Below, piece by piece: positions 1-64,000 of a DNA stretch of 64,000 nt. The notes beneath the pieces are model-generated. The model worked only from the letters and a program-made list of their open reading frames with translations. It had not been told where the DNA came from and ran no database searches. The position numbers and the translations under genes are program-made. Positions within the stretch are counted from its first letter, which is position 1. Each line of letters begins with the position of its first letter. The stretch comes from an uncultured Ardenticatenaceae bacterium. GTDB lineage: Bacteria > Chloroflexota > Anaerolineae > Promineifilales > Promineifilaceae. The stretch lies in NCBI GenBank assembly GCA_964422535.1, contig CAYRBP010000010.1:791-64790 (forward strand), given 5' to 3'.

Positions 1-242
1 AGGGAGCGTGTGGCGGCCACGGCCGCTTCGCGGTCCTCACCGGCCACAAAGCGCATGGCGACGCGACGCCCGACCGGCAGGTCGGTGACGAGGGTGCGCG
101 CCCACGGGGCACGTGAAAGATAGAGAAGCAGATGCCGTGCCCAGGTCTCGCCGTGACGGTAGACCAGATAGAGAAGTGCGGCAAAGACAACAAACTTGAT
201 GAAGAACCAGCGACGGCGGGTAGGGTGGGCGTTGTCGTCCAT
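1..242 (-). CDS. proline dehydrogenase-like protein, N-terminal fragment (continues beyond window start)
   Basis: Manual minus-strand translation from ATG at 242 gives MDDNAHPTRRRWFFIKFVVFAALLYLVYRHGETWARHLLLYLSRAPWARTLVTDLPVGRRVAMRFVAGEDREAAVAATRSL. It has a hydrophobic N-terminus followed by an RFVAGE..eA pattern typical of monofunctional ProDH N-termini. It is absent from the ORF track because no stop lies inside the window. Confidence 0.45.
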   Translation of the reverse strand, partial: MDDNAHPTRRRWFFIKFVVFAALLYLVYRHGETWARHLLLYLSRAPWARTLVTDLPVGRRVAMRFVAGEDREAAVAATRS

Positions 243-406
243 TGGATATCTCGCAAGATTGAAGGCTGAGCGTTGGTCGCATTGTAGCGGCGTTTTGCAC
301 GCCGGTCACCCATAAGCAGCCGCGAATTGCCCCACGGCGCGCATCTCATCTTTGGCCGGGGGGTTATGATCACGGACTGCAACCAGACAGGACGAGGGAA
401 AACGGA

Positions 407-1222
407 ATGGCATTGCTGGCAGGAAAGAAGGCGCTGGTATTCGGCGTCGCGAACAAGAATTCAATCGCCTGGGCGATCGCTGAGGCTCTGGCGGCCGAGG
501 GGGCGGAGGTTGGGCTGAGCTATGGCATCCCCCAGCTCGAGAAGCGGGTGATGCCGCTGGTCGAAAAGATCGGAGCGACCTTTGTGGAACGGTGCGATGT
601 GACGGTCGATGAAGAGATCGCCGCCGTGTTCGCCAAGGCGGGTGAGCGGTATGGGACGATCGACATCCTGGTCCATTCGATCGCCTATGCCCCGTCCAGC
701 GCCCTGGAGGGTCAGTATGCCGACACGACGCGCGAGGAGTTTCGCATAGCGATGGACGTGAGCGTCTACAGCCTCGTTGCCCTTGCCCGCCATGCGCTGC
801 CGCTGATGCCGAACGGCGGCAGCATCATGTCGATGACCTACTACGGTGCGGTGAAGGTTGTCCCGCACTACAACGTGATGGGCGTCGCTAAGGCCGCCCT
901 GGAGGCGAGCACCCGCTATCTGGCCGCCGATCTGGGGCCGCGGGGGATCCGGGTGAATGCCATTTCGGCCGGGCCGATCAAGACCCTATCTGCGTCCGGC
1001 GTCAGCGGTTTCCGCAAGATGCTTGCCTATACCAGCGAGCGTGCGCCGTTGCGGCGCAACGTTGACCAGGAGGAGGTGGCCAAGACGGCGCTTTGGCTGG
1101 CCAGCGACCTCAGCAGCGGCGTGACCGGCGAGATCGTCTACGTTGACGCGGGCTACCACATCCTCGGCATGCCCGAGCCGCCTGAGAAGTGGGCATCGGT
1201 GGCGAACGCAGCCGAGGAATAG
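407..1222 (+). CDS. fabI: enoyl-[acyl-carrier-protein] reductase (NADH), FabI
   Basis: 271-aa ORF. It has the N-terminal [20 protein letters not shown] dinucleotide site and a [10 protein letters not shown] catalytic region typical of FabI. Confidence 0.9.
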
Positions 1223-1274
1223 CGACAGCCTGCGCCAGCTTAATCCTCGACGTAAGAAAGGCGGCCTACACTTC

Positions 1275-1303
1275 TTGACAACAGGAGCGCACGACTCTAT
1301 AGT
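1275..1303 (+). promoter_or_regulatory. sigma70-like promoter for the metK leader (TTGACA - 17 nt - TATAGT)
   Basis: TTGACA lies at 1275-1280 and TATAGT at 1298-1303, with a 17-nt spacer. The pair sits about 35 nt upstream of the riboswitch P1 stem. Confidence 0.6.
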
Positions 1304-1336
1304 TTGCAGTTAGCGATCTGAACAGATGAATAATCG

Positions 1337-1438
1337 CTCTTATCGGGAGCAGTCGAGGGAACGGCCCGTTGAAGCTGCAGCAACCCCCGGAAACGTGGGA
1401 AGGTGCTAATTCCGACAGCGAAAGCTGACAGATAAGAG
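1337..1438 (+). promoter_or_regulatory. SAM-I (S-box) riboswitch
   Basis: The P1 stem is CTCTTATC...GATAAGAG. The conserved core elements GAGGGAACGGCCCGTTGAAGC, GCAACC and GGTGCTAATTCC are present in canonical order. It lies directly upstream of metK. Confidence 0.9.
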
Positions 1439-1460
1439 GCAAGCAAAAAACGTATTTCGC

Positions 1461-1494
1461 GCGCCTCTTGACCTGCTCAAGAGGCGCTTTTTGT
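1461..1494 (+). terminator. riboswitch expression-platform intrinsic terminator
   Basis: An 11-bp stem GCGCCTCTTGA/TCAAGAGGCGC with a 5-nt loop is followed by TTTTTGT. The 3' strand of P1 (AAGAGGC) can alternatively pair with the terminator 5' strand (GCCTCTT), which is the classic SAM OFF-switch arrangement. Confidence 0.8.
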
Positions 1495-1540
1495 ATCAAA
1501 CGACGTCCCACACCATCCGAAGCCACGTGGAGGAAAGTAA

Positions 1541-2818
1541 ATGACAACCAGCTTCATGTCTGCGCCGAGTATGCTCTTCACATCCGAGTCTGTTACGGAA
1601 GGGCACCCGGACAAAATGTGCGATCAGATCAGCGACGCTGTGCTCGACGCCCTGATCACCGAGGATCCGATGGCCCGTGTTGCCTGCGAGACGGCCATCA
1701 AGACCGGCTATGTGATGCTACTCGGCGAGATCACGACGACGGCCTTTGTCGACTTCGACAAGCTCGTCCGGAAGGTCGTCAACGAGATCGGCTTTGACGA
1801 CAGCAGCAAGGGCTTTGACGGCAACACCTGCGGCGTCCTGTCGGCCATCGGGGCGCAGAGCCCCGACATCGCTCAGGGCGTCGACCATGCCCTGGAGGCC
1901 CGCCAGAACGGCGACAGTGACGCAGCGATCGACTCCGTTGGTGCAGGGGACCAGGGCATGATGTTCGGCTATGCCTGCGACGAGACAGACGTGCTCATGC
2001 CGTTGCCGATCAACCTGGCCCATCGCCTGACGCGGCAGCTCGCCCGCGTTCGTCGCGACGGAACGCTCCCCTGGGTCCGGCCGGACGGCAAGGCGCAGGT
2101 GACGATCGAGTACAGCTACGGCCAGCCGAAGCGCGTTCACACGGTGCTCGTCAGCACGCAGCATGGCCCCGAGGTCAGCGACGCCGACATCAAGAACGGC
2201 ATCATCGAGCATGTGATCAAGCCGGTTGTACCGGCTGACCTGGTTGACTACCACAACGTCGTCGTGAACCCGAAGCGCCGGGACGAAGGCGGGCCGGATG
2301 CGCTGTCGATCTACGTCAACCCCACCGGTCGTTTCGAGATCGGCGGCCCCATGGGGGATGCAGGGGTGACGGGGCGAAAGATCATCGTCGACACCTACGG
2401 CGGCATGGGACGCCACGGCGGCGGCGCTTTCAGCGGCAAGGACTGCACCAAGGTTGACCGCAGTGCAGCTTACGCTGCGCGGTGGGTGGCCAAGAACCTG
2501 GTCGCGGCCGGCCTGGCCAAGCGGGTCGAGGTCCAGGTCGCTTATGCCATCGGCGTCGCCCATCCCCTGAGCATCAACGTTGAAACGTTCGGAACGAGCC
2601 CGTACTCAAGCGAGCAACTGGTGGAGCTGGTCAACCAGTTCTTCGATCTGCGTCCGGGCGCGATCATTCGCGACCTGCGGCTGCGCCGTCCGATCTATCG
2701 ACCGACCGCCGCTTACGGCCATTTCGGCCGCGACGACATCGAAGCGCCCTGGGAAGGCACCGACCGCGCGGCGTCGATCCGGGAGGCCGCTGCCGCCTTC
2801 CGGCCGGCGTTTGCCTGA
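1541..2818 (+). CDS. metK: S-adenosylmethionine synthetase
   Basis: 425-aa ORF with a GGAGGA RBS. It carries the MetK signatures [34 protein letters not shown] and [10 protein letters not shown]. Confidence 0.95.
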
Positions 2819-2846
2819 GTTACCTTTCTGTGCGACAATCCTGCCT

Positions 2847-2875
2847 TGCGTCGCTACCCACCGGGTAGCGACGCA
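2847..2875 (+). terminator. long GC-rich hairpin downstream of metK (possible terminator, weak T-tract)
   Basis: A 13-bp stem TGCGTCGCTACCC/GGGTAGCGACGCA is nested inside a second pairing, GCGACAAT(2832-2839)/ATTGTCGC(2875-2882). It is followed only by TTGT. Confidence 0.45.
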
Positions 2876-2887
2876 TTGTCGCGCCTC

Positions 2888-2916
2888 TTGACCAAGAAAG
2901 GCCGCTGCGTTAGAAT
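2888..2916 (+). promoter_or_regulatory. sigma70-like promoter upstream of ffh (TTGACC - 17 nt - TAGAAT)
   Basis: TTGACC lies at 2888-2893 and TAGAAT at 2911-2916, about 50 nt upstream of the ffh GTG start. Confidence 0.55.
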
Positions 2917-2966
2917 CCTAAATCTTGCAGGTTTGATGCTACTCGATCAGCACACAAGGTGCCCAG

Positions 2967-4331
<1,365 letters not shown>

Positions 4332-4341
4332 AGACTGAGCT

Positions 4342-4773
4342 ATGCTGCGTATACGTCTTAGCAGAACCGGAAAGAAACGCCAGGCGAGCTATCGCATTGT
4401 GGTAGCCGAAAAGGATGCCAAACGCGACGGCCGAATCGTCGAACGCATTGGTCATTACAATCCTCTGGACGACAAGAACCCTTACAGCATCCAGGAAGAC
4501 CGCGCGTTGTACTGGCTGAAATCCGGCGCCCAGCCGTCCGATGCGGTGCGCGTGTTGCTGAACAAGCAGGGCACCCTCGCTCGCCTCGAGCGGTTGCATG
4601 CCGGTGAATCGCTGGAGTCCCTGGTGGCCGAGTATGAAGGCGTCACCCTTCCTGCCGCGGTGCCCGCAACTGCAGCCGTTGCTGCGGCCCCGGCCGCCGA
4701 GACCGAAGTGCCCCTGACGGCCGCCGTGGCTGAGGTCATCACCGCGATCGAGGAAGTCGAGGAAGAAGAGTAG
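4342..4773 (+). CDS. rpsP: 30S ribosomal protein S16 with Ala/Glu-rich C-terminal extension
   Basis: The N-terminus MLRIRLSRTGKKRQASYRIVVAEKDAKRDGR is canonical S16. The last ~55 aa are a low-complexity A/E/V tail. Confidence 0.93.
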   Translation: MLRIRLSRTGKKRQASYRIVVAEKDAKRDGRIVERIGHYNPLDDKNPYSIQEDRALYWLKSGAQPSDAVRVLLNKQGTLARLERLHAGESLESLVAEYEGVTLPAAVPATAAVAAAPAAETEVPLTAAVAEVITAIEEVEEEE

Positions 4774-4781
4774 AAACCGCG

Positions 4782-5027
4782 ATGAAGGATCTCGTTGCCT
4801 TTATTGTGGAGTCGCTCGTCGACCACCCGGAAGAGGTCCAGGTTGCCGAAGTGCGCGACCGCGCCTCAACGGTGGTCGAGCTGGCGGTCGCGGCCCCGGA
4901 CATGGGGCGGGTCATTGGCAAGGGTGGGCGAGTGATCGACTCGATCCGCACACTCGTGCAGGTGCGCGCCGCGAAAGAGGGCATCCGCGTCGATCTGGAG
5001 CTGCTAGAGGCGGACGAGCTCCGCTAG
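4782..5027 (+). CDS. KH-domain RNA-binding protein (YlqC/UPF0109 family)
   Basis: 81 aa with the GXXG KH motif VIGKGGRVIDSIR. It occupies the conserved position between rpsP and rimM. Confidence 0.85.
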   Translation: MKDLVAFIVESLVDHPEEVQVAEVRDRASTVVELAVAAPDMGRVIGKGGRVIDSIRTLVQVRAAKEGIRVDLELLEADELR

Positions 5028-5101
5028 GCAAGGTCTGAGCGGCAAGACCTGTGGGCTTGCCGCCTTCCCGCCATATGAATAATCGGGCAAACGGAGGCTC
5101 T

Positions 5102-5641
5102 GTGGATCAATCTGCTGAGCCTCGATTCTTAATGATCGGCGAGGTTCTGCGACCCCATGGCGTGCGCGGTGAAGTCCGCGTCGAACCGTTCACTGATTTG
5201 CCTGAACGGTTTGAGTGGCTTGAGCGCATCTACGTTGGCGAGCCGCCGCGGCCGGTTGACCTTGAGAGCGTCCGCTTTCACCAGGGCACGGTGTTGCTCA
5301 AGTTCAGTGGCGATGACGATCGCAACGCGGCCGAGGCCCGGCGCGGGCAGAAGCTCTATGTCCCGGAGGATGAGGCGATCCCGTTGGAAGAGGGTGAGTA
5401 TTTCATCCACGACCTGATCGGGCTGGATGCCTATGACGAAGCGGGAACCGCGCTCGGACAGCTGGTCGAAGTCCTTGAGACCGGCGCGAACAACGTCTTC
5501 GTCATCGAGGGGACGGCCGGCGAGTTGTTGTTGCCGGACATACCGGACGTCATCCGCGAGATCGACTTCGACAGCGGCCGCTTGATTGTCGCACTGCTGC
5601 CGGGTCTGGGTGATTCGCGGGCTGAAGCGGCCGGTGAATGA
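5102..5641 (+). CDS. rimM: 16S rRNA processing protein RimM
   Basis: It has the RimM N-domain pattern IGEVLRPHGVRGEVRV and a PRC-barrel C-terminus. The start is ambiguous among GTG 5051, ATG 5072 and GTG 5102. I chose 5102 because GGAGG lies 4 nt upstream. Confidence 0.8.
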   Translation: MDQSAEPRFLMIGEVLRPHGVRGEVRVEPFTDLPERFEWLERIYVGEPPRPVDLESVRFHQGTVLLKFSGDDDRNAAEARRGQKLYVPEDEAIPLEEGEYFIHDLIGLDAYDEAGTALGQLVEVLETGANNVFVIEGTAGELLLPDIPDVIREIDFDSGRLIVALLPGLGDSRAEAAGE

Positions 5642-5692
5642 TCCGGCCGGCCTGTAGCTCTCTTCGGAGCCAATCATTGTTGTTTGCGAACC

Positions 5693-6826
5693 ATGTCAGA
5701 CCTGAACTACTGGCTGGGCTTCAACCGCGTGACCGGCATCGGGCCGGCCAAGATCCAGGCGCTGCTGGCGGCTTACGGCTCGCTGGAGCGCGCCTGGACC
5801 GCCGGCGAAGCAGAGCTGCGGGACCTGGGCTTTGACAGCCGGACACTGCAGAACCTGCGTGAGGCCCGCGAGACCCTGGACCTCGATGCCTACCGGGCGA
5901 CGCTCGACCGGGCCGGGGTGCATGTCCTGACATGGAACTCCGCTGATTACCCGGCCAACCTGCGGGAGATTCCCGCGCCACCTCCGGTCATCTATTTCAA
6001 GGGCGACTGGTCGCCGAGCGATAAGTGGGCGGTTGCGGTTGTTGGCACGCGCCGCCTGACGGCGTATGGCCGGCAGGTCGCGCATGAACTCGTGACCGGG
6101 CTGTCGCGCAGCGGCATCACCATCGTCAGCGGACTGGCGCGCGGCATTGACGCCGTTGCCCATCAGACGGCCATCGAGCACGGCGGCCGGACGATCGGCG
6201 TGATGGGTTCGGGCCTGGATCATGTTTACCCGCCCGAGCATCGCGGCCTGTATCATGAGATTGTCAGCGGCCACGGCGCTATCGTCACCGAATTCGCGCT
6301 GGGCACCGAGCCGGAGGCCAAGAATTTTCCGGTCAGAAATCGTCTGATCAGCGGTCTCTCGCTGGGGGTGCTGGTCATTGAGGCGAATGAGAGGAGCGGC
6401 GCGCTCATCACGGCGCGTTTTGCGCTGGAACAGGACCGCGACGTGTTTGCCGTGCCCGGGCCTATCCACAGCCCGGTCAGCAAAGGCACGAACCGTCTCA
6501 TTCAACAGGGAGCCAAACTGGTCATGAGCGTCGAGGATATCCTGGAAGAGCTCAATCTGCAGATGGTGGAGGAGCACGTGGCCGTTGCCGCCGCTGTCCC
6601 GGAGACGCCCGAGGAAGCGGCGCTGTTGTCACGCCTGTCGTCCCAGCCGGTTCATGTCGACGAGCTCTGCCGCGAGACGGGGATGCCGACGGCCCAGGTC
6701 AGCAGCACGCTGACCCTGATGGAACTGAAGGGGATGGTGCAGCAGGTTGGCGGCATGAACTATGTGCGCCTGCGCGAAGGCGGCGCAACCTATCGTCTGA
6801 GCGGAGAAAGGAGCGATGTCCTGTGA
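5693..6826 (+). CDS. dprA: DNA-processing protein DprA (Smf)
   Basis: It has the DprA Rossmann core VVGTRRLTAYG...SGLARGIDAVAHQ...NFPVRNRLISGLS and a C-terminal winged-helix. The ATG at 5693 lies within the ORF that opens at 5684. Confidence 0.9.
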   Translation: MSDLNYWLGFNRVTGIGPAKIQALLAAYGSLERAWTAGEAELRDLGFDSRTLQNLREARETLDLDAYRATLDRAGVHVLTWNSADYPANLREIPAPPPVIYFKGDWSPSDKWAVAVVGTRRLTAYGRQVAHELVTGLSRSGITIVSGLARGIDAVAHQTAIEHGGRTIGVMGSGLDHVYPPEHRGLYHEIVSGHGAIVTEFALGTEPEAKNFPVRNRLISGLSLGVLVIEANERSGALITARFALEQDRDVFAVPGPIHSPVSKGTNRLIQQGAKLVMSVEDILEELNLQMVEEHVAVAAAVPETPEEAALLSRLSSQPVHVDELCRETGMPTAQVSSTLTLMELKGMVQQVGGMNYVRLREGGATYRLSGERSDVL

Positions 6827-7908
6827 GGATCGTGATCTTCGCCGGTGGCAGCGGCCGTCGCCTGTGGCCGATCAGCAGGCAACGCTCGCCGAAGCAGTTC
6901 GAGCAGATAGTTGGCGACCGGTCGACGCTCCAGCTCGCGGTTGACCGGGTCTTGCCCCTGTATGGCGGTGAGAACATCTTTGTCTCGACAAACCAGCGCT
7001 ATGCGGACCTGATCCGCGCGCAGCTCCCGACCATCCCAGCCGGCAACATCATCGGCGAGCCGTCGAGGCGAGACCTGGGGCCTGCCGTCGGATTGGCACT
7101 GGCGCATCTGGCCCGGACAGACCCCGATTCACCCGTCGCCATCCTGTGGAGCGACAATATCATCACCAACGTCCCGCAGTTCCTGAATCTGCTGGCGGTG
7201 GCGGAACGGCTGATCCGCGCGCGCGCGGCCGAACTGCTGTTCATCGGCGAAACCCCGCGGTTTGCCAATGAGAACCTCGGCTGGATCCGGCTGGACGGCA
7301 AAGTCGATGTCCCTGACGGCGTGCCGTGCTTTCGGTTCGGATCGTTGCGTTACCGGCCGGAGCACGACGAGTGCCGCCGCATGTTCGAGTCGGGGGAATA
7401 CGTCTGGAACACCGGCTTCTTCGTGACCACGCCGTCTTTCGTGCGAGGGTTGTATGAGAAGCATGCTCCGGCGTTGTGGGCCGGGCTGTGCGAGATCGAG
7501 CGTGCGATCGGCCTGGATGCCTACGAGGAGACGCTTGGCCGGGTCTATCCTCAGCTGCCGCGCGTCAGTTTTGACGATGCGGTGTTGACCCACCTTGAAC
7601 CCGATCGCGCGCTGGTGCTCCATGCCGAACTCGGTTGGAGCGACCCCGGCACGCTGTATGCGTTGAAGGAAACGCTGAACCCGGCTTTAGACGCCAATGT
7701 GACGAAGGGACTGGTCATTGACACGGCCACGTCCGATTCGCTAATCTACAACTACGAAAGCGACAAACTGCTAGTCGCGGTCGGTCTGGAGGGGATGATC
7801 GTCGTCAACACGAAAGACGCGATCCTCGTCGTCCACAAGGACAATGTTCCCCTGGTGAAGAAAATCGTAGATGGACTGGAGGGCACGGAACTCGAGCCTT
7901 TCAGTTAA
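6823..7908 (+). CDS. mannose-1-phosphate guanylyltransferase-like sugar nucleotidyltransferase
   Basis: It has the NTP-transferase motif IFAGGSGRRLWPISR..SPKQF. The GTG start overlaps the dprA stop (GTGA). No cupin/PMI domain is present. Confidence 0.8.
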   Translation: MRIVIFAGGSGRRLWPISRQRSPKQFEQIVGDRSTLQLAVDRVLPLYGGENIFVSTNQRYADLIRAQLPTIPAGNIIGEPSRRDLGPAVGLALAHLARTDPDSPVAILWSDNIITNVPQFLNLLAVAERLIRARAAELLFIGETPRFANENLGWIRLDGKVDVPDGVPCFRFGSLRYRPEHDECRRMFESGEYVWNTGFFVTTPSFVRGLYEKHAPALWAGLCEIERAIGLDAYEETLGRVYPQLPRVSFDDAVLTHLEPDRALVLHAELGWSDPGTLYALKETLNPALDANVTKGLVIDTATSDSLIYNYESDKLLVAVGLEGMIVVNTKDAILVVHKDNVPLVKKIVDGLEGTELEPFS

Positions 7909-7926
7909 GAACGTGAGCCAATCGAC

Positions 7927-10341
7927 ATGAGTGAAGTGACGATGCAGGGGTACTGCTTCAAGTGCAAGGAGAAGCGCCCCATTGACAGCCCGGCGGCCGA
8001 ATGGGCCGCCAACGGTACCCCAGGGACCCGGGGCAAGTGCCCCGTCTGTGGTGGTACGATCTACAAGGCCGGCTATACACCGGCGCATGAAGGACTGCCC
8101 AAGCCAGAGGTGACGGCCAAGCCGAAGCGCCGGAAGAAGGGCGACGAGAGTGGCGGCCCGCGAAAGGGCAAGCTGGTCGTGGTCGAATCGCCGGCCAAGG
8201 CGAAGACGATCGGCCGCTATCTTGGCAAGGACTACGTTGTCAAGCCCAGCCTCGGCCATGTGCGCGATCTGCTCAAGTCCCGCCTGAGCGTGGACGTCGA
8301 GCAGAATTACGAGCCGGAGTATCGCGTCCCGAAGGAGAAGCGGGCCATCGTCAAGGAGTTGAAGCAGGCCGCGGCAAAGGCGGACCAGATCTTCCTGGCC
8401 ACGGACCCGGACCGCGAAGGTGAAGCCATCGCCTGGCACGTGCTGGAAGCGGCCGAGATGGACCCGGCCCGTACGCAGCGCGTCGTCTTCCAGGAGATCA
8501 CCAAGCCGGCTATCCTGGCGGCATTTGAGAACCCGCGTGACATCGACATGCAGCGCGTCGAGGCGCAGCAGGCCCGGCGCGTCCTGGACCGCCTTGTGGG
8601 CTACAACCTGAGCCCGCTCCTGTGGCGAAAAGTGCGCGGCCGCCTGTCGGCCGGGCGCGTGCAGTCCGTGGCGCTGCGCCTCGTCGTCGAGCGCGAGCGC
8701 GAGATCGAAGCGTTTCAGAGCGTTGAGTACTGGAGCATCGACGCCGAGTTGAGCCAGGTCATCCACCGGGACGGCGGCAAAAAGAACGGCGTGGAGCGGC
8801 CGTTTTTCGTCGCCCACCTGCACAAGATCAACGGCGGCGAGCCCGAACTCGGCAGCGAAGAGCAGGTGCGGCCGCATGTCGAGGCCCTCGAGCGGGCGGA
8901 CTACCAGGTCGGAGAGGTGAAGCTGGGCGAGCGCCTGCGGCGGCCGGCCGCGCCGTTCACGACGAGCACGCTCCAGCAGGACGCCTCGCGCCGGCTGGGG
9001 ATGGGCACGAGCAAGACGATGCGCGTGGCCCAGGACCTGTATGAGGGCATTGACATCGGCAACGGCGAGGGCAACATCGGCCTGATCACCTACATGCGCA
9101 CCGACAGCGTCACCGTCTCGACGCTGGCGCAGGAGCAGGCGCGCGACTTCATCCTGGGGCGTTACGGGGCCGACTATCTGCCGGAGAAGCCGCCGGTCTA
9201 CAAGACGAAGTCGAAGACGGCCCAGGAGGCCCACGAAGCCATCCGGCCGACGGACGTCAACCGGACGCCGGCCGTCATGAAGCAGTACCTCAATCGCGAC
9301 CAGTACCGCGTCTACCGGCTGGTGTGGGAACGCTTTGTCGCCAGCCAGATGATGCCGGCCGTCTACGACACGGTCGCGGCCGAGATCTGGGCGGGGGATT
9401 CGGCGCTGGCCGTGAAAGACCGGCCATATCTGTTTCGGGCCAGCGGTTCGACATTGCGTTTCCCCGGCTTCCTGGCCGCCTACGAAGGCGACGACGCACC
9501 TGAAGAAGAGAACGGCGATGCCAATGGTCTGACGGCCGTCCCGTCCAGCCTCCGGAAGGGAGAGGCGCTTGATCTGCTGCGCCTGCTGCCGGAACAGCAC
9601 TTCACCCAGCCGCCGCCGCGGTACTCCGAGGCGACGCTGGTCAAAGCGCTGGAGGAGAACGGCGTCGGCCGACCCAGCACCTACGCCATGATCATCTCGA
9701 CGATCCAGGCCCGCGGATATGTCGAGATCGACCAGAGGCGCTTGCGGCCGACGGAGATCGGCATGATCGTCAGCGACATGCTGGTCGAGTACTTCCCGGA
9801 TGTGCTATCGGTCGACTTCACCGCTCGGATGGAAGACGAACTGGATGAGATCGCGGAGGGCAAGCCCTGGGTGCCGGTCATTGACGACTTCTACAGGCAC
9901 TTCTCGGTCGAGTTGGGGGTTGCCGATGAAGCGATCCCGAAGCTGGACCTGAAGCGCGAGCCGGAGCTCGTTGGCCGCGACTGCCCGCTCAGCGGGCACC
10001 CGCTGGTGTTCCGCGATGGCCGGTTCGGGCGTTTCATCGGATGCAGCGACTTCCCGCGTTGCCGCTACACGGAGCAGGTGCTCAAGAAGGTCGATGTTAT
10101 ATGCCCGAACTGCGGCGGAGACCTGATTGAGAAGCGCACGCGCAAGGGACGCGTCTTCTACGGCTGTTCCAACTATCCGGAATGCGATTGGACGAATTGG
10201 AAACGGCCGGTTGCCCTGCCCTGTCCGGTCTGCAGCGGGGTCATGGTGCAGGAAAACAAGAGCACGCTGAAGTGCACGAAGTGCGAGCACACCGAATCGG
10301 CCGAGCTGCTGGAAGTGGAAGTCGAGGCGGTGATAGAGTAG
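7927..10341 (+). CDS. topA: DNA topoisomerase I
   Basis: 804 aa. It has the Toprim motifs VVVESPAKAKTIGRYLG and DPDREGEAIAWH, and the active-site Tyr region GLITYMRTDS. There are three C-terminal CxxC...CxxC zinc ribbons plus an additional N-terminal 4-Cys ribbon. Confidence 0.95.
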   Translation: MSEVTMQGYCFKCKEKRPIDSPAAEWAANGTPGTRGKCPVCGGTIYKAGYTPAHEGLPKPEVTAKPKRRKKGDESGGPRKGKLVVVESPAKAKTIGRYLGKDYVVKPSLGHVRDLLKSRLSVDVEQNYEPEYRVPKEKRAIVKELKQAAAKADQIFLATDPDREGEAIAWHVLEAAEMDPARTQRVVFQEITKPAILAAFENPRDIDMQRVEAQQARRVLDRLVGYNLSPLLWRKVRGRLSAGRVQSVALRLVVEREREIEAFQSVEYWSIDAELSQVIHRDGGKKNGVERPFFVAHLHKINGGEPELGSEEQVRPHVEALERADYQVGEVKLGERLRRPAAPFTTSTLQQDASRRLGMGTSKTMRVAQDLYEGIDIGNGEGNIGLITYMRTDSVTVSTLAQEQARDFILGRYGADYLPEKPPVYKTKSKTAQEAHEAIRPTDVNRTPAVMKQYLNRDQYRVYRLVWERFVASQMMPAVYDTVAAEIWAGDSALAVKDRPYLFRASGSTLRFPGFLAAYEGDDAPEEENGDANGLTAVPSSLRKGEALDLLRLLPEQHFTQPPPRYSEATLVKALEENGVGRPSTYAMIISTIQARGYVEIDQRRLRPTEIGMIVSDMLVEYFPDVLSVDFTARMEDELDEIAEGKPWVPVIDDFYRHFSVELGVADEAIPKLDLKREPELVGRDCPLSGHPLVFRDGRFGRFIGCSDFPRCRYTEQVLKKVDVICPNCGGDLIEKRTRKGRVFYGCSNYPECDWTNWKRPVALPCPVCSGVMVQENKSTLKCTKCEHTESAELLEVEVEAVIE

Positions 10342-10368
10342 CCCGCGCTTCGTGTAGCGAACAGCCTG

Positions 10369-10995
10369 TCAGAAAACAAGGCCGAGCGCGCGAAGTTCGG
10401 CCGCCAGATCGGTGTTCTGGGTGAACCGGATCGCCTGCATGCCCAACGCCTGGGCGGCAGCCACGTTGGCCGGGGCGTCGTCGATGAAGACGGCCTGGTC
10501 CGGCTTCCGTCCCAGGCGTTGAAGCGTGTTCCGGTAGATGCGCGGGTCGGGTTTCATGATCCCTTCGGCCGCGGAGCCGACGATGAGGTCGAAGTCGGCG
10601 GCGATTGGATGGTCCGTGGTCAGGCTCCGGAGCAGGGCGTCGGTGGCGTTGCTGATGATGGCCGTCTGGTAACGCGGCCGCAGCGAGCGGATCAGCGCGA
10701 CGAGGGTTTCATCGAGCCGGTCGCCGACCCAGAAGTCGCGCCGGAAGTCGGCGAACGCATCGCCGAGGTCGACCTGCTGCTCGATCCATGACCACAGCGC
10801 GTCGTTCGTCACCTCTCCACGCTGGGCAGCCTGGCCCATTGCGCTGTGGAAGACGAGCTCGTCGGCGCCGCCCGGTCCTAGGCCGAGGCGTTCCTCCCAC
10901 GCGGCGCGCGGGCCGCGATCGAAAGTTCGGACCAGGACGCCGCCGACATCGAAAATGACGGCCCGGATGTGGCTGTCGGCCCCCGCCTCACTCAT
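10369..10995 (-). CDS. HAD-superfamily hydrolase (subfamily IA-like)
   Basis: 208 aa with motif I VIFDVGGVL, motif II ISNA, and motif III/IV K....FIDD. Its start overlaps the stop of the upstream 913-aa gene by 8 nt. Confidence 0.8.
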   Translation of the reverse strand: MSEAGADSHIRAVIFDVGGVLVRTFDRGPRAAWEERLGLGPGGADELVFHSAMGQAAQRGEVTNDALWSWIEQQVDLGDAFADFRRDFWVGDRLDETLVALIRSLRPRYQTAIISNATDALLRSLTTDHPIAADFDLIVGSAAEGIMKPDPRIYRNTLQRLGRKPDQAVFIDDAPANVAAAQALGMQAIRFTQNTDLAAELRALGLVF

Positions 10996-13729
10996 CGAGC
11001 AGCACCACCGGCTCCTGGTAGTAACGCAGCCGACTGCGCGAGAGCTTGCTCACCAGGAACTCGTTGAACCAGGCGCGTTTGTCAGCCAGTGGCTCGTCGG
11101 CTTTCAGGCGGGCCAGGTCGGCGTTCAGGCGCAGGATGCGCCCGGGGATGACGAAACGGGTCAGGCCGGCCGGCAGCAAGTTCCCGCCGGCCGCGGCATC
11201 GAACACCTCTTCCGGGCTGAACTGCGGATAGATGGCGACGGCAACCAGATCGGGGAAGATGTCGGTCAACCGGTCCAGGTCCGTCAGCAACGTGCGTTCG
11301 ACGCTGCCCCAGGCGTTGTAGGTGTCGACCACCGCATTCATGACCGGCAGCTCCGGCGCGCCCGGCGCGTGGCGGGCGAGCAGGTAGCGGCCGTCTCTGA
11401 TCTGGAAGTAGCAGATGGTCTCTGGCCGGTGCAGCGCTTCACGGGCATGGTCGGCCGATACCTCTTCGAGCAGGAGATTCGGAATCGGCCGCAGGTTGGC
11501 GATCAGCGACTCCGCGTCTTCACCGCCGCCGTGTTCCCGGTCGACGGAAATGGCATGGTACCAGGTGTGGAGCTGGAACTCCGATTGGTCGGCCTGGACA
11601 ACCTGGACGATAGCATACGGGTAGCCCAGTTGCTGTAACGCGCTGTAACGTGTCGCGCCGTCGAGGATGACGTAGCGACCCTTCCAGTAGGTCGTGATGG
11701 GCGGGTTGACGAGCCGTCCGTCGTCCTCTAACCGGCCCATTAGCCGGGCGACACGCTTCTGATCAATGTGCTCGTGGGGCATGACCTGTTCGACCGGGAC
11801 GACTTCCAGCGCCAGCACCTCGTTGGCCCGGCGGGATTGAAGCGCCTCCAGCATCTGCCGGACGACCTGGAGCGAGGCGTCGCGCTGCTGGTTGTCGATC
11901 ACGGCGGTCACGTGTGGCTCGACGATGACGCGCGGGTGCTCCCGGAGGCGCATGGCCGCCGGCGAAGCAGGGACGACGAGGGGCGGCAGGGCGGAGACGG
12001 CCGCGCCGGCGATCGTTCCGGCTTCCAGCGCCGCCAGCAGCGCTCGCTCGTCGACCAGGTCGGTATGGCCGGTGTTGATCAGCAAGGCCCCCGGCTTCAT
12101 GACCTGCAGCTCGCCCTCGCCGATGATCGTCTCCGTCTCGGCCCGGAAGGGGACGTGGAGGCTGATGAAGTCGGAGCGGCGCAGGAGGTCAACGAGGTCG
12201 ACGACCTCAACGCCGTCAGCCAGGGCCAGCTCGGGCGTCAGGCGCGGCTGGTTGGCAAGCACGCGCATATCGAAGGCGATGGCGCGCCGGGCGACCAGCC
12301 GGCCGATCACGCCGAAGCCGACAAGACCGAGCGTCTTGCCCGCCAGCCGGCCGTCGCCGTAGCGGGTGGCCAGCGTCAGCATGCGGCTGACCGTGTGCTC
12401 CGCAATGGCCACGGCGCGGGTGTTGGGCGCGGCCACCACTTCGATGCCGAGCGCCCGCGCCATGCTGACATCAATGTGGTCCAGGCGTTCGCCCAGCAGC
12501 CCGATGGCGCGGAGATGGTTGCCGTACTTCAGAACGTGGCTGGAGATGCGCTGGCCGGCCCCAACGATGAGGCCGTGGGCGTCGCCGATTCGGCGCATCA
12601 GGGCCTCTTCATCGAGCGTGTCAACCGCCTCAATGTCTGCCGCCGCCCCCAATTCCTCCATCGCTTCGGTTACAAGCGGCGTCATCAACAGGACCCTGGG
12701 CCGCTCATCAGCTTTCCTGGCTGTGGGCGGCGATGGCCGGGAATCCGCGTCGCTTTCCCGCGCCGGTGTGGAATGCGGTTTGTGGTGAAAGAAGCCGCAG
12801 GACGCGACGTCAACGTTTCCGCCGCTTAGCAGCACGCCGACGCGCTTGCCCCTGGCTGCGTGGTAACTTCCGCTGAAAAGCGGGGCCAGGGCAACGGCCG
12901 CGCTCGGCTCAATGACGATCTTGAGCCGGGACCAGACGAACTCCAGCGCGGCCAGGATGTCATCCTCGGCGACCGTGGTCATGTCACCGACGAACCGGCG
13001 CATGATCTCCAGGTTCCGCTGGCCGACCGCCCGCGTGCGCAGGCCGTCGGCGATCGTGTCGGGGACGCGCTCCAGTTTCGCGATCCTGCCCTCTCGCCAC
13101 GACTGGTTGGCGTCTGCCCCTCGGGCCGGTTCGACACCGACGACGATACAGGCCGGCGCGCTGGCCTGGGCCGCCAATGCGCTGCCGCTGATCAATCCAC
13201 CGCCGCCGACCGGCACAAACAGATAGTCGAGCGGGCCCACTTCGTCGAAGAGCTCCAGCGCGGCCGTGCCCTGACCGGCAATGATGTCGTCATTGTCGAA
13301 CGGGTGCACCAGTGTGTAACCGTGCTCGGCGATCAGCGTCGCGGTTACTTCCTCGCGGTGAAGGGCATCACACGGGACGATCCGCGCCCCGTACCCTTCC
13401 GTCGCGGCGCGTTTGTTGGGCGGCGCGTCCTCCGGTATGACGACGACCGCCGGCACGCCGAGTAAGCTCGCCGCGAGGGCGATACCCTGGGCGTGATTGC
13501 CGCTGGAGTGGGTGATGACGCCGGCGGCACGCTCTGCGTCGCTGAGCCGGCTGATGGCGTTATAGGCGCCGCGGAACTTGAAAGCGCCGACGCGCTGGAA
13601 GTTCTCGCACTTGAGGAAGACGTGGCAGCCGGCCACTTCGTCGAGCGTGCGCGAGGTCAGCACCGGCGTGCGATGGGCCACACTATGGAGGCGCTCGGCC
13701 GCATCAAGGATTGCACTGGGCGGGATCAT
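10988..13729 (-). CDS. three-domain fusion: fold-type II PLP Ser/Thr dehydratase/racemase-like + D-2-hydroxyacid dehydrogenase (SerA-like) + ParB/Srx-fold SerK/SbnI-like domain
   Basis: This is a single uninterrupted 913-aa ORF.
- aa 1-315: GAFKFRGAYN (PLP lysine), HSSGNHAQG and PVGGGGLISG.
- aa 320-345: a Pro/Ser/Arg linker.
- aa 345-630: the NAD motif GLVGFGVIGRLVARR and a C-terminal VEPHV.
- aa 640-913: a ParB/Srx-like stretch HEHIDQKRVARLMGRLEDDGRLVNPPITTYWKGRYVILDGATRYSALQQLGYPYAIVQVV, followed by a ~200-aa C-terminal domain. Confidence 0.8.
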   Translation of the reverse strand: MIPPSAILDAAERLHSVAHRTPVLTSRTLDEVAGCHVFLKCENFQRVGAFKFRGAYNAISRLSDAERAAGVITHSSGNHAQGIALAASLLGVPAVVVIPEDAPPNKRAATEGYGARIVPCDALHREEVTATLIAEHGYTLVHPFDNDDIIAGQGTAALELFDEVGPLDYLFVPVGGGGLISGSALAAQASAPACIVVGVEPARGADANQSWREGRIAKLERVPDTIADGLRTRAVGQRNLEIMRRFVGDMTTVAEDDILAALEFVWSRLKIVIEPSAAVALAPLFSGSYHAARGKRVGVLLSGGNVDVASCGFFHHKPHSTPARESDADSRPSPPTARKADERPRVLLMTPLVTEAMEELGAAADIEAVDTLDEEALMRRIGDAHGLIVGAGQRISSHVLKYGNHLRAIGLLGERLDHIDVSMARALGIEVVAAPNTRAVAIAEHTVSRMLTLATRYGDGRLAGKTLGLVGFGVIGRLVARRAIAFDMRVLANQPRLTPELALADGVEVVDLVDLLRRSDFISLHVPFRAETETIIGEGELQVMKPGALLINTGHTDLVDERALLAALEAGTIAGAAVSALPPLVVPASPAAMRLREHPRVIVEPHVTAVIDNQQRDASLQVVRQMLEALQSRRANEVLALEVVPVEQVMPHEHIDQKRVARLMGRLEDDGRLVNPPITTYWKGRYVILDGATRYSALQQLGYPYAIVQVVQADQSEFQLHTWYHAISVDREHGGGEDAESLIANLRPIPNLLLEEVSADHAREALHRPETICYFQIRDGRYLLARHAPGAPELPVMNAVVDTYNAWGSVERTLLTDLDRLTDIFPDLVAVAIYPQFSPEEVFDAAAGGNLLPAGLTRFVIPGRILRLNADLARLKADEPLADKRAWFNEFLVSKLSRSRLRYYQEPVVLLDE

Positions 13730-13839
13730 GGCTTGGCCTGATGGGAAATGGTGACTGAAAACCTGCGGGTCTCAGAACGCGGCACAGCGGAGGACTCTGG
13801 CCGTCTCGATGACCCGGCGCGCTCCGCCAGTCCCGTGAC

Positions 13840-14097
13840 CTACCCCGAAGGAGGCGGGACGGGCAACTTCTCGACCGGCGTGTTCTTCCACTTCTCTCCC
13901 TCCTCGATCAGCATGATCGGGATGCCGTCGCGGATGGGGTACTTCATGCCCGACTCGGCCGAGACAAGCCAGCAGCCGTGGACAAGTTCCAGCCGCCCGG
14001 GGTCCGGGCCAAGCGACTTATCATGCACGGCGACCGGGCATCGCAACAACTCCAAGAGCATCGGGTTGAACGGGGCGCTTTTATCGGATTCGCTCAC
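13840..14097 (-). CDS. Trm112/YcaR-family small zinc-ribbon-like protein
   Basis: It contains ..MLLELLRCPV...MKYPIRDGIPIMLIEE, which is the Trm112 (UPF0434) signature. I chose the GTG at 14097 because AGGAGA lies 9 nt upstream; the ATG at 14061 is the alternative. The 126-aa track ORF is an over-extension. Confidence 0.75.
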   Translation of the reverse strand: MSESDKSAPFNPMLLELLRCPVAVHDKSLGPDPGRLELVHGCWLVSAESGMKYPIRDGIPIMLIEEGEKWKNTPVEKLPVPPPSG

Positions 14098-14168
14098 GCA
14101 GGGCTTTCTCCTGTTACCGGGGTGACGTGCCGGCGATCTTACGCCGAATGGGTGTACGGGGCAAGCGG

Positions 14169-14921
14169 TCAGCCATCCTGGACGGAGGGCCAGACAGCCG
14201 ACACCAGCTCGGGCAGCCACACACCCGCCGGTTCCCTCACACAGATGTCCATCGCCTGACTCAACGGGGTCTCCGTCGGATTGACCTCGACCGACATGGC
14301 GCCTGCTTCGATGGCCATCAAGGGCAGCGACGCCGCGGGCTGAACAAGCCCCGATGTGCCGACGGTCAGGAAGACATCGGCCTGTTCGGCGGCCGAGATG
14401 GCAGCCTGCAGCGCGTCGGGCGGCAGCATCTCGCCGAACCAGACGACGTCAGGTCGGAGGAACGCGCCGCAATCGGGGCAGCGCGGAGGGACTTCCGGGC
14501 CGTCCGGCCACGATTCGACGATCCGGCCGTCGGCCGAGCACTTGACCCGGGCCAGGTTGCCGTGAAGCTCAATGATGTTCCGGCTGCCGGCGCGGGTGTG
14601 CAGGCTATCGACGTTCTGTGTGACGAGGGTGAACTGAGGTACCCGGGTTTCAAGCGTCGCCAGGGCGACATGACCCGGATTGGGCGAAGCGCCGGCGACC
14701 AGTTCCCGCCGCCACGCGTACCAGTCCCAGACCAGTTTCGGGTCGCGCCGGAAGGCCTGCGGCGTGGCCAACTCCTGCGGGTCGTATCTGGCCCACAGGC
14801 CGGTCAGCGCGTCGCGGAACGTCGGCACGCCGCTCTCGGCGGAGATGCCCGCGCCGGTCAGCACGACGACGCGCCTGGCCTCTCGCAGCCGGGCGATGAG
14901 CCGGCCCGGGATGGGGCTCAT
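14169..14921 (-). CDS. cobB: NAD-dependent protein deacylase (Sir2/CobB sirtuin)
   Basis: It has VVVLTGAGISAESGVPTFRD, QNVDSLH, a Zn-binding CxxC...CxxC (CSADG..CPDCG) and GTSGLVQPA. Its start overlaps the panC stop (ATGA). Confidence 0.9.
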   Translation of the reverse strand: MSPIPGRLIARLREARRVVVLTGAGISAESGVPTFRDALTGLWARYDPQELATPQAFRRDPKLVWDWYAWRRELVAGASPNPGHVALATLETRVPQFTLVTQNVDSLHTRAGSRNIIELHGNLARVKCSADGRIVESWPDGPEVPPRCPDCGAFLRPDVVWFGEMLPPDALQAAISAAEQADVFLTVGTSGLVQPAASLPLMAIEAGAMSVEVNPTETPLSQAMDICVREPAGVWLPELVSAVWPSVQDG

Positions 14922-15775
14922 CCGGCTTCGCTGCCCTCCAGCAGGATGTTGTCGATCAACCGCGTCGTGCCGAAATAGACAGCCATCGACAGGAGCGCCG
15001 AGGGGACGGGAGCCCCGCCGTCCAGTTCCCTGAGCGTCACGGGGTCAGCCGCACTGACGTAGTCGACGCGCGCGAGCGGTTCGGCGGCCAGGACACGGCT
15101 CAGTGCCTCGCGCAGCCGGTCCGGGTCGTGTTCGCCCGCTTCCCACATCTCGCGGGCGGCTGACAGGGCGCGATAAAGCGCCGCTGCGCCGGCGCGATTG
15201 GCGTCATCCAGGTACTTGTTGCGCGAGCTCATCGCCAGGCCGTCGGGTTCGCGCACGGTCGGGCACACGACGAAGCGCAGGTTGAAGTTCAGGTCAGCGA
15301 CCATCCGGCGCAGGACGGCCGCCTGCTGGGCGTCCTTCTGGCCGAAGTAGACGTGGGTCGGCTGCACGATGTTGAAGAGCTTGGCCACGATTGTCGCCAC
15401 ACCCTGGAAGTGGCCGGGCCGCCGGGCGCCTTCCAGTCCCTCGGCCACGGCGCCGACATGGACGTAGGTCTGGAAACCCGGCGGGTACATGGCGGCATCG
15501 GAAGGGGTGAAGACAAGGTCGACCGATTCGGCCGCCAGCAGGGCCAGGTCGCGCTCCAGGTCGCGCGGGTAGCGCGAGAGATCTTCTGTCGGCGCGAACT
15601 GGGCCGGGTTAACGTAGATGGAGACGGCGACGAAGGACGTTTCACTTTTGGCCCGGCGGACCAGCGAAAGGTGACCCTCATGCAGATAGCCCATCGTCGG
15701 TACGAAGCCGACGCTCGCCAAACCCCAGCCTGCGCGGACCCCGCGCACCTGTTCGATGTCATCCGTAACGATCAT
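14918..15775 (-). CDS. panC: pantoate--beta-alanine ligase
   Basis: Starting from the internal ATG at 15775 (GGGAG RBS) gives MIVTDDIEQVR...VPTMGYLHEGHLSLV (HIGH motif) and a 285-aa product. The upstream 87 codons of the track ORF are Arg/Pro/Gly junk. Confidence 0.92.
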   Translation of the reverse strand: MIVTDDIEQVRGVRAGWGLASVGFVPTMGYLHEGHLSLVRRAKSETSFVAVSIYVNPAQFAPTEDLSRYPRDLERDLALLAAESVDLVFTPSDAAMYPPGFQTYVHVGAVAEGLEGARRPGHFQGVATIVAKLFNIVQPTHVYFGQKDAQQAAVLRRMVADLNFNLRFVVCPTVREPDGLAMSSRNKYLDDANRAGAAALYRALSAAREMWEAGEHDPDRLREALSRVLAAEPLARVDYVSAADPVTLRELDGGAPVPSALLSMAVYFGTTRLIDNILLEGSEAG

Positions 15776-15879
15776 GGTCTCCCTGTTCCTCTTGCTGCAC
15801 AGTCGCCCCGGAGGCCGGCGTTCCGGCTTCGCGGGAGGGCGGAGCTGCGAACAACCGCGCCAGGGCGCAGTGCAGTTCT

Positions 15880-16857
15880 CTAGTTTACCATTTCCAGCAA
15901 TGCCAGCAGGCCGCCGACATCGCCCTGCGCCAGCGCCAGTTCCCCTCGTTCGGCGGCATGGACGAGTTCGGTCAATCGGCGGTTCAGGGGCGTCGCTACG
16001 GCGTGGCGGCCGCCCAGCGCCGCAACCTGGCCGCAAATCGCATCGATTTCCGTTGGCGAGCCGCGGAGGATGTCCTGGAGCATGGAGGAGTGGTTGGCGG
16101 CCGTCGCCCGGGCTACCGCTCGCGCCCGCGCATCCGGCTCATCGCTGAGTCGGATGCCCTGCGCGGCGGCAACGGCCGCGACCTCCTGTGCGGCCCGGTC
16201 CATGATGGCGGTCAGCGCCGGATGCTCCAGCAAGAAGCCGTTGGGCACGCGCAACAGGGCGGTCAATGGGTTGATAGCGGCGTTGACGGCCAGCTTGTCC
16301 CAGAGCAGTCGTTCCGGTTCATCGACCACCGCTGCCGGAAAGCCGGCGTCGCCGAAAGCCGCGCTCAGGTACGCCAGAAGCCGTCGCTGGCGCGGTGACA
16401 GGCCATCGGTCAGCCCAAAGTTCGTGTAGCCATTTCCGGCGTGCCTGACCCGAGCCAGCCCCAGCAAGGTTGCGCCCTCGGAGGTGATGCCCAGCGCGGC
16501 CCTGTGCGGCCCAAGCGCATCGCGGAGTGCCTCGTAGTTGCCGAGACCGTTTTGCAATGTGACAGCCAGCCCGTCTGGCGCCAGGAGACGGGCGATGTGG
16601 CGGGCGACGGCCGGCGTCTGCTGGCTTTTCTCAACGACGATGGCGGTATCCAGCGGTCCCGTGGCTTCGTCTCGCAGGCAAGCGACCAGCTGATGGATGG
16701 TCGTGCTGCCGTCTACGTGCTCGACCGCGACCCCATGCGCGCGCACCGCGCGAATCTGGTCTTCCCACTCACCGATCAGGACAACGTTGGCAACCACTGA
16801 TAGCCCGGAGGCGAAGAGGCTGCCCATCGCCCCAACACCGAAGACGCCGATACGCAT
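15880..16857 (-). CDS. panE: 2-dehydropantoate 2-reductase (ketopantoate reductase)
   Basis: It has the N-terminal Rossmann motif MRIGVFGVGAMGSLFA and an ApbA_C-like C-terminus (SSMLQDILRGSPTEID). It sits between panB and panC. Confidence 0.85.
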   Translation of the reverse strand: MRIGVFGVGAMGSLFASGLSVVANVVLIGEWEDQIRAVRAHGVAVEHVDGSTTIHQLVACLRDEATGPLDTAIVVEKSQQTPAVARHIARLLAPDGLAVTLQNGLGNYEALRDALGPHRAALGITSEGATLLGLARVRHAGNGYTNFGLTDGLSPRQRRLLAYLSAAFGDAGFPAAVVDEPERLLWDKLAVNAAINPLTALLRVPNGFLLEHPALTAIMDRAAQEVAAVAAAQGIRLSDEPDARARAVARATAANHSSMLQDILRGSPTEIDAICGQVAALGGRHAVATPLNRRLTELVHAAERGELALAQGDVGGLLALLEMVN

Positions 16858-16865
16858 GTTGCCGC

Positions 16866-17732
16866 TCAGGACATCCGCGCCGTTTCGGCCAGGGCGCGGC
16901 GAAACTCGGCTTCCTCTTCCGCGCTCATCGGGTAGGTGTGTTCCTCGGCCGGAAAGGCGCCGCCCGCGACTTCCCTGCCATAGCTGCGAAACGCTTCCAC
17001 GATGAGCGGCCGGATATGGGCATACTGCTTGACGAACCGGGGCTGGTGGCCGTCATGCAGGCCGAGAAGGTCATGGTAGACAAGCACCTGGCCGTCGCAG
17101 CCGGCTCCGGCGCCGATGCCGATGGTTGGGATGTGCAGGCGGTCCGTGACGGCCGCCGCCACCGCAGCCGGGACGGCCTCGAGCACGATGGCGAAGCAAC
17201 CGGCTTCCTCCAGGGCCATGGCGTCGTCGACAAGCTTGAGCGCTGCGGCGGCCGTCTTACCCTGAACGCGGTAGCCGCCCAGCTTGGTGATCGACTGCGG
17301 AGTCAGCCCGATATGACCCATGACCGGGATGCCGGCGTCGACGATCGCCCGCACCGTCGGCGCCATCTCGCGGCCGCCCTCCAGCTTGACGGAATGCATA
17401 CCGGCTTCTTTTAGAAACCGGCCGGCATTTCGGATCGCGTCGGCCTGGCTGACCTGGTAAGCAAGAAACGGCATATCGCCCACCAGAAAGCAGCTGCCCG
17501 CGCCCCGGGCCACCGCTTTGCAGTGATGGATCATCTCCTCCATGGTCACCGGAGTCGTGCTGGCCAGGCCCATGACAACCATGCCCAGCGAATCGCCGAC
17601 GAGGATGACGTCGATCCCCGCCTCATCCACCATCGATGCGGCGCCATAATCATAGGCGGTGAGCATCGTGATGCGCTCGCCACGGTCTTTCTTGGCCTGC
17701 AATTCCAGGACTGTGACTTTCTTACGTTCCAT
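16866..17732 (-). CDS. panB: 3-methyl-2-oxobutanoate hydroxymethyltransferase
   Basis: The ATG at 17732 gives MERKKVTVLELQAKKDRGERITMLTAYDY...VGDSLGMV...VKLEGG, which is canonical PanB. Confidence 0.92.
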   Translation of the reverse strand: MERKKVTVLELQAKKDRGERITMLTAYDYGAASMVDEAGIDVILVGDSLGMVVMGLASTTPVTMEEMIHHCKAVARGAGSCFLVGDMPFLAYQVSQADAIRNAGRFLKEAGMHSVKLEGGREMAPTVRAIVDAGIPVMGHIGLTPQSITKLGGYRVQGKTAAAALKLVDDAMALEEAGCFAIVLEAVPAAVAAAVTDRLHIPTIGIGAGAGCDGQVLVYHDLLGLHDGHQPRFVKQYAHIRPLIVEAFRSYGREVAGGAFPAEEHTYPMSAEEEAEFRRALAETARMS

Positions 17733-17781
17733 AGTAGAATCCCGGCGTCGACGAACGCCCTGTCGTCCACAGCGACCGAAC

Positions 17782-18882
17782 ATGACCCTGTCGCACCTAG
17801 AGCCCCGCCTCATCCGGATGCCGGATCTTCAGGGAGAGTGGCTGAACACGGGCCGAACCCTGACTCGCGCTGACCTGCGCGGCCGCCCGCTGTTGGTCGA
17901 TTTCTGGGATTATACTTGCGTCAACTGTTTGCGCACCCTGCCATATCTGCGCGCCTGGCACCGCCGCTACGCGCCGATCGGGCTGGTCATCGTCGGCGTG
18001 CATTCACCGGAGTTCGCGTTCGGCCGTATTACCAACCAGGTGCAACAGGCCATCCATGAGTACGGCATTGAGTATGCGGTCATGCTCGACAACGACCACC
18101 GGGCATGGGACGCTTGCGCGGTCAAGGCCTGGCCGACCAAAGTCCTGGTCGATGCGGATGGCTACCTGCGCTACCGGGTTCAAGGTGAGGGCAGTTACCC
18201 TGCGACGGAGGCAGCTATTCAGGCGTTGTTGCGCCTGGAAAACCCGGGGCTCAGCCTGCCTCAGCTGATAGAACCGTTGCGTCCGGAAGACGCGCCGGGC
18301 GCCGTATGCTTCCGGCCTACGCCGGAACTGTATGCCGGCTACCAGCGGGGCGGGCTGTTCGGCGCGATGCTGGGTAATCCGGACGGTTACGCGGTCGATG
18401 GCCCGATTTTCTACCGGTATCCACCGCCGGAACGCTGGGCGGAAGGTCGCTTCTACCTCGACGGTGTCTGGCGGGCCTGGCCTGAGGCACTTGCCTTCGC
18501 CGGCGACACGACCGGCCGGGTGATGATCCCCTACAGCGCGGCGAGCGTCAACGCAGTCCTCAGCCCGACGGCCGACCCGGTGGAAACGATCCTCGGCCTC
18601 GGCGCTGCGGCGTCGCCTTCTCCGATCGAAGTGCGCCAGGACGGCCGGCCGCTGACGCGGGCCAACGCCGGGGAGGACATCGTGCTGACCGGGGACGGCC
18701 GCAGCGTCGTCATCGTCAGCCGGCCGAAGATGGTCGAGCTGGTCCGCAACGCGACGTTTGAGCCGCACGAGCTGGAGTTGACCTTCGGGACGCGCGGGCA
18801 AGCGCTCTATAGCGTCAGCTTCACCAGTTGTGTCGTCGCACCGGGCGAAGGCGACAGCAACGAGCTTTACACGGTTCATTGA
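17782..18882 (+). CDS. thioredoxin-fold redoxin with C-terminal beta-rich domain (DipZ C-terminal-domain-like)
   Basis: It has LLVDFWDYTCVNCLRTLPYL...VIVGVHSPEFAF with a CxxC active site. No signal peptide or membrane domain is evident. The start is uncertain (ATG 17782 or 17818). Confidence 0.7.
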   Translation: MTLSHLEPRLIRMPDLQGEWLNTGRTLTRADLRGRPLLVDFWDYTCVNCLRTLPYLRAWHRRYAPIGLVIVGVHSPEFAFGRITNQVQQAIHEYGIEYAVMLDNDHRAWDACAVKAWPTKVLVDADGYLRYRVQGEGSYPATEAAIQALLRLENPGLSLPQLIEPLRPEDAPGAVCFRPTPELYAGYQRGGLFGAMLGNPDGYAVDGPIFYRYPPPERWAEGRFYLDGVWRAWPEALAFAGDTTGRVMIPYSAASVNAVLSPTADPVETILGLGAAASPSPIEVRQDGRPLTRANAGEDIVLTGDGRSVVIVSRPKMVELVRNATFEPHELELTFGTRGQALYSVSFTSCVVAPGEGDSNELYTVH

Positions 18883-18907
18883 GGACACGCCCAAAGGAGC
18901 CATAGCG

Positions 18908-19705
18908 ATGGATCTTGGACTGAACAGGCGGGTGGCGCTGGTTGCCGCAGCGACGAAAGGCTTGGGCTATGCCGTAGCGGCTCAGTTGCTGCGCGAGGGG
19001 GCGAGCGTTGGCATCTGTGGCCGGTCGGCCGAGCATGTCGATTCGGCCGTTGCCGCTTTGCGGTCAGAGGCCGGGCAGGCGGCAGAAGTGGCCGGCTGGA
19101 CGGCCGACGTGACACGCGCTGAGGACTGCGAGCGGCTGGTCGAGAACGTCGTGGCGCGCTTCGGCCAGCTCGATATCCTCGTTACGAACGCCGGCGGCCC
19201 TCCCGGCGGGACATTCGACGCGCTGGACATGAGCCAGTTTGAGAGCGCCGCCCAGCTGACCCTGCTGAGCGCCGTGAGGCTGATCAAACTCGCCCTGCCG
19301 CACCTGCGCCGGAGTGACGCGGCCGCGATCTTGACGATCACGAGTGTCTCGACCAAACAGCCGGTGGCGGGGCTGTTGCTCTCGAACGTCTATCGTCCGG
19401 CCGTAGCGGGGCTGACCAAGACGCTATCGCAGGAACTGGGCCAGGAAGGCATCCGGGTCAATTCCATCCTGCCGGGCTGGACAGCGACCGAACGGGTTGG
19501 GGCGATCCTTGACTACCGCAGCCGGCAAAACGCGACGACACGAGAGGACGAGGAAGCCAGGATCACGGCCAACATACCGATGGGCCGGATGGGCTTGCCC
19601 GAGGAATTCGGCCGCGTGGCCGCGTTCCTCGTCTCTCCGGCCGCCAGCTACGTCAATGGCATCATGATGCCCGTGGACGGCGGCAGCAGCAGCGGCCTTC
19701 TGTAG
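18908..19705 (+). CDS. SDR-family oxidoreductase
   Basis: The ATG at 18908 has an AAGGAG RBS. It has the Rossmann motif VAAATKGLGYAVA, NAGG, and IRVNSILPG. Confidence 0.85.
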   Translation: MDLGLNRRVALVAAATKGLGYAVAAQLLREGASVGICGRSAEHVDSAVAALRSEAGQAAEVAGWTADVTRAEDCERLVENVVARFGQLDILVTNAGGPPGGTFDALDMSQFESAAQLTLLSAVRLIKLALPHLRRSDAAAILTITSVSTKQPVAGLLLSNVYRPAVAGLTKTLSQELGQEGIRVNSILPGWTATERVGAILDYRSRQNATTREDEEARITANIPMGRMGLPEEFGRVAAFLVSPAASYVNGIMMPVDGGSSSGLL

Positions 19706-19733
19706 TAGGGATGGCCTTCGACGTCAAGAGTCG

Positions 19734-19973
19734 CTAGCGGTCGGGCCCCGGTATCTTGCGGTGGCTCTCCAGCACCCGGGTCAATTCAAGGATGAGCAGG
19801 CCCGCTTCTTCCGGCGTCAGGTAGATCCGCGTATCGTCGGCTCGAAAAACCTTTTCGTCTTCGGCGCAGTCTTCGACGAACTGCAGGCAGATATCGTCTT
19901 CGAAGCCGCGGTCCGCTTCATCAACGTAGACGCTGAGCTTCAGGCTGCCATCCAATAGATTAAGCGTGGTCAT
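19734..19973 (-). CDS. small acidic hypothetical protein (79 aa)
   Basis: The ATG at 19973 is preceded by GGGAGG 10 nt upstream. I recognised no motif. Confidence 0.5.
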   Translation of the reverse strand: MTTLNLLDGSLKLSVYVDEADRGFEDDICLQFVEDCAEDEKVFRADDTRIYLTPEEAGLLILELTRVLESHRKIPGPDR

Positions 19974-20036
19974 TCGAAAAGAACCTCCCTTCGTGTCCAC
20001 CTTTGATCACTTCAATTTTAGCTTTTCTTGCGCCGG

Positions 20037-20072
20037 CGAAAAGAAAACTCCCCCGGCACAGGCCGGGGGAGT
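20037..20072 (-). terminator. intrinsic terminator after the PA14/SH3b gene
   Basis: An 11-bp stem ACTCCCCCGGC/GCCGGGGGAGT (20047-20072) with a 4-nt loop is followed on the minus strand by TTTTCTTTTC. Confidence 0.8.
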
Positions 20073-20100
20073 TGGGTCAGATGCAAATCGAAATCAGCGG

Positions 20101-21897
20101 CTACCGGGTCAGGACAGGGAGGTTGCCGATCCCGGTGTTGAAGTTCATGTAGAAGGCGCTCATCCACCCCTGGCGGCCGTCGGCCAGGATGCCCTTGACC
20201 CAGGTCGAGGTAGCGTCGCGGCCGATGAGCGGGACGACCGTACCGTTGCGGATCGACGTGAATGCCGGGAAAGCCGTGCTCGGGCCGGTACGGACGTTCA
20301 GGTACGACGAGGTGACCGTTCCGGTGACGCCGGTTGAAGGCGGCGGTGGAGGCGGGGGTGTGGTCGTGCCACCGATGGGCGTCAGACTGCTGACCGGGAC
20401 TGAGGTCGTCGTGTAGCTCGCGTTCACCCAACCGGTACCGCCGTTCGGTGTCACGATCTGGATCCAGGTCGCGGCCTGGTTGCGGAAACCGGTCAATGCC
20501 ACGACCTGGCCCCGGCTAAGCTTGTAGACGACCGGGAACTCGACCCCCGGACCGGAGCGGACGTTCAGGTAGTAGGCGATGACCGTCGCCGTCCCGGGGA
20601 ACTGGCCGCCGGTGCCGCCGTCACTGACCACCTGGTAGGAGACCCGCGCCTCGGCAAGGTTGACGCGCTCGTAGTACTCGACCCGGACATTGGCTGTTCC
20701 GGCCGCCAGGTCGATCTCGCCCGTGAACGTCGCTGCCGGCCGGTCGAACCAGGCATCGATGATCATGCGGTCATTCACCCAGACCCGGACGCCGTCATCC
20801 GTCGTCGCCGAAAAACGGTAGCGCGCGTTGGAGGTGGAGATGGTGGTCGTCCAGCGGGCGGAGAAGTTGTCGGCCTGGATCTGCGGAGCCGGCGAGCCGA
20901 GGCCCCAGTTGTAGTTGATCGCCGCTTCATCACGGGTCACAACGGGAGCGCCGGCAAGGCTGGTGTTGTTGAAGTACTCGGCCCGCCAGGCGCCGGTAGG
21001 CGGGGGCGTGGTGCCGCCGCTGATGCGTACAGCCTCGAGCTTGACCTGCGCGCGCTCGGTCGCCTCGAAGTATTCCAGCCGCATGGCCGTCTGGCCGCCC
21101 GGGAGGTCGACGTCCACGACGTATGTTGTGGCGCTCTGTACCTTCCACTGGTCCAGGACCATCGTGTTGTTCACCCACAGCCGAACGCCGTCATCCGACA
21201 CGACCGTGAATCGATATTTGCCCGCCTCCAGAGTGGACGTGCGGTTCCAACGGGCGGAGAAGTTGTCCGTCTGAACGCCGGAACCAGGCGAGCCAAAACC
21301 CCAGTTGAAGTTAATGTTCGCGCTGTCGGCCACCAGAACGGGCGTGCCGGCGAGTGTGGTGTTGTTGAAGAACTCCCCGCGCCAGGCATTGGTCGGCGGC
21401 GGGGGCGGGGCCGACACGATGGCATAGCTCATCTTGGCGACAGCGCTGCCACCCGCCTCGTAGTACTGGACCTGGATGGTGTGCGTTCCGGCACCGAGAT
21501 AGACGTCGGCCGTAACCGTGCGGACCTGGCTATCGAACCACTGATCAATGATGACCGTGTTGTTGACCCAGACGCGCATGCCGTCGTCCATCGTGGCGGT
21601 GAACCGATAGGTGCCCGCCGCCAGGCTGACCGTCTGACGCCACTGCGCCGAGAAATTGTCGCTGAGGACCTGAGCGGCCGGGGAACCGCTGCCCCAGTCC
21701 CAGTTGATACTGTCTTCCTGGCGGACGAGGACCGGCTCCCCGGACAGGGTGCGGTTGTTCCAGTACTTGGCTTCCCACGGGCTGCCCTGGGCCGCCGCGC
21801 GCGATGAGCTGACACTCAGGCCGGCCAGCACAAGCACCGCCAATAAGGCAACGGACAGGTACGACTGTAGCCTGCTGTTCTCAAACCACCTTTTCAT
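20101..21897 (-). CDS. secreted protein with three tandem PA14 domains and two SH3b domains
   Basis: The ATG at 21897 has a GAAGGAG RBS 8 nt upstream. The signal peptide is MKRWFENSRLQSYLSVALLAVLVLAGLSVSSSRAAAQ. Three ~130-aa repeats follow (W..EY[WF]NN..L.G.PV......IN..WG.GSP......DNFSA.W...........YRF....DDG.R.WVN). After them come two YLNVR.GP...F modules separated by a poly-Pro linker. Confidence 0.85.
   Translation of the reverse strand: MKRWFENSRLQSYLSVALLAVLVLAGLSVSSSRAAAQGSPWEAKYWNNRTLSGEPVLVRQEDSINWDWGSGSPAAQVLSDNFSAQWRQTVSLAAGTYRFTATMDDGMRVWVNNTVIIDQWFDSQVRTVTADVYLGAGTHTIQVQYYEAGGSAVAKMSYAIVSAPPPPPTNAWRGEFFNNTTLAGTPVLVADSANINFNWGFGSPGSGVQTDNFSARWNRTSTLEAGKYRFTVVSDDGVRLWVNNTMVLDQWKVQSATTYVVDVDLPGGQTAMRLEYFEATERAQVKLEAVRISGGTTPPPTGAWRAEYFNNTSLAGAPVVTRDEAAINYNWGLGSPAPQIQADNFSARWTTTISTSNARYRFSATTDDGVRVWVNDRMIIDAWFDRPAATFTGEIDLAAGTANVRVEYYERVNLAEARVSYQVVSDGGTGGQFPGTATVIAYYLNVRSGPGVEFPVVYKLSRGQVVALTGFRNQAATWIQIVTPNGGTGWVNASYTTTSVPVSSLTPIGGTTTPPPPPPPSTGVTGTVTSSYLNVRTGPSTAFPAFTSIRNGTVVPLIGRDATSTWVKGILADGRQGWMSAFYMNFNTGIGNLPVLTR
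20626..21780 (-). repeat. three tandem intragenic PA14-domain repeats (period about 131 codons)
   Basis: The repeats cover ORF-track aa 58-179, 189-311 and 321-442. They share the motif set listed for the CDS and are joined by Pro-rich linkers (APPPPPT, GGTTPPPT). Confidence 0.75.
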
Positions 21898-22129
21898 TGA
21901 CCTGACTCCTTCGTGACAAAAGCATGCAATGGCTTGTTGGACCGGCAGCACATGCCGCCTGTCCGCGTGACGAGGCTACTTCCTAGACGACTCGCGCGGA
22001 GCCCCGCGGCAGGCCAGGCCTGCACGTGGGCCTACGCCCATCACGCGCACATGACATAAGCCATGATAGTATCCGCGTCACTCTATGTCAAGTGTGCCGG
22101 GCGGCGGGAGGCAGTCGGGCGGTTTGTTT

Positions 22130-24007
22130 TTACGCTACCCCTGGAGAATTTAACACTCGTTCGTCGCCGACACGCCTCGTAACGCGCAGCTCGTCGAGAT
22201 GCTCCAGCAGGGCGATGGCGTATTTGCGACTGGTGCCGAGCAGGTCCCGGACCGTTGCCGCGTTGATCGTCCCGTGGGCCTGAAGGTGGCCGCGGATGAT
22301 GCCAAGCAGCCGGTCATATTCGGCCGCAGCGTAGACGACCTCCTCCGATAGCGGACGCAGTTCGCCCAGATCAACCAGCGCGAAGTAGACTGACTCGCCG
22401 ACCAATGCCTTGCACTCCTTGACGCTTGGTGAATTGACGCCTTTGGCGGCCAGAAAGTTCCGCAACTGATCGATCCCGGCCTGCTGTTCAGCGGAGAATG
22501 TGATCGTGTGCGCGGGAAGCCGCAGGAGAGTGCCCTGTTCGACCAGACGACCTTCATCCTGCAACTGCGCCAGCAAGGGGGCAAAGACAGCGCCGGTGAC
22601 CTGCAGCCGGCTTCGCAGCTCCTCGCGGTCCAGACCGGCGCGCAGCGGGAAGTCCTGATGGTACGCAGCCACCAGCGCTACCGCTCGCTCCTGGAGGGCC
22701 TGCAGCGCGCCCGGGGATGCGACGAGCTTTCCCAGGGCAAGGACCTGTCCGCCCGTGACCAACCCGTCGAGTGCCTGGCGGCCCTCCTGGCTGTTGAGTC
22801 CGGCCTTTTCCAGGAGCGTCACTGCCGGGGACGGGCCAAGCCGGTTCAACGTCTCCAGAAGCAGTTCCTCCGGCGAGCCCTTCTCCAGCGCATTGAATCG
22901 GCCCAGGACATCCTCTCGGAAACGCCGGTGACGCCGGCCTGGAAGCGGGTCCAGGACGCGCCCACCCCCGAGCGTGGAGCCTGGCGAGGGTCGCCGAAGG
23001 ATGAAGCGATCGCCGCGATCGACGGCCACCGGCGCGGCCAGCGCCAGCTGGAGCCAGCCGTTCTCTCCGGGCGGGATATTGTCGCGGCCAATGACGCGGG
23101 CATGGGTGCTGACCTCAGCCGAACCCACGAATAGTTTGACCGCTTCGTTATGCTCCAGGGGGGAGTCGCTGTCCGGGAGGTGGCGGTAGGTGACATCGAT
23201 CAACTGGCTGGACCGGAGCGTGCCGGGCGCTGCGACGACCTGACCGCGGGCCACTTCCGTGTGGTCGATGCCGGTCAGGTTGACCGCCACACGGCTGCCG
23301 GGCAAAGCGACGTCGCGTTTCGTCTTGTGCGTCTGCAGACCGCGGATTCGGCCCTTCAGGCCACCCGGCTGCAGTTCGACATCGTCTCCGACGCGCAGGC
23401 GGCCGCCCGCAAGCGTTCCGGTGACGATGGTGCCGAAGCCTGGCAGGGTGAAAACCCGGTCTACCGGAAGCCGGGGGCGACCGAGGTCAACGGCCGGAGG
23501 GCACTCGCGAAGTGCCTGCAACAGCGTTTCGCGCAGGGCCGACAGGCCCTGTCCCGTTCGCGCAGAAACGGGCACGATGGGGGCTCCTGCAAGCACCGTG
23601 CCGGCCAGGACATCGCTGATCTCCAGTTCGACCAGTTCCAGCCAATCCGGATCGCTGACAAGGTCGATCTTCGTCAGGGCGACGACCCCGCGCTCGACCT
23701 GCAACAGGTCGAGGATCGCCAGATGCTCGCGTGTCTGGGGCATGACGCCCTCATCGGCCGCAATCACGAACAGGGCAAGGTCAATGCCGCCCACGCCCGC
23801 CAGCATATTCTCGATGAAGTCGCGATGGCCCGGCACATCGACCACGCCGACTTCCTGGCCGTCCAGGTTCAGCCAGGCAAAGCCCAGGTCGATGGTCATC
23901 TGCCGGGCCTTCTCTTCGGCCAGGCGGTCGGGATCGATGCCTGTCAGGGCGAGGACGAGCGTCGATTTGCCGTGGTCTACATGGCCGGCGGTGCCGATGA
24001 CGTGCAT
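22130..24007 (-). CDS. selB: selenocysteine-specific translation elongation factor SelB
   Basis: 625 aa. The G-domain reads MHVIGTAGHVDHGKSTLVLALTG, DVPGHRDF and TKIDL. The long C-terminal winged-helix extension ending ...HLDELRVTRRVGDERV is characteristic of bacterial SelB. Confidence 0.9.
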   Translation of the reverse strand: MHVIGTAGHVDHGKSTLVLALTGIDPDRLAEEKARQMTIDLGFAWLNLDGQEVGVVDVPGHRDFIENMLAGVGGIDLALFVIAADEGVMPQTREHLAILDLLQVERGVVALTKIDLVSDPDWLELVELEISDVLAGTVLAGAPIVPVSARTGQGLSALRETLLQALRECPPAVDLGRPRLPVDRVFTLPGFGTIVTGTLAGGRLRVGDDVELQPGGLKGRIRGLQTHKTKRDVALPGSRVAVNLTGIDHTEVARGQVVAAPGTLRSSQLIDVTYRHLPDSDSPLEHNEAVKLFVGSAEVSTHARVIGRDNIPPGENGWLQLALAAPVAVDRGDRFILRRPSPGSTLGGGRVLDPLPGRRHRRFREDVLGRFNALEKGSPEELLLETLNRLGPSPAVTLLEKAGLNSQEGRQALDGLVTGGQVLALGKLVASPGALQALQERAVALVAAYHQDFPLRAGLDREELRSRLQVTGAVFAPLLAQLQDEGRLVEQGTLLRLPAHTITFSAEQQAGIDQLRNFLAAKGVNSPSVKECKALVGESVYFALVDLGELRPLSEEVVYAAAEYDRLLGIIRGHLQAHGTINAATVRDLLGTSRKYAIALLEHLDELRVTRRVGDERVLNSPGVA

Positions 24008-24025
24008 GTCGAGCCGTGCCGGGAT

Positions 24026-25291
24026 CTACTCTTCGCGGACGGGCGTCAACGCCGGCTGGCGTCGCCGGTTCGGGTTCTGGTCGGCGGCCTTCTCCAGTTC
24101 GTCCATCCAGAGCAGGGGCCACTTCTTGATGGCTTCGGACTGAGCCGCGTGGAGACGGAGGATCTGGTCGCGGTCCTGCTGCAGGCGGGCGATGGCATCT
24201 TCCAGGGCCTGCAGTTGTTCCTGCAGTTGGCGCTCGCGCCGGTCAACGATACTCTGGCGCTGGATGAAGTCCGATTCGAAGTTCTTCCACTTCTTGATGT
24301 CCTCCTGGGCGAACTGCTCCCAGCGAGTCTCCATACGTTGCGATTCGACGCGGACGAGTTCCATTGCCTCGCGTTGTTGCTGTTCGAGGTGAGCTCGCAA
24401 CGACTTGAGCGTCTCCAATGCTGTCTTCGAGTCATTGAATTGCGTGTTGAACTTCACCCACTCCTGGGTGAACCGTTGGAGCGTGCTTTCGTGTTCGTCC
24501 ATCGCCCGCTGCCAGGCGGCCAGGCGCTGATTGCGCTCGTGTTCACCGATCTGTACTTGCTCCGTCCAGTCCTTGGTCGAGTCGCGAAGGCCCTGCTGGG
24601 CTTCATTGACGGCCTGTATCGCAGACTGCACCTTCAACAAGTTGTCGTTAAGGATTTCCAGCCGGTTGTTGATCGGCTCCCAGCGTTTGCTGATCTCCAA
24701 CAAGGCCGCCTGGGCCTCGGTGATGTTGCGATTGTTCAGCTTTTCGCGTTCTTCCAGGAATGCGATCGAGCGCTCGATGCTCTCGACCTGCGTGCGTACC
24801 TGAGAGGCGGCGCTGGTTTGCACGCCGATCAGATTGGCCAGGCGGCCGTCTTCAGCCTGCCTCAGCAGCAGGTCCTGTTCGAGCCGGGTGATGGCCGGGA
24901 GTTGTTTGCGGATGTCGGCGATCTCACGGGTGGTCGATTCGTGCTCCACCCGCCGGAGCCGGTCGAGTTCCTTCTCTGACTCGATCCGCCGGCGGTCGTA
25001 TTGCTCGATCATCTTGACAATGTCGTCTTTGAACTGGGCGAGCTGGATGTCGACCTGCGGGATTCGGGCGAGAGCGGACGACAGCTGGCCGACCTGTTTC
25101 TCCAATTCTGCGATACGTTGGTCGCGGCTGGTGACCTCGCGCTCCTGCAAGACACCCCGCTGCTCCACTTCAGCCAGCTTCCTGGCGACTTTGCGGCGTT
25201 CTTCGTCAAGCCAGTCAATGCGCTTGCGTAGCTCATTGAGGTCCTGGTCATGCGAACCGGCCGATGAACGGGTGTTCGAACTATTCGCCAT
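24026..25291 (-). CDS. coiled-coil-rich protein of unknown function (421 aa)
   Basis: The ATG at 25291 has a GGAGA RBS. Almost the whole protein is heptad-like and rich in E/R/Q/L/K. I saw no enzymatic motif, TM helix or signal peptide. It ends 18 nt before the selB start. Confidence 0.75.
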   Translation of the reverse strand: MANSSNTRSSAGSHDQDLNELRKRIDWLDEERRKVARKLAEVEQRGVLQEREVTSRDQRIAELEKQVGQLSSALARIPQVDIQLAQFKDDIVKMIEQYDRRRIESEKELDRLRRVEHESTTREIADIRKQLPAITRLEQDLLLRQAEDGRLANLIGVQTSAASQVRTQVESIERSIAFLEEREKLNNRNITEAQAALLEISKRWEPINNRLEILNDNLLKVQSAIQAVNEAQQGLRDSTKDWTEQVQIGEHERNQRLAAWQRAMDEHESTLQRFTQEWVKFNTQFNDSKTALETLKSLRAHLEQQQREAMELVRVESQRMETRWEQFAQEDIKKWKNFESDFIQRQSIVDRRERQLQEQLQALEDAIARLQQDRDQILRLHAAQSEAIKKWPLLWMDELEKAADQNPNRRRQPALTPVREE

Positions 25292-25377
25292 GCTGTAATC
25301 TCCTTCCGACGCATTATACTTTCCGCACGGGCTGTCCGCCACTTTGCCCGGTTGCCGCGGCGGCTTACAATGGATGG

Positions 25378-26490
25378 ATGCGCATTGGTCTCGACCTTCG
25401 CCTGCCCACCTATCGCATGGGCGGCATCAGCCAGTATGCCATTCACCTGGTGCAAGGACTCGCCGAACTGGCGACAGGCGAAGACGAATTCCTCATTTTC
25501 CACAGCCGCAAGGAGGGCCGGACTTTCTTGCCGGACCACCCGGCGTTCAGCAGGCATGACCTGTGGACACCCTGCCACCATCGCCTTGAGCGCTACGCCC
25601 TGGCGGCTGAGCTGTCGCCTTTCCGGCTGGACGTCTGGCATAGCCCGGACTTCATCCCTCCCGTTGCCGGGGCAAAGCGGCGCGTCATCACCGTCCATGA
25701 CCTGGCCTTCCTGCGCCTGCCGCAATTCCTGACGGACGAGAGTCGCCGCTACTACAACGACCAGATCGGCTGGGCGGTGCGGGTGTCGGACGCGATCGCG
25801 GCCGACAGCAATGCGACTCGATCCGACATCCTTGAACGCCTTGACACAGACCCCGGAAAGGTCAGGACGATCTACCTGGCGGCGAACCCCATTTTTGAAG
25901 CGGACGTGAGCGCGGAATCGGTGGCGGCAACGCTCGCGCGGCACGGCCTCGAAGCCGGCTATATCCTGTGTGTCGGCACGTTGGAGCCGCGGAAAAACAT
26001 CCCGATGCTGCTCCGGGCCTACGCGATGCTGCGTGCCGGCCACGGTGTCACGGTTCCGCTGGTCCTGGCCGGCGCTCGCGGCTGGCTCGATGATGAGATC
26101 TTCACGACCATCCGCGACCTCTCGCTGGAGGCCCATGTCTGCCACTTGGCGGGTCTCAGCGACGCTGACCTGGCCCGTCTCTACCACGGGGCGGGTGTGC
26201 TGGCTGCGCCGTCGACCTACGAGGGCTTCGGCTTGCCGCCGCTCGAGGCGATGCACTGCGGCTGCCCGATCGTCGCCAGTGACGGCGGCTCGCTGCCGGA
26301 GGTTGTCGGGGAAGCCGGCCTGCTGGTCAGTCCCGATAGTCCTGCGGACTGGGCTGTCGCGCTCGCCCGCGTCCTGGACGATCGTGACGAGCGCAACCGG
26401 CTTGTGGCGGCAGGGCGAGTCCAGGCGCGCCGATTCACCTGGCGCCGCACCGCGGAACAGACCCTCGCGCTCTACCGGGGTGATGCCTGA
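25378..26490 (+). CDS. glycosyltransferase family 4 (GT-B)
   Basis: The ATG at 25378 gives MRIGLDLRLPTYRMGGISQY. The C-terminus carries the GT1/GT4 motif STYEGFGLPPLEAMHCGCPIVAS. Confidence 0.85.
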   Translation: MRIGLDLRLPTYRMGGISQYAIHLVQGLAELATGEDEFLIFHSRKEGRTFLPDHPAFSRHDLWTPCHHRLERYALAAELSPFRLDVWHSPDFIPPVAGAKRRVITVHDLAFLRLPQFLTDESRRYYNDQIGWAVRVSDAIAADSNATRSDILERLDTDPGKVRTIYLAANPIFEADVSAESVAATLARHGLEAGYILCVGTLEPRKNIPMLLRAYAMLRAGHGVTVPLVLAGARGWLDDEIFTTIRDLSLEAHVCHLAGLSDADLARLYHGAGVLAAPSTYEGFGLPPLEAMHCGCPIVASDGGSLPEVVGEAGLLVSPDSPADWAVALARVLDDRDERNRLVAAGRVQARRFTWRRTAEQTLALYRGDA

Positions 26491-27719
26491 TGCGTCGCGT
26501 GCTGTTCCTGACGCCGCAGATGCCGTACCCGCCGCACCAGGGGACGAGCCTGCGCAACTGGCATATTCTGCGCGGCGTGGCTCTCCGTGCGGATGTATCG
26601 CTGCTCACCTTCGTGGACGATGGGGTGACTGCGATCCCGGAGCCGATGGCCGCGTGCTGCCGCCGGGTCGATGTCATCCCAGCCCCGGCGCGCACGACCG
26701 GCCAGCGACTGCGCCAGCTGGTGACGCTGGACGAACCGGACCTGGCGCTTCGCCTGGCGAGCAGCGCCTTCGCCGACGCGCTGCGCCGGCGGCTGGCAGG
26801 CGAGCGCGTCGACGTCGTCCAGATCGAAGGGCTGGAAATGGCGCGGTACCTGCCGGTCGTCCGTGAGATGCAGCCTTCGGCCCATGTTGTCCTGGACTGC
26901 CACAACGCGGAAGCGGAACTACAGCGACGGACGTTCGCGACGGATGTCAGCCAGCCCCGGCGATGGTCGGCGGCGGCGTACTCCCGGTTGCAGGCCGGGC
27001 GTCTGGCCGCTTATGAGCGTTGGGCATGCAGGGCGGCCGATGCGGTTGTCGCGGTCAGTGAAGTGGACCGCGAGCACCTCAGGGCGCTTGCGGGCGATGA
27101 CCTGGACGTAGCCGTAATTCCGAACTGCATCGATACCGAAGCGTACGCCGGCGAGCCGGTGCCGGATGATCCCGCGCTGCGCCATGACCTGGTGTTCACC
27201 GGCAAGATGGACTACCGGCCCAACGTGGACGCTGTCCTGTGGTTCGCTGAGACGGTCTGGCCACGTCTGGTCGAGGGGCATCCCGGCCTGACTTGGGCAA
27301 TCGTCGGCCAGAAGCCGCACCCACGATTGGCGAGTCTCGGCCGGCTTCCGGGCGTGCGGCTGACCGGACATGTCGAACGCATCCAGCCCTACCTGGCTGG
27401 GGCGACCGTTTACGTGTCACCACTTCGCATAGGCAGTGGAACACGCCTCAAACTACTAGAAGCCATGGCAACCGGACTGCCGATCGTCTCGACGTCCGTT
27501 GGGGCAGAGGGATTGGAGGCGACGGTGGGACGCGATCTGCTGATCGCCGACACCGCCGAGGAACAGCTCGCGGCCGTCAGCCGGTTGCTGGAAACGCCTG
27601 ACGAGCGCAGGCGGTTGTCGGAACATGCGCGTGTGCTGGCGGCCGCCTATGACTGGCGGCGCGTGATCCCGCGTTTCGCCGCGCTGTATGAGAAGCTGTC
27701 GGGCGGCGAGGTGCGTTAG
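26490..27719 (+). CDS. glycosyltransferase family 4 (PEP-CTERM/EpsH1-associated-type N-terminus)
   Basis: The start overlaps the previous stop (TGATG). It has MRRVLFLTPQMPYPPHQGTSLRNWHIL and SGTRLKLLEAMATGLPIVST. Confidence 0.8.
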   Translation: MRRVLFLTPQMPYPPHQGTSLRNWHILRGVALRADVSLLTFVDDGVTAIPEPMAACCRRVDVIPAPARTTGQRLRQLVTLDEPDLALRLASSAFADALRRRLAGERVDVVQIEGLEMARYLPVVREMQPSAHVVLDCHNAEAELQRRTFATDVSQPRRWSAAAYSRLQAGRLAAYERWACRAADAVVAVSEVDREHLRALAGDDLDVAVIPNCIDTEAYAGEPVPDDPALRHDLVFTGKMDYRPNVDAVLWFAETVWPRLVEGHPGLTWAIVGQKPHPRLASLGRLPGVRLTGHVERIQPYLAGATVYVSPLRIGSGTRLKLLEAMATGLPIVSTSVGAEGLEATVGRDLLIADTAEEQLAAVSRLLETPDERRRLSEHARVLAAAYDWRRVIPRFAALYEKLSGGEVR

Positions 27720-28786
27720 AGAGGGATAGCCGGATCCTTCGGCGCCGTGCTCAGCAGGCGCGGCTCAGCTTCGGTCAGCACGATCAGGTCCTCGATGCGG
27801 ACGCCGCCCCAGCCAGGCAGGTAGATGCCCGGTTCAACCGTCATGACGGCTCCGGCGGGCAACGCCCCCGTATCAGCCTGACGCGAGAAGCGCGGGCTCT
27901 CGTGGATGTCGAGGCCCACCGCGTGGCCCAGTCCGTGGCCGAAGTCGTCCCCGTAGCCGGCGGCCGCGATCACGTCGCGCGCCATGGCGTCGACGTCCTT
28001 GCCCGTCAGGCCGGCTCGAGCGCCGGCCAGGGCTGCTTCCTGGGCGGCCAGGACGATCGCATAGACCGTTCGGAACTGCTCATCAGGTTCCGCACCCAGG
28101 TAGAAGGTCCGTGTCAGGTCGCTCTTGTAACCGTCGACTTCTGCACCGAGGTCAATGATCAGGGCGTCACCTGCCTGCAACCGGCGGTCGCCCGGATGGT
28201 GATGGGGCAGGGCGCTGTTCGGCCCTGAGGCGACGATGATGTCGAAGGCCGGCCGGTCGCCGCCGGCGTCGCGCATGGTCTTCTCCAGCTCCCAGGCGAG
28301 CGCTTTTTCAGTCAGGCCCGGACGTGCCAGCAACGGCACCCGAGCGACCGTTAAGTCGGTGATGCGCGCCGCGGCGGTGATACGGGCCAGTTCGTCGTCG
28401 GACTTAACCTGTCGCAGTGACTCGGCTGTGTCGCGCAACGGGACCCAGGTGATGCCTTCAAGGCGTTGCAGGGCCTCCAGCTCGGCGATCGTCATGAAGT
28501 TCGCCTCGAAGCCGATCCGCGGATAACGGCCGTTTCCGAGGAAGTCCAACGTGTCGTTCTGCCCGTCCCGATGGCGAAACAGGGTGAAGTCCGGAGCCTG
28601 GCGACCGGCCTGCTCCCAGTAACGGGAGTCGGTTGACAGGATGGCGCTGTCGGGCGTGATGAGCAGCCGCCCGGCTGAACCTGTGAACCCGCTGAGCCAG
28701 CGACGGTTGGTCGCACTGCTGATCAGGACGGCGTCTACATTCCAGTCACCGATGTTTTCGCGTAGCAAGTTGACACGATCAATCAT
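27716..28786 (-). CDS. M24-family Xaa-Pro aminopeptidase/dipeptidase
   Basis: It has a creatinase-like N-domain and the M24B metal ligands (HHPGDR.., DLGAEVDGYKSD, HGLGHAVGLDIHESP, EPGIY). Its start lies 8 nt after the selD stop. Confidence 0.88.
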   Translation of the reverse strand: MIDRVNLLRENIGDWNVDAVLISSATNRRWLSGFTGSAGRLLITPDSAILSTDSRYWEQAGRQAPDFTLFRHRDGQNDTLDFLGNGRYPRIGFEANFMTIAELEALQRLEGITWVPLRDTAESLRQVKSDDELARITAAARITDLTVARVPLLARPGLTEKALAWELEKTMRDAGGDRPAFDIIVASGPNSALPHHHPGDRRLQAGDALIIDLGAEVDGYKSDLTRTFYLGAEPDEQFRTVYAIVLAAQEAALAGARAGLTGKDVDAMARDVIAAAGYGDDFGHGLGHAVGLDIHESPRFSRQADTGALPAGAVMTVEPGIYLPGWGGVRIEDLIVLTEAEPRLLSTAPKDPAIPL

Positions 28787-28794
28787 GAAGTCAC

Positions 28795-29838
28795 CTAAGC
28801 CAGATCAACAACGATCCTGCCCGAACCGGGCAGGACGTCTCCCACGACGACCGCATCAGGACAGGCTGCCAGGAACGGGTCGACGCGATCCGAAGCAACA
28901 GCGACCAGCAGCCCGCCCGACGTCTCGGGGGTGAAGAGCATATCCTGCATCAGGAACGTGACGCCCTCGGCAAAGGTGATCGTTGGCAGGAAGTGACGCG
29001 CGTTGTTGCCCATTCCTCCGGGGAAGGCTCCTTCCGCGCCATACTGAAGGGCACCGGGGAGCCAGGGAAGGGCGTTCAGATGGAAGTGGAAGTCCGTCGC
29101 GCCCTGGCGGGCCATCTCCTGGGCATGGCCGAGCAATCCGAAGCCGGTGATGTCGGTCATGGCATGCGCTTCAACCTGCCGCGCGGCGCGCGCGGCCGAA
29201 CGGTTCAGCCGTTTCATGCTGGCAACGGCGGCGCTGACATGCTCGGCCGCGGCCGCTTCCCGTTTCAATGCCGTGGTGATGACGCCGACACCCAGCGGCT
29301 TGGTGAGCAGCAGCTTGTCACCCGGCTGCGCGCCGCCCTTGCGCTGCACGTCAGCCGGATGGATGAGGCCGATGACGGCCAGCCCATATTTGGGCTCCTT
29401 GTCGTTCACGCTATGCCCGCCGGCGATGACGCCTCCGCCCTCGGCGACCTTCTCCGCGCCGCCGCGGAGGATCTCGCGCAGGATTTCCTTGTCGAGGTCA
29501 TCCGGAAACGCGACCAGGTTGATGGCAAAGAGGACGTCGCCGCCCATGGCATAAACATCCGACATGGCATTCGCGGCCGCGATCGACCCGAAGTCGTAAG
29601 GATCATCCACGACGGGCGGAAAGAAGTCACTCGTGGCGACGATGGCCTGCTCGTCGTTGATGCGAAAGACGGCGGCGTCATCGGCCGCGCTGAGGCCAAC
29701 CAGCAGATCCGGGTGGTCTGCGGGCTTGAAAAGGGCGCTCAGAGGCGCCAGCACCTGATCCAGCTCCGCCGGAGCCAGCTTTGACGCTCAACCGGCGCAG
29801 GAGGCCAGCGTCGTCAGCCGTATTGCTCGTCCGCTCAT
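28795..29838 (-). CDS. selD: selenide, water dikinase (selenophosphate synthetase) SelD, selenocysteine-containing (TGA codon 17 at 29788-29790)
   Basis: The track ORF (28795-29754) carries AIR-synthase-like SelD motifs (DDAAVF, TSDFFPPVVDDPYDFG, NAMSDVYAMGG). Extending upstream in frame gives ATG(29838)-SGRAIRLTTLASCAG-TGA-ASKLAPAELDQV. This matches the SelD N-terminal loop (E. coli ..RLTQYSHGAGCGCK..), with the TGA at the catalytic Cys17 position and the Lys retained. A GAGGA RBS lies 7 nt upstream of the ATG. Confidence 0.85.
29760..29790 (-). promoter_or_regulatory. UGA(Sec) codon plus candidate bacterial SECIS stem-loop in selD mRNA
   Basis: The mRNA reads UGAGCGUCAAAG CUGGCUCC GGC GGAGCUGG. 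The 8-bp stem (including two G-U pairs) begins 9 nt after the UGA and has a G-rich apical loop. I folded this by eye only. Confidence 0.5.
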
Positions 29839-29923
29839 CGTTAGGTCCTCACAATTCCGGCCGCCAGTACCGGCGACCAGAGCACGAAAAGTATACTCCT
29901 GACCTGTGAACGGTCAATCTGCG

Positions 29924-29952
29924 TTGATTCTGCGATCCGCGCGACCTATAAT
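29924..29952 (+). promoter_or_regulatory. sigma70-like promoter (TTGATT - 17 nt - TATAAT) for the FHA gene pair
   Basis: TTGATT lies at 29924-29929 and TATAAT at 29947-29952. The first plausible ATG (29960) lies only 8 nt downstream of the -10 element, which implies a leaderless or near-leaderless mRNA. Confidence 0.55.
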
Positions 29953-29959
29953 GACCCGG

Positions 29960-30736
29960 ATGAAGCCATCACCGCTCTCGCGTTTCGAGTTGCTGCTGCG
30001 TCGCCTGGTGGAGGAGCCATTCGCCTGGTTTGCCGGTGATTCGCCGGATGCGGCCGGTCTGGCTGCCTACCTCTGGCGGTTGTGGCATGAAGCGCCCGCG
30101 GCCGATCGACCGGAATTGCTGACGGTCTATCTGAGTCCGGAGCAGTATGCAAACCTGGCCTATCGCAGCGAGGAGATCGCCGGACAGGTGCGCGAGCATC
30201 TAGCCTTCCTGGCCGAAAGCAACGGCGAGAGCCGCCTCGGATTGCCGGAGGTAGCCCTGGCGGCCGATGAATCCCTGAGCGGCCGTCGCGTTCGCGTGGC
30301 CGGGACGCGCGCTGACGCACCGGATAGCCCCGCGACACAGGTATTCAGTCCGGATGCCGCCGGCAGCCTGCTGGATGACATTCGGGCTGTAGACGCTTTC
30401 TTGATCGTCGAGGGAACCCACCACGTGCCACTCGACCGCCCGGTGACACGCATCGGTCGCCGCGTGGACAACGACCTTGTCCTTGATTCAGCGGCCGTCA
30501 GTCGCCAACATGCCCAAATACGGTGGCGTCAGCCCTACTTCATGCTCTACGATGTCAGCGGCCACGGGCGAACGCTGGTGAATGGGGAGCCGATCCAGGA
30601 ACGCATTCTGCGCCCCGGCGACGTGATCGCCCTGAGCGACGTCCTTCTGGTCTATGGCGAGGGACGGGACATGCCGGCCCCGGTCAGCCCGGTCGATGGC
30701 GACGTTGCCGACACGCTGCTGAAGCCGGTCGAATGA
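29960..30736 (+). CDS. FHA-domain protein, FhaA-like (DUF3662-like N-domain + FHA)
   Basis: The N-terminus MKPSPLSRFELLLRRLVEEPFAWF resembles DUF3662. The C-terminal FHA reads TRIGRRVDNDLVLDSAAVSRQHAQI...GRTLVNGEPI. The alternative starts at 29906 and 29951 overlap the predicted -10 box. Confidence 0.75.
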   Translation: MKPSPLSRFELLLRRLVEEPFAWFAGDSPDAAGLAAYLWRLWHEAPAADRPELLTVYLSPEQYANLAYRSEEIAGQVREHLAFLAESNGESRLGLPEVALAADESLSGRRVRVAGTRADAPDSPATQVFSPDAAGSLLDDIRAVDAFLIVEGTHHVPLDRPVTRIGRRVDNDLVLDSAAVSRQHAQIRWRQPYFMLYDVSGHGRTLVNGEPIQERILRPGDVIALSDVLLVYGEGRDMPAPVSPVDGDVADTLLKPVE

Positions 30737-31188
30737 ATCTGCCGCTGTTGATCGTTGCCCTGCGCATTGCCAGCGCTGCCCTGCTGTTGGGCTTCTTTGG
30801 TCACATTGCGTGGTTACTGGTCAGGGACCTTCGCACCAGCCGGCGATTGCTGCAGAGCCAGCAGCCGGAACTCGGAGCCCTGCGCGTCATCCGCTCAACG
30901 ACCGGCAGTCCTGCTCCGGACACGATCTTCACGATCGGCGCGCAGACGAGCATCGGCCGCAGTGCCCGCAACACCATCGTCCTGGACGAGGCCTATGTTT
31001 CGGCCGAGCATGCCCTGCTGGCGCGGCGGGACAACAGGTGGTGGCTGGAGGACCTGGGCAGCCGCAACGGCACCCTGCTGAACGACCTGCCGCTGGCAGA
31101 GCCTACGATTGTGTCAAGCGGAGACGTCGTGACGATCGGAGGGGTCGAACTGAGGCTCGAACTGGACGGCGACGCCAGTCCAGTGTAG
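30733..31188 (+). CDS. membrane-anchored FHA-domain protein (FhaB/FipA-like)
   Basis: The ATG overlaps the previous stop (ATGA). The TM helix is LPLLIVALRIASAALLLGFFGHIAWLLV. The FHA reads TSIGRSARNTIVLDEAYVSAEHALL...GSRNGTLLND. Confidence 0.8.
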   Translation: MNLPLLIVALRIASAALLLGFFGHIAWLLVRDLRTSRRLLQSQQPELGALRVIRSTTGSPAPDTIFTIGAQTSIGRSARNTIVLDEAYVSAEHALLARRDNRWWLEDLGSRNGTLLNDLPLAEPTIVSSGDVVTIGGVELRLELDGDASPV

Positions 31189-32752
31189 AAGAAGGAGCGG
31201 CATACGGGATTCGAACCCGTGATAACAGCTTGGGAAGCTGCTGTGATACCACTTCACCAATGCCGCACTCGTCCGAGATTATACCCACATCTTCGTTCCC
31301 GGCAAGCTTGAAGGAAGCGGGGCGGCGGGGCGGCAACGTGCGGCGCCGGGTCCCCTGACTTGACGGACGCGGCGCCGGTCTGGTTTCAGGGACCGCCACT
31401 CCCCGCGGCGTCGCGGGCTGTGAATCCGGTGGGGAGAGACGTTCAGCGGCATCCTTGGGATACGGGACGCGGGTACGAAGGCGCACTTCGAACCGGACCT
31501 GGTAGTGGACGGCCGCAGTCAGAGCCAGCAACAGCCACCAGACAAATGCGGGGCGCGCGCCGAGCGCGATGGCGTCTGCCAGGCCAAAGATCCAGCCTGC
31601 CAGCAGCGAACCGGCAAGCCCGACGGTGAGGGCATAGAGGGGATGTCCGGTCTGATGGCCCTGGCGGAGACGGTGGATCGATCGCCAGAGCAGGGAGAAT
31701 GAGACCAACCACAGCGCCAGGTAGGCGACCAGCCCGGGTATGCCCAGGTCCAGAGCTGCCTGCAACAGGTGGTTATGGGCGTGGGCGAGATCGACGTCCG
31801 GCGAAGTCAGGTAGAGCGGGTAGACCACCCCCACAACCTCGCGAAAGCTGTTGATGCCGCTCCCGGTCAGCGGGAAGTCCGACACCGCCTGCAAACCTCG
31901 CTGCCAGATCTCGATCCGGCCGGCGAGGCCCAACGCATCGCCCAGGATGTCTGTCCCGACCTGTGGGTTCCTGTAGGTGAAGAACATCACCAGGGCGCCG
32001 ACGAACAAGCTGACCGCCACGACAAACCGCCAGCGCGCTTCGACAAAGAACGCGACGACAAAGCCAAGGCCGGCCACAAAGGCGACGATGCCGCCGCGTG
32101 ACATTGTGGCCAGCAGGACGAGACTGGTCAGGATGGCGGCCGCGGCGAGAAGGACCCGGATGCCGGGTCGCCGGTCGAGGGGTCGCCACAGGCCGACCAG
32201 GCAGGCGATCATCAGCGGGGCCGTCCAGGCCAATGCGCCGGCCAGTTCATTCGCGCTCACCAATCCGCCCGTCGTTCCGGGCACTGACTGGAGTGAGGCG
32301 GGCAAGAGACCGCCCAGTTGGTTGAGCACCTCAAACGGCCCTCCCCATTCACCACCGAAAAGCCCGACAAGCGCCATCCCAACCCCGATGGCGAGCGTCG
32401 TCGCCAGGAGAACCCATAGACCACCCGGTCGCAACAGACAGAAGTTGACCGCGGCATGGAAGAGGCACATGGATAGGGCCAGGCTCACCAGCTTGGGCCA
32501 GGAGGTGCCCGGGTCAAATGTCATGAATGTCGCGAGCGCGACGGTCAGCCCGAAGGCCGCCAACGCCAGATCAAACGGCGTGGCTGGGAAGAAGCGGCCG
32601 GTGCCAAGCTTGCGGCCGATGAGAAGCGGTGGAATGACGAGCAGGGGAAGAAGCGAATCCGGCGCCAGGAACATGGCGGCGGCGAGCAGAAACAACAGGC
32701 CGAGCCATTCCCACGTTGCGAGCAACTTTGCAGGCGTTTTCAAGCGGTCCAT
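31103..32752 (-). CDS. O-antigen ligase/Wzy-like polytopic membrane protein; the 3' end of the ORF is problematic
   Basis: The ATG at 32752 gives MDRLKTPAKLLATWEWLGLLFLLAAAMF. About 10-12 hydrophobic helices follow, along with a Wzy_C-like region. The frame has no stop until 31103, so the Pro/Arg-rich tail reads through tRNA-Gly (31196-31266). It also runs 86 nt into the convergent FHA gene. The true C-terminus is uncertain. Confidence 0.6.
   Translation of the reverse strand: MDRLKTPAKLLATWEWLGLLFLLAAAMFLAPDSLLPLLVIPPLLIGRKLGTGRFFPATPFDLALAAFGLTVALATFMTFDPGTSWPKLVSLALSMCLFHAAVNFCLLRPGGLWVLLATTLAIGVGMALVGLFGGEWGGPFEVLNQLGGLLPASLQSVPGTTGGLVSANELAGALAWTAPLMIACLVGLWRPLDRRPGIRVLLAAAAILTSLVLLATMSRGGIVAFVAGLGFVVAFFVEARWRFVVAVSLFVGALVMFFTYRNPQVGTDILGDALGLAGRIEIWQRGLQAVSDFPLTGSGINSFREVVGVVYPLYLTSPDVDLAHAHNHLLQAALDLGIPGLVAYLALWLVSFSLLWRSIHRLRQGHQTGHPLYALTVGLAGSLLAGWIFGLADAIALGARPAFVWWLLLALTAAVHYQVRFEVRLRTRVPYPKDAAERLSPPDSQPATPRGVAVPETRPAPRPSSQGTRRRTLPPRRPASFKLAGNEDVGIISDECGIGEVVSQQLPKLLSRVRIPYAAPSSTLDWRRRPVRASVRPLRSSRRLRLTQS
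31196..31266 (-). tRNA. tRNA-Gly (anticodon CCC)
   Basis: The reverse complement folds as a cloverleaf:
- acceptor stem GCGGCAT/ATGCCGC;
- D-stem GTGA/TCAC;
- anticodon stem GCAGC/GCTGT with loop TTCCCAA;
- T-arm ACGGG-TTCGAAT-CCCGT;
- discriminator T.
No CCA is encoded. Total length is 71 nt. Confidence 0.9.
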
Positions 32753-32836
32753 CCGATGTACTGCCTGCCCTCCATCATAGTCGACCCGGCTAACCTGCAC
32801 AAGATTGCTCCTGTGAAGATTGCGTATCTTTTCCTC

Positions 32837-32865
32837 TTGGCAGTGGGCCTTTCGCGGCTTATAAT
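32837..32865 (+). promoter_or_regulatory. sigma70-like promoter (TTGGCA - 17 nt - TATAAT) upstream of the response regulator
   Basis: TTGGCA lies at 32837-32842 and TATAAT at 32860-32865, about 58 nt upstream of the ATG at 32923. Confidence 0.55.
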
Positions 32866-32922
32866 GGAGTTTCCTTAAAGAAAACAGGGACGTTCGCCGG
32901 TCCTCAGCAGAATAGAAGGGAA

Positions 32923-33609
32923 ATGGGATCAACGCCACAAATCCTGCTCGTGGAGGGTCATGGAGCAGGGAGGGAATCACTTGCGCCGATGCTGGCCAAG
33001 TCCGTATATGACGCACATGTCGTTCATACGGGCAGCCAGGCGCTGGAATGGTTGCAGGTTCAGGATGCGGACCTGATCATTTTCGACGCCTCGTCGATGC
33101 GCTCGAATGGCGTCAGGAGCTGCCAGCGCATCCGCAAAGCGGCTGAAAGGACGCCGATCATCTTCAGCCGGGCGGCCGGGGAGGAACTGGACCGATCGGC
33201 CGGGGCCGACGTCTATCTCGAGAAGCCGTTCTCGGGCCGCAAACTCCTCAACCGCGTGCGAGCCCTGTTGCCGGCCGATAGCGCGAAAGAGGAGATCGTC
33301 CGCTACGGTCCGCTGACACTCTACCGCACCAAGCGAAGTGTCGAGGTTAGCGGCCGTGGCGAATACACCCTGACGCCGAAGCTCGCCCAACTGCTGGAAG
33401 CCTTCATCCGCCACCCGAACGAGCTTCTGACAAGACCGCAGTTGATGCTCACCGTGTGGGAAACCGACTTCATCGGCGACACTCGCACGCTTGACGTCCA
33501 CATTCGCTGGATTCGCGAGTGCATCGAAGCGGACCCTGGCCACCCCCAATGGCTGAAGACCGTGCGCGGCAAGGGCTATCTGCTGCACATCAACGGCCCC
33601 GCGGAGTAA
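32923..33609 (+). CDS. OmpR/PhoB-family response regulator (orphan)
   Basis: The REC domain has DLIIFD (phospho-Asp), S/T and K (YLEKPF). The winged-helix C-terminus reads LTPKLAQLLEAFIRHPNELLTRPQLMLTVWE...RTLDVHIRWIRECIE. No histidine kinase lies nearby. Confidence 0.85.
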   Translation: MGSTPQILLVEGHGAGRESLAPMLAKSVYDAHVVHTGSQALEWLQVQDADLIIFDASSMRSNGVRSCQRIRKAAERTPIIFSRAAGEELDRSAGADVYLEKPFSGRKLLNRVRALLPADSAKEEIVRYGPLTLYRTKRSVEVSGRGEYTLTPKLAQLLEAFIRHPNELLTRPQLMLTVWETDFIGDTRTLDVHIRWIRECIEADPGHPQWLKTVRGKGYLLHINGPAE

Positions 33610-33643
33610 GCACGCGCCTCACCTCCTGTCCGAACCGGAAACG

Positions 33644-33675
33644 CAAAAAAGCACGACTGCGCTCGCAGTCGTGCT
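33644..33675 (-). terminator. intrinsic terminator of rpsT (may also stop the convergent regulator gene)
   Basis: An 11-bp stem AGCACGACTGC/GCAGTCGTGCT (33650-33675) with a 4-nt loop is followed on the minus strand by TTTTTTG. Confidence 0.8.
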
Positions 33676-33708
33676 CTATCGCGCTTACCGCACGAACGGG
33701 GTCGCGAC

Positions 33709-33984
33709 TTACTTCTGGGCGGCCCGCGCTGCGGCCAAAGCGGCCATCAGGCGTCCCTTCCGTCGGGCAGCGTTTCGCGGGTGAACCACGTGCTTGCGCC
33801 CGGCCTTGTCAAGCGTCTGGTACGCCTCGCGCGCCGCGGCCTCGGCTTCATCGAGCCGATTCTCGGCGATCAGGCGTCGAACCTTCTTGACATGGGTGCG
33901 CGCAGCAGCGGAGTAACGGCGGTTCCGTTCCGTCCGCTTCGCCGTCTGACGAATGCGCTTCTTCGCTGATTCGGTATTAGCCAA
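33709..33984 (-). CDS. rpsT: 30S ribosomal protein S20
   Basis: MANTESAKKRIRQTAKRTERNRR... is canonical S20. It uses a TTG start codon with GGAGGA 5 nt upstream. Confidence 0.92.
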   Translation of the reverse strand: MANTESAKKRIRQTAKRTERNRRYSAAARTHVKKVRRLIAENRLDEAEAAAREAYQTLDKAGRKHVVHPRNAARRKGRLMAALAAARAAQK

Positions 33985-34138
33985 TTCAATCCTCCGACAA
34001 CATCACAAACACCGCGCTTTCGCGGTTTGCGCTAGCGGGCGACGGCCGCCGGCGAGCGTGAGAGCGTCTGTAATCATAGCAGCCGCCGGGGACTCGTGCA
34101 AGAGCAGTTCGGCGTTCGACCCGGGGCCTGCAGCGCGG

Positions 34139-35134
34139 CTATGCTACATAGGTCCGCAGGCACGTCGCTCCGCGGGGACCGGCCCGCACGCGAAAGTCGC
34201 CCAGCGCGGCCGGCAGCAGCGTGAACTGTACCGCCGCCAGGCGGATGTCGCCCACATCCACGTCCCCTTCGATAGCGCCCCAGATCTCGAGCGAGCGGCC
34301 GTCACAGCAACCGTCAAACACCGCCCCGGGCGCCAGTTCCACGCGCTCGGTGACAAAGTACCGGTTGGCGCAAAGCTGATAGCGGGTCGCGCCGTCTGAC
34401 TGCGCGACCACAGTGGGCTGCGGTAAGCCCGGGGCGACCTGCTCGAAGTTGATCACGTCCATCGCCTGGCGGATGTGCAGCGGCCGGGCCTTGCCCTCCA
34501 GGTGGCGGTTCCAGTCATAGACACGGTAGGTCGTGTTGGAGTTCTGCTGAATCTCGGCGATCAGTGCGCCGCCCAGGATGGCATGGATCGACCCGGCGGG
34601 CACGCAAATGATATCCCCCTCGGTCAGCGGGATGCGGTGCAGGTAGCGCTCCAGCGTCCCATCCCGGATGGCCGCCTCGAAACGCTCGCGCGTCGTCCCC
34701 GGCGCAATGCCCAGGATGATGGCCGCCTCCGGTGTCGCGCGCAGGACCACCCACATCTCGGTCTTGCCTAACTCGTTACCCTCATGGGCCAGGGCGTAGT
34801 CGTCGTCGGGATGAACCTGGACGGACAGCTTGTCGTGCGCGTCGAGCAACTTGATCAGCAGGGGGAACTTGCCGCGTTCCTGTGCCCAGGCGTTGGCCGT
34901 ACCGATCAGGTCAAGGCCGAGCTGAGCGTGGACCTCGGTCAGCATCAGGCCCGCGTAGCGGCCGTTGATCACCCGCGACGTGCCGTCAGGATGGGCGGCA
35001 ATCTCCCAGCTCTCCGCCACGATGCCCGGAGGCAATGACCTGCCGAGTAAGGACTCAAGCCCCCGGCCGCCCCAGACATAGTCCTTCAGAACGGGCTCGA
35101 AGAGCATCGGGTAGAACACCTCTTTGTCGACCAT
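34139..35134 (-). CDS. manA: class I mannose-6-phosphate isomerase
   Basis: It has the cupin PMI motifs DYVWGG, LSVQVHPDD, GKTEMWVVL and PAGSIHAILGG. An alternative ATG lies 9 codons in. Confidence 0.85.
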   Translation of the reverse strand: MVDKEVFYPMLFEPVLKDYVWGGRGLESLLGRSLPPGIVAESWEIAAHPDGTSRVINGRYAGLMLTEVHAQLGLDLIGTANAWAQERGKFPLLIKLLDAHDKLSVQVHPDDDYALAHEGNELGKTEMWVVLRATPEAAIILGIAPGTTRERFEAAIRDGTLERYLHRIPLTEGDIICVPAGSIHAILGGALIAEIQQNSNTTYRVYDWNRHLEGKARPLHIRQAMDVINFEQVAPGLPQPTVVAQSDGATRYQLCANRYFVTERVELAPGAVFDGCCDGRSLEIWGAIEGDVDVGDIRLAAVQFTLLPAALGDFRVRAGPRGATCLRTYVA

Positions 35135-35137
35135 GGC

Positions 35138-37351
35138 TCAACTATCGGCGCGTTTGATGAAGACCGCCGCCAGGGGAGGCAGCGTGAGTTCGATGGACAG
35201 GGACTTGCCGTGGGCCGGCGCGGGCTGGCTCGGCATGGGCTGGTCGTTCCTGACGTTGCTGCCACCCAGGTCGTCGGCATCGCTGTTGAAGATCTCGACG
35301 TATGAACCCTCTTCAAGCACGCCGAGACGGTAGCCCTGCCGCACCACGGGCGTGAAATTCAGCACCACGTAGACGTTCTGACCCGTACCGGGTGACTTGC
35401 GGATGTAGGCCAGGATACTGCGCTCGTAGTCGTGGAGATCGAGCCACTCAAACCCCTGCCAGCTGTAGTCCTCTTCATGAAGCGCCGGCTCGCTGTGAAG
35501 CAAGGCGTTCAAACGACCGACGGTCTTCTGAATCCCACGGTGGCGACTATCGCCATCCAGGAGTGACCAGTCGAGGCTGACCGCCTCATTCCACTCGCGC
35601 CATTGCCCAAACTCGCTTCCCATGAACAGCAGCTTCTTGCCGGGATGACTCCACTGATAAGCGTAGAGCAGCCGCAGATTGGCAAATCGCTGCCAGAGAT
35701 CGCCGGGCATCTTGTCGAGCATACTCCGCTTGAGATGCACCACTTCATCATGCGAGAAGGGGAGGAGGAACTTCTCGCTGAAGGCATAGAGCAGCGAGAA
35801 AGTCAGGCGGCCGTGGTGGTGCGACCGATAGATCGGGTCATCGCGGAAGTACTGAAGCGTGTCGTGCATCCAGCCCATGTTCCACTTGTAGTCGAACCCC
35901 AAACCGCCTTCGCTGACGGGGCGGGTGACGCCCGGCCAGGACGTGGATTCTTCGGCGACCGTGATGGCGTCGGGATAGAGACGATGGACTGCCTCGTTGA
36001 AACGGCGGATGAACGAGATCGCTTCGAGATTCTCGCGGCCGCCGTAGCGGTTGGCAACCCATTCACCCTGCCTGCGCGAGAAGTCCAGGTAGAGCATCGA
36101 GGCTACGGCATCGACGCGCAGGCCGTCGATATGATACTTGTCAAGCCAGAATACGGCGTTGCTGATCAGGAACTGGCTGACCTCATTGCGGCCATAGTTA
36201 AAGATGTAGGTGCCCCAATCGGGGTGACGCCCCTGGCGAGGGTCCGCATGTTCGTATAGATGTGTACCGTCAAAGAAGCCGAGGCCGTGCTCGTCCATGG
36301 GGAAGTGGGCTGGGACCCAGTCGACGATGACGCCGATACCGGCTTCGTGGCACGCGTCAACGAAAGCCATGAAGTCGTCAGGGGTGCCGAAGCGGCTGGT
36401 TGGCGCGAAGAAACCGGTCACCTGGTAGCCCCAGGAACCGTCAAACGGGTGCTCAGCCACCGGCAATAGCTCGATGTGGGTGAATCCGAGTTCCTTTACG
36501 TACGGGATCAGTTGCTCGGCCAACTCGCGGTAGGTCAGCCATTTCCAGTTGTTCTTGGTGCGCCAGGAGCCGAGGTGCAGCTCGTAGATGCTGATGGGAG
36601 CCTCGGGCCGCTGGCGTTCAGCCCGCGTGGCCAGCCAGCCGGCGTCTTTCCATTGGTACTGGTTGATGTCCCAGACAACGGATGCGTTTTTGGGACGCAT
36701 TTCGGACAGAAAGCCGACCGGGTCAGCCTTCGTGACCATGTAGTCCATGTAGGAGGTCTTGATCTCGTACTTGTAGATGTCTCCTGGCCGCAAGCCGGGG
36801 ATGAACAACTCCCAGATACCATTGGTCGGGTGGAAGCGCATGGGGTGGCGGCGGCCGTCCCAGTTATTGAAGTCTCCCACGACGCTGACGCGTTGGGCGG
36901 CCGGGGCCCAGACGCCGAAGGTCACGCCGGAGACGCCTTCGAGGACCGTCACCTGCGCGCCAAGGCGCTGGTAGATGTGGAGGTGCGTCCCCTCAGCCAG
37001 CAAGTGGGCATCGAAGTCGGACAGCGTCGGCGGGAATCGATACGGGTCCTCGAACGTCACGGTGTGGCCGTCGTGATAGGTGACGATCAGCTGGTACGGC
37101 ACGACCTTCTTCAGCCGCGGCAGGACGGCCTCGTAGAAGCCTTCCTCGCGCACGCGCGACATCTCGACCGGCTTAGCGCCTTCGCGGACGACGGCTACGG
37201 TGGCGGCGCCGGGCTGGAACGTTCGGATGGCCAGACCTTTCTCAACCACGTGCGGGCCAAGAATGCTGAACGGATCCCTGTGATATCCATAGACGATCGC
37301 ATCGATGGCGTCCGATGGCGCGGTGGTTGCGGCTGTACTTGCGCTTCCCAT
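35138..37351 (-). CDS. glgB: 1,4-alpha-glucan branching enzyme
   Basis: 737 aa with the GH13 motifs DWVPAHF, GLRVDAVASMLY, VAEESTSWPG and FSHDEVVH. Confidence 0.95.
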   Translation of the reverse strand: MGSASTAATTAPSDAIDAIVYGYHRDPFSILGPHVVEKGLAIRTFQPGAATVAVVREGAKPVEMSRVREEGFYEAVLPRLKKVVPYQLIVTYHDGHTVTFEDPYRFPPTLSDFDAHLLAEGTHLHIYQRLGAQVTVLEGVSGVTFGVWAPAAQRVSVVGDFNNWDGRRHPMRFHPTNGIWELFIPGLRPGDIYKYEIKTSYMDYMVTKADPVGFLSEMRPKNASVVWDINQYQWKDAGWLATRAERQRPEAPISIYELHLGSWRTKNNWKWLTYRELAEQLIPYVKELGFTHIELLPVAEHPFDGSWGYQVTGFFAPTSRFGTPDDFMAFVDACHEAGIGVIVDWVPAHFPMDEHGLGFFDGTHLYEHADPRQGRHPDWGTYIFNYGRNEVSQFLISNAVFWLDKYHIDGLRVDAVASMLYLDFSRRQGEWVANRYGGRENLEAISFIRRFNEAVHRLYPDAITVAEESTSWPGVTRPVSEGGLGFDYKWNMGWMHDTLQYFRDDPIYRSHHHGRLTFSLLYAFSEKFLLPFSHDEVVHLKRSMLDKMPGDLWQRFANLRLLYAYQWSHPGKKLLFMGSEFGQWREWNEAVSLDWSLLDGDSRHRGIQKTVGRLNALLHSEPALHEEDYSWQGFEWLDLHDYERSILAYIRKSPGTGQNVYVVLNFTPVVRQGYRLGVLEEGSYVEIFNSDADDLGGSNVRNDQPMPSQPAPAHGKSLSIELTLPPLAAVFIKRADS

Positions 37352-37427
37352 GGTGCTTCTCCTGCAGGACCAATCTGAGGTAACGTTGATTTTAACCCGT
37401 TCAAGAGAGGCCTCAAAAAGTAGCTAC

Positions 37428-37455
37428 TTGACATAGTGCGGACAAACGGTACAAT
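37428..37455 (+). promoter_or_regulatory. near-consensus sigma70 promoter (TTGACA - 16 nt - TACAAT) in an AT-rich spacer upstream of the recombinase
   Basis: TTGACA lies at 37428-37433 and TACAAT at 37450-37455. It is followed by the AT-rich stretch CCAATTAATATACCTTAATTTAAC. Confidence 0.55.
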
Positions 37456-37555
37456 GCCAATTAATATACCTTAATTTAACTATCGCCGCTAGCCATCCGA
37501 ACTGCCGGGCATGGGACGCCCTGCCCTTGGAGCCGCGCGACGTTCCGGAGTGGAC

Positions 37556-38695
37556 ATGAATCAAACACAAACCAAGCTACCGATTTCCCAGCGGCCCGTG
37601 CCGGGCGATCTGGCCTGGCAAGACGAGGATGCCTTCCTGCGCGAAGCCGGCGCGCAGAGCCTGCGGACTGAAGCCACTTATCGAAGCGGCCTGCGGCTTT
37701 TTGCCGACTGGCTCCAGCACTACCGCAAGGGTGGCTACGGCAAATCCGACCCGTGGCCGCTGCAGCCCGACGGTCTTTCGACCGATGTCGTCCTGGAGTT
37801 CCGCAACTGGCTGTTGTCCAATCGCTCCCGCGCCACGGTGACCACCTATATGGCCGCCGTGGTCGGTTACCTTCACTATCTGGACGGCCACGACCTGCTG
37901 CCGGATGAAGTCCAGCTCGGCAAGCTGCAACGCCAGATGGCCCGCCGGCAGATCGAGCGCAACCAGGCGGAGAGCGTGATCGACCTGGACGTGGCCCGCC
38001 AGGACATGCCGAAGATCATCGAATACTACGATTCGCTACCGCTGCCGGCGGAGAACGACCAATATAACCGCCGCCTGTCGCTGCTTCGCGACCGGGCCGT
38101 GGTCAAGGTGCTCTACTCAACGGCCGCCCGCATCTCAGAAGTCGTCTCACTCAACCGGGCCAACGTCAACCACGGCCGCTCGGAGTACGCCACCGTCATC
38201 GGCAAGGGTAATAAGGGTCGGACGCTCTATTTCCGCGCCTACGCTCGTGAAGCGCTGGTTGCGTATCTGGCCGAGCGGACCGACACCAACCCGGCCCTTT
38301 TCGTCTCGCACAGCCGCAATTCGGCGAACGCGCGACTGACGATCACGTCGGTCCACAACACGATCAAACGCGCGGTCAAAGCGCTGGGCCTGCATGAGAG
38401 CCTCTCTGCCCACGATTTTCGCCATTACAGGGCGACTCAGCTGCTCCGGGCCGGCATGCCACTGGAGGTCGTCCAGGAGTTTCTTGGCCACGCCGATGTA
38501 ACGACGACCCGCAATATCTATGCCCCTGTCCTGGGTGTTCAGGTCGTCACGGAATGGCTGAACAACATGGACGTCGCCCCGGAGGAGGCGCTGCGAGAAC
38601 AGCGGCACGTCGAAGCGCCACGGCTGTTGCCGGTGTCACAATGGGATCCGGACGAGCCGCTTTCCCCCACCCTACCTGAGGATGTCTTATCCTGA
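37556..38695 (+). CDS. tyrosine recombinase / phage-type integrase family protein
   Basis: It has a SAM-like N-domain (TYRSGLRLFADWL) and the catalytic pattern STAARISEV (Arg I), HDFRHY (H-x-x-R) and LGHADVTTTRNIY (His/Tyr). I chose the ATG at 37556 because GGAG lies 5-6 nt upstream. The ATG at 37511 is also possible. Confidence 0.85.
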   Translation: MNQTQTKLPISQRPVPGDLAWQDEDAFLREAGAQSLRTEATYRSGLRLFADWLQHYRKGGYGKSDPWPLQPDGLSTDVVLEFRNWLLSNRSRATVTTYMAAVVGYLHYLDGHDLLPDEVQLGKLQRQMARRQIERNQAESVIDLDVARQDMPKIIEYYDSLPLPAENDQYNRRLSLLRDRAVVKVLYSTAARISEVVSLNRANVNHGRSEYATVIGKGNKGRTLYFRAYAREALVAYLAERTDTNPALFVSHSRNSANARLTITSVHNTIKRAVKALGLHESLSAHDFRHYRATQLLRAGMPLEVVQEFLGHADVTTTRNIYAPVLGVQVVTEWLNNMDVAPEEALREQRHVEAPRLLPVSQWDPDEPLSPTLPEDVLS

Positions 38696-38736
38696 TAAAG
38701 TGCGGTAATCGCTACACGAAATATCACCGTCCGCGG

Positions 38737-39579
38737 CTAGCGCGGTACCTGCCCTTCGACCGCCTTTGCCCGGGCTTCCATGCGGCGGATCGGGTCGTAA
38801 CCCGCATCGGTGGCGGGCGCAAACCGGCTCAGCCGGCCCTCGGCCAGGATCGCCCGGCCTTCTTCGGTCCGGTCCAGGGCCAGCATCTCGGTTCGAATCG
38901 CTTCGCGGATCGGTTCCGGCACCCGGGCTGAAATGACGATGGGCGGGATTGGGCTGGGTCCGAGCACGGCCACAATGCGCAGCGCCTCGGCCAGCTGCGG
39001 CCGCCGCTCCATCTCCCATTCGAGGACCGTGCTGTCGATCGCCGATGTGTCGGCCCGGCCGTCGAGCACCGCCTCAATCGAGTTGACATGCCCCCCGCTG
39101 GCGCTCGTGCGGCCGAAGTAGGCGACCGTCTCGCCAAGTGTCGCCAGGTGATGGCGCATGATGTGGTATCCCGACTGGGAGCCGGGTTCGTTGTAGACCC
39201 AGTGCCTGCCCCTCAGGTCAGCAAAGGTCCGGGCCCGGTCTCCGGCCCGGACGATGACATCGGAGTAATAGACCGGCCTGTCGCTGTATCGCGCCCCCGC
39301 CATGACAGGCGCGACGAGCAGCGACAGCGGGGCATTGCCCGCCAGCCGCACATAGGGCCAGCCACAGATCCAGCCCAGGCTGATGGCCCCCCGACTGATG
39401 CCGTCATAGGCGTCGCGCCAGTCGCACGCCTCCAGAAAACGCACCGGTTGCGCGAGTCGACGGCCGAGATACGCAGCCAGCGCCCGGGAGACCGGCACGG
39501 TGTTGTCAGCCTGGCAGGTGGCGAAGGTCAGGTCCTCCTCCGCCTGCCAGGCCTGCGCGTCCCCGTCGTGGTGCATCAC
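38737..39579 (-). CDS. PhnD-like (phosphonate/phosphite-type) substrate-binding-fold protein without signal peptide
   Basis: It shows the type-2 SBP pattern of the PhnD family (L.FA......V..AL..YL...L..PV.F......W.DAYD.IS.G.I.LGWI; YYSDVIVRAGDRARTFADLRG..W.YNEP.SQSGY). The N-terminus MMHHDGDAQAWQAEEDL is hydrophilic, with no TM helix or lipobox. Confidence 0.65.
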   Translation of the reverse strand: MMHHDGDAQAWQAEEDLTFATCQADNTVPVSRALAAYLGRRLAQPVRFLEACDWRDAYDGISRGAISLGWICGWPYVRLAGNAPLSLLVAPVMAGARYSDRPVYYSDVIVRAGDRARTFADLRGRHWVYNEPGSQSGYHIMRHHLATLGETVAYFGRTSASGGHVNSIEAVLDGRADTSAIDSTVLEWEMERRPQLAEALRIVAVLGPSPIPPIVISARVPEPIREAIRTEMLALDRTEEGRAILAEGRLSRFAPATDAGYDPIRRMEARAKAVEGQVPR

Positions 39580-40907
39580 ACCCAGGGCGAGTGGCTGTTG
39601 GTCGACCCGAAGGTCCGCCCCTCCGCGTAGCGGCTGAAAGCGAAGGGCTTCAGGTCAGGCACGTCGTCACCCATCAGGTAGGCCGCCACCAGCTTGCCGG
39701 CGCCCAGCATCTTGAAGCCGTGATTGCTGTCGGCGATCATGTAGACGTTTGGCGTTACCCAGTCCAGTACAGGCACATTGTCGGGCGTGAACGCGCCGAT
39801 GCCGCCGTTACGCCGCTCGCGGAAGTTCGACCGGATACCCTCGAAGCGACGCATCGTCTGGGCCATTCCGGCACACAGATAGTCGGCGAACTCCGGCTCG
39901 GCCTGGTACTCGTCGTTGTCGTGTCCATAGGGATCGGTCACGGCCGTCGGTCCCAGCTTGATTGGCACAGTGCCGCCCTGCAGGCCCGGCCGGTCCATCC
40001 GTTCGTTGCCGTTCTTGAAGTAGAGATACGTCCAGTCGCGCAGGACCCGGCCGGTCTCCTCCTCGACGACGGGCGTGCTCATCTTCTCCACGTGGAGCAC
40101 GGGCGGGTTCAGGCCGGCGGCCGTCAGATAGGGCTGGTCGTAGTAGACTTCTCCCTCCAGCAGCCGCCAGTAAGTCCACATATCCTTTCGGGCGGATCCC
40201 CCGTCCGGGTAGTGGACGTCGAGTTCCATCGGCCGCCCCAGCATCTCCCAGTGCTTCGGCGTCCATGCCCCCAGCCCCCAGATGACGAGTTCGCACGCGA
40301 TCTCGCCCCGGTCTGTCGCCACTTTCCTGACCTGCCCCCCCTCGGTCACATAGCCGGTTACCGCCACACCGCTGATGACGCGGACACCTTCGTCGAGGCA
40401 CTTCTGGGTCAGGCCCCTGATCACCTGCCGCGTGCCGGCGTAGCCGCTGATGCGTTCGTGCAGGGCCACATCCACACCGTCGGTCTTGAAGTCGGGCCAG
40501 ATGCCGGTCAGGAAGTCGCGCGCCTCGCGGCCGACATAGAGGTCGGAGTGGTAGCCGACCCGGTTCTGGCTCTGATGGATGCGCTCGTAGTCGGAGGTCT
40601 GGTTCGCCTCGCCAATCGACACGTAGCCGACTTGCTGAAACCCGAAGGCAACCGGATCGACCATCCAGACATCAACGCTGTGCCGAAGAAGGGCGTGGAT
40701 AGGCTCGGTCATATAGAAGTTGCGGACACAGCCACAGGCGATGCCCGACGCGCCTGCCCCGGGCCCGGTCTTGTCCAGCACGACGATGTCGGCTCCACTT
40801 CCGCGCCCGCGCCGGCGCAGTTCCTGGGCCAGGTGCCATGCCGTGCTGAGTCCGTGGACGCCGGCGCCGATCACCACATAGCTCACAGATTCGGGTAGTT
40901 TGTCCAT
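39576..40907 (-). CDS. FAD-dependent oxidoreductase (DAO family, sarcosine/dimethylglycine-oxidase-like)
   Basis: 443 aa with the N-terminal dinucleotide motif YVVIGAGVHGLSTAWHLA. It has DAO-type length and pattern. Confidence 0.8.
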   Translation of the reverse strand: MDKLPESVSYVVIGAGVHGLSTAWHLAQELRRRGRGSGADIVVLDKTGPGAGASGIACGCVRNFYMTEPIHALLRHSVDVWMVDPVAFGFQQVGYVSIGEANQTSDYERIHQSQNRVGYHSDLYVGREARDFLTGIWPDFKTDGVDVALHERISGYAGTRQVIRGLTQKCLDEGVRVISGVAVTGYVTEGGQVRKVATDRGEIACELVIWGLGAWTPKHWEMLGRPMELDVHYPDGGSARKDMWTYWRLLEGEVYYDQPYLTAAGLNPPVLHVEKMSTPVVEEETGRVLRDWTYLYFKNGNERMDRPGLQGGTVPIKLGPTAVTDPYGHDNDEYQAEPEFADYLCAGMAQTMRRFEGIRSNFRERRNGGIGAFTPDNVPVLDWVTPNVYMIADSNHGFKMLGAGKLVAAYLMGDDVPDLKPFAFSRYAEGRTFGSTNSHSPWV

Positions 40908-40978
40908 TTCACATTTCTCCGAGTGCCAAGTCTGGGTTGAAGCCGATAAGGGATCGATCTGGCGCGTTCCGGCCGCTC

Positions 40979-42526
40979 TCAGCCGGCCCCGGCCAGTTCG
41001 GACTTGCGCCGCTCGACGTAGGCGCGAAGCTCCTCTTCCACGCCCGGGTCAAGCGGCGGCCGTTCGTATTCACCAAGCAGCACTTTCGCGATCCCGTGCG
41101 CTCGCCGGGCAGCATCCGATTGGCCATCCTGCAGCCACTTGTCATAGTTCTGGCGATCGCTGACGAAGGGCAGGTAAAACTCCGACCGGTAGCGCTCCAA
41201 CGTGTGGGCAGTGCCGAGGTGATGCCCGCCCGGCCCGACCTCGGCGATGGATTCCAGCGCCAGCGTCTCATCGCTGACCTCCACCCCGCCCAGCATCCGC
41301 TGGAAGACCGCCAGCCCCTCGACATCGATGACGAACTTCTCCAGCGAGCAGACGAGTCCCGCCTCCAGCCAGCCCGCGCTGTGCAGGATGATGTTGGCGT
41401 GGGCCATGACCGCCGGCCAGAGACTCATCTGCGTCTCGTAACTCGCCTGGGCGTCGGGCAGCTTGGCGTTGTTCAACCCCCCACTCCCGCGATAGGGGAC
41501 GCCGTAGTAACGCGCCAGCTGCGCCCCGGTCATCAGTGCCAGCGCCCCTTCGGGCGTTCCAAAGGCCGGGCTGCCGGTCTGCATGTCGATATTGGTGGTG
41601 AAGCCGCCGTAGATGACAGGGCAGCCCGGGTTGACCAGCTGCGTCAGGGCGATCCCGGCCAGCGCCTCGGCATTCTGCTGGGCGATCGCCGCCGCCAGGG
41701 TCACCGGACTCATCGCCCCGGCCAGGATGAAGGGCGTCACGATCGCCGGCTGGCCGTAGCGGGCAAACATGATCAGGCCGCCCAGCATCCGCCCGTCGAA
41801 GCGCAACGGGCTGTTGGCATTGACCACAGCCGCCATGACCGGCTGTCGCTGGACTGAATCGAGGCCACCGAAGACGATAGCGGCCATGCGGATATAGTCG
41901 GACGCCACGTCGCGGCCGTGGGCAGCGGCCGTGTAGACTTTGTCGCTGGTCGTCAGCTGGATCAGGTTCTTTTCCAGGTGCCGGATCGGGACGGGGACAT
42001 CCTGCGGTTCCAGCAGCAGGCCCTCGACGATGTGGATGGGGTTGCATACCTGAGCCAGCCTCACCATCTGTTCGAACGCAGCCAGGGAGCCCGGGCGCCG
42101 GCCCGTCTCCAGGTCGGAGTAGAAGGGCGCGCCGCCAACCGTCGCGAAGTTCACCGCGTTGCCGCCGAAGACGAGCGATCGCTCGGGGTTGAGGGCGCGC
42201 AGGGTGAACTCCGAAGGCGCCTTGCCGACGAGCGAGAGCAGGTGCTCCCGGTCGATCCACACGTGCTGGCCTTTCCAGTCCACCCGCGCGCCGGCATCAT
42301 GCCAGAGCTGCAGGGCCTCGGCATCGAGAAAGTCGATGCCGATCTCCTCCACAATGCGCATGGAGGCTTCGTGGATGCGGGCCAGCTGCTCACCGGACAG
42401 CGCTTCGAGCGGCCGGAACGGGTTCCGGACCAGCCGGAAGGGCTTGCCGTCCATCGGTCCGGCCGCGCCCGGACGCTGGCGGGTGCGACGGTTGGTGGAA
42501 CGCTGGGACACTATCGGTTCGCCCAT
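40979..42526 (-). CDS. MttB-superfamily (trimethylamine methyltransferase family) protein, non-pyrrolysine
   Basis: 515 aa. After a basic N-terminus comes PFRPLEALSGEQLARIHEASMRIVEEIGIDFLDAEALQLWHDAGARVD, typical of COG5598/MttB-family TIM barrels. There is no in-frame TAG. Confidence 0.8.
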   Translation of the reverse strand: MGEPIVSQRSTNRRTRQRPGAAGPMDGKPFRLVRNPFRPLEALSGEQLARIHEASMRIVEEIGIDFLDAEALQLWHDAGARVDWKGQHVWIDREHLLSLVGKAPSEFTLRALNPERSLVFGGNAVNFATVGGAPFYSDLETGRRPGSLAAFEQMVRLAQVCNPIHIVEGLLLEPQDVPVPIRHLEKNLIQLTTSDKVYTAAAHGRDVASDYIRMAAIVFGGLDSVQRQPVMAAVVNANSPLRFDGRMLGGLIMFARYGQPAIVTPFILAGAMSPVTLAAAIAQQNAEALAGIALTQLVNPGCPVIYGGFTTNIDMQTGSPAFGTPEGALALMTGAQLARYYGVPYRGSGGLNNAKLPDAQASYETQMSLWPAVMAHANIILHSAGWLEAGLVCSLEKFVIDVEGLAVFQRMLGGVEVSDETLALESIAEVGPGGHHLGTAHTLERYRSEFYLPFVSDRQNYDKWLQDGQSDAARRAHGIAKVLLGEYERPPLDPGVEEELRAYVERRKSELAGAG

Positions 42527-43155
42527 GCCGGCTCCTCTACGGTCAGCGGCCTCCTGGCGCGCCAGACGGGAATCGAGCGATAGTCGTAGTACTTGACCAG
42601 GTGCAACTGCAGCGCATCCGGGCGGCGTACACCGTGGGGCAACACGCCGTTGTAGATGCGGACGGAGGTGTAGAGGCCCGGCAGCAGCTCGCGGAGCGCC
42701 GCAGCATGGCGGGGCGAAGCGCCAAAACGGTCTTTGGCTTCCGGCGAGTCAAACAGCACAAGGTTGGCGTAGTTGCTCGTCACCAACTGGATGCTGACAT
42801 AGCAGAGCAGGCCGTCATGGGCCGCCAGATCGTCCAGCATCTGCCGATCGAGCCTCTGGGCATGGCCCAGGTCTGCGGTCGGGCTGCGCTGGCCGAAGAA
42901 CCCCACAACCGTCAGCGAACCGGGTGACATCATGCGCTCCGGGTTCAACAGCACGCGGCGCAGCATCCACTGCTCAGGACCGGGCTGATAGAGGGTCACC
43001 GGCCGACCCGCGGGCGGATCTGTGGCGTGCTCCAGGGTCAGGCAGACGGTGGTGACTAGGTAGCGCATCACCTGCATATCGATCATCGAGTGACGCAGAT
43101 CGGTGAACGGTCGGTCGGCCAGGACTTCCTGTGGATCAAGTACGATCTCGCTCAT
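42511..43155 (-). CDS. hypothetical protein (214 aa) co-transcribed with the MttB-family gene
   Basis: The ATG at 43155 has GAGGTG 5 nt upstream. Its 3' end overlaps the MttB-family start by 16 nt. I recognised no family motif. Confidence 0.6.
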   Translation of the reverse strand: MSEIVLDPQEVLADRPFTDLRHSMIDMQVMRYLVTTVCLTLEHATDPPAGRPVTLYQPGPEQWMLRRVLLNPERMMSPGSLTVVGFFGQRSPTADLGHAQRLDRQMLDDLAAHDGLLCYVSIQLVTSNYANLVLFDSPEAKDRFGASPRHAAALRELLPGLYTSVRIYNGVLPHGVRRPDALQLHLVKYYDYRSIPVWRARRPLTVEEPAWANR

Positions 43156-43167
43156 GATCACCTCGAA

Positions 43168-43947
43168 TCACGCGCTTTCCGGTTGGATGCGAAGTGGCCC
43201 GCGATGGCCCAGTTCGGCCGATGCCAGGGCAGCGGTCTCCATCAGCGGCTCGACAAAACCCAGCAGTGTCTCGCGGGGCATGCGGAACGTTGGCCCGGAA
43301 ACGGAGATGGCGCCGGCGACGCGGCCGCGATGGTCAAGCACGGGCGCGGCAATGGCGCTGAACGCCTGTTCAAACTCCTCCTCCACCGTCGCATAGCCGC
43401 ACGCCACGACGCGCTCGATCTCGCTGTCCAGCGCCTCGTGAGTATCGATGGTGTTTTGTGTGTAGCGCCGCAATGGCGGCGGCAACAACTCCCGACGCTG
43501 CTGCGGCGTCAGGTTGGCCAGCAAGATCTTCCCGCTGGCGGTGCAGTGAAGCGGCAGGCGGCGGCCGATCCAGCTGGCGTATCGGAGCGGTTTCGGACTG
43601 GCTTTGTTGTCAACGTTGAGGCAGTCCTGCCCATCCAGGATGTTGACGGTGATCGTCTCCTGTGTCGCCTGGACGAGACTGTCAAGGTACTGGTAGGCGG
43701 CGCCGCGGACATCGACCTGGCCCAAAGCGACGCCGGCCATGCTGATCAACCCTACCCCAAGGCGGTATCGGCTGTTGCGCGGGTTCTGGCTGATCAGGCC
43801 CTCCTCCTCAAGCGTAGAGAGCATCCGGGAGACCGTGCTCTTGTGCAAGTCGAGTCGCTGGCTGAGTTGGGTCACGCTCAGCTCCGGTTCTGCTTCGCTG
43901 AAACATCTCAGAATGGCGACAGCCCGGTTGATCGACTGGATCGACAT
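43168..43947 (-). CDS. IclR-family transcriptional regulator
   Basis: It has the N-terminal wHTH SINRAVAILRCFSEAEPELSVTQLSQRLDLHKSTVSRMLSTLEEEGLI and an IclR effector domain. Confidence 0.9.
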   Translation of the reverse strand: MSIQSINRAVAILRCFSEAEPELSVTQLSQRLDLHKSTVSRMLSTLEEEGLISQNPRNSRYRLGVGLISMAGVALGQVDVRGAAYQYLDSLVQATQETITVNILDGQDCLNVDNKASPKPLRYASWIGRRLPLHCTASGKILLANLTPQQRRELLPPPLRRYTQNTIDTHEALDSEIERVVACGYATVEEEFEQAFSAIAAPVLDHRGRVAGAISVSGPTFRMPRETLLGFVEPLMETAALASAELGHRGPLRIQPESA

Positions 43948-43976
43948 GTCTTACCCGTGCAGAAGGCTAACTGTTG

Positions 43977-44005
43977 CGTATCGTGAAACCATGTTTCACG
44001 ATACG
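43977..44005. promoter_or_regulatory. perfect 13-bp inverted repeat, candidate IclR operator
   Basis: The sequence is CGTATCGTGAAAC-CAT-GTTTCACGATACG. It sits 30 nt upstream of the iclR-family start codon. Confidence 0.55.
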
Positions 44006-44152
44006 GTAGCGAATATTGTTAGCACGACGGGAACCGTTTGTCAACAAAGAGAGGCGGACAGCGAAAGGCCCGGCCGCGTTCGGCCGGCCCGATTGGTTGA
44101 TTGGCCTGCCAACAGGAGGGGTGGCGTGGATCGGCCGGCCCGATGCCGGCGC

Positions 44153-45304
44153 TTAATTGGCATCCAGGAGGGCGATGTGGTCGAGCAGGTCGGAGACGAC
44201 CTGGACGTTGTTCATCGATACGCGGATGGCAAGCGCGGCCGCGCCAAGATAGAGCGCCAGTTCGGACAGAAACGCCAGGTGCCGGTAGGGCTGGGCCGCA
44301 TCGGCCAGCAACACCAGTGCCCGCCCCGCGGCTCTGATGCGCCGCCCCGCCTCTACGAGCTGCGCGGTGCTGCCCCACGCGGCCGCCTCGAGCGCAAGCA
44401 ACGAAGCCGCCTTGGCCTGCAGGCAGAGGTCCACCTCATCGAGTGTTGAAAGCCCTCTGTGCGCGGCCAGCCGGACGGAGAGCCGCCGGAAGCCCACCGC
44501 CTCCTGCAACTGGCTCATCGCGGCGGCCCGCATGATGCTGTCATCCAGATAAAGGGCGTCCTCGACGATCAGCGGCAGGGGCGCGGCCGTCGCTGCCAGA
44601 CCCGCAAGCGGGCCCAGGATCCGCCCGTAGTGCAGGCGCGGGTCGGGCGTGAGCTGTCCCAACGCGCCGTTGAGGGCCAGATACACGGCCGGCCGGTACT
44701 CTTCAGAGGTGAGGGCCGGCACCCGCGCGCTCAATTCCCGCACGAACCGCTGGAGGTCCGTGGCGTCGGGGCCGACGATGTCGGTCAGTTCGTCCGCCGT
44801 CAGCCGATAGCCAATACCGTCCGGGCGCTGCAAGATGACCTGGTCGAAGACCTCGGCGGTTGCCGCGTAGTCCGGCACTTCGACGTAGAGGCCGAGGCCG
44901 GGCATGTCACGCTCGAGTGGCCCGAATTCGACCTCGAGTTGGCGAAAGCGCGAAGTACCCTGCGCGGCCGATACGGCCGTCAACAGGGCCTGTTCCACGC
45001 CGAGCCTGACTTCGGGGGCGTTGAGAAGCGGATCGGTTGATGCGTCAAGGCAGGCGGCAAGCGGCCGAAACGCGTCGGCCGGTTGATGTCCGACGGCCGC
45101 TGTGATACTGTCTTCCAGGCGGCGCGGGATGTCCGCCCGACTGCCGAGCGGCCAGAGCGCCTCCGGCAGCAGACAGGCGCCTTCGTAGATGCGTCCATCG
45201 GACGCCCGCAAGCCGACGGAGACGGCAAGCGGTTGGCGTCCCAACGGGTCGGTTGGCCGGTGCAGGAGACGGACGGCAGCCTGCTCAATGTAGACGATTG
45301 ACAT
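44153..45304 (-). CDS. hypothetical protein (383 aa), possibly a divergent enolase-superfamily / methylaspartate-ammonia-lyase-like fold
   Basis: The ATG at 45304 gives MSIVYIEQAAVRLLH. The overall length and a few segments (RLGVEQALLTAVSAAQG; VYLALNGALG...PLPLIVEDAL) loosely resemble MAL/enolase-type proteins by eye only. The product call is weak. Confidence 0.5.
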   Translation of the reverse strand: MSIVYIEQAAVRLLHRPTDPLGRQPLAVSVGLRASDGRIYEGACLLPEALWPLGSRADIPRRLEDSITAAVGHQPADAFRPLAACLDASTDPLLNAPEVRLGVEQALLTAVSAAQGTSRFRQLEVEFGPLERDMPGLGLYVEVPDYAATAEVFDQVILQRPDGIGYRLTADELTDIVGPDATDLQRFVRELSARVPALTSEEYRPAVYLALNGALGQLTPDPRLHYGRILGPLAGLAATAAPLPLIVEDALYLDDSIMRAAAMSQLQEAVGFRRLSVRLAAHRGLSTLDEVDLCLQAKAASLLALEAAAWGSTAQLVEAGRRIRAAGRALVLLADAAQPYRHLAFLSELALYLGAAALAIRVSMNNVQVVSDLLDHIALLDAN

Positions 45305-45731
45305 GACACGTATCCATCGCGAACCGCCTCGGAGAGGCGCCATCCTGGCCGGCTGCTTCGTCAGCGCCCTGGTCGTCGCGTTCGTGCTGCTCGCCGCGAT
45401 GGTCCTGGCTTTCCGCGCTGACCGCGACGCGGCGCGCTATCCTGGCGCGACCGTGGTGACCAGTCACAGCAACTACCAGGGACTCCCTACCCAGATACGA
45501 TGGGACAACAGCTACTTCACGACTGACAATTTCACCGATGTCTACAACTGGTACTCGCTGACCTTCGACCTGGGCGCTGAATCGCGCGCGCTCGAACGCT
45601 GCATCGAACTCGACGGTCCGGTCCGGCGACTGCTGACCGTTCAGACCGTCAACGTTTTGATCTGCGGCAGGGACGAAGGCCAGCTCGTCTACGTCACCCG
45701 CACGACGGCGCTGGCCCTGCCGGGTCGCTGA
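45303..45731 (+). CDS. membrane-anchored hypothetical protein (142 aa)
   Basis: It has one N-terminal TM helix (ILAGCFVSALVVAFVLLAAMVLAF) followed by a ~100-aa domain. Its ATG shares 2 nt with the divergent ATG at 45304. Confidence 0.55.
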   Translation: MTRIHREPPRRGAILAGCFVSALVVAFVLLAAMVLAFRADRDAARYPGATVVTSHSNYQGLPTQIRWDNSYFTTDNFTDVYNWYSLTFDLGAESRALERCIELDGPVRRLLTVQTVNVLICGRDEGQLVYVTRTTALALPGR

Positions 45732-45740
45732 GCGGCCGTC

Positions 45741-46400
45741 TCACGCCACGTCGCGGATATCGACGATCTCCTGGTCCGGAACCTGGCCCAGGACGATTCG
45801 CGCTTTCTCGGCCGAGACGTTCCGTATCTTGATGACAGCGTCAAAGTACCCTTCGTGCCGGGGTGTCGGGAACGTGCCGATGCCCATGACGCCCCACTTC
45901 TGCTCGCCCAATACGGCCGATAGCTTGGCGAATTCGCCGGGACGGTCCGGCATGCGCATGGTCACCCGGACGCCTTCGTAAGGCAGGCCCAGCATGAGCT
46001 GGAAAACGTGGAGCAGGTCCACTTCGGTCAGGATGCCGACGACCACATCGCCGTGCTCGACGACAGGCAGGCAGCTGGCTTTCTGTTCGACCATGTAGCG
46101 CGCCGCGCGTTCGATCGTCCGCTCCGGCTCGATCAACACCACCTTATCCACCGGCGTCATGACATCGCTGACGGTCATCCGCGACAGGTAGCGGGTGATC
46201 TCCCACATGTCGAGGCTACCCAGCGTACCCGGATCAAGGGCGAAGCTGAGCTGGTCAACCAGCCCGACAAGGCGCTTGCCGTCACCAACCACGGGCAGGT
46301 GGCGGATGCGGTTTTCGTGCATCAGGTGCTCGGCCTCGGCCGCCATCATCGTCGGCGGAACCATCACGGGATGGCGTGTCATGCAGTCCTTGACAAGCAT
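45741..46400 (-). CDS. CBS-pair + ACT-like domain protein (AcuB-like)
   Basis: It has two CBS motifs (MTRHPVMV...IRHLPVV; VMTPVDKVVLIE...CLPVVEHGDVVGILT) and a C-terminal ACT-like region. Confidence 0.8.
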   Translation of the reverse strand: MLVKDCMTRHPVMVPPTMMAAEAEHLMHENRIRHLPVVGDGKRLVGLVDQLSFALDPGTLGSLDMWEITRYLSRMTVSDVMTPVDKVVLIEPERTIERAARYMVEQKASCLPVVEHGDVVVGILTEVDLLHVFQLMLGLPYEGVRVTMRMPDRPGEFAKLSAVLGEQKWGVMGIGTFPTPRHEGYFDAVIKIRNVSAEKARIVLGQVPDQEIVDIRDVA

Positions 46401-46405
46401 TGGTC

Positions 46406-48586
46406 CTAAGCCTCCTGCGGATCGCCCGTCCCCACCGGCGCGGCGATGACGGGATCGAACGTGCTGAGCGTCTCAACCGGAATGTGGCAGAAGATGCGGT
46501 GGCCGTCGCCCACCTCCTGCCACGGCGGCAACTCCGACTCACAGATCTTGCCGCCGTCCGGCAGCAGCCTGCGCCGTGGGCAGCGGGTGTGGAACCGGCA
46601 GCCGCCTGGGGGATCGATGGCGCTGGGTACGGTCCCCTCCAGCCGGATGCGTAGCTGCTGCGCCCTGGGGTCGGGGATGGGAACGGCCGAGAGCAGCGCC
46701 TCTGTGTATGGATGGTACGGCGGTGCGTAGATGGCGTCAGCCGGGCCGATTTCAACGATCTGCCCCAGGTACATGACCGCGACGTAGTCTGAGAAGAAAC
46801 GCACAACACTGAGGTCATGGGCGATGAAGATGAGCGTCGTCCCGTACTCCTTCTGCACGTCGATCAGCAGATTCAGCAACGCGGCCTGGACCGACACATC
46901 CAGGGCGCTGACGGGCTCATCGCAAAGCACCAGGTCGGGCCGGCTGGCCAGCGCCCGCGCGATGCCGACCCTCTGCTTCTCTCCGCCGCTGAGCTGGCGA
47001 GGCAGGCGGTCGTAGTAATTTTCGCCCAGCCGGACTGCCTCCAGCAGGCGGACGACTTCATCGCGGATCTGATTCCGCGGAACCGTCCCGAAACGGGCCA
47101 TCGGCCGCCCTATCTGGCTGCCGACCGTGAACGATGGATTCATCGTTGCGTCGGGGTTCTGGAACACCATCTGCAGTTCCTGGATGAGCCGCGTGTCACG
47201 CTCGCCCAGGTCGCCTGTGATATCGAAACCCATGAACCGGGCTTCGCCGTTGGTGCTGCTCTCCAGTCCGATGATCGTCTTGACGAGCGTGCTCTTGCCA
47301 CAGCCCGACTCGCCGACGATACCCAGTGTCTTGCCTTTGGGCACTGAGAACGTCGCGTCTTCGAGCGCCTTGACAAGGCGCTTTTCGCCCAGGCCGAGGA
47401 CGTCTTTCAACGAGTTGCCCTGAATGGGATAGTACTTCTGCAGGTTGCGGACCTCCAGGATGTCGCCGTTCGTATCCGGTCCGCTCCCCCCTGCGGGAGC
47501 GGACGCTACGGCAGGGTCAGCCGTCGGCACCCAGGCGGTGGGGTCGATCTGCTCGGCGAAGTGGCAGCGAACCGCGGAGCCGCCGGGGAGTTCGCGCAAC
47601 TCAGGCCGCTCCGCCCGGCAGCGGGCTTCAACATAGTCACAACGCGGGCCGAACACGCAGCCGATCGGCCGGTTGTTCGGCGCCGGAACGCGCCCGCGAA
47701 TGGGGTACAGCACGCTGCTGGCCTTATCGGTGCCCAGCCGCGGGACACATCGCAACAGGCCCTGGGTATAGGGATGCTGCGGCTTGGCGAAAAGCTCTTC
47801 GACGGTGGCGCGCTCGACCATCTCCCCCGCATACATCACGCCAACGCGGTTGCAGATGCGGGCGATGACGCCCAGGTTGTGGCTGATGAACATGATCGCC
47901 GTGTCAAAGTCGCGCCGCAACTCGGCGATCAGGTCAAGCACGGCCGCCTCGACGGTCACGTCGAGGGCCGTGGTCGGCTCGTCCATGATCAGCAGAGCCG
48001 GGTTGTTCAGCAGTGCCATGGCAATCACGACCCGCTGCTGCTGGCCGCCCGAGATCTGATGCGGGTAGCGCTTGAGCACGTTGGCCGGGTCCGGCATGTA
48101 GACGCGGTCGAGCGTGCTGATGCATCGTTCGGTTGCTTCCTCATCGCTCATGCCGCGATGAACGGTCAGAACTTCCTTCATCTGGTCGCCCAGGCGCATC
48201 GACGGGTTGAGGGCCTGCATCGGGTCCTGGTAGACCATGGCGATCTGATCGCCGCGCAGCTGTCGCAACTCCTCCCCCGTCTTGCCGAGCAACTCCTGGC
48301 CCTGGAACTTGATGCTCCCGCGCTTGACATAGCCGTTCGCCCCGAGGAAGTTGACCACTGCCCAAGCTGTCGTGCTCTTGCCGCAGCCGGACTCCCCCAC
48401 GACGCCGAAAGTCTCGCCGCGAGCGATCTCGAACGACACGTTCTGGATCGCCTCGACTTCGCCGCCCCGGATCTTGTAGGCGACGGACAGGTTCTCGATC
48501 TTGAGAACCGGCATCTTCGGGCCAGTGATCTGCCAACCCGGGGTGGCGGCGTTGTCGACAGGCATGCTCATGATCTCGCCCTGCAT
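46406..48586 (-). CDS. fused double ATP-binding protein of a peptide/opine/nickel-type ABC importer (DppD-DppF fusion)
   Basis: It has two Walker A motifs (GESGCGKST, twice) and two signature motifs (ISGGQQQRV, LSGGEKQRV). Each half ends in an oligopeptide-type Cys-containing C-terminal extension. Confidence 0.9.
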   Translation of the reverse strand: MQGEIMSMPVDNAATPGWQITGPKMPVLKIENLSVAYKIRGGEVEAIQNVSFEIARGETFGVVGESGCGKSTTAWAVVNFLGANGYVKRGSIKFQGQELLGKTGEELRQLRGDQIAMVYQDPMQALNPSMRLGDQMKEVLTVHRGMSDEEATERCISTLDRVYMPDPANVLKRYPHQISGGQQQRVVIAMALLNNPALLIMDEPTTALDVTVEAAVLDLIAELRRDFDTAIMFISHNLGVIARICNRVGVMYAGEMVERATVEELFAKPQHPYTQGLLRCVPRLGTDKASSVLYPIRGRVPAPNNRPIGCVFGPRCDYVEARCRAERPELRELPGGSAVRCHFAEQIDPTAWVPTADPAVASAPAGGSGPDTNGDILEVRNLQKYYPIQGNSLKDVLGLGEKRLVKALEDATFSVPKGKTLGIVGESGCGKSTLVKTIIGLESSTNGEARFMGFDITGDLGERDTRLIQELQMVFQNPDATMNPSFTVGSQIGRPMARFGTVPRNQIRDEVVRLLEAVRLGENYYDRLPRQLSGGEKQRVGIARALASRPDLVLCDEPVSALDVSVQAALLNLLIDVQKEYGTTLIFIAHDLSVVRFFSDYVAVMYLGQIVEIGPADAIYAPPYHPYTEALLSAVPIPDPRAQQLRIRLEGTVPSAIDPPGGCRFHTRCPRRRLLPDGGKICESELPPWQEVGDGHRIFCHIPVETLSTFDPVIAAPVGTGDPQEA

Positions 48587-48611
48587 TCGACCTGGTAACT
48601 CCTTCGGCCAA

Positions 48612-49547
48612 TCACTTCTGGTAGCGGCTCAACTCTTCACGCAGGCCGTCACCCAGAAGGTTGAGCCCGATGACCAGCGTCGCAATGGCAAGCGAAGGCC
48701 AGATCACCGGCCACGGCGACGAAAAGATGAAGCGGCGCGCATCGTTGACCATGCTGCCCCAGTCGGGGTCGGGCGGCGGCAGGCCCAGGCCGAGGAAACC
48801 CAACGTGCCGATGGCGAAGATGGCATAGCCAACGCGGAGCATCGAATCGACGATCAGCGGCCCGCGCGCGTTGGGCAGGATCTCGCGGAACATGATGTAC
48901 CAGCTACTCTCGCCGCGCGTCTCGGCTGCCCGGACGTAGTCGCGGGTGCTGATGTCCAGCGTCAGGCTGCGGGCTAGTCGAGCGACGCCCGGCGCGCCGG
49001 TGATGGCGATGGCCAGGATCACAACCAGGTCGCTCTGGCCGAGCGCGGCAATGACCACCAGATAGAGGACGATGCGCGGAAAGGCGATCAGCGCGTCCTG
49101 CACCTGCATGATCCCCTGGTCCCACCAGCCGCGCTTGTAGCCGGCCACCTGGCCGAGCAGCGTGCCGATGACGAGCGACCAGAACACGCCCCAGATGGCC
49201 ACGCCGCCGGGGATGGAAATCGTCTTCCCGTCTCCCACCGGCACCCGCGTCTTGAGCAGGACAACCTGCGTGCCGGTCATGATCCGCGACAGCTCGTCCC
49301 GGCCGAGGTGGTCGGTCCCCAGCCAGTTGACTCTATTCGGAGGCAGGTTCTGCTCGAACAGCGACGCGTTGGGCGGGTATGGCGTCCAAAACAGCGAGAC
49401 AATGCCGACAGCCAGCCAGAACACCACCATGAACAGGCCCACGGTCGCGACGCGCGACTCGAAGACAATCGAGATCGCGTTCCACAGACGCCGCCAGCGC
49501 GACGGTCGCGCGGCGGCGGTTGCCGTAGCAGGTTGGGCAATTGCCAT
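48612..49547 (-). CDS. ABC transporter permease (DppC/OppC-like)
   Basis: It is a six-TM BPD_transp_1 protein with an EAA-like loop (YVRAAETRGESSWYIMFREILPN). Confidence 0.88.
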   Translation of the reverse strand: MAIAQPATATAAARPSRWRRLWNAISIVFESRVATVGLFMVVFWLAVGIVSLFWTPYPPNASLFEQNLPPNRVNWLGTDHLGRDELSRIMTGTQVVLLKTRVPVGDGKTISIPGGVAIWGVFWSLVIGTLLGQVAGYKRGWWDQGIMQVQDALIAFPRIVLYLVVIAALGQSDLVVILAIAITGAPGVARLARSLTLDISTRDYVRAAETRGESSWYIMFREILPNARGPLIVDSMLRVGYAIFAIGTLGFLGLGLPPPDPDWGSMVNDARRFIFSSPWPVIWPSLAIATLVIGLNLLGDGLREELSRYQK

Positions 49548-49562
49548 ACTGGTCCTATCCCC

Positions 49563-50861
49563 CTAGCTGTAGCGGATGCGCGGGTTGAGCATTGTATAGG
49601 CCAGGTCGCCCAGGAGCCGGGTGCCAACCGCCACAACGACCAGGATCATCGCCCCGGCCTCGACGGCGTTGAAGTCGCCGAAGATCGCGGCGTCATAGAT
49701 ATACTTACCCAGGCCCGGATAGCCGAAGACCACCTCAACGACCACCAGGCCACCGACCAGCCAGTTCACGTGCAGCATGATGATCGTGATCGGGGCCAGG
49801 AGGGCATTGCGGACGGCGTGACCGAAAATGACGCGGTTGCGCGGCATGCCCTTGATGATCGCGGTACGGATGTAGGACGAATCCATGACCTCAACCATGC
49901 TCGCCCGGGTCATGCGCGCCACGTAGCCAAGCTCGGCCGCGGTCAGGGTCAGGACCGGCAGGATCAGCAGGCTGGGATTCTCGAAGATCGCATTGGGCGT
50001 CGTGAAGATGGCGACCGCCGGGACCCACTTCAGCCAAATGCCAAAGATGAGGATCACGAAGATGCCTGTCACAAACTCCGGGGTAGAGGTCATCGCCAGG
50101 CCTGTGACCGAGATCGTCCTGTCGACTGACTTTCCTTCGTTGACGCCGGCAACGATACCCAGGAAGAGGGCCAGGGGCATCACCACAACGAATGCAGCGG
50201 CGGCCAGCACGATCGAGTTTCGCAGCCGCGGCCAGAGGGTCACCGATACCGGTCGTCCCGTTTGCAGCGACTTACCGGCGTCGCCTCGGAGCAGGCCGCG
50301 TTTCAGCGGGATGTACTGCTGCGGGCCGTCACCCTCCCGGCGGAGGCCGGCCTTGGTCAGCACCCAGACCTCCTCCCCCGCGCCCCGGACCCATTTGACC
50401 GCGCTATTGTCTTCGTTCACGCCCCAGAAGATCTCCGCGCCGGACTCGTCCCGTTCCCACTGGACGTCGGTCACCACGACGGCCGTCGTGCCGTCCGGTT
50501 GCAGCACCAGCGTCTTGAGCACGCCGTCCTCCATTCGCCAGCGCGTCAGGTTGCCGTTCACGTTCGCCCACCACGTCTGCTCGCCGGTGACCACGTTGTT
50601 GACCGTGACCAGTTCGTGGCCGACCAGGTCTTCCGCGCGCCAGTCATTGCCGGCCACCCAATCCAGGTAGCGCTGCCACGTGGGGGCGTCAAGGCCCAGC
50701 TGAGCACGGTAGGACGCGCGCTGCTCCGGAGTGGAGAAGACACCGAGGATGCGAACGGTGACGTCGCCCGTTGCAACCTCAAGGAGGAGCCAGAGCAGGA
50801 CCGATACCAGGAACATAGTGATGACGGTCGAGACGGCGCTGCGCACCAGGAAACGAGCCAT
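49563..50861 (-). CDS. ABC transporter permease (DppB/OppB-like) with enlarged first extracytoplasmic loop
   Basis: The N-terminus MARFLVRSAVSTVITMFLVSVLLWLL and the EAA loop (YIRTAIIKGMPRNRVIFGHAVRN) are standard. A ~150-aa soluble insertion lies between TM1 and TM2. Confidence 0.85.
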   Translation of the reverse strand: MARFLVRSAVSTVITMFLVSVLLWLLLEVATGDVTVRILGVFSTPEQRASYRAQLGLDAPTWQRYLDWVAGNDWRAEDLVGHELVTVNNVVTGEQTWWANVNGNLTRWRMEDGVLKTLVLQPDGTTAVVVTDVQWERDESGAEIFWGVNEDNSAVKWVRGAGEEVWVLTKAGLRREGDGPQQYIPLKRGLLRGDAGKSLQTGRPVSVTLWPRLRNSIVLAAAAFVVVMPLALFLGIVAGVNEGKSVDRTISVTGLAMTSTPEFVTGIFVILIFGIWLKWVPAVAIFTTPNAIFENPSLLILPVLTLTAAELGYVARMTRASMVEVMDSSYIRTAIIKGMPRNRVIFGHAVRNALLAPITIIMLHVNWLVGGLVVVEVVFGYPGLGKYIYDAAIFGDFNAVEAGAMILVVVAVGTRLLGDLAYTMLNPRIRYS

Positions 50862-50955
50862 GACAGCCTCCTACGGGACCAGACCGATCCCGAGCGAGGA
50901 AAAGAAGACGGCGCCGGCCTTCACGCGGCCGGCACCGTGACACCGATGATGCCCG

Positions 50956-52674
50956 CTAGCTGGCCTGCTCCCAGACTTCATAGTAGAAGTCGTAGGCGGT
51001 CGGGTGGGCGGTGATATTCTGGAAGCGTTCGTGGGTGACGTTCCAGACCTTCTTCCAGTAGCTGTTCCCGATCGGGCCGCGCTCCTGCATGATCGTCTCC
51101 AGCTGGCACATGATCTCACGCCGGGCCTCGACGTCCAGCGTGCCCTCGGCCTGTCGCAGGAGCGTCTCAAACTCCTCATCTGTCCAGCGCGTCTCGTTCC
51201 AGGCACCGATGGCTTCCTTGATGTAGGCCAGCGGCAGGACCATCGTGCCCAGCGGCCGGTGCGTCCAGGAGGTGATCCCAAAGTCGACCTCCGTCCAGCG
51301 GTCCCAGTAGCCGTTTGGTTCGGTGATGTCCAGCGTGATATCGAAACCGGCCGGCAGGGCGAGTTCCTTGAGCGCCTGGGCGATCTCGGGCTCGTTCTGG
51401 TCGTTCTTCGTCGCCAGCGTCACCTGCAAGGGCAGCGTGAGACCCTTCTCGGCCGCGTATTCCTCCATCAGCGCGAGCGCCCCCTCCGGGTCATACGGCG
51501 GGATAGGCTGCTCGCAATACTCCGGATGGATCGGCGCGACGTGGGCATCCAGCGACAGGTCGCCTTCGCCGAAATACGACAGCTGCAGGATCTTCGCCCG
51601 ATCCTGTGACATCTTCATCGCCGTGCGCACGCGGTTGTCGTCCCACGGCGGGATGTCAACGCGCATGCGGAGGATCAGCGCCTGGGCAGTACTGACCGAC
51701 CTGACTGCCAGTCCGGGAACATCCTTGAGCGCCTGGTAGTCGCTCGGCCGGGGGTCGTAGAGCGAGTCCACCTGGCCCGACTGCAGCGCGGCGACGCCGG
51801 CATCCTTGTCCGTTGAGACATAGATGATTTCATCCAGGTACGGCAACGGCTGCCCGTCCTCGCCATTGCGCCAGTAGTCCGCGCGGCGCTTGAAGACCGC
51901 CCGCTCGCCCTCGGCGTATTCCTCCAGCGTGAACGCGCCCGTACCCACGGGTTGCTTGACAATGTCACCCTCAAAGTTGCGGGGCAGGATGACCGCCGGA
52001 TAGTGGAACAGGTGCTCCGGGACGCCGATGTTGGGCGTCTGCAGGTTCAGGCGGATATGGTAATCGTCGACCTTCTCTACATCCTGGATGCCGCTCAGAT
52101 AGGACAACAGGCCCAGCATCGACGAGCCGACGTCCGGGTTGAGCCACTCGCCGAAGGTGAACATGACATCATCGGCCGTGAAGTCCTGGCCGTTGTTGAA
52201 CTTGATCCCCTGCTTCAGGTACAGGTCCCAGGTCTTGACATCGGCGCTGGCTTCCCAGCGGTCCAGCAGGTACGGCCGGGTGATGTTGTCGGGGCCGGTT
52301 TCGGTCAAATACTCGCTGATCTGGCGAACGACGTTAGCGCCCTCAACCCATGACAGGCGCGCCGGATGATCCAGTAGCTGGAGTTGCATCGACTTGGTGA
52401 TCTTGCCGCCACGGCGGGGGCCGCTGGCGACGGGTACGGCCGTCGCGGCCGCCTCTTCGCTGACTGCGCCGGCGGTCGCCTCCGGGGCGACGGCCGTGCC
52501 GCCCCCGCCACAGGCCGCTGCGATAGACGCCATGCCGGCCGACATGCCCAGCAGGGTTGCGAAGCGCATGAATTCGCGGCGCGAGATGCGTCCCTGCTCC
52601 AGCTTCTCATATGCGTCAGGAATAGCCGGATGGATCTTCTCCATCTGCTTCTTTGAGACTTTCGAAACCTTCAT
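50956..52674 (-). CDS. ABC transporter substrate-binding protein, family 5 (peptide/opine/nickel type), Tat-like signal
   Basis: The ATG at 52674 has a GGAGGAG RBS. The signal region has ISRREFMRFATLLGMSAGMASIAAACGGG, which is a twin-Arg-like motif plus a lipobox-like Cys. An SBP_bac_5-like body follows. Confidence 0.88.
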   Translation of the reverse strand: MKVSKVSKKQMEKIHPAIPDAYEKLEQGRISRREFMRFATLLGMSAGMASIAAACGGGGTAVAPEATAGAVSEEAAATAVPVASGPRRGGKITKSMQLQLLDHPARLSWVEGANVVRQISEYLTETGPDNITRPYLLDRWEASADVKTWDLYLKQGIKFNNGQDFTADDVMFTFGEWLNPDVGSSMLGLLSYLSGIQDVEKVDDYHIRLNLQTPNIGVPEHLFHYPAVILPRNFEGDIVKQPVGTGAFTLEEYAEGERAVFKRRADYWRNGEDGQPLPYLDEIIYVSTDKDAGVAALQSGQVDSLYDPRPSDYQALKDVPGLAVRSVSTAQALILRMRVDIPPWDDNRVRTAMKMSQDRAKILQLSYFGEGDLSLDAHVAPIHPEYCEQPIPPYDPEGALALMEEYAAEKGLTLPLQVTLATKNDQNEPEIAQALKELALPAGFDITLDITEPNGYWDRWTEVDFGITSWTHRPLGTMVLPLAYIKEAIGAWNETRWTDEEFETLLRQAEGTLDVEARREIMCQLETIMQERGPIGNSYWKKVWNVTHERFQNITAHPTAYDFYYEVWEQAS

Positions 52675-53085
52675 CGTATCTCCTCCAAACGACGTGGGGC
52701 CCCAATGTGAGGCAACCGCCAGTGTGCTGCAGCCCGGTGAATCAGCCGAGGTTGAACGGGTCATCCCGTTACGTCATTCGTTACCCATCGCACCTCCTCC
52801 GGTTGAGATCATGAAATGGTCCTCAACCTTGCTAGACATGAGGCAAGCGGAGTGGCGTAAGAACGGTGATGGCTGTGAAGTGGAAGGTAGGCGTGCAGAA
52901 AAGAGTGAAGGCCAACCGCTGGGCCTGAGGCCTCGCTCAGGAGTCAGTATCCCGGATAGAGTGGTATGCCGTATGGTTGCCTTCAAGGGTATGCTGGTCT
53001 GTCTGTTAACGCCCCGAGGTTGCCGGGACACCGGGGCACCCGTCGAACGACCTGTCGAATCGGATTGCAGACGGCAGGCGGAAAA

Positions 53086-53113
53086 ATGATAGCATGAGTT
53101 CATCGATGTGCAA
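53086..53113 (-). promoter_or_regulatory. candidate promoter of the ABC operon (TTGCAC - 16 nt - TATCAT), implying a roughly 400-nt leader
   Basis: On the minus strand, TTGCAC lies at 53113-53108 and TATCAT at 53091-53086. The first start codon of the operon is at 52674. Confidence 0.35.
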
Positions 53114-53351
53114 CCTCGGCTGCCGACGTTTTCGTCGGCGTAAGCATCAGGCGCGCCCCCGAAGCGCCTGCCCCGGGCGATCGGCGAGATCGTCAGGTCG
53201 CCGGTGACCGCTATATAATCCTGCGCGTGTCAAGGTCAGGCTGCGAGCGTGCGACGGCTGCGCTCCCCTGTCATTGGGGGAGTGCATTAGGGGGCTTTGG
53301 TGAATGCCTATGCGAAGGCATGGGGACCCCAGGCCCATGTGACGATGTGTC

Positions 53352-55013
53352 ATGCTAACGGTGCGCGAGGCTCTCTCTCTGCCTGTGTTTCATGACTCGC
53401 TCCTGGTTGCCGGCGAAAGCGGCATCGACAACGTCATCAACTGGGTCCACATCGTCGACATCCCGGAAGCCCACTATGAGTGGCACCGGAGAGGCGTCCT
53501 GCTCCTCACGGCCGGCTACGGCCTGCGCGACCACCCTGACCGGCTGGAGGCGCTGATTCCCACGCTGGTCGAACAGGGATTCGCCGGCATGGTCCTGGCC
53601 GTCGGCTACAACTTCGACCGTGCCCCGGATGCGCTTCGCGAAGCGGCCGACCGCCTTGCCTTCCCGCTCATCGAGGCCCCCCGCGAGATTCTCTTCATCG
53701 AAGTCACCGAAGCCATCCTGGAGCGGATCGTCAACCGCCAGTACACCCTGCTTCAGCAGTCGTCGGCGGTCAGCGAGCAACTGACAGAGCTGGTGCTGCA
53801 GGGTGCCAACCTGGACGGTCTCGTCGCGACCCTGGCCTCGCTCATCGGCCGCTCGGTCCTTGTCGAAGATGCCTCGTTTCGAATCGTCGCCAGCGCCCAG
53901 GCCGGCCCGGTCGACCAGGCGCGCCTCGACAGCGTCGCCCGCGGCCGGACGGCCGCCGAACTCTCGCAGCGTCTCGTCGATGCGGGCATCTATGCCCAGC
54001 TCCAGTCGCGCCTGGGCCCCGTTCACCTGCCTCCCCTGCCCGAACTTGGCATGGACATGGAAAGGCTCGTCACCCCGATCATCGTCGACCGCGAGATCCA
54101 CGGTTACCTGTGGGTCATCATCGACGACCAGCCCGTCTCCCAGCTTGACGAGCGGGCGATCAGCCATGCGGCAACCGTGGCGGCGCTGATCATCTTTAAG
54201 GACCTGGCGGTGCGCCGCGCGGAAGAAGCGCAGCGAGGCGACCTGCTTGAAAGGCTGCTCCAGGGACCGCCTGACTCCGTGGCGATCGGCGACCAGGCGC
54301 TCCGCCTGCGCTTCCGCCCCGACCGCGCCCAGCAGGTACTGGTCATCCGCAGCGAATCGGGATCGAGGGGAAGCCCCCAGCCGCTCCTGGCTTCGGTCGA
54401 GACCTGGCTTTCCTCCACGATGTCGCGCCATCTCGCGGCCTGGCGGGGCAACCAGCTGGTCGTCGTCCTCGAGAACGGCCGCGAGCGCGCGAACAGGGAT
54501 GTCGCGCTGGCCCTCCATAAGGCACTGAACCACCCCGGCAGTCGCCTCCTCATCGGCGTCGGCCGCCCGTGCAGCGCGGAGGAAGTCCGCCAGCGGGGGA
54601 TTCGACGCAGCTATGAGGAAGCCCTCGAGGCCATCCAGATCGCTGAGGCGACCGGTGTGACTGACGGAGTCATGGTCTTTGAGGAGCTCGGCCTGCTTCA
54701 CTGGCTCTATCATCTGCCGCCCGAGCGGCTGAGTGAATCCGTCTTCAGCCGGGCCGTTGACTTGCTGGCGGCTCACGATGCTGAGCGGAATGCGGAGCTG
54801 GTCAAGTCGCTTGATGCCTTTCTCGAGCACAACGGGTCGCTGGTGGACACAGCACAGGCGCTCTACATCCACCGCAACACCCTGCTTCACCGGCTGGAGC
54901 GCATCCGAGCGCTGACCGGGCTCGACCTGCGTACTGCCTGGCAGCGCGCCAACCTCTATATGGCCCTGAAGGCCCACCAGCTCCAGCGGTATCGCTCGCG
55001 CGACACCGGATGA
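53352..55013 (+). CDS. PucR/CdaR-family transcriptional regulator
   Basis: 553 aa. It has an N-terminal PucR-type domain (LPVFHDSLLVAGESGIDNVINWVHIVD), a GGDEF-like middle region, and the C-terminal HTH TAQALYIHRNTLLHRLERIRALTGLDL. Confidence 0.88.
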   Translation: MLTVREALSLPVFHDSLLVAGESGIDNVINWVHIVDIPEAHYEWHRRGVLLLTAGYGLRDHPDRLEALIPTLVEQGFAGMVLAVGYNFDRAPDALREAADRLAFPLIEAPREILFIEVTEAILERIVNRQYTLLQQSSAVSEQLTELVLQGANLDGLVATLASLIGRSVLVEDASFRIVASAQAGPVDQARLDSVARGRTAAELSQRLVDAGIYAQLQSRLGPVHLPPLPELGMDMERLVTPIIVDREIHGYLWVIIDDQPVSQLDERAISHAATVAALIIFKDLAVRRAEEAQRGDLLERLLQGPPDSVAIGDQALRLRFRPDRAQQVLVIRSESGSRGSPQPLLASVETWLSSTMSRHLAAWRGNQLVVVLENGRERANRDVALALHKALNHPGSRLLIGVGRPCSAEEVRQRGIRRSYEEALEAIQIAEATGVTDGVMVFEELGLLHWLYHLPPERLSESVFSRAVDLLAAHDAERNAELVKSLDAFLEHNGSLVDTAQALYIHRNTLLHRLERIRALTGLDLRTAWQRANLYMALKAHQLQRYRSRDTG

Positions 55014-55134
55014 GGCGCGGCCCGGCGATCTGTATGGCCGGCACATTTGGCATCACGAATCATTGTATGCGCGTCACCTTGTGCGTTTGCCGGCCATCTG
55101 GCTACAATGCACCATCCCGCGCGGATCGGGCGAC

Positions 55135-55623
55135 ATGACCAAACGCATCGTCTTGCTCCAGGCGCTGGCATCAACGCCGGCCGACCTTAACCGGATGACA
55201 AGAGCCGTCACCCGGGAGGCAGCCGTCTGGCGCGAGCGCGAAGACACCTGGTCGCTGGCCGACATCGCTGCCCATCTGACACTGGTCGAGCGGGCCTGCC
55301 TCGAGCGCCTGCGGCGCGTGGTGGACGAAGATGAACCCCATGTCCCGTATATCCATCCCGAACCGGAGCGGCACGAACTGCAGCGGCCCCTGGCGGAGTT
55401 GACGGCCGAGTTCTCGGCCGCGCGCGAGGAAACGCTTCGTTTCCTGGAAGACCTGCCGCCTGCCGCCTGGCAGCGCGCGGCAATCCACGAGCGCAAGGGC
55501 CGCATGACGCTCCGCTACCTCGTCCAGGACATGGTCGGTCACGACATCGACCATACCAACCAGGCGGCCGAAATCCTCCAGCGCGCCCGTGCTGCGGAGA
55601 CGAAGCCCGTCCAAAAGGCATGA
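55135..55623 (+). CDS. DinB-family (four-helix-bundle) protein
   Basis: The ATG at 55135 opens a protein with a DinB-like His triad context (W.L.DIAAHL...., MVGHDIDHTNQ). Confidence 0.7.
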   Translation: MTKRIVLLQALASTPADLNRMTRAVTREAAVWREREDTWSLADIAAHLTLVERACLERLRRVVDEDEPHVPYIHPEPERHELQRPLAELTAEFSAAREETLRFLEDLPPAAWQRAAIHERKGRMTLRYLVQDMVGHDIDHTNQAAEILQRARAAETKPVQKA

Positions 55624-56231
55624 CCACCGCCTTCATCATCTGCGGCGCTCTCGGGCGCGAGGTGCTGGCCATCGTCAGGCAAAATGGCTGGGACGTCGAC
55701 GTATACGGCATCCCGGCCATCGACCACATGTTCCCGGAGCGCATCGCGCCGGACGTCGATCGAAAACTGACGGCCATCCGCCGGCTGTACGATCATGTCC
55801 TGGTCGTCTTCGGAGATTGCGGTTCCCGCGGCGCGCTGGACCTGCTCCTGAGTGCGAAGGGAATCGAACGGATCGACGGCCCCCACTGCTATGAGATGTA
55901 CGGCGGCGCGCTTTTCGACGAACTGATGGAGGAAGAGCCGGGTACCTTCTTTCTGACCGATTTTCTCGTCCGCGGCTTCAAGGGAACGATCTGGCGCGGC
56001 CTCGGCCTCGACCGCTATCCGCAGTTGCTGGACGACTACTTTCGCAACTACCGCCGGCTCGTTTATCTGACGCAAGCGCCCTGTCCCGAACTGGTCGAGC
56101 GGGCGGAGCGTATTGCCGCCACGCTTGGCCTGCCCCTCGAAGTGAGGGAAACCGGCTACGGCATGCTCGAACAGCGACTCAAGGACTGGATGGTACGCCA
56201 TGCAATTCAAGCTCCTCCGACAAGCGATTAA
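55620..56231 (+). CDS. DUF1638-like protein
   Basis: The start overlaps the DinB stop (ATGA). MTTAFIICGALGREV...HVLVVFGDCGSRGALD...GPHCYEMY...TFFLTDFL resembles DUF1638, a family usually found next to corrinoid methyltransferase genes. The assignment is by eye. Confidence 0.55.
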   Translation: MTTAFIICGALGREVLAIVRQNGWDVDVYGIPAIDHMFPERIAPDVDRKLTAIRRLYDHVLVVFGDCGSRGALDLLLSAKGIERIDGPHCYEMYGGALFDELMEEEPGTFFLTDFLVRGFKGTIWRGLGLDRYPQLLDDYFRNYRRLVYLTQAPCPELVERAERIAATLGLPLEVRETGYGMLEQRLKDWMVRHAIQAPPTSD

Positions 56232-57435
56232 CGGCAAGCACGTCCCGCGGATGTGGCGGCCCCACGAGCTGAAGGACAGCTACGACGTGGTCATCATCGG
56301 TGGCGGGGCCCACGGGCTGGCCTGCGCCTATTACCTGGCCAAAGAACATGGCATCACGAACGTGGCCGTGCTCGAGAAACGCTACATCGGCTCCGGGGGG
56401 AGCGGCCGCAACACGACCATCATCCGCAGCAATTACCTGACCCCCGAGGGCGTGCGCTTCTATGACGAGAGCGTCAAGCTCTACGAGGACATGTCGGCCG
56501 AGTTCGAGTTCAACGTCATGTTCAGCCAGCGCGGCCATCTGACGCTCGCCCACACGGACAGCGCCGTCCGCACCATGCGGCGCAGGGCCGAAGTGAACCA
56601 GCTCCAGGGTGTCGATTCGCGCCTCATCTTTCCCGACGAGATCGAGAGGCTCTGCCCGCCGATCGACATCAGCGACCACCCGAGGTATCCGATCCTGGGC
56701 GCACTTTACCACCCGCCGGGCGGCATCATCCGCCATGATGCCGTCGTCTGGGGCTACGCCCAGCATGCCGACCGGATGGGGGTCCACATCCACCAGTTGA
56801 CAGAGGTGACCGGCATCACCGTCGAGGACAACAGGGTCACCGGTGTCGATACGACCCGCGGCCACATCAAGACCGGGACCGTATTAAACGCAACGGCCGG
56901 CTGGTGCAGTACGATCGCCGACATGGCCGGCGTCCGCCTGCCCATCACCACCTTTCCCCTGCAGGCATGCGTCACCGAACCATTGAAGCCCTTCCTCGAT
57001 GTCATCATCGTCTCCGGCAGTCTCCACGTCTACGTCAGCCAGTCGGATCGGGGCGAACTGGTCATGGGCGCGTCGGTTGACCCCTACGCATCCTACTCCA
57101 TGCTCGGCTCGCTCGCCTTCATCGAGGGATTGGCCGGGCATATCCTGGAGCTCTTCCCGTCGCTGCGCCATGTCCGCATCATGCGCCAGTGGGCTGGCCT
57201 CTGTGACATGACGCCCGACTTCAGCCCGATCATGGGCGTCACCGGCGTCGATGGCTTTCTGGTCGACGTCGGCTGGGGGACCTGGGGGTTCAAGGCCTCG
57301 CCCGTCTCCGGCAGGCGGATGGCCGAACTGATCGCCACCGGTCAGACGCCGGACCTCATCCATCCCTTCCGTCTGACCCGCTTCTACGAAGACGACCTGG
57401 TCGGCGAGAAAGGAGCCGCATCGGTCGGTCACTGA
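56200..57435 (+). CDS. soxB: sarcosine oxidase subunit beta
   Basis: It has RMWRPHELKDSYDVVIIGGGAHGLACAYYLAKEHGITNVAVLEKRYIGSGGSGRNTTIIRSNY, the canonical SoxB N-terminus. It overlaps the DUF1638 gene by 32 nt. Confidence 0.93.
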   Translation: MQFKLLRQAINGKHVPRMWRPHELKDSYDVVIIGGGAHGLACAYYLAKEHGITNVAVLEKRYIGSGGSGRNTTIIRSNYLTPEGVRFYDESVKLYEDMSAEFEFNVMFSQRGHLTLAHTDSAVRTMRRRAEVNQLQGVDSRLIFPDEIERLCPPIDISDHPRYPILGALYHPPGGIIRHDAVVWGYAQHADRMGVHIHQLTEVTGITVEDNRVTGVDTTRGHIKTGTVLNATAGWCSTIADMAGVRLPITTFPLQACVTEPLKPFLDVIIVSGSLHVYVSQSDRGELVMGASVDPYASYSMLGSLAFIEGLAGHILELFPSLRHVRIMRQWAGLCDMTPDFSPIMGVTGVDGFLVDVGWGTWGFKASPVSGRRMAELIATGQTPDLIHPFRLTRFYEDDLVGEKGAASVGH

Positions 57436-57449
57436 GAGGTAGCAAGATC

Positions 57450-57731
57450 ATGATCCGCATCGACTGTCCCAACTGCGGTCCGCGCAACGCGCTCGAGTTC
57501 CGCTATGGTGGCGAATACAACCCACGACCCAGCCAGCCGCTGTCTGTGAGTGACGAGGAGTGGGCCGATTACATCTACATGCGTAACAACCGGCTCGGCA
57601 TCCAGACCGAATGGTGGTACCACCGCGCCGGCTGCGGCACCTGGTTCCTGGCCGAACGGCACACCAAGACCAACGAAATCATCCGGACCACCTTCTGGCG
57701 TCCGAAGGAGACGTCACAGCCCGGTGACTAG
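57450..57731 (+). CDS. soxD: sarcosine oxidase subunit delta
   Basis: MIRIDCPNCGPRNALEFRYGGE... with WYHRAGCGTWF, the SoxD zinc-binding pattern. Confidence 0.9.
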   Translation: MIRIDCPNCGPRNALEFRYGGEYNPRPSQPLSVSDEEWADYIYMRNNRLGIQTEWWYHRAGCGTWFLAERHTKTNEIIRTTFWRPKETSQPGD

Positions 57732-60618
57732 AAAAGCCCTCGCCCCCTCCCGGCTGCCCGCGAGCCAGATCGACCCTGACACGACGATTACCTTCACGTT
57801 TGACGGCGAGCGCTACCCCGCCCATCCCGGTGACACGATCGCCTCAGCGCTGGCTGCGGCCGGCGTGCGTATCTTCAGCCGCTCCTTCAAGTACCACCGG
57901 CCGCGTGGCTTGCTGTGCTGCGCCGGGCAGTGCCCCAACTGCCTCGTTCAGGTCGGCGATGAACCAAGTGTCCGCTCGTGCACGCGCCCGGTCACAGACG
58001 GCATGGTCGTCACGCCCCAGAACGTCCGCGGCTCGCTGCAACATGACCTCATGTCGGCAGTCCAGCTGGGCGACCGCTTTCTCCCGGTGGGGTTCTACTA
58101 CAAGGCCTTCATCCACCCGCAGTTCCTGTGGCATGTCTATGAGAAGTTTCTGCGCCAGGCCGCCGGACTGGGCAAGATCAATCTCGACACCCCGCCCGGT
58201 GACTATGTCAAGCAGTACCTCCACGCAGACGTGGCGGTCGTCGGCGGCGGGCCGGCGGGGCTCTCTGCGGCTCTCACCGCGGCCGCAGCCGGCGCGCGCG
58301 TCCTCTTGTTTGACGAGAGCGATGCGCTCGGAGGCCACCTGCGCTATTCAGCCGGGGGCGCCGAAACGCGCGAGCGCCTGGTCGGCGAAGTTGAGGCTCA
58401 CGAGCACATAGTTCGCTACACGAAAACGACGGTCGTCGGCTGGTACGAGGAAAACTGGCTGGCCGCCGTCTCGCCTCGCCCGGACGGCGATATCCTCTAC
58501 AAGATCCGCGCCGGCAGCGTCGTCTTCGCCACCGGCGCCTACGAACAGCCGCTCCTGTTCGACAACAACGACCTGCCGGGCGTCATGCTTGGCAGCGGCA
58601 TCCAGCGCCTGATCCACCTGTTCGGCGTCGCCCCCGGCCGCAGGGCAGTCGTCCTGGCCGCCGGACCCCATGGCTGGCAGGTTGCCGCCGACATGCACCG
58701 GGCCGGGATTGAGATCGCCGCTGTGGCCGACCTCCGCTCCGGGCCGGGCCTGGCCCCTGAGGCGGCCGAACTGGTGAGCCAGGGCGTGCCCGTGCACTGG
58801 AACCACGGCGTCTACGCCGCCGACGGCAGCCGCGAAGTTGAAGCGGCGATCATCGCCCCGTTGAGCGCCGCCGGCGAAGTGACCGGCGCTTCCCGGCGCG
58901 TGCCCTGCGACCTCATCGCAGTCTGCGCCAACTGGACGCCGGCAAATGGTTTGCTCTACCAGGCGGGCGCCGCGATCACGTACGACGAGACACGCAACCT
59001 GTTCCTGCCTGGTTCGCTCCCGCCCGGCGTCTTCGCCGCGGGGCGGGTCAATGGCGTCTTCACGCTTGAGAACGAGCTGGCCGGGGGCGCTCGGGCCGGC
59101 CGGGAAGCCGCACAAGCCGCGGGGTTCGAGCCCGCAGACCAGCCGCCTGAAGACGCCGAACTGACCCAGGAGACGGCGCCGGGGTCGGCTCTGGTCCGCG
59201 TCAGGGGCAGTCACAAGCGCTTTCTCTGCTACTGCGAAGACGTCACGGACACCGATCTGGAGACGGCGATTGCCGAGGGCTATGACAGTATCGAACTGCT
59301 GAAACGCTACAGCACGATCTCTATGGGCCCCTGCCAGGGCAAGATGTGCTCGCTCAATACCATCCACCTCTGCGCGCGCGCCAACCAGTGGACGATCGAG
59401 CAAACGGGCACGACCACGGCGCGGCCGCCGATGACGCCCGTTTCGCTCGGTGCGTTGGCCGGCCAGAACATGGAACCAGTGCAGGTCTCGCCGGTTCACG
59501 AATGGCACAAGGCGGCCGGCGCCAGGATGATGATCGCCGGGTTGTGGCTGCGACCCGAGCACTACGGCGACCCCGCGGCCGAGGTTCGCGCGGTGCGTGA
59601 AGCCGTTGGCCTGATCGACGTCAGCACCCTCGGCAAGCTTCGACTGTCCGGACCCGGCGTGCCCGCGTTGCTTGACAGGCTATACATCAACAAGTGGCGG
59701 GGGCTGGACGTCGGCCGGGTTCGATACGGCATCATGTGCAACGACGAGGGCATCATCCTCGACGACGGCGTGACCGCCCGCTTCGGTGAACAGGAATGGT
59801 ATACCACCACGACTTCATCCGGAGCCGGGGCGATCTTCGAGTGGATGCAGTGGTGGGTCCAGTCGGGTTGGGGCCAGGGCGTCCACATCGCCAATGTGAC
59901 CGAAGCCTACGCCGCCTTTAATCTTAGCGGGCCCCGCTCGCGCGCGGTCCTGCAGCAGGTTGTGGAGAGTGACATTTCTAACGAGGCATTCGCCTACATG
60001 CAGGCCCGTGAATTGACGGTCGCAGGTGTGCCCTGCCGGGTCCTGCGCATCGGCTTCACGGGCGAGCTGTCATTCGAGATTCACTGCCCATCCGGCTACG
60101 GGTGGCACGTCTGGGAGGCGCTGATGGAGGCGGGCGCGGCCTACGGCATCCGCCCGTTCGGCGTCGAGGCCCAACGCATCCTCCGTCTTGAGAAAGCCCA
60201 CATCATTGTCGGCCAGGATACAGACGCGCTGACGGACCCAATCGCGGCCGACCAGGCCTGGGCTGTCAAACTCGACAAGGCCGACTTTCTCGGCCAGCGC
60301 GCCCTGTCACGCGTCTCGGAAAAGGGACCAAAGGAACGTCTCGTCGGTTTCAAGATGGCGGCCCGGGGCATCGTGCCCGATGAGGGTCTCCAGATAGTCC
60401 GGCCCGGAACTGGCGGCCGTCTCGAGATCATCGGTTGGGTCACATCCTGCCGGCATAGTCCCATGCTGGACGAGACGATTGGCCTGTGCTGGCTGCCGGC
60501 GGACCTGGCCGCCACGGCCGGACAGAAGTTCACCATTCGCATGAATGGCAGGCTTGAGACAGCGCTCGTCCATCACGGCCCGTTCTACGACCCGGAAGGC
60601 ACGCGCCTGCGGATGTAG
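57724..60618 (+). CDS. soxA: sarcosine oxidase subunit alpha
   Basis: The GTG at 57724 overlaps the soxD stop. It has the N-terminal FTFDGERYPAHPGDTIASAL, the FAD/NAD motif VAVVGGGPAGLSAA, and a C-terminal GcvT-like folate-binding domain. The track ORF start at 57550 is an out-of-gene extension. Confidence 0.92.
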   Translation: MTRKALAPSRLPASQIDPDTTITFTFDGERYPAHPGDTIASALAAAGVRIFSRSFKYHRPRGLLCCAGQCPNCLVQVGDEPSVRSCTRPVTDGMVVTPQNVRGSLQHDLMSAVQLGDRFLPVGFYYKAFIHPQFLWHVYEKFLRQAAGLGKINLDTPPGDYVKQYLHADVAVVGGGPAGLSAALTAAAAGARVLLFDESDALGGHLRYSAGGAETRERLVGEVEAHEHIVRYTKTTVVGWYEENWLAAVSPRPDGDILYKIRAGSVVFATGAYEQPLLFDNNDLPGVMLGSGIQRLIHLFGVAPGRRAVVLAAGPHGWQVAADMHRAGIEIAAVADLRSGPGLAPEAAELVSQGVPVHWNHGVYAADGSREVEAAIIAPLSAAGEVTGASRRVPCDLIAVCANWTPANGLLYQAGAAITYDETRNLFLPGSLPPGVFAAGRVNGVFTLENELAGGARAGREAAQAAGFEPADQPPEDAELTQETAPGSALVRVRGSHKRFLCYCEDVTDTDLETAIAEGYDSIELLKRYSTISMGPCQGKMCSLNTIHLCARANQWTIEQTGTTTARPPMTPVSLGALAGQNMEPVQVSPVHEWHKAAGARMMIAGLWLRPEHYGDPAAEVRAVREAVGLIDVSTLGKLRLSGPGVPALLDRLYINKWRGLDVGRVRYGIMCNDEGIILDDGVTARFGEQEWYTTTTSSGAGAIFEWMQWWVQSGWGQGVHIANVTEAYAAFNLSGPRSRAVLQQVVESDISNEAFAYMQARELTVAGVPCRVLRIGFTGELSFEIHCPSGYGWHVWEALMEAGAAYGIRPFGVEAQRILRLEKAHIIVGQDTDALTDPIAADQAWAVKLDKADFLGQRALSRVSEKGPKERLVGFKMAARGIVPDEGLQIVRPGTGGRLEIIGWVTSCRHSPMLDETIGLCWLPADLAATAGQKFTIRMNGRLETALVHHGPFYDPEGTRLRM

Positions 60619-60651
60619 CCGGACGAACGACGAACCCGGAGCACACGCAAC

Positions 60652-61368
60652 ATGACCACAGCGACACCCCCCATCATGCGGTCGCCACTCTATGGAGCAG
60701 CGGCCCGGCTAAATGCCGAACTCCGCATCCACCATGGCTGGTGGGCGGCCGAGCGTTTCGGCGCCGTGGAAGAAGACGAAACCGACCTGTTGCATGGCGT
60801 CGCGCTGGCTGACCTGTCGGCTGCGGGCAAGATCGCGATCCACGGCCGCGAGGCCGGCAGCCTCCTATCCAGCCTCGGTGTGGGCGACCCGGCAATCGGC
60901 CGGAGCGCGCCCGTCGCTGGCGGCCGCATTTACCGCCTGCGCGCTGACCAGTTCTTTGCCGCCACAGGGCCGGCCGGGACGGAGTCGATGATTGAGGCGC
61001 TGGAAACGGCGCGGGCCGACGCCGATGCTTTCGTTACCGTGACCGACATGACCCATGGCAGGGCGCAGCTGGGGCTCTTTGGCCCCCACGCCCCTGAACT
61101 GCTAAGCCGGCTGTGCGGTCTTGACTTCTCCGACGCGGCTTTTCCGGACGGGGCAGCCCTGGCAAGCAGCGTCGCCAAGACCACCCAGCTCATCGTGCGC
61201 CATGATGTCGACGGGCCCGCGGGGTCCGTTACGGGGTTCTCGGTGATCGGCGCGCGCTCGCTTGGCGACTACCTGTGGCAGACTGTCCTGGCCGCCGGCC
61301 GGGACTTTGGCGTGCGCCCGATGGGCTGGCGAGCCGCGTCCCAGTTGATGGGTTGGCCGGCTGACTGA
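60652..61368 (+). CDS. soxG: sarcosine oxidase subunit gamma
   Basis: This 238-aa protein lies in the conserved soxBDAG position and has a GcvT-related fold pattern (LADLSAAGKIAIHG). Confidence 0.8.
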   Translation: MTTATPPIMRSPLYGAAARLNAELRIHHGWWAAERFGAVEEDETDLLHGVALADLSAAGKIAIHGREAGSLLSSLGVGDPAIGRSAPVAGGRIYRLRADQFFAATGPAGTESMIEALETARADADAFVTVTDMTHGRAQLGLFGPHAPELLSRLCGLDFSDAAFPDGAALASSVAKTTQLIVRHDVDGPAGSVTGFSVIGARSLGDYLWQTVLAAGRDFGVRPMGWRAASQLMGWPAD

Positions 61369-61375
61369 CGGCCGC

Positions 61376-62593
61376 CTACGGCAACGGCTCGGGCGCCAGC
61401 TTGACCGTGCGCCGGGCAGTCCAGACGGCCAGTTCGTTCACGACGAGCATCACCACCGACGTGGCAAAGAGAAAGAGCGCGATGCTCTCCAGCCCGCGCT
61501 GTTCGCCCAGAACACCGGCCACGCCCGGGAGGACCGCGAAGCCCACCGCCGCCGATCCCGTCTGGTAGCCGATCGTCGTCGCCGCATGGACCAGGCCGAC
61601 GCGCGCCGGCGTGTCTGACTGCAGCGTCGGGAAGATCGCCGACAGCGACAGCCCCATCAGGGCAACACCGACGAAACCAACGGGGATGCTGCGGAACAGG
61701 ATGAGCGCGGCCGCCATGACCGTGCCGATCATGCTCAGCCGCAGCAACCGCTCGATGCCGATGCGCTTGGCCCCGGCCCCGAGAAAGATGCGGCCGATCG
61801 TTAGCATCGCCCAGAAGATGCTCGTCAATATGCCTGCGGCATAGGGCGACAGCATCCGCGACTCGGTGAATAGGGTGTATGTCCACTGCCCCGCCGACGC
61901 TTCAACGCCGGTATAGAGAAAGAACAGCAGAATGCCCAGCCAGACGGCCGGCATGCGCAGCGTCTCAGCCACCCGCGCCCGTGTGAGGATGCGGTCGGGT
62001 TGCGGCGCGACACGGAGCGCGCTGTTCGCTATGCGAACACTGCGCGCCATCAAGACCGCCACGACGGCCAGCGCAACATGAATGACGCCCACGAACACGT
62101 AGCCATAGCGCCAGCTCAGCCCCAGGCCGATCAGCGCTGTGACGATCAGCGGCCCCAGCGTCGCGCCCAGACCGAAGCTGGCATGCATCCAGTTCATCGT
62201 CTTCACCGAGTGGCTGCCGGCCACGTAGATGTTGCTGCCGGTGTCGATCGTGCCGGACCCCCAGCCACCCAGCAGCGCCGCCGCAACCATCAGCGACCAA
62301 CCCGGCGCGCTGGCCTGGGTGAACAGGCCAACGGCCGCCACGGCGTTCGCCAGCGCCAGGAACAGGAGCAGCCCCAGCCGCGACATGAGCTGCCCGGCCA
62401 GGATGCTCCCGGCAGTGAAGCCGATCGTGGACGCGATCAGGAGGAACACGACTGCATCAAGGGGCAGGCCGAATGAGCCACGGATCGACGGCCAGGCGAC
62501 GCCCAACAGGCCGCTGTTGATGCCAACGGCGACAAAACATGTGAAGGCCAGTCCGAGCGCCTTTCGACGCTGGGATGCATCCGTCAGGACCAT
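61376..62593 (-). CDS. MFS transporter
   Basis: The ATG at 62593 gives MVLTDASQRRKALGLAFTCFVAVGINSGLLGVAW, followed by 12 predicted helices. The upstream 180 codons of the track ORF overlap the aldo/keto reductase gene on the other strand and look non-coding. Confidence 0.85.
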   Translation of the reverse strand: MVLTDASQRRKALGLAFTCFVAVGINSGLLGVAWPSIRGSFGLPLDAVVFLLIASTIGFTAGSILAGQLMSRLGLLLFLALANAVAAVGLFTQASAPGWSLMVAAALLGGWGSGTIDTGSNIYVAGSHSVKTMNWMHASFGLGATLGPLIVTALIGLGLSWRYGYVFVGVIHVALAVVAVLMARSVRIANSALRVAPQPDRILTRARVAETLRMPAVWLGILLFFLYTGVEASAGQWTYTLFTESRMLSPYAAGILTSIFWAMLTIGRIFLGAGAKRIGIERLLRLSMIGTVMAAALILFRSIPVGFVGVALMGLSLSAIFPTLQSDTPARVGLVHAATTIGYQTGSAAVGFAVLPGVAGVLGEQRGLESIALFLFATSVVMLVVNELAVWTARRTVKLAPEPLP

Positions 62594-62701
62594 GTGCTGC
62601 TCCTCGTCTTCCGAGCGGTCGAGCGGCCGCCCGCAGCGCCCCCGCCATTTGGCGTTGGACCACCCGGACAAGTATACTGCCTTTGATTCAAGGGGGTATC
62701 T

Positions 62702-63697
62702 GTGGAGACTCGTCCGTTTGGAGCGACTGGCGTCCGTGTCACTCCGCTTGGGCTCGGTCTGGCCGCACTCGGCCGTCCGGGCTATATCAACCTCGGCCAC
62801 GCCGCTGATCTCAGGCACGACTACACGGTTGAGGCGATGGAAGCCCACGCTCATGCCGTCCTGGATGCAGCCAGGGCGGCGGGCATCCGCTACTACGATG
62901 CCGCCCGGTCGTACGGCCGGGCCGAGCAGTTCCTTGGCTCGTGGCTGGCGTCCCGCGCCGTCTCGCCCGACCAGGTCGTGGTGGGTTCGAAGTGGGGCTA
63001 CACCTACACGGCCGGCTGGCAGGTGAAGGCCGAGAAGCACGAGGTCAAGGAGCACTCCCTGCCGGTCCTGCGACGGCAGATCGCCGAAAGCCGCGAGCAG
63101 CTCGGTCGCTACTTGTGCCTGTACCAGATTCACTCGGCGACACTTGACAGCGGTGTCCTGGAAAACGCCGGCGTCCTGGATGCGCTGGCCGGCCTGCGCG
63201 ATGAAGGGTTGGTCATCGGCCTCTCACTCAGCGGGCCCCTGCAGGGCGAGACGCTCCTGCGGGCGATGGAAGTTGTTCGCGACGGCCGGCCGCTGTTCGG
63301 AAGCGTCCAGGCGACATGGAACCTGCTGGCCCGCGAGGCAGGCCCCGCGCTCCGGCAGGCGGCCGAGGCGGGGTTGGGCGTCATCGTCAAGGAGGCGCTG
63401 GCCAACGGCCGCCTGACTTCCCGCAACGAAGATCCCGGTTTTGGCCCCAGACGCCGCCTGCTCGAGGAGACGGCCGCGGCGCTTGATACGACGGTTGACG
63501 CGCTGGCGCTCGCCGCGGTCCTGGCCCAGCCCTGGGCATCGGTCGTCCTCAGCGGTGCAGCCAACGCCGAGCAGCTGCGGTCGAACGTCGCTGCCCTCAG
63601 CGTGCCGTGGTCGGCCGAGTTGGAGGACCGTCTCGCGGCCCTGACCGAACCGGGCGAGGTCTACTGGCAACGCCGCAGCGCGCTGGAATGGAATTAG
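62702..63697 (+). CDS. aldo/keto reductase
   Basis: The GTG start has an AGGGGG RBS. It shows the AKR pattern LGLGLAALG...YDAARSYG...GSKWGY...YQIHS. Confidence 0.88.
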
Positions 63698-63711
63698 CCA
63701 AGGAGAAAGAC

Positions 63712-64000
63712 ATGTTCATCGTTCACGTCTTCGTTCACGTCAAGCCCGAGTCGATCGAGGCGTTCAAGACGGCCACGCTGGACAACGCCCGCAACAGCGT
63801 GCAGGAGCCCGGCATCGCCCGCTTCGACGTCATCCAGCAGCTGGACGACCCGACCCGGTTCGTGCTGGTCGAGGTCTACCGCACGCCGGACGACCCGGCT
63901 CGCCACAAGGAGACGGCCCACTATGCCATCTGGCGCGATGCCGTGGCCGACATGATGGCCGAGCCCCGGACGAGCATCAAGTACGGCAACGTCTTCCCCG
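63712..64000 (+). CDS. antibiotic-biosynthesis-monooxygenase (ABM/Dabb) family protein, 3' end beyond window
   Basis: AAGGAGAAAGAC precedes the ATG at 63712. Manual translation gives [71 protein letters not shown].., a typical ABM ferredoxin-like fold pattern. It is not in the ORF track because no stop lies in the window. Confidence 0.7.

Follow-up and report, generated by a model that had tools for sequence, protein, structure and literature searches.

The window analyzed here, a 64,000-nucleotide stretch of a contig from an uncultured Ardenticatenaceae bacterium, contains a single uninterrupted open reading frame at positions 10988..13729 (stop codon included) that begins with ATG, has no internal stop codons and encodes a protein of 913 amino acids. 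The gene lies on the minus strand; an earlier note on this DNA had given none. That note, made from the letters alone, had described one reading frame that joins three modules, and this description holds. From the N-terminus, the protein comprises a fold-type II PLP domain of the serine racemase or Ser/Thr dehydratase type (aa 1-315; 12785..13729), an interdomain linker rich in Pro, Ser, Ala and Arg (aa 316-343; 12701..12784), a D-3-phosphoglycerate dehydrogenase (PGDH)-like 2-Hacid_dh domain with a non-canonical active site (aa 344-637; 11819..12700), and a module resembling free serine kinases of the SbnI/SerK type (aa 638-913; 10991..11818). Every motif quoted in the note was found in the translation. 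Downstream on the same strand, positions 10369..10995 encode a 208-aa HAD-IA hydrolase (YihX-like or sEH-N-terminal-like by Pfam and NCBIfam, with FDVGGV as motif I). The ATG of this hydrolase gene overlaps the stop codon of the fusion gene by 8 nt (ATGAGTGA), an overlap that the note had read correctly.

The fusion is confirmed as a real and widely conserved Chloroflexota protein. At least 120 full-length homologues (902-931 aa, 59-98% identity) are listed from independent assemblies and many sources, and 43 of 80 retrieved genome loci carry an intact three-domain reading frame, where a locus was counted if it had 800 nt or more downstream. Conservation runs unbroken across the domain junctions. 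The domains are joined by a dedicated linker that is predicted to be disordered (pLDDT 33-49 for residues 316-340) and is variable in sequence, with a mean column conservation of 0.33 and no invariant columns. An error in the data, by which a frameshift or misassembly had fused separate genes, might be argued from 14 loci that carry a split form, in which the PLP gene stands by itself ahead of a two-domain gene, and from frameshifts in related genes of some long-read assemblies (L081, L084 and L172). Given the number of full-length homologues and intact loci, this explanation has a negligible probability and was rejected.

Relatives of the kinase-like module were found in 323 species genomes, and the best 80 of these were all from Chloroflexota (Anaerolineae). 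Some relatives consist of the PGDH-like and SbnI-like domains only, and in these the PLP domain is encoded by an upstream frame of its own; at the 14 split loci this PLP gene lies directly upstream of the two-domain gene. The note's suggestion that this architecture had not been characterized agrees with our search, in that no account of the three-module protein was found in the literature searched. Database names among the homologues are generic (‘PLP-dependent enzyme’, ‘threonine dehydratase’), and a few fragments carry the automatic JGI name ‘L-serine kinase (ATP)/ParB family regulator’.

The assignment of the N-terminal domain to the threonine dehydratase and serine racemase clade was borne out by several approaches. 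Pfam PALP matches residues 19-303 (E=1e-75), and the best solved relative, by PDB sequence search, is serine racemase from S. pombe (1v71, E=1.5e-92), which Foldseek aligns with a TMt of 0.93 and 47% identity. The best NCBIfam match, to the model for threo-3-hydroxy-L-aspartate ammonia-lyase, reaches 413 bits, slightly short of the cut-off of 452 bits. The domain includes the AFKFRGA motif (aa 49-55) with K51 (13577-13579), the SSGNHAQG motif (aa 75-82) with S75-S76 (13502-13507), the Gly loop GGGGLISG (aa 175-182), the metal-site residues E200 and D206, and S302. K51, HSSGNHAQG, E200/D206, the Gly loop and S302 were conserved in 100% of 121 sequences.

The middle domain is SerA/PGDH-like, as had been proposed. 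Pfam 2-Hacid_dh and 2-Hacid_dh_C match residues 346-637 (E=1.8e-39 for the C-terminal part), and the NCBIfam PGDH model TIGR01327 scores 180 bits against a cut-off of 454 bits. Because the match to this model covers positions 1-326 of 525 only, the domain lacks the ASB/ACT portion. Residue-level alignment to the solved PGDHs 1wwk, 1ygy and 6plf upheld two departures from the canonical active site that the note had picked out by eye. H555 (12065-12067), within INTGHTD (aa 551-557), replaces the catalytic Arg (1wwk ‘lintsRgpv’ versus ‘llintgHtdl’ here), and the Glu partner of the catalytic His is missing (1wwk ‘gldvfeeEPlp’ versus ‘avsalpplvvp’). The alignment also placed Gln at the position of the NAD-ribose Asp, within an invariant NQPRLTPE motif (aa 493-500; 12230-12253). 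The GxGxxG motif (aa 471-476; segment GLVGFGVIGRLVARR, aa 468-482) and H606 (11912-11914) are retained. All 121 closest homologues have G554-H555-T556, R596, H606 and N493-E500, and of 64 genome-derived proteins 63 have H555. The invariance of H555, R596 and H606 among the closest homologues argues that specific selection acts on the domain and that it might still have catalytic activity.

It is conceivable, but unlikely, that all three modules are catalytic and carry out consecutive steps of an undescribed pathway, with the PGDH-like domain acting as a rewired oxidoreductase. H555, R596 and H606 would then form a new active site, NADP(H) would sit in the NQPR pocket, and the substrate would be the product of another module. 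For example, a 2-oxo acid or imine from the PLP dehydratase could be reduced, by analogy with BhcB and BhcD of the beta-hydroxyaspartate cycle, or a phosphorylated hydroxy acid could be oxidized. The invariant residues and the intact GxGxxG are consistent with such a role, as are the scores of the PLP domain on the ammonia-lyase model and on the BhcB model (329 bits). In addition, the acidic ribose ligand has been lost and an Arg stands two residues later, which in Rossmann folds is the usual signature of a preference for NADP. However, about 10 of the 64 orthologues have lost the classical acid/base residue H606, although H555 and NQPRLTPE are maintained, and none of the 64 has the Glu partner. 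Invariant columns make up 15% of the dehydrogenase module versus about 35% of the flanking domains, and its invariant polar residues fall nearly all in the nucleotide-binding lobe, leaving almost none in the substrate-binding lobe. In other two-domain branches the catalytic positions are occupied by Gln/Phe or worse, and yet the kinase motifs are kept. The Arg itself is absent, and we know of no 2-Hacid_dh member that works without it.

Pfam is nearly blind to the C-terminal module (ParB_N, E=0.19), for which the note had proposed a ParB/Srx fold like that of SerK and SbnI. This proposal was supported by sequence, profile, NCBIfam and fold comparisons. A phmmer search of the PDB matched SbnI (5uje, E=1.4e-17), a profile search matched SbnI (E=2.4e-25) and SerK (E=3.9e-6), and the NCBIfam SbnI model matched with E=2.2e-24. 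The AF2 model of the module (pLDDT 86, pTM 0.81) was aligned by Foldseek to SbnI (E=4e-18) and SerK (E=9e-16) over about 240-286 columns. The module is thus a full-length SbnI/SerK homologue and more than a ParB/Srx fold; it has two subdomains, of which the N-terminal one is ParB/Srx-like. Its features include HEHID...ILDGATRYSALQQLG (aa 652-702), E653 in the PHE motif (11771-11773), the DGxxR motif D690-G-A-T-R694 (D690 at 11660-11662), HTWYH (aa 721-725) and PAGLTRFVIPGRILRLN (aa 853-869). PHE and LDGATR are invariant in all relatives examined, including distant two-domain forms and stand-alone forms of about 275 aa. Serine need not be the phospho-acceptor, since identity to SbnI is 21-25% and the equivalog scores fall far below their cut-offs (86 versus 350 bits for SbnI and 37 versus 380 bits for SerK).

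The location of this module, where a PGDH would carry its ASB/ACT domains, could instead indicate a non-catalytic sensor of a ligand or nucleotide that replaces those domains and allosterically controls the PLP enzyme, or else a DNA- or heme-binding regulator by analogy with the second function of SbnI. A ParB fold can function as a nucleotide-binding switch (PMC12704722), and SbnI is annotated as a bifunctional regulator. We consider such a role improbable, given that the complete two-subdomain kinase fold is retained and that the SerK/SbnI catalytic residues (the PHE Glu and the DGxxR Asp and Arg) are invariant across every architecture, stand-alone forms included. The PGDH-like domain that would be regulated is itself degenerate.

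The two-domain proteins P0133, P0141 and P0155 retain the canonical VRS, GAGLDNID, NTARGG, DVFxxEP and TPHIGA residues and thereby the catalytic triad of a PGDH; the PGDH model gives P0141 a score of 375 bits. A class-V (AGXT or serC_3-like) aminotransferase gene lies directly upstream of one canonical PGDH-SbnI fusion (L090) and of one stand-alone homologue (L173), and a dimethylglycine/sarcosine-dehydrogenase-like gene and ETF genes lie upstream at L174; most neighborhoods of stand-alone homologues show no obvious link to serine. Among 43 three-domain loci, 25 have an orthologue of the HAD gene within 5 kb downstream on the same strand, as do 9 of 15 two-domain loci; overall, this orthologue is present at about 59% of related loci and absent from about 41%, and the adjacency may in part be inherited synteny.

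These canonical fusions, one of them following an aminotransferase gene, and the derivation of the fusion partner from SerA, which catalyzes the first step of the phosphorylated serine pathway, would also suit a kinase-like module that runs in reverse. O-phosphoserine and ADP would be converted to serine and ATP, a final step of serine biosynthesis that would take place instead of SerB or alongside it, by analogy with the proposal for the DUF1015 family ‘SerBK’, and the serine could then be racemized or deaminated by the PLP domain. SbnI-fold DUF1015 genes adjacent to serA are reported to complement an absence of serB (GapMind 2026 preprint; bioRxiv 10.1101/2024.10.14.618325). The same work notes that the reverse reaction is thermodynamically unfavorable, with an estimated equilibrium constant of 4e-4. 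Moreover, the HAD phosphatase encoded next door could itself be a phosphoserine phosphatase, and in this lineage the dehydrogenase partner has degenerated; operation in this direction therefore appears quite unlikely.

Together, these observations lead us to favor, tentatively, a serine-node enzyme with active kinase and PLP modules that would descend from an ancestral SerA-SerK fusion and in which the dehydrogenase has turned into a non-canonical nucleotide-binding module. Based on homology and intact catalytic residues, the C-terminal module would be a kinase of the SbnI/SerK type, catalytically competent to interconvert L-serine and O-phospho-L-serine (OPS) with an adenine nucleotide. The N-terminal module, by its identity to S. 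pombe serine racemase and its invariant catalytic, metal-site and PLP-binding residues, is probably an active eukaryotic-type serine racemase/dehydratase that interconverts D- and L-serine and/or eliminates water to give pyruvate, and it would feed the kinase or compete with it for serine. The middle module, descended from a genuine SerA-SerK-type fusion, would no longer be a canonical dehydrogenase in this lineage; with its conserved nucleotide-binding lobe kept (GxGxxG, NQPRLTPE, H555), it most likely serves as a ligand-binding or oligomerization scaffold that couples the two active modules. The full-length structure prediction has a pTM of 0.42, so that nothing about channeling between domains can be drawn from it. 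The probable substrate of the coupled HAD phosphatase is the phosphorylated product or a related phosphoester. Physiologically, the protein may serve the assimilation and homeostasis of serine, possibly D-serine, through OPS, by the route proposed for archaeal SerK (serine to OPS, 3-phosphohydroxypyruvate and 3-PG, or OPS-dependent cysteine synthesis). Unless regulation intervenes, however, it looks futile for a kinase, a dehydratase and a phosphatase to act on one small pool. The ‘serine / O-phosphoserine chemistry’ of the earlier note is a meaning that we infer from homology and gene context, and the fusion suggests a possible unstudied route of serine and phosphoserine handling in Chloroflexota bacteria.

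The PLP domain shares with serine racemase 1v71 the catalytic Lys, the two-Ser HSSGNH motif, the Glu/Asp Mg site, the Gly loop and the Ser facing the pyridine N, and it scores below the cut-off of the related ammonia-lyase family (NF005454); in the 913-aa protein it makes up the first third, a placement that is not known for the serine racemase/ammonia-lyase family. Among solved structures, the short (type III) PGDH of Pyrococcus horikoshii (1wwk, E=5.7e-35) is closest in sequence to the middle domain. The two share the two-lobe 2-Hacid_dh fold and GxGxxG, whereas the Arg-to-His and ribose Asp-to-Gln replacements and the missing Glu set the middle domain apart; relative to 1wwk, 1ygy and 6plf, it also has a deletion of about 15 residues at the junction of the substrate-binding and NAD-binding parts. 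SbnI of Staphylococcus aureus and S. pseudintermedius (5uje, 5ujd, 6nr6), a free L-serine kinase of staphyloferrin B biosynthesis, shares its whole-length two-subdomain fold with the C-terminal module (TMt 0.74-0.78; profile match across residues 5-273) as well as the motifs (L/P)HE, DG(V/A)(H/T)R, TW(Q/Y)H and PAG(V/L)TRFxIxGRxLxL. In contrast to SbnI, the module here is fused to two further domains, occurs in Chloroflexota instead of staphylococci, and has no sbn siderophore genes near its gene. The DUF1015 ‘SerBK’ proteins have an SbnI-like predicted fold, are encoded with serA/serC and have been proposed to interconvert serine and phosphoserine (bioRxiv 10.1101/2024.10.14.618325), a functional logic shared with the PGDH-SbnI fusion; they are encoded by separate genes in Clostridia and Bacteroidota, without fusion, and their sequence relationship to our protein is undetectable (no DUF1015 Pfam match up to E=10). 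SerK of Thermococcus kodakarensis (TK0378; 5x0b and related entries), an ADP-dependent free serine kinase, shares the overall fold of the C-terminal module (TMt 0.79), and its catalytic Glu30 aligns with E653, but sequence similarity is detectable in the N-terminal subdomain only (E=4e-6) and SerK is a stand-alone archaeal protein, unlike the fused module here. SerK drives conversion of serine through OPS to 3-PG or cysteine, and in Desulfurococcales serK adjoins genes for a PGDH homologue and an aminotransferase (PMC5120207), a neighborhood that mirrors the PGDH fusion and aminotransferase neighbors described here.

Window 10988..13729 on the minus strand holds a single 913-codon open reading frame with an ATG start and zero internal stop codons, bearing out an earlier note on this DNA that had read three modules in one uninterrupted frame; all of the motifs quoted there were found at the expected positions in the translation. 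A search of a 5.8-billion-protein collection, with matches from NCBI, ENA, JGI and Logan assemblies, returned at least 120 full-length homologs (902-931 aa, 59-98% identity, 99-100% query coverage). In addition, a profile scan of one genome per GTDB species found relatives of the C-terminal module in 323 genomes. The best 80 of these belonged without exception to the Chloroflexota, class Anaerolineae, and were labeled mostly Promineifilum, Promineifilaceae or Ardenticatenaceae, the remainder carrying broader Chloroflexota labels only; when only loci reaching 800 nt or more downstream are counted, the three-domain frame was present in 43 of the best-80 loci and a two-domain form, lacking the PLP domain, in 15. 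The junction between the PLP and 3-phosphoglycerate dehydrogenase (PGDH)-like modules is a 28-residue stretch rich in Pro, Ser, Ala and Arg. It varies between homologs, and a disordered state is predicted for it, both of which one would expect of a true linker between domains. Because the homologs come from independent assemblies, the architecture recurs in 43 loci and the junction resembles a linker, a frameshift or chimeric assembly is excluded, and we give the reading of the fusion as an artefact practically no weight. An AlphaFold model of the full-length protein reached a pTM of only 0.42, so that its domain packing is unreliable and allows no conclusion on substrate channeling.

The N-terminal module (aa 1-315) is a fold-type II PLP domain (Pfam PALP, E=1e-75) of the threonine dehydratase/serine racemase clade, as had been proposed. 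Its nearest solved relatives are serine racemases, with the Schizosaccharomyces pombe enzyme 1v71 first (E=1.5e-92) and the Dictyostelium, mammalian and maize enzymes following; the predicted structure superimposes on 1v71 with a TM-score of 0.93 at 47% identity. The best curated family was threo-3-hydroxy-L-aspartate ammonia-lyase (NF005454), for which the score of 413.3 bits was close to but below the cut-off of 452. The marks of the serine racemase and Ser/Thr dehydratase clade are a Schiff-base Lys, an HSSGNH motif with the second-base Ser, a Gly-rich phosphate loop and a Ser facing the pyridine nitrogen. Across 121 sequences, K51, H74-SSGNH-79 (within HSSGNHAQG, a loop that includes the second catalytic Ser of the racemases), G175-GGGLISG-182 and S302 were each 100% conserved. 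E200 and D206, likewise invariant, align with 'gvEPeagnDg' of the S. pombe racemase, positions that we take to be divalent-metal ligands in serine racemases (a Glu, with an Asp six residues later). Given this complete conservation of catalytic and metal-site residues, the PLP domain looks fully active.

The C-terminal module (aa 638-913) had been assigned by eye to the ParB/sulfiredoxin (Srx) fold of the free-serine kinases SerK and SbnI, and this assignment held, despite a Pfam ParB_N match so faint (E=0.19) that a check against Pfam alone would have wrongly argued against it. The match to SbnI extends along the entire module, with E=1.4e-17 in phmmer, 2.4e-25 in the profile search and 2.2e-24 for the NCBIfam SbnI model; the SerK match is limited to the N-terminal subdomain (E=3.9e-6 in the profile search, 2e-9 with NCBIfam). 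An AlphaFold (AF2) model of the isolated module (pLDDT 86, pTM 0.81) predicts the same two-subdomain architecture, with an N-terminal ParB/Srx-like part followed by a C-terminal subdomain. The top nine Foldseek matches to this model were SbnI or SerK-family entries only, including the Pyrococcus furiosus homolog 1vk1 (E=4e-18 to 1e-14, TM 0.71-0.79, 240-286 aligned columns), and the next matches were ten orders of magnitude weaker and spanned the ParB/Srx core alone (78-85 residues). At the residue level, E653 of a PHE motif aligns with E30 of SerK ('kPHE') and with 'lHE' of SbnI, and D690-G-A-T-R694 aligns with DGHHR/DGVHR of SerK/SbnI. Both motifs were invariant among the relatives compared, distant ones included, as were HTWYH and PAGLTRFVIPGRILRLN in the alignment of the module. 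We take the corresponding SbnI residues, in its own numbering, to be the catalytic Glu, E20, and the Asp of the nucleotide-binding DGxxR motif, D58, and presume both positions to be essential in SerK and SbnI; PDB entries 5x0e and 5x0j are the E30A and E30Q mutants of SerK. Scores far under the equivalog cut-offs (86.2 bits against 350 for SbnI NF033589; 36.9 against 380 for SerK NF053625) mark the module as a distinct subfamily, homologous rather than orthologous to either enzyme. The invariance of the putative catalytic motifs speaks against a reading in which the SbnI-like domain is purely regulatory, which we consider very unlikely.

Between these two modules lies a two-lobe 2-hydroxyacid dehydrogenase domain (aa 344-637; Pfam PF00389 and PF02826) that is closest to PGDH, in agreement with the earlier assignment. 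P. horikoshii PGDH (1wwk) matches it at E=5.7e-35, and the PGDH model TIGR01327 scores 179.6 bits against a cut-off of 454, aligning over positions 1-326 of 525, so that the ASB/ACT regulatory domains of long PGDHs are absent. Residue-level alignment to 1wwk, 1ygy and 6plf verified by-eye suspicions about the active site. The catalytic Arg is replaced by H555 (INTGHTD versus NT(S/A)RG in solved PGDHs), and where the catalytic His should have its Glu partner there is no acidic residue (SALPPLVVP versus DVFxxEP), leaving H606 as the only member of the Arg-Glu-His triad in the window protein. Moreover, the acidic residue that contacts the NAD ribose is a Gln within NQPRLTPE ('illyDPyp' of 1wwk versus 'vlaNQPRl'), and approximately 15 residues are deleted where the substrate-binding and NAD-binding parts meet. 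The G471-x-G473-x-x-G476 dinucleotide motif is 95-100% conserved.

Conservation of this module is uneven. Only 15% of its columns are invariant, compared with 36% in the PLP module and 35% in the SbnI-like module, and its invariant polar residues fall nearly all in the nucleotide-binding lobe, with almost none in the substrate-binding lobe. In the 121-sequence alignment, little or no variation is seen at G-H-T (554-556), R596, H606, N493-E500 and the glycines of GxGxxG. Of 64 genome-derived orthologs, 63 have H555, nearly all have NQPRLTPE, and about 10 have another residue in place of H606. The domain is thus less constrained than its neighbors yet is not decaying freely. One account of this pattern would be that the middle domain is still catalytic, a rewired oxidoreductase in a protein that carries out a three-step pathway; the retained residues could be read in this way, the altered triad and the partial loss of H606 speak against it, and we regard it as unlikely. 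We instead tentatively favor a PGDH-derived module that is no longer a canonical dehydrogenase and that would retain a nucleotide or ligand pocket (NQPRLTPE, H555).

To place the fusion in a wider family, we scanned exhaustively with the C-terminal module using HMMER and, at a threshold of E<=1e-3, obtained 912 representatives of clusters at 50% identity. The majority are stand-alone proteins of about 270-290 aa, and a few stand-alone relatives are labeled Desulfobacterota; a 520-605-aa subset combines PGDH-like and SbnI-like domains, and the three-domain architecture occurred in one representative only. In 14 loci the same PLP enzyme is encoded on its own, by a gene of about 320 aa that lies immediately upstream of the two-domain gene and on the same strand, indicating that the PLP association predates or survives gene fusion or fission. 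Three-domain and two-domain copies occur together in two genomes (loci L044/L073 and L045/L077), the L077 copy having no upstream PLP gene. The paralogous two-domain copies of L073, L074 and L077 have a replaced catalytic His (TPYQ/TPYR); they adjoin an aspartate/ornithine-carbamoyltransferase-like gene and two carbamate-kinase-like genes, in some cases also a type-I asparaginase gene, and a further neighbor resembles an M20 peptidase by eye, from the sequence only.

The dehydrogenase half is the variable partner in this family. Cluster representatives P0133, P0141 and P0155 keep all canonical PGDH features (VRS, GAGLDNID, NTARGG, DVFxxEP and TPH(I/L)(G/A)AST), and P0141 scores 375 bits on the PGDH model. 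In other two-domain branches the Arg has given way to His, Gln, Ser or a still less suitable residue, and the catalytic His has been lost, as in loci L081 and L084 (TSQGG and TPFIGA). PHE and LDGATR, in contrast, are invariant in all branches, whatever the state of the dehydrogenase half. The simplest history would be an ancestral fusion of SerA-SerK type whose kinase remained essential and whose dehydrogenase chemistry disappeared more than once. A metagenome scan with the canonical PGDH-SbnI alignment returned ordinary PGDH genes only, matching residues ~11-307, as its patterns were drawn from the dehydrogenase half. In L081 (7157-8936), L084 (7004-8759) and L172 (7425-9179), the PGDH-like plus SbnI-like gene is split into two or three called genes, probably by frameshift sequencing errors rather than by real fission.

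We also examined the genomic context. The next gene on the strand of the fusion (10369..10995, minus strand) encodes a 208-aa HAD-IA hydrolase (Pfam Hydrolase E=4.6e-20; HAD-IA v3 model above cut-off). The final codons of the fusion contain the ATG of this gene (ATGAGTGA), which confirms at the sequence level the 8-nt overlap described previously. Motif I of this protein, FDVGGV, has the nucleophilic Asp and lacks the second Asp of the DxD motif, which is typical of HAD phosphatases; a glucose-1-phosphatase-like model that likewise lacks the second Asp (NF006991) was matched weakly. A HAD ortholog on the same strand within 5 kb downstream accompanies 25 of 43 three-domain and 9 of 15 two-domain loci of Promineifilaceae type, and the genes in between vary from locus to locus.

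Otherwise, the fusion gene is flanked by housekeeping genes in the window. Upstream on the same strand lie panB, panE, panC, a Sir2-family gene and a small Trm112-like frame, with selB farther out; on the other side is a convergent topA, with ffh, rimM and dprA beyond it. The topoisomerase I encoded there (7927-10341, plus strand) has an N-terminal DUF5679 and C-terminal zinc ribbons and is convergent with the HAD/fusion operon, and this topA neighborhood recurs in the closest related loci (L001, L003, L005 and L011). SelB (22130-24007, minus strand; GTP_EFTU and SelB winged-helix domains) implies that the organism uses selenocysteine, and the adjoining 438-aa frame on the same strand (24026-25342) could be selA. 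A 616-aa protein (20101-21951, minus strand) with three PA14 and two bacterial SH3 domains is probably surface-exposed or secreted. The high G+C content gives rise to long spurious opposite-strand frames, such as one overlapping selB (23150-24979, plus strand) and a 283-aa frame without a family match (14127-14978, plus strand) that overlaps the 250-aa Sir2-family gene (14169-14921, minus strand; E=5.9e-54). No Rfam family or riboswitch lies near the fusion; the only Rfam matches in the window were a SAM riboswitch (RF00162, 1337-1438, plus strand, 86 bits, E=5.7e-19), directly 5' of a 425-aa frame (1541-2818), and the sole tRNA gene, a tRNA-Gly (CCC) at 31194-31266 on the minus strand. Promoter- and terminator-like sites near the fusion were no commoner than in shuffled sequence, and none was convincing.

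The canonical fusion P0141 (locus L090) is directly preceded by a class-V aminotransferase resembling AGXT, BhcA and serC_3, and a stand-alone homolog in L173 follows a full-length aminotransferase of the same type. Another stand-alone homolog (L174) follows ETF genes and a dimethylglycine/sarcosine-dehydrogenase-like gene, a family of glycine and one-carbon metabolism; the neighborhoods of the other stand-alone homologs were uninformative on function. In 39 loci (for example L001, L003, L005, L021, L028 and L030) the gene that directly precedes the fusion, in the same orientation, encodes a GNAT acetyltransferase of about 287 aa (cluster c1), often together with genes for a stand-alone response-regulator receiver (c3) and a Sir2 protein (c6). 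The window lacks this GNAT gene. A functional link, such as amino-acid N-acetylation or control of the fusion enzyme by acetylation, is possible. Around the stand-alone or frameshifted relatives L081-L088, recurrent ANKH-like, TPP-enzyme (PRK08266), EamA and Mut7-C genes look like lineage synteny; the EamA, TPP-enzyme (PRK08266 family) and ANKH-like genes recur in divergent orientation in L081, L084 and L172. A sulfonate or cysteate role, considered from the TPP decarboxylase and a sulfotransferase in L082, was dropped because the TPP enzyme matches an uncharacterized acetolactate-synthase-like family and not sulfopyruvate decarboxylase.

Alongside the observed homologies, catalytic-residue states, conservation patterns, architectures and gene contexts, we propose a mechanism that we hold tentatively as a whole, at somewhat short of an even chance. 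The C-terminal module would be a nucleotide-dependent kinase interconverting free serine and O-phosphoserine, the N-terminal module an active serine racemase/dehydratase, and the middle module would couple or regulate these two; the HAD enzyme would act on a phosphoester of the same serine node. We infer serine as the substrate, the reaction direction, the nucleotide and the non-catalytic nature of the middle domain. Alternatively, all three modules could be catalytic, forming a self-contained serine-converting machine of a kind not described before. The kinase would then make the O-phosphoester of serine or of another beta-hydroxy amino acid, for example 3-hydroxyaspartate, and the racemase/eliminase-type PLP domain would work on this phosphoester or its D/L partner. 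The product would undergo a new redox step in the rewired PGDH-like domain (H555, R596, H606 and an NADP-type NQPR pocket), with the coupled HAD phosphatase completing the cycle. Such a scheme would amount to a novel route in metabolism and to a novel catalytic solution in the 2-hydroxyacid dehydrogenase fold; we judge it rather improbable.

To our knowledge, only two free-serine kinases have been characterized, archaeal SerK and staphylococcal SbnI. Each domain of the fusion belongs to a known superfamily and none scores above the curated cut-off of a characterized equivalog. We classify the protein as a novel arrangement of familiar catalytic modules, conserved throughout the lineage, in which the dehydrogenase domain is repurposed. 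Databases name the protein 'PLP-dependent enzyme' or 'threonine dehydratase', with a few fragments called 'L-serine kinase (ATP) / ParB family transcriptional regulator' by JGI automatic annotation. The architecture was not described in the literature searched, and a ParB-fold survey (PMC12704722) mentions no PALP or 2-Hacid_dh fusion in its text or supplements. The locus reveals a large SbnI-like family that is repeatedly tied to serine enzymes, being fused to canonical or degenerate PGDH and fused to or adjoining a serine racemase-type enzyme. It bears on a standing problem, how phosphoserine gains or loses its phosphate in many bacteria, and gives a specific, testable starting point for the study of free-serine kinases in bacteria and of how serine metabolism handles phosphate. 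Should the kinase activity prove real, abundant filamentous Chloroflexota of wastewater and soil would have a serine-to-phosphoserine route, the family would provide a natural series of SerA domains decaying from enzyme to scaffold or sensor, and the fusion would be the first case in which serine racemase chemistry is physically joined to the phosphorylation of serine; in practical terms, the two prevailing database names would be corrected. The chemistry, read here from homology, may also prove conventional.

Known systems provide a physiological frame for the proposed mechanism. SerK drives serine to O-phosphoserine and on to 3-phosphohydroxypyruvate and 3-phosphoglycerate, or to cysteine, and in Desulfurococcales serK adjoins a PGDH homolog and an aminotransferase (Makino et al., PMC5120207). 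The GapMind 2026 preprint (bioRxiv 10.1101/2024.10.14.618325) proposes that an SbnI-fold DUF1015 protein, 'SerBK', encoded with serA/serC, interconverts serine and phosphoserine, and it counts serB as one of the 'gaps' still most often left when amino-acid pathways are reconstructed. A kinase running in reverse and replacing SerB would accord with the latter precedent; we consider this reverse reading quite unlikely. In the mechanism that we prefer, a kinase is joined to a non-canonical middle module, which differs from solved PGDHs (1wwk, 1ygy and 6plf) in three defining features of the active site: the Arg, the Glu and the NAD-ribose acid.

Follow-up and report, generated by a model that had tools for sequence, protein, structure and literature searches.

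A conserved Chloroflexota operon that joins a non-pyrrolysine MttB-superfamily methyltransferase to an uncharacterised trio of helper proteins

The 64-kb stretch of DNA analysed here (the window) carries a five-gene operon that is a real, conserved module of Chloroflexota. Its sequence predicts a role in quaternary-amine demethylation. The new element is its set of three uncharacterised helper proteins; in other bacteria, two of the three occur as a fusion.

The operon is probably a substrate-specific add-on to aerobe-type cobalamin-dependent methyl transfer of the MtgB/C/D/E kind. The MttB protein would bind an acidic quaternary amine and pass one N-methyl group to Co(I) of a corrinoid protein of about 228 aa encoded elsewhere, a pterin-binding methyltransferase would move the methyl to tetrahydrofolate, and MTHFR would oxidise it further. 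A RACo/RamA-type activator would keep the corrinoid reduced, probably with help from the DUF1638 protein of the window. The tertiary amine left after this transfer may be oxidised at a C-N bond by the DAO flavoenzyme. U216, with its ABM-like fold, and the leaderless PhnD/AioX-like protein may form one cytoplasmic unit, which would bind an oxyanion or acid group of substrate or product and process it or present it to the flavoenzyme. The IclR regulator would autoregulate the operon through a conserved palindrome, and uptake of the substrate may fall to an Opp-type ABC transporter encoded nearby.

Gene content, conservation and regulation

ORF analysis gave the gene order IclR, U216, MttB, DAO and PhnD-like on the minus strand, and families were assigned by searches with Pfam and NCBIfam models. 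The first gene encodes an IclR-family regulator of 259 aa (43168-43947; HTH_IclR E 4e-19, IclR_C E 2e-41). Next comes the unknown protein U216 (42511-43161), whose length is 216 aa if translation begins at a GTG and 214 aa if it begins at the ATG at 43155; the homologue P0001 has the length of the shorter version. The remaining genes encode a non-Pyl MttB-superfamily methyltransferase (40979-42526, 515 aa; PF06253 E 5e-194), a DAO-family FAD-dependent amine oxidoreductase (39576-40907, 443 aa; PF01266 E 6e-34) and a PhnD/AioX-like solute-binding-fold protein (38737-39579, 280 aa; Phosphonate-bd PF12974 E 1e-41). This is the operon described in an earlier sequence-only reading; all genes lie where it placed them, and the ORF coordinates confirm both overlaps that it reported, of 16 and 4 nt.

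The same reading had proposed counting how often MttB, DAO, PhnD-like and U216 genes occur together, and the set proved conserved across 30 loci with MttB at least 60% identical. DAO is present in 22 of 25 evaluable loci, the PhnD-like gene in 19 of 21, U216 in 26 of 29 and IclR in 23 of 26. MttB orthologues of 60-75% identity are found in MAGs of Ardenticatenales and Promineifilaceae. Within the module, conservation is highest for DAO (76-82% identity, and 98% in L088, a near-identical contig).

A sigma-70-like promoter, TTGACA-18-AACAAT (44015..44044, minus strand), lies upstream of the IclR gene; it is the sole such site in 38400-45500, the overall count of such sites being no higher than chance. 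Its position fits, inside the 205-nt gap past the MAAL-like gene and just downstream of a terminator-like hairpin (44072-44055). A perfect 13-nt inverted repeat, CGTATCGTGAAAC-ATG-GTTTCACGATACG (43977..44005), follows the -10 box and precedes the IclR start codon; it is a candidate IclR operator. The palindrome recurs with at most 8 of 29 mismatches, 40-75 nt upstream of the IclR orthologues of L002, L003, L006, L088, L092, L094 and L095, and nowhere else in the 1.89 Mb of fetched loci.

The upstream block 44153..52764 contains, by Pfam, minus-strand genes for a MAAL-like enolase-superfamily protein (44153-45343), a CBS protein (45741-46400) and an Opp/Dpp-type ABC transporter, composed of an ATPase (46406-48586), two permeases (48612-49547 and 49563-50861) and an SBP_bac_5 protein (50956-52764); a small membrane ORF is present on the plus strand (45303-45731). 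Its synteny is kept in L002, L003, L006, L009, L010, L012, L093 and L153, and the block possibly provides uptake and early steps for the operon. Opp-type transporter genes also flank MttB genes of about 45% identity in eight proteobacterial or actinobacterial loci.

The helper proteins

U216 has no match in Pfam, NCBIfam or PDB sequences, and its homologues form 116 clusters. Its AF2 model (mean pLDDT 90.5) retrieved the ABM/DABB proteins 2qyc and SnoaB 3kg0 in Foldseek (E about 1e-4), and PF03992 is weakly matched by 7 of 81 relatives. The model suggests an ABM-like dimeric alpha+beta barrel. It superposes on the ABM proteins (SnoaB 3KG0, 2QYC; PF03992) with a TM of 0.56-0.78 normalised to the target. 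However, ABM barrels have about 100 residues, while the single U216 chain of about 215 aa comprises two barrel halves and an N-terminal helix, and has invariant residues of its own (R17, F19, a GFFG motif, N133, H152, R168, D193, W200 and R204).

U216 is fused to a PhnD-like domain in three protein clusters (P0389, P0400 and P0499; HMM E 1e-39 to 1e-52), and the two genes are adjacent without MttB in L097-L099, L105 and L146. U216 also lies beside a DAO orthologue without MttB in L105, L107, L111, L112 and L124, and the U216/PhnD-like fusion or pair adjoins other DAO-type genes in L146 and L154. Fusion and adjacency point to U216 and the PhnD-like protein as working partners. Since U216, PhnD-like and DAO-type genes also occur together without any MttB, they are not the methyl acceptor of MttB.

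The PhnD-like ORF opens at the first start codon past a stop, and its N-terminus lies 16 residues ahead of beta-strand 1. The protein had been called leaderless from its sequence, and this holds: there is no upstream alternative start, and a signal peptide is absent from it and from 19 of 19 orthologues, which places it in the cytoplasm. The family is large and mostly leaderless, 92 of 103 representatives with complete N-termini having no leader. The best PDB match is AioX (6esk, E 1.6e-23), followed by ArrX and PtxB; AioX, ArrX and ArxX are arsenic-oxyanion sensors (PDB 6ESK, 6X6B; PMC5908839). Six of the seven AioX pocket residues are conserved, including the subfamily-specific Cys106 and Asp210, together with a WICGxP motif. 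The corresponding positions (W54, C72, Y104, S134, S136, H164 and D182) do not vary among the 19 orthologues or among the aligned members of a set of 150 family representatives. In contrast to the sensors, which are periplasmic, the protein has no partner histidine kinase or response regulator and no arsenic-metabolism genes nearby, and an ABM-like domain accompanies it, as a separate protein or in a fusion. The predicted role offers no explanation for an AioX-type pocket with its Cys.

The DAO protein has no folate-binding domain. It weakly matches the soxB (56 bits), ThiO and MTOX models, and also TIGR03329 (E 9e-7). Its PDB matches (1y56_B, SoxB, DMGO) span the N-terminal half only. There are 5054 homologues at E<=1e-30, and the best 120 of these 5054 are all at least 75% identical.

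Candidate substrates

MttB scores 349 bits on the Pyl-type model TIGR02369, against a cut-off of 525 bits, and its ORF has no internal stop; it is of the non-Pyl type. Its PDB matches are 4yyc and MtgB 9yce/2qne (E about 1e-118) and Pyl-type MttB 7xcl (E 9e-54). Residues Y97, R312, H348 and F356 of MtgB align with G131, R346, H382 and G390; the acid-binding Arg and His are kept and both aromatics are replaced by Gly. The aromatic pair is absent from all 80 close MttB relatives, which have W386 in common instead and include MttBs beside glycine-betaine transporters and DMG-dehydrogenase-like genes; the residue patterns therefore do not exclude glycine betaine. The MttB that adjoins a DMGDH-like gene in this lineage is a different paralogue (pattern YRHWG, 44% identical), and for this reason the substrate is probably another acidic quaternary amine.

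Ordinary glycine betaine catabolism is possible and less probable. MttB would be a glycine betaine:corrinoid methyltransferase, DAO a folate-independent dimethylglycine oxidase and SoxBAG the route from sarcosine to glycine, with U216 and the PhnD-like protein as auxiliaries. SoxB (TIGR01373, 515 bits), SoxA (TIGR01372, 894 bits) and a SoxG-like gene (60652-61368) do lie 13-19 kb away in the window (56200-61368), together with DUF1638, and GcvH and GcvP follow the module in CP070688.1; both the SoxBAG and the glycine-cleavage genes fit this route and speak against the preferred reading. A DMGDH-like gene occurs in 23 fetched loci, nearly all with MttBs of about 45% identity, and in several (among them L027, L037 and L041) it holds the place of DAO. 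Relatives from Acidimicrobiia that share the small residue in place of Y97 adjoin OpuA-type betaine transporters, and R346 and H382 are conserved. However, Promineifilaceae have another MttB, one that retains Y97, in the canonical DMGDH/ETF/corrinoid cluster of L085, and therefore the window paralogue is probably specialised for another substrate. The changes Y97A and F356L in MtgB raise the Km several-hundred-fold (PMC13080624), the transporter here is of the Opp/Dpp type and not a betaine transporter, and the soxB score of DAO is low.

Compounds that combine an onium group with a tetrahedral oxyanion (for example N-trimethyl-2-aminoethylphosphonate, phosphocholine, choline-O-sulfate or an arsenical analogue) are unlikely substrates. 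Equally doubtful are the roles that would follow, with the PhnD/AioX-like domain recognising the oxyanion, DAO acting like the FAD oxidases of aminophosphonate clusters and the ABM-like domain performing a further step. The pocket favours such a substrate, as all five oxyanion-binding residues common to PhnD and AioX are retained along with the AioX-specific Cys and Asp, six of seven pocket residues being identical to AioX (PMC5908839), but it could equally hold a carboxylate. The MttB family includes the phosphocholine enzyme MthB (PMC12155760), and FAD oxidases act on N-methylated AEP, the quaternary form being handled by no flavoenzyme (PMC10590968). DAO weakly matches TIGR03329; of the aminophosphonate and soxB models, the latter fits it better. 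Neither the window nor any related locus contains phn, pho, ars, aio or sulfatase genes, and the great abundance and conservation of the module in Anaerolineae of wastewater and sediment suggest that its substrate is a common one.

The corrinoid partner and known systems

Among the substantial coding-like ORFs of the window, Pfam scans detected none with a PF02310, PF00809 or RACo domain, and tblastn with the lineage-specific corrinoid protein, MtgA-like protein and RACo gave nothing in six frames of its 64 kb. A cobalamin riboswitch is also absent from it. The sequence-only reading was thus right that the window has no B12-binding or MtgA-like gene. Its proposal stands as regards an uncharacterised and conserved module for quaternary-amine demethylation that has unusual accessory genes, here in an aerobic or facultative Chloroflexota lineage. 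Corrinoid independence, which it also suggested, is not supported, since relatives encode a corrinoid/MtgA-type pair outside the operon. In L011 (MttB 68%, DAO 78% identical), Pterin_bind, MTHFR, RACo and a corrinoid protein (B12-binding_2 plus B12-binding) follow within 7 kb of the operon. L153 (MttB 70%, DAO 76%) has Pterin_bind, MTHFR, S-methyl_trans and a corrinoid protein within 10 kb after it, and with them a split-MetH homocysteine module. The chromosome CP070688.1 carries MttB-DAO-PhnD-like at about 0.70-0.71 Mb with an adjacent Pterin_bind gene, and RACo and a corrinoid protein at about 1.26 Mb, some 0.55 Mb away. The corrinoid protein forms more than 120 clusters at >=82% identity in Anaerolineae/Promineifilaceae, and L085 is a full MtgBCDE-like cluster in Promineifilaceae. 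A corrinoid gene of any kind lies in the fetched flank of only 3 of the 30 close loci and of 2 of the 70 more distant MttB loci, so its absence from a neighbourhood is uninformative.

A DUF1638 gene (55620-56231, plus strand; PF07796 E 2e-24), overlooked in the earlier reading, lies 13 kb from the operon and is co-operonic with SoxB, SoxA and SoxG. The family is a marker of corrinoid-dependent methyltransferase systems. Phaeobacter DUF1638 mutants resemble split-MetH mutants, a genetic tie to split MetH and a RamA-like activator (PMC5764234), and DUF1638 is induced on the N-osmolytes carnitine, choline or glycine betaine (PMC12478193). Here it sits with sarcosine-oxidase genes, not corrinoid genes, and its part in keeping the corrinoid reduced is a predicted one.

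A corrinoid-independent aerobic demethylase, in which the FAD oxidase and the cytoplasmic binding protein would be the direct partners of MttB, is very improbable: the 64 kb without a B12-binding or pterin-binding gene, the tight coupling of the accessory genes by overlapping stop and start codons and the conservation of U216, PhnD-like and DAO as a set fit it, but it fails on the corrinoid genes that relatives have close to the operon or on the same chromosome, the DUF1638 gene in the window, the co-occurrence of the accessory genes without MttB, the use of Co(I) by every characterised MttB-family member (PMC13080624, PMC12155760) and the precedent of aerobic Ruegeria pomeroyi, in which the MtgB paralogues depend on one unlinked core of MtgC/MtgD, together with RamA and DUF1638 (PMC12478193). 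Unlinked partners are the published norm for aerobic MtgB paralogues, of which marine bacteria have up to seven per genome (PMC12478193). The window MttB almost certainly uses an ordinary corrinoid partner encoded elsewhere, which we infer from relatives because the window covers 64 kb of the genome.

The MtgBCD(E) system of aerobic, marine R. pomeroyi (Mausz et al. 2025, PMC12478193) likewise comes from an aerobe-type bacterium and has a non-Pyl methyltransferase of the MttB family. The genes for the corrinoid protein, the pterin-binding methyltransferase, RamA/RACo and DUF1638 lie at other loci, one core presumably serves several MttB paralogues, and downstream amine-oxidising genes are nearby. 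The matching core in Promineifilaceae has S-methyl_trans and MTHFR (L085, L153). The window comes from another phylum, Chloroflexota, and its MttB shares only about 45% identity with the fetched proteobacterial members. Known systems of this type have DMGDH and betaine transporters as neighbours, whereas here these are a short DAO without folate domain, a leaderless AioX-type protein, an ABM-fold protein and IclR. MtgB of the MtgB/MtgC/MtgA system of Desulfitobacterium hafniense (PDB 2QNE, 9YCE; PMC13080624) belongs to the same TIM-barrel family (E 1e-118, 40% identity); its carboxylate-binding R312 and H348 correspond to R346 and H382, while its cation-pi residues Y97 and F356 are both Gly in the window MttB. 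The partners of the window MttB are non-adjacent and its host lineage is not strictly anaerobic. The MthB/MthC/MthA/MthK phosphocholine system of Eubacterium limosum (PMC12155760) has adjacent corrinoid and THF methyltransferase genes, unlike the window operon, which also has no kinase. It provides an earlier example of an MttB-family enzyme served by a dedicated accessory enzyme, which there prepares or recycles an oxyanion-bearing quaternary amine.

Organization and conservation of the operon

The minus strand of the window carries five tightly packed genes (38737-43947), which encode an IclR regulator (43168-43947), a protein that we name U216 (42511-43161; 216 aa with a GTG start, 214 aa if an ATG two codons on is used), an MttB-family protein (40979-42526), a DAO-type FAD oxidoreductase (DAO, 39576-40907) and a PhnD-like protein, PhnDl (38737-39579). 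Pfam and NCBIfam confirmed the families of all products except U216, which has no match in either database. ORF analysis gave the same gene order and the same 16-nt and 4-nt overlaps as a sequence-only reading of this DNA. The operon has its own control region, with a promoter-like TTGACA-18-AACAAT and a perfect 13-nt inverted repeat (43977-44005). Seven relatives have this repeat as well, 40-75 nt upstream of IclR, and no further occurrence was found in 1.89 Mb of fetched DNA. Cobalamin riboswitches are absent from the window.

An MttB-seeded scan with one genome per species returned 80 loci. The closest MttB relatives (60-75% identity) all come from Chloroflexota MAGs in the Ardenticatenales/Promineifilaceae group, and the best match is from Candidatus Promineofilum glycogenicum. 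Partners were counted in the 30 loci with MttB at least 60% identical, using evaluable loci as denominators. IclR is present in 23/26, U216 in 26/29, DAO in 22/25 and PhnDl in 19/21, counts that are partly biased, as some loci were seeded with U216 or DAO. DAO is the most conserved of the set, at 76-82% identity, or 98% in the near-identical contig L088. This 5.9-kb metagenome contig (Ga0114939_10008129) harbors the same operon at 94-98% amino-acid identity, which indicates that a public JGI sample contains a strain close to the source organism. Upstream, an Opp-type ABC transporter, a CBS protein, a small membrane ORF and a MAAL-like protein retain synteny in many relatives. Immediately downstream is a tyrosine-recombinase gene (37511-38695, plus strand), whose position is kept at 74-81% identity in six related loci (L002, L003, L005, L006, L009 and L012); it is thus an old resident and not a recent insertion. 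Our literature search found no published description of this module in Chloroflexota.

In three relatives a divergent MttB paralogue (31-35% identical, pocket SWHYG) lies directly upstream of IclR-U216, paired with a molybdopterin oxidoreductase of about 720 aa that has an Fe4S4 domain and no obvious TAT motif (L008, 4860-8496; L011, 2-3335; L097, 282-3922). Elsewhere in the window, a SAM riboswitch (RF00162, 86 bits; 1337-1438, plus strand) immediately precedes the S-adenosylmethionine synthetase gene (1541-2818). A 913-aa fusion (10988-13729, minus strand) joins a PLP domain similar to threo-3-hydroxyaspartate ammonia-lyase (NF005454, 413 bits) to a D-2-hydroxyacid/phosphoglycerate-dehydrogenase domain. 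The gene for the selenocysteine-specific elongation factor SelB (22130-24007, minus strand) implies selenoprotein synthesis in the source organism. One tRNA-Gly(CCC) gene (31194-31266, minus strand) lies within the 3' end of the longest called ORF of a Wzy_C/O-antigen-ligase-like protein (31103-33016), and the true end or start of the latter gene probably differs from the mechanical ORF.

MttB pocket and flavoenzyme

MttB matches PF06253 (E 4.6e-194) over residues 10-511 of 515, and PDB entries 4yyc, 9yce and 2qne at E about 1e-118. Its ORF is an uninterrupted 515 codons with no in-frame UAG, and it scores 349 bits on the pyrrolysine-type model TIGR02369, whose cut-off is 525 bits; it is therefore a non-Pyl member of the superfamily, distant from Pyl-type MttB. 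It is about equidistant from Desulfitobacterium hafniense MtgB (40% identity) and PDB 4yyc (42%). Four residues of MtgB bind glycine betaine, two of them holding the carboxylate and two being aromatic (PMC13080624). The carboxylate-binding R312 and H348 are retained as R346 and H382, whereas the cation-pi pair Y97 and F356 is replaced by G131 and G390, as in all Chloroflexota orthologues, so that the protein differs from canonical MtgB at these residues. A conserved W386 might stand in place of the lost pair. However, all 80 MttB relatives combine a small residue at the first aromatic position with W386, including those that adjoin OpuA-type transporters or DMGDH-like genes, so the pocket pattern is not decisive on glycine betaine. 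The MttB paralogue in the DMGDH/corrinoid cluster of this same lineage keeps the Tyr and is 44% identical to the MttB of the window, which argues for a different specificity of the latter. As the putative substrate we favor an acidic quaternary amine that is not glycine betaine, and we place glycine betaine second.

Glycine betaine, degraded to glycine, is nevertheless a plausible substrate. The window contains SoxBAG genes in one plus-strand cluster (53352-61368) that encodes a PucR-family regulator, DinB_2, a DUF1638 protein, SoxB (56200-57435; TIGR01373, 515 bits), SoxA (1022 aa, its N-terminus bearing a Fer2_4 domain) and a SoxG-like protein. Furthermore, GcvH and GcvP adjoin the module in CP070688.1, the chromosome of a relative, where MttB-DAO-PhnDl without IclR and U216 (L152, 13507-16896) is followed by Pterin_bind and then by these two genes. 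Against this route stands the separate, Tyr-keeping paralogue in the DMGDH/corrinoid cluster, and an acidic quaternary amine of another kind stays ahead.

The FAD domain of DAO is related to SoxB, DMG oxidase and the beta subunit of PDB 1y56 from P. horikoshii, an entry deposited as 'sarcosine oxidase'. DAO reaches 56 bits on TIGR01373 against a cut-off of 529 bits, which is below the equivalog level, and Pfam and NCBIfam detected no GCV_T/folate domain in it. In Chloroflexota its family is very large and highly conserved. The AF2 model (pLDDT 61.5) was too poor for use, because the available homologues are all at least 75% identical.

PhnDl and U216

PhnDl matches PF12974 (E 1.2e-41) and is closest to AioX and ArrX, the periplasmic sensors of arsenic oxyanions. 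The oxyanion residues Y47, Y93, S127, S129 and H157 of Escherichia coli PhnD correspond to W, Y, S, S and H in PhnDl. The AioX pocket consists of Tyr88, Cys106, Tyr131, Ser161, Ser163, His192 and Asp210 (PMC5908839). Six of these seven positions are identical in PhnDl (C72, Y104, S134, S136, H164 and D182), including the subfamily-specific Cys and Asp, while Tyr88 is changed to Trp (W54). All seven are invariant in 19 PhnDl orthologues. The earlier view that PhnDl has neither signal peptide nor membrane anchor was borne out: no upstream start codon is possible, just 16 residues, acidic or polar, come before beta-strand 1, and 19/19 orthologues are leaderless. A search of a representative library of 1.84 billion proteins found 279 family clusters at E<=1e-30. 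The pocket does not vary in any aligned member of the best 150 representatives, and 92 of the 103 with complete N-termini are leaderless. No ATPase and permease of the PhnC/PhnE type lie beside PhnDl in the window, and the nearby ABC system is of the Opp/Dpp type with its own SBP_bac_5 protein. Histidine kinase and aio, arr or arx genes are absent from the window and the related loci, and arsenic or phosphonate gene context was looked for and not found.

A profile of U216 found no match among PDB sequences. The metagenome scan for U216 used an alignment of 18 closer sequences, one of 81 sequences being too diverse. The AF2 model is confident (mean pLDDT 90.5), and Foldseek matched it with probability 1.0 to 2qyc, 3kg0 and 3e8o (E 8e-5 to 5e-4). 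The modeled fold is an ABM-like dimeric alpha+beta barrel. PF03992 does not match the U216 of the window and is weak in 7 of 81 relatives (best E 0.006). Natural fusions with an N-terminal PhnD/AioX-like domain and a full-length C-terminal U216 domain were found as single proteins in three cluster representatives (P0389, P0400 and P0499; locus L154, 2385-3755), and the U216 profile matches these three at E 1e-39 to 1e-52. Next to P0400 are a DAO-type gene in divergent orientation and a gene for an MFS transporter. In metagenome loci without MttB, U216 adjoins PhnDl directly or sits next to a DAO-type gene. The fusions and these neighborhoods make U216 and PhnDl partners of each other and of the flavoenzyme. 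MttB is an element added to this set in Anaerolineae, and the MttB-free pairing argues against the trio as a substitute methyl acceptor of MttB.

Another protein, P0382 (640 aa), has a leaderless PhnD-like domain, pentapeptide repeats and a hydrophobic C-terminus. It was considered as a link to the corrinoid cluster and rejected, since its likeness to a flavodoxin-pentapeptide protein is confined to the repeats. That latter protein is encoded in L085, a Promineifilaceae locus, between the genes for RACo and the corrinoid protein, and beside the corrinoid protein in the related locus L153.

It is improbable, in our estimate, that the oxyanion-binding PhnDl and the ABM-like U216, working with the DAO-type flavoenzyme and coupled in Anaerolineae to a cobalamin-dependent MttB, form an undescribed two-domain cytoplasmic system degrading a phosphonate, phosphate, sulfate or arsenical onium compound. 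Trimethyl-aminoethylphosphonate or an arsenobetaine-like molecule may be candidates for such a substrate. We know of no MttB-family demethylation route for onium compounds of these types. An unusual onium substrate would be a new specificity for the MttB superfamily.

Probable corrinoid partners and proposed pathway

The sequence-only reading had also found no corrinoid partner gene in the window, and had taken this as a possible sign of corrinoid-independent demethylation. The absence was confirmed by Pfam scans of the substantial coding-like ORFs and by tblastn in all frames with the lineage-specific corrinoid protein, the pterin-binding methyltransferase and RACo. A corrinoid gene is within the fetched flank in 3/30 close loci and in 2/70 more distant MttB loci. 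Partners are thus normally non-adjacent in this branch, and non-adjacency is uninformative.

Corrinoid independence itself is not supported, and the window, its relatives, the wider lineage and published work all speak against it. The ORF at 55620-56231 encodes a DUF1638 protein (E 2e-24), missed by that reading, which is co-operonic with the SoxB, SoxA and SoxG-like genes. DUF1638 co-occurs with a RamA-like activator, and Phaeobacter mutants in it phenocopy split-methionine-synthase mutants (PMC5764234). Its place beside sarcosine-oxidase genes instead of corrinoid genes is unusual; tblastn with the window copy found no match in any related locus, so its linkage to the module is known solely from the window. 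In L011, Pterin_bind, MTHFR, a 228-aa corrinoid protein (B12-binding_2/B12-binding; 16251-16937) and RACo all lie in the 7 kb after the orthologous operon. L153 keeps the entire block in synteny, ABC transporter through PhnDl, and Pterin_bind, MTHFR, S-methyl_trans and a corrinoid protein come within the next 10 kb. In both loci this toolkit takes the place of the tyrosine recombinase. In CP070688.1 (4.46 Mb), the module and its adjoining Pterin_bind are at about 0.70-0.71 Mb, and RACo and a corrinoid protein are encoded at about 1.26 Mb. The corrinoid protein of the lineage is extremely conserved, with >120 clusters at >=82% identity across Anaerolineae, and L085 has a textbook MtgBCDE-like cluster (MttB, DMGDH, ETF, RACo, corrinoid protein, S-methyl_trans, MTHFR and Pterin_bind). 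Unlinked partners are also found in the aerobic Ruegeria pomeroyi, which grows on glycine betaine through MttB-family MtgB proteins and has its MtgC (corrinoid), MtgD (pterin-binding), RamA and DUF1638 genes at separate loci; a single core is believed to serve as many as seven MttB paralogues (PMC12478193). The lack of corrinoid genes in a neighborhood should therefore not be taken as corrinoid independence.

From these genes we infer the chemistry of every step in the following scheme. MttB would demethylate an acidic quaternary amine, passing the methyl group to a corrinoid protein presumably encoded in trans, from which the pterin-binding methyltransferase and MTHFR would bring it into the folate pool. 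RACo, probably with DUF1638, would reactivate the corrinoid. DAO would oxidize the tertiary-amine product, and the U216/PhnDl unit would bind substrate or product by its oxyanion or acid end and perform or assist a further step. IclR would control the unit through the palindrome, and uptake of the substrate may be through the Opp-type transporter.

Among named relatives the closest is a Candidatus Promineofilum MAG, and wastewater metagenomes are the source of several related contigs. The scheme would extend the recently recognized aerobic, cobalamin-dependent demethylation of quaternary amines (MtgBCDE) to filamentous Chloroflexota. The pairing of leaderless AioX-type binding proteins, a large family, with an ABM-fold partner would give both proteins a context as a functional pair. 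PhnDl differs from the PhnD transporter protein in location and gene context, and from the AioX sensor in being leaderless and having neither a two-component partner nor arsenic redox genes. As a member of the non-Pyl MttB superfamily, the system of the window would work in a manner similar to aerobic MtgBCDE.
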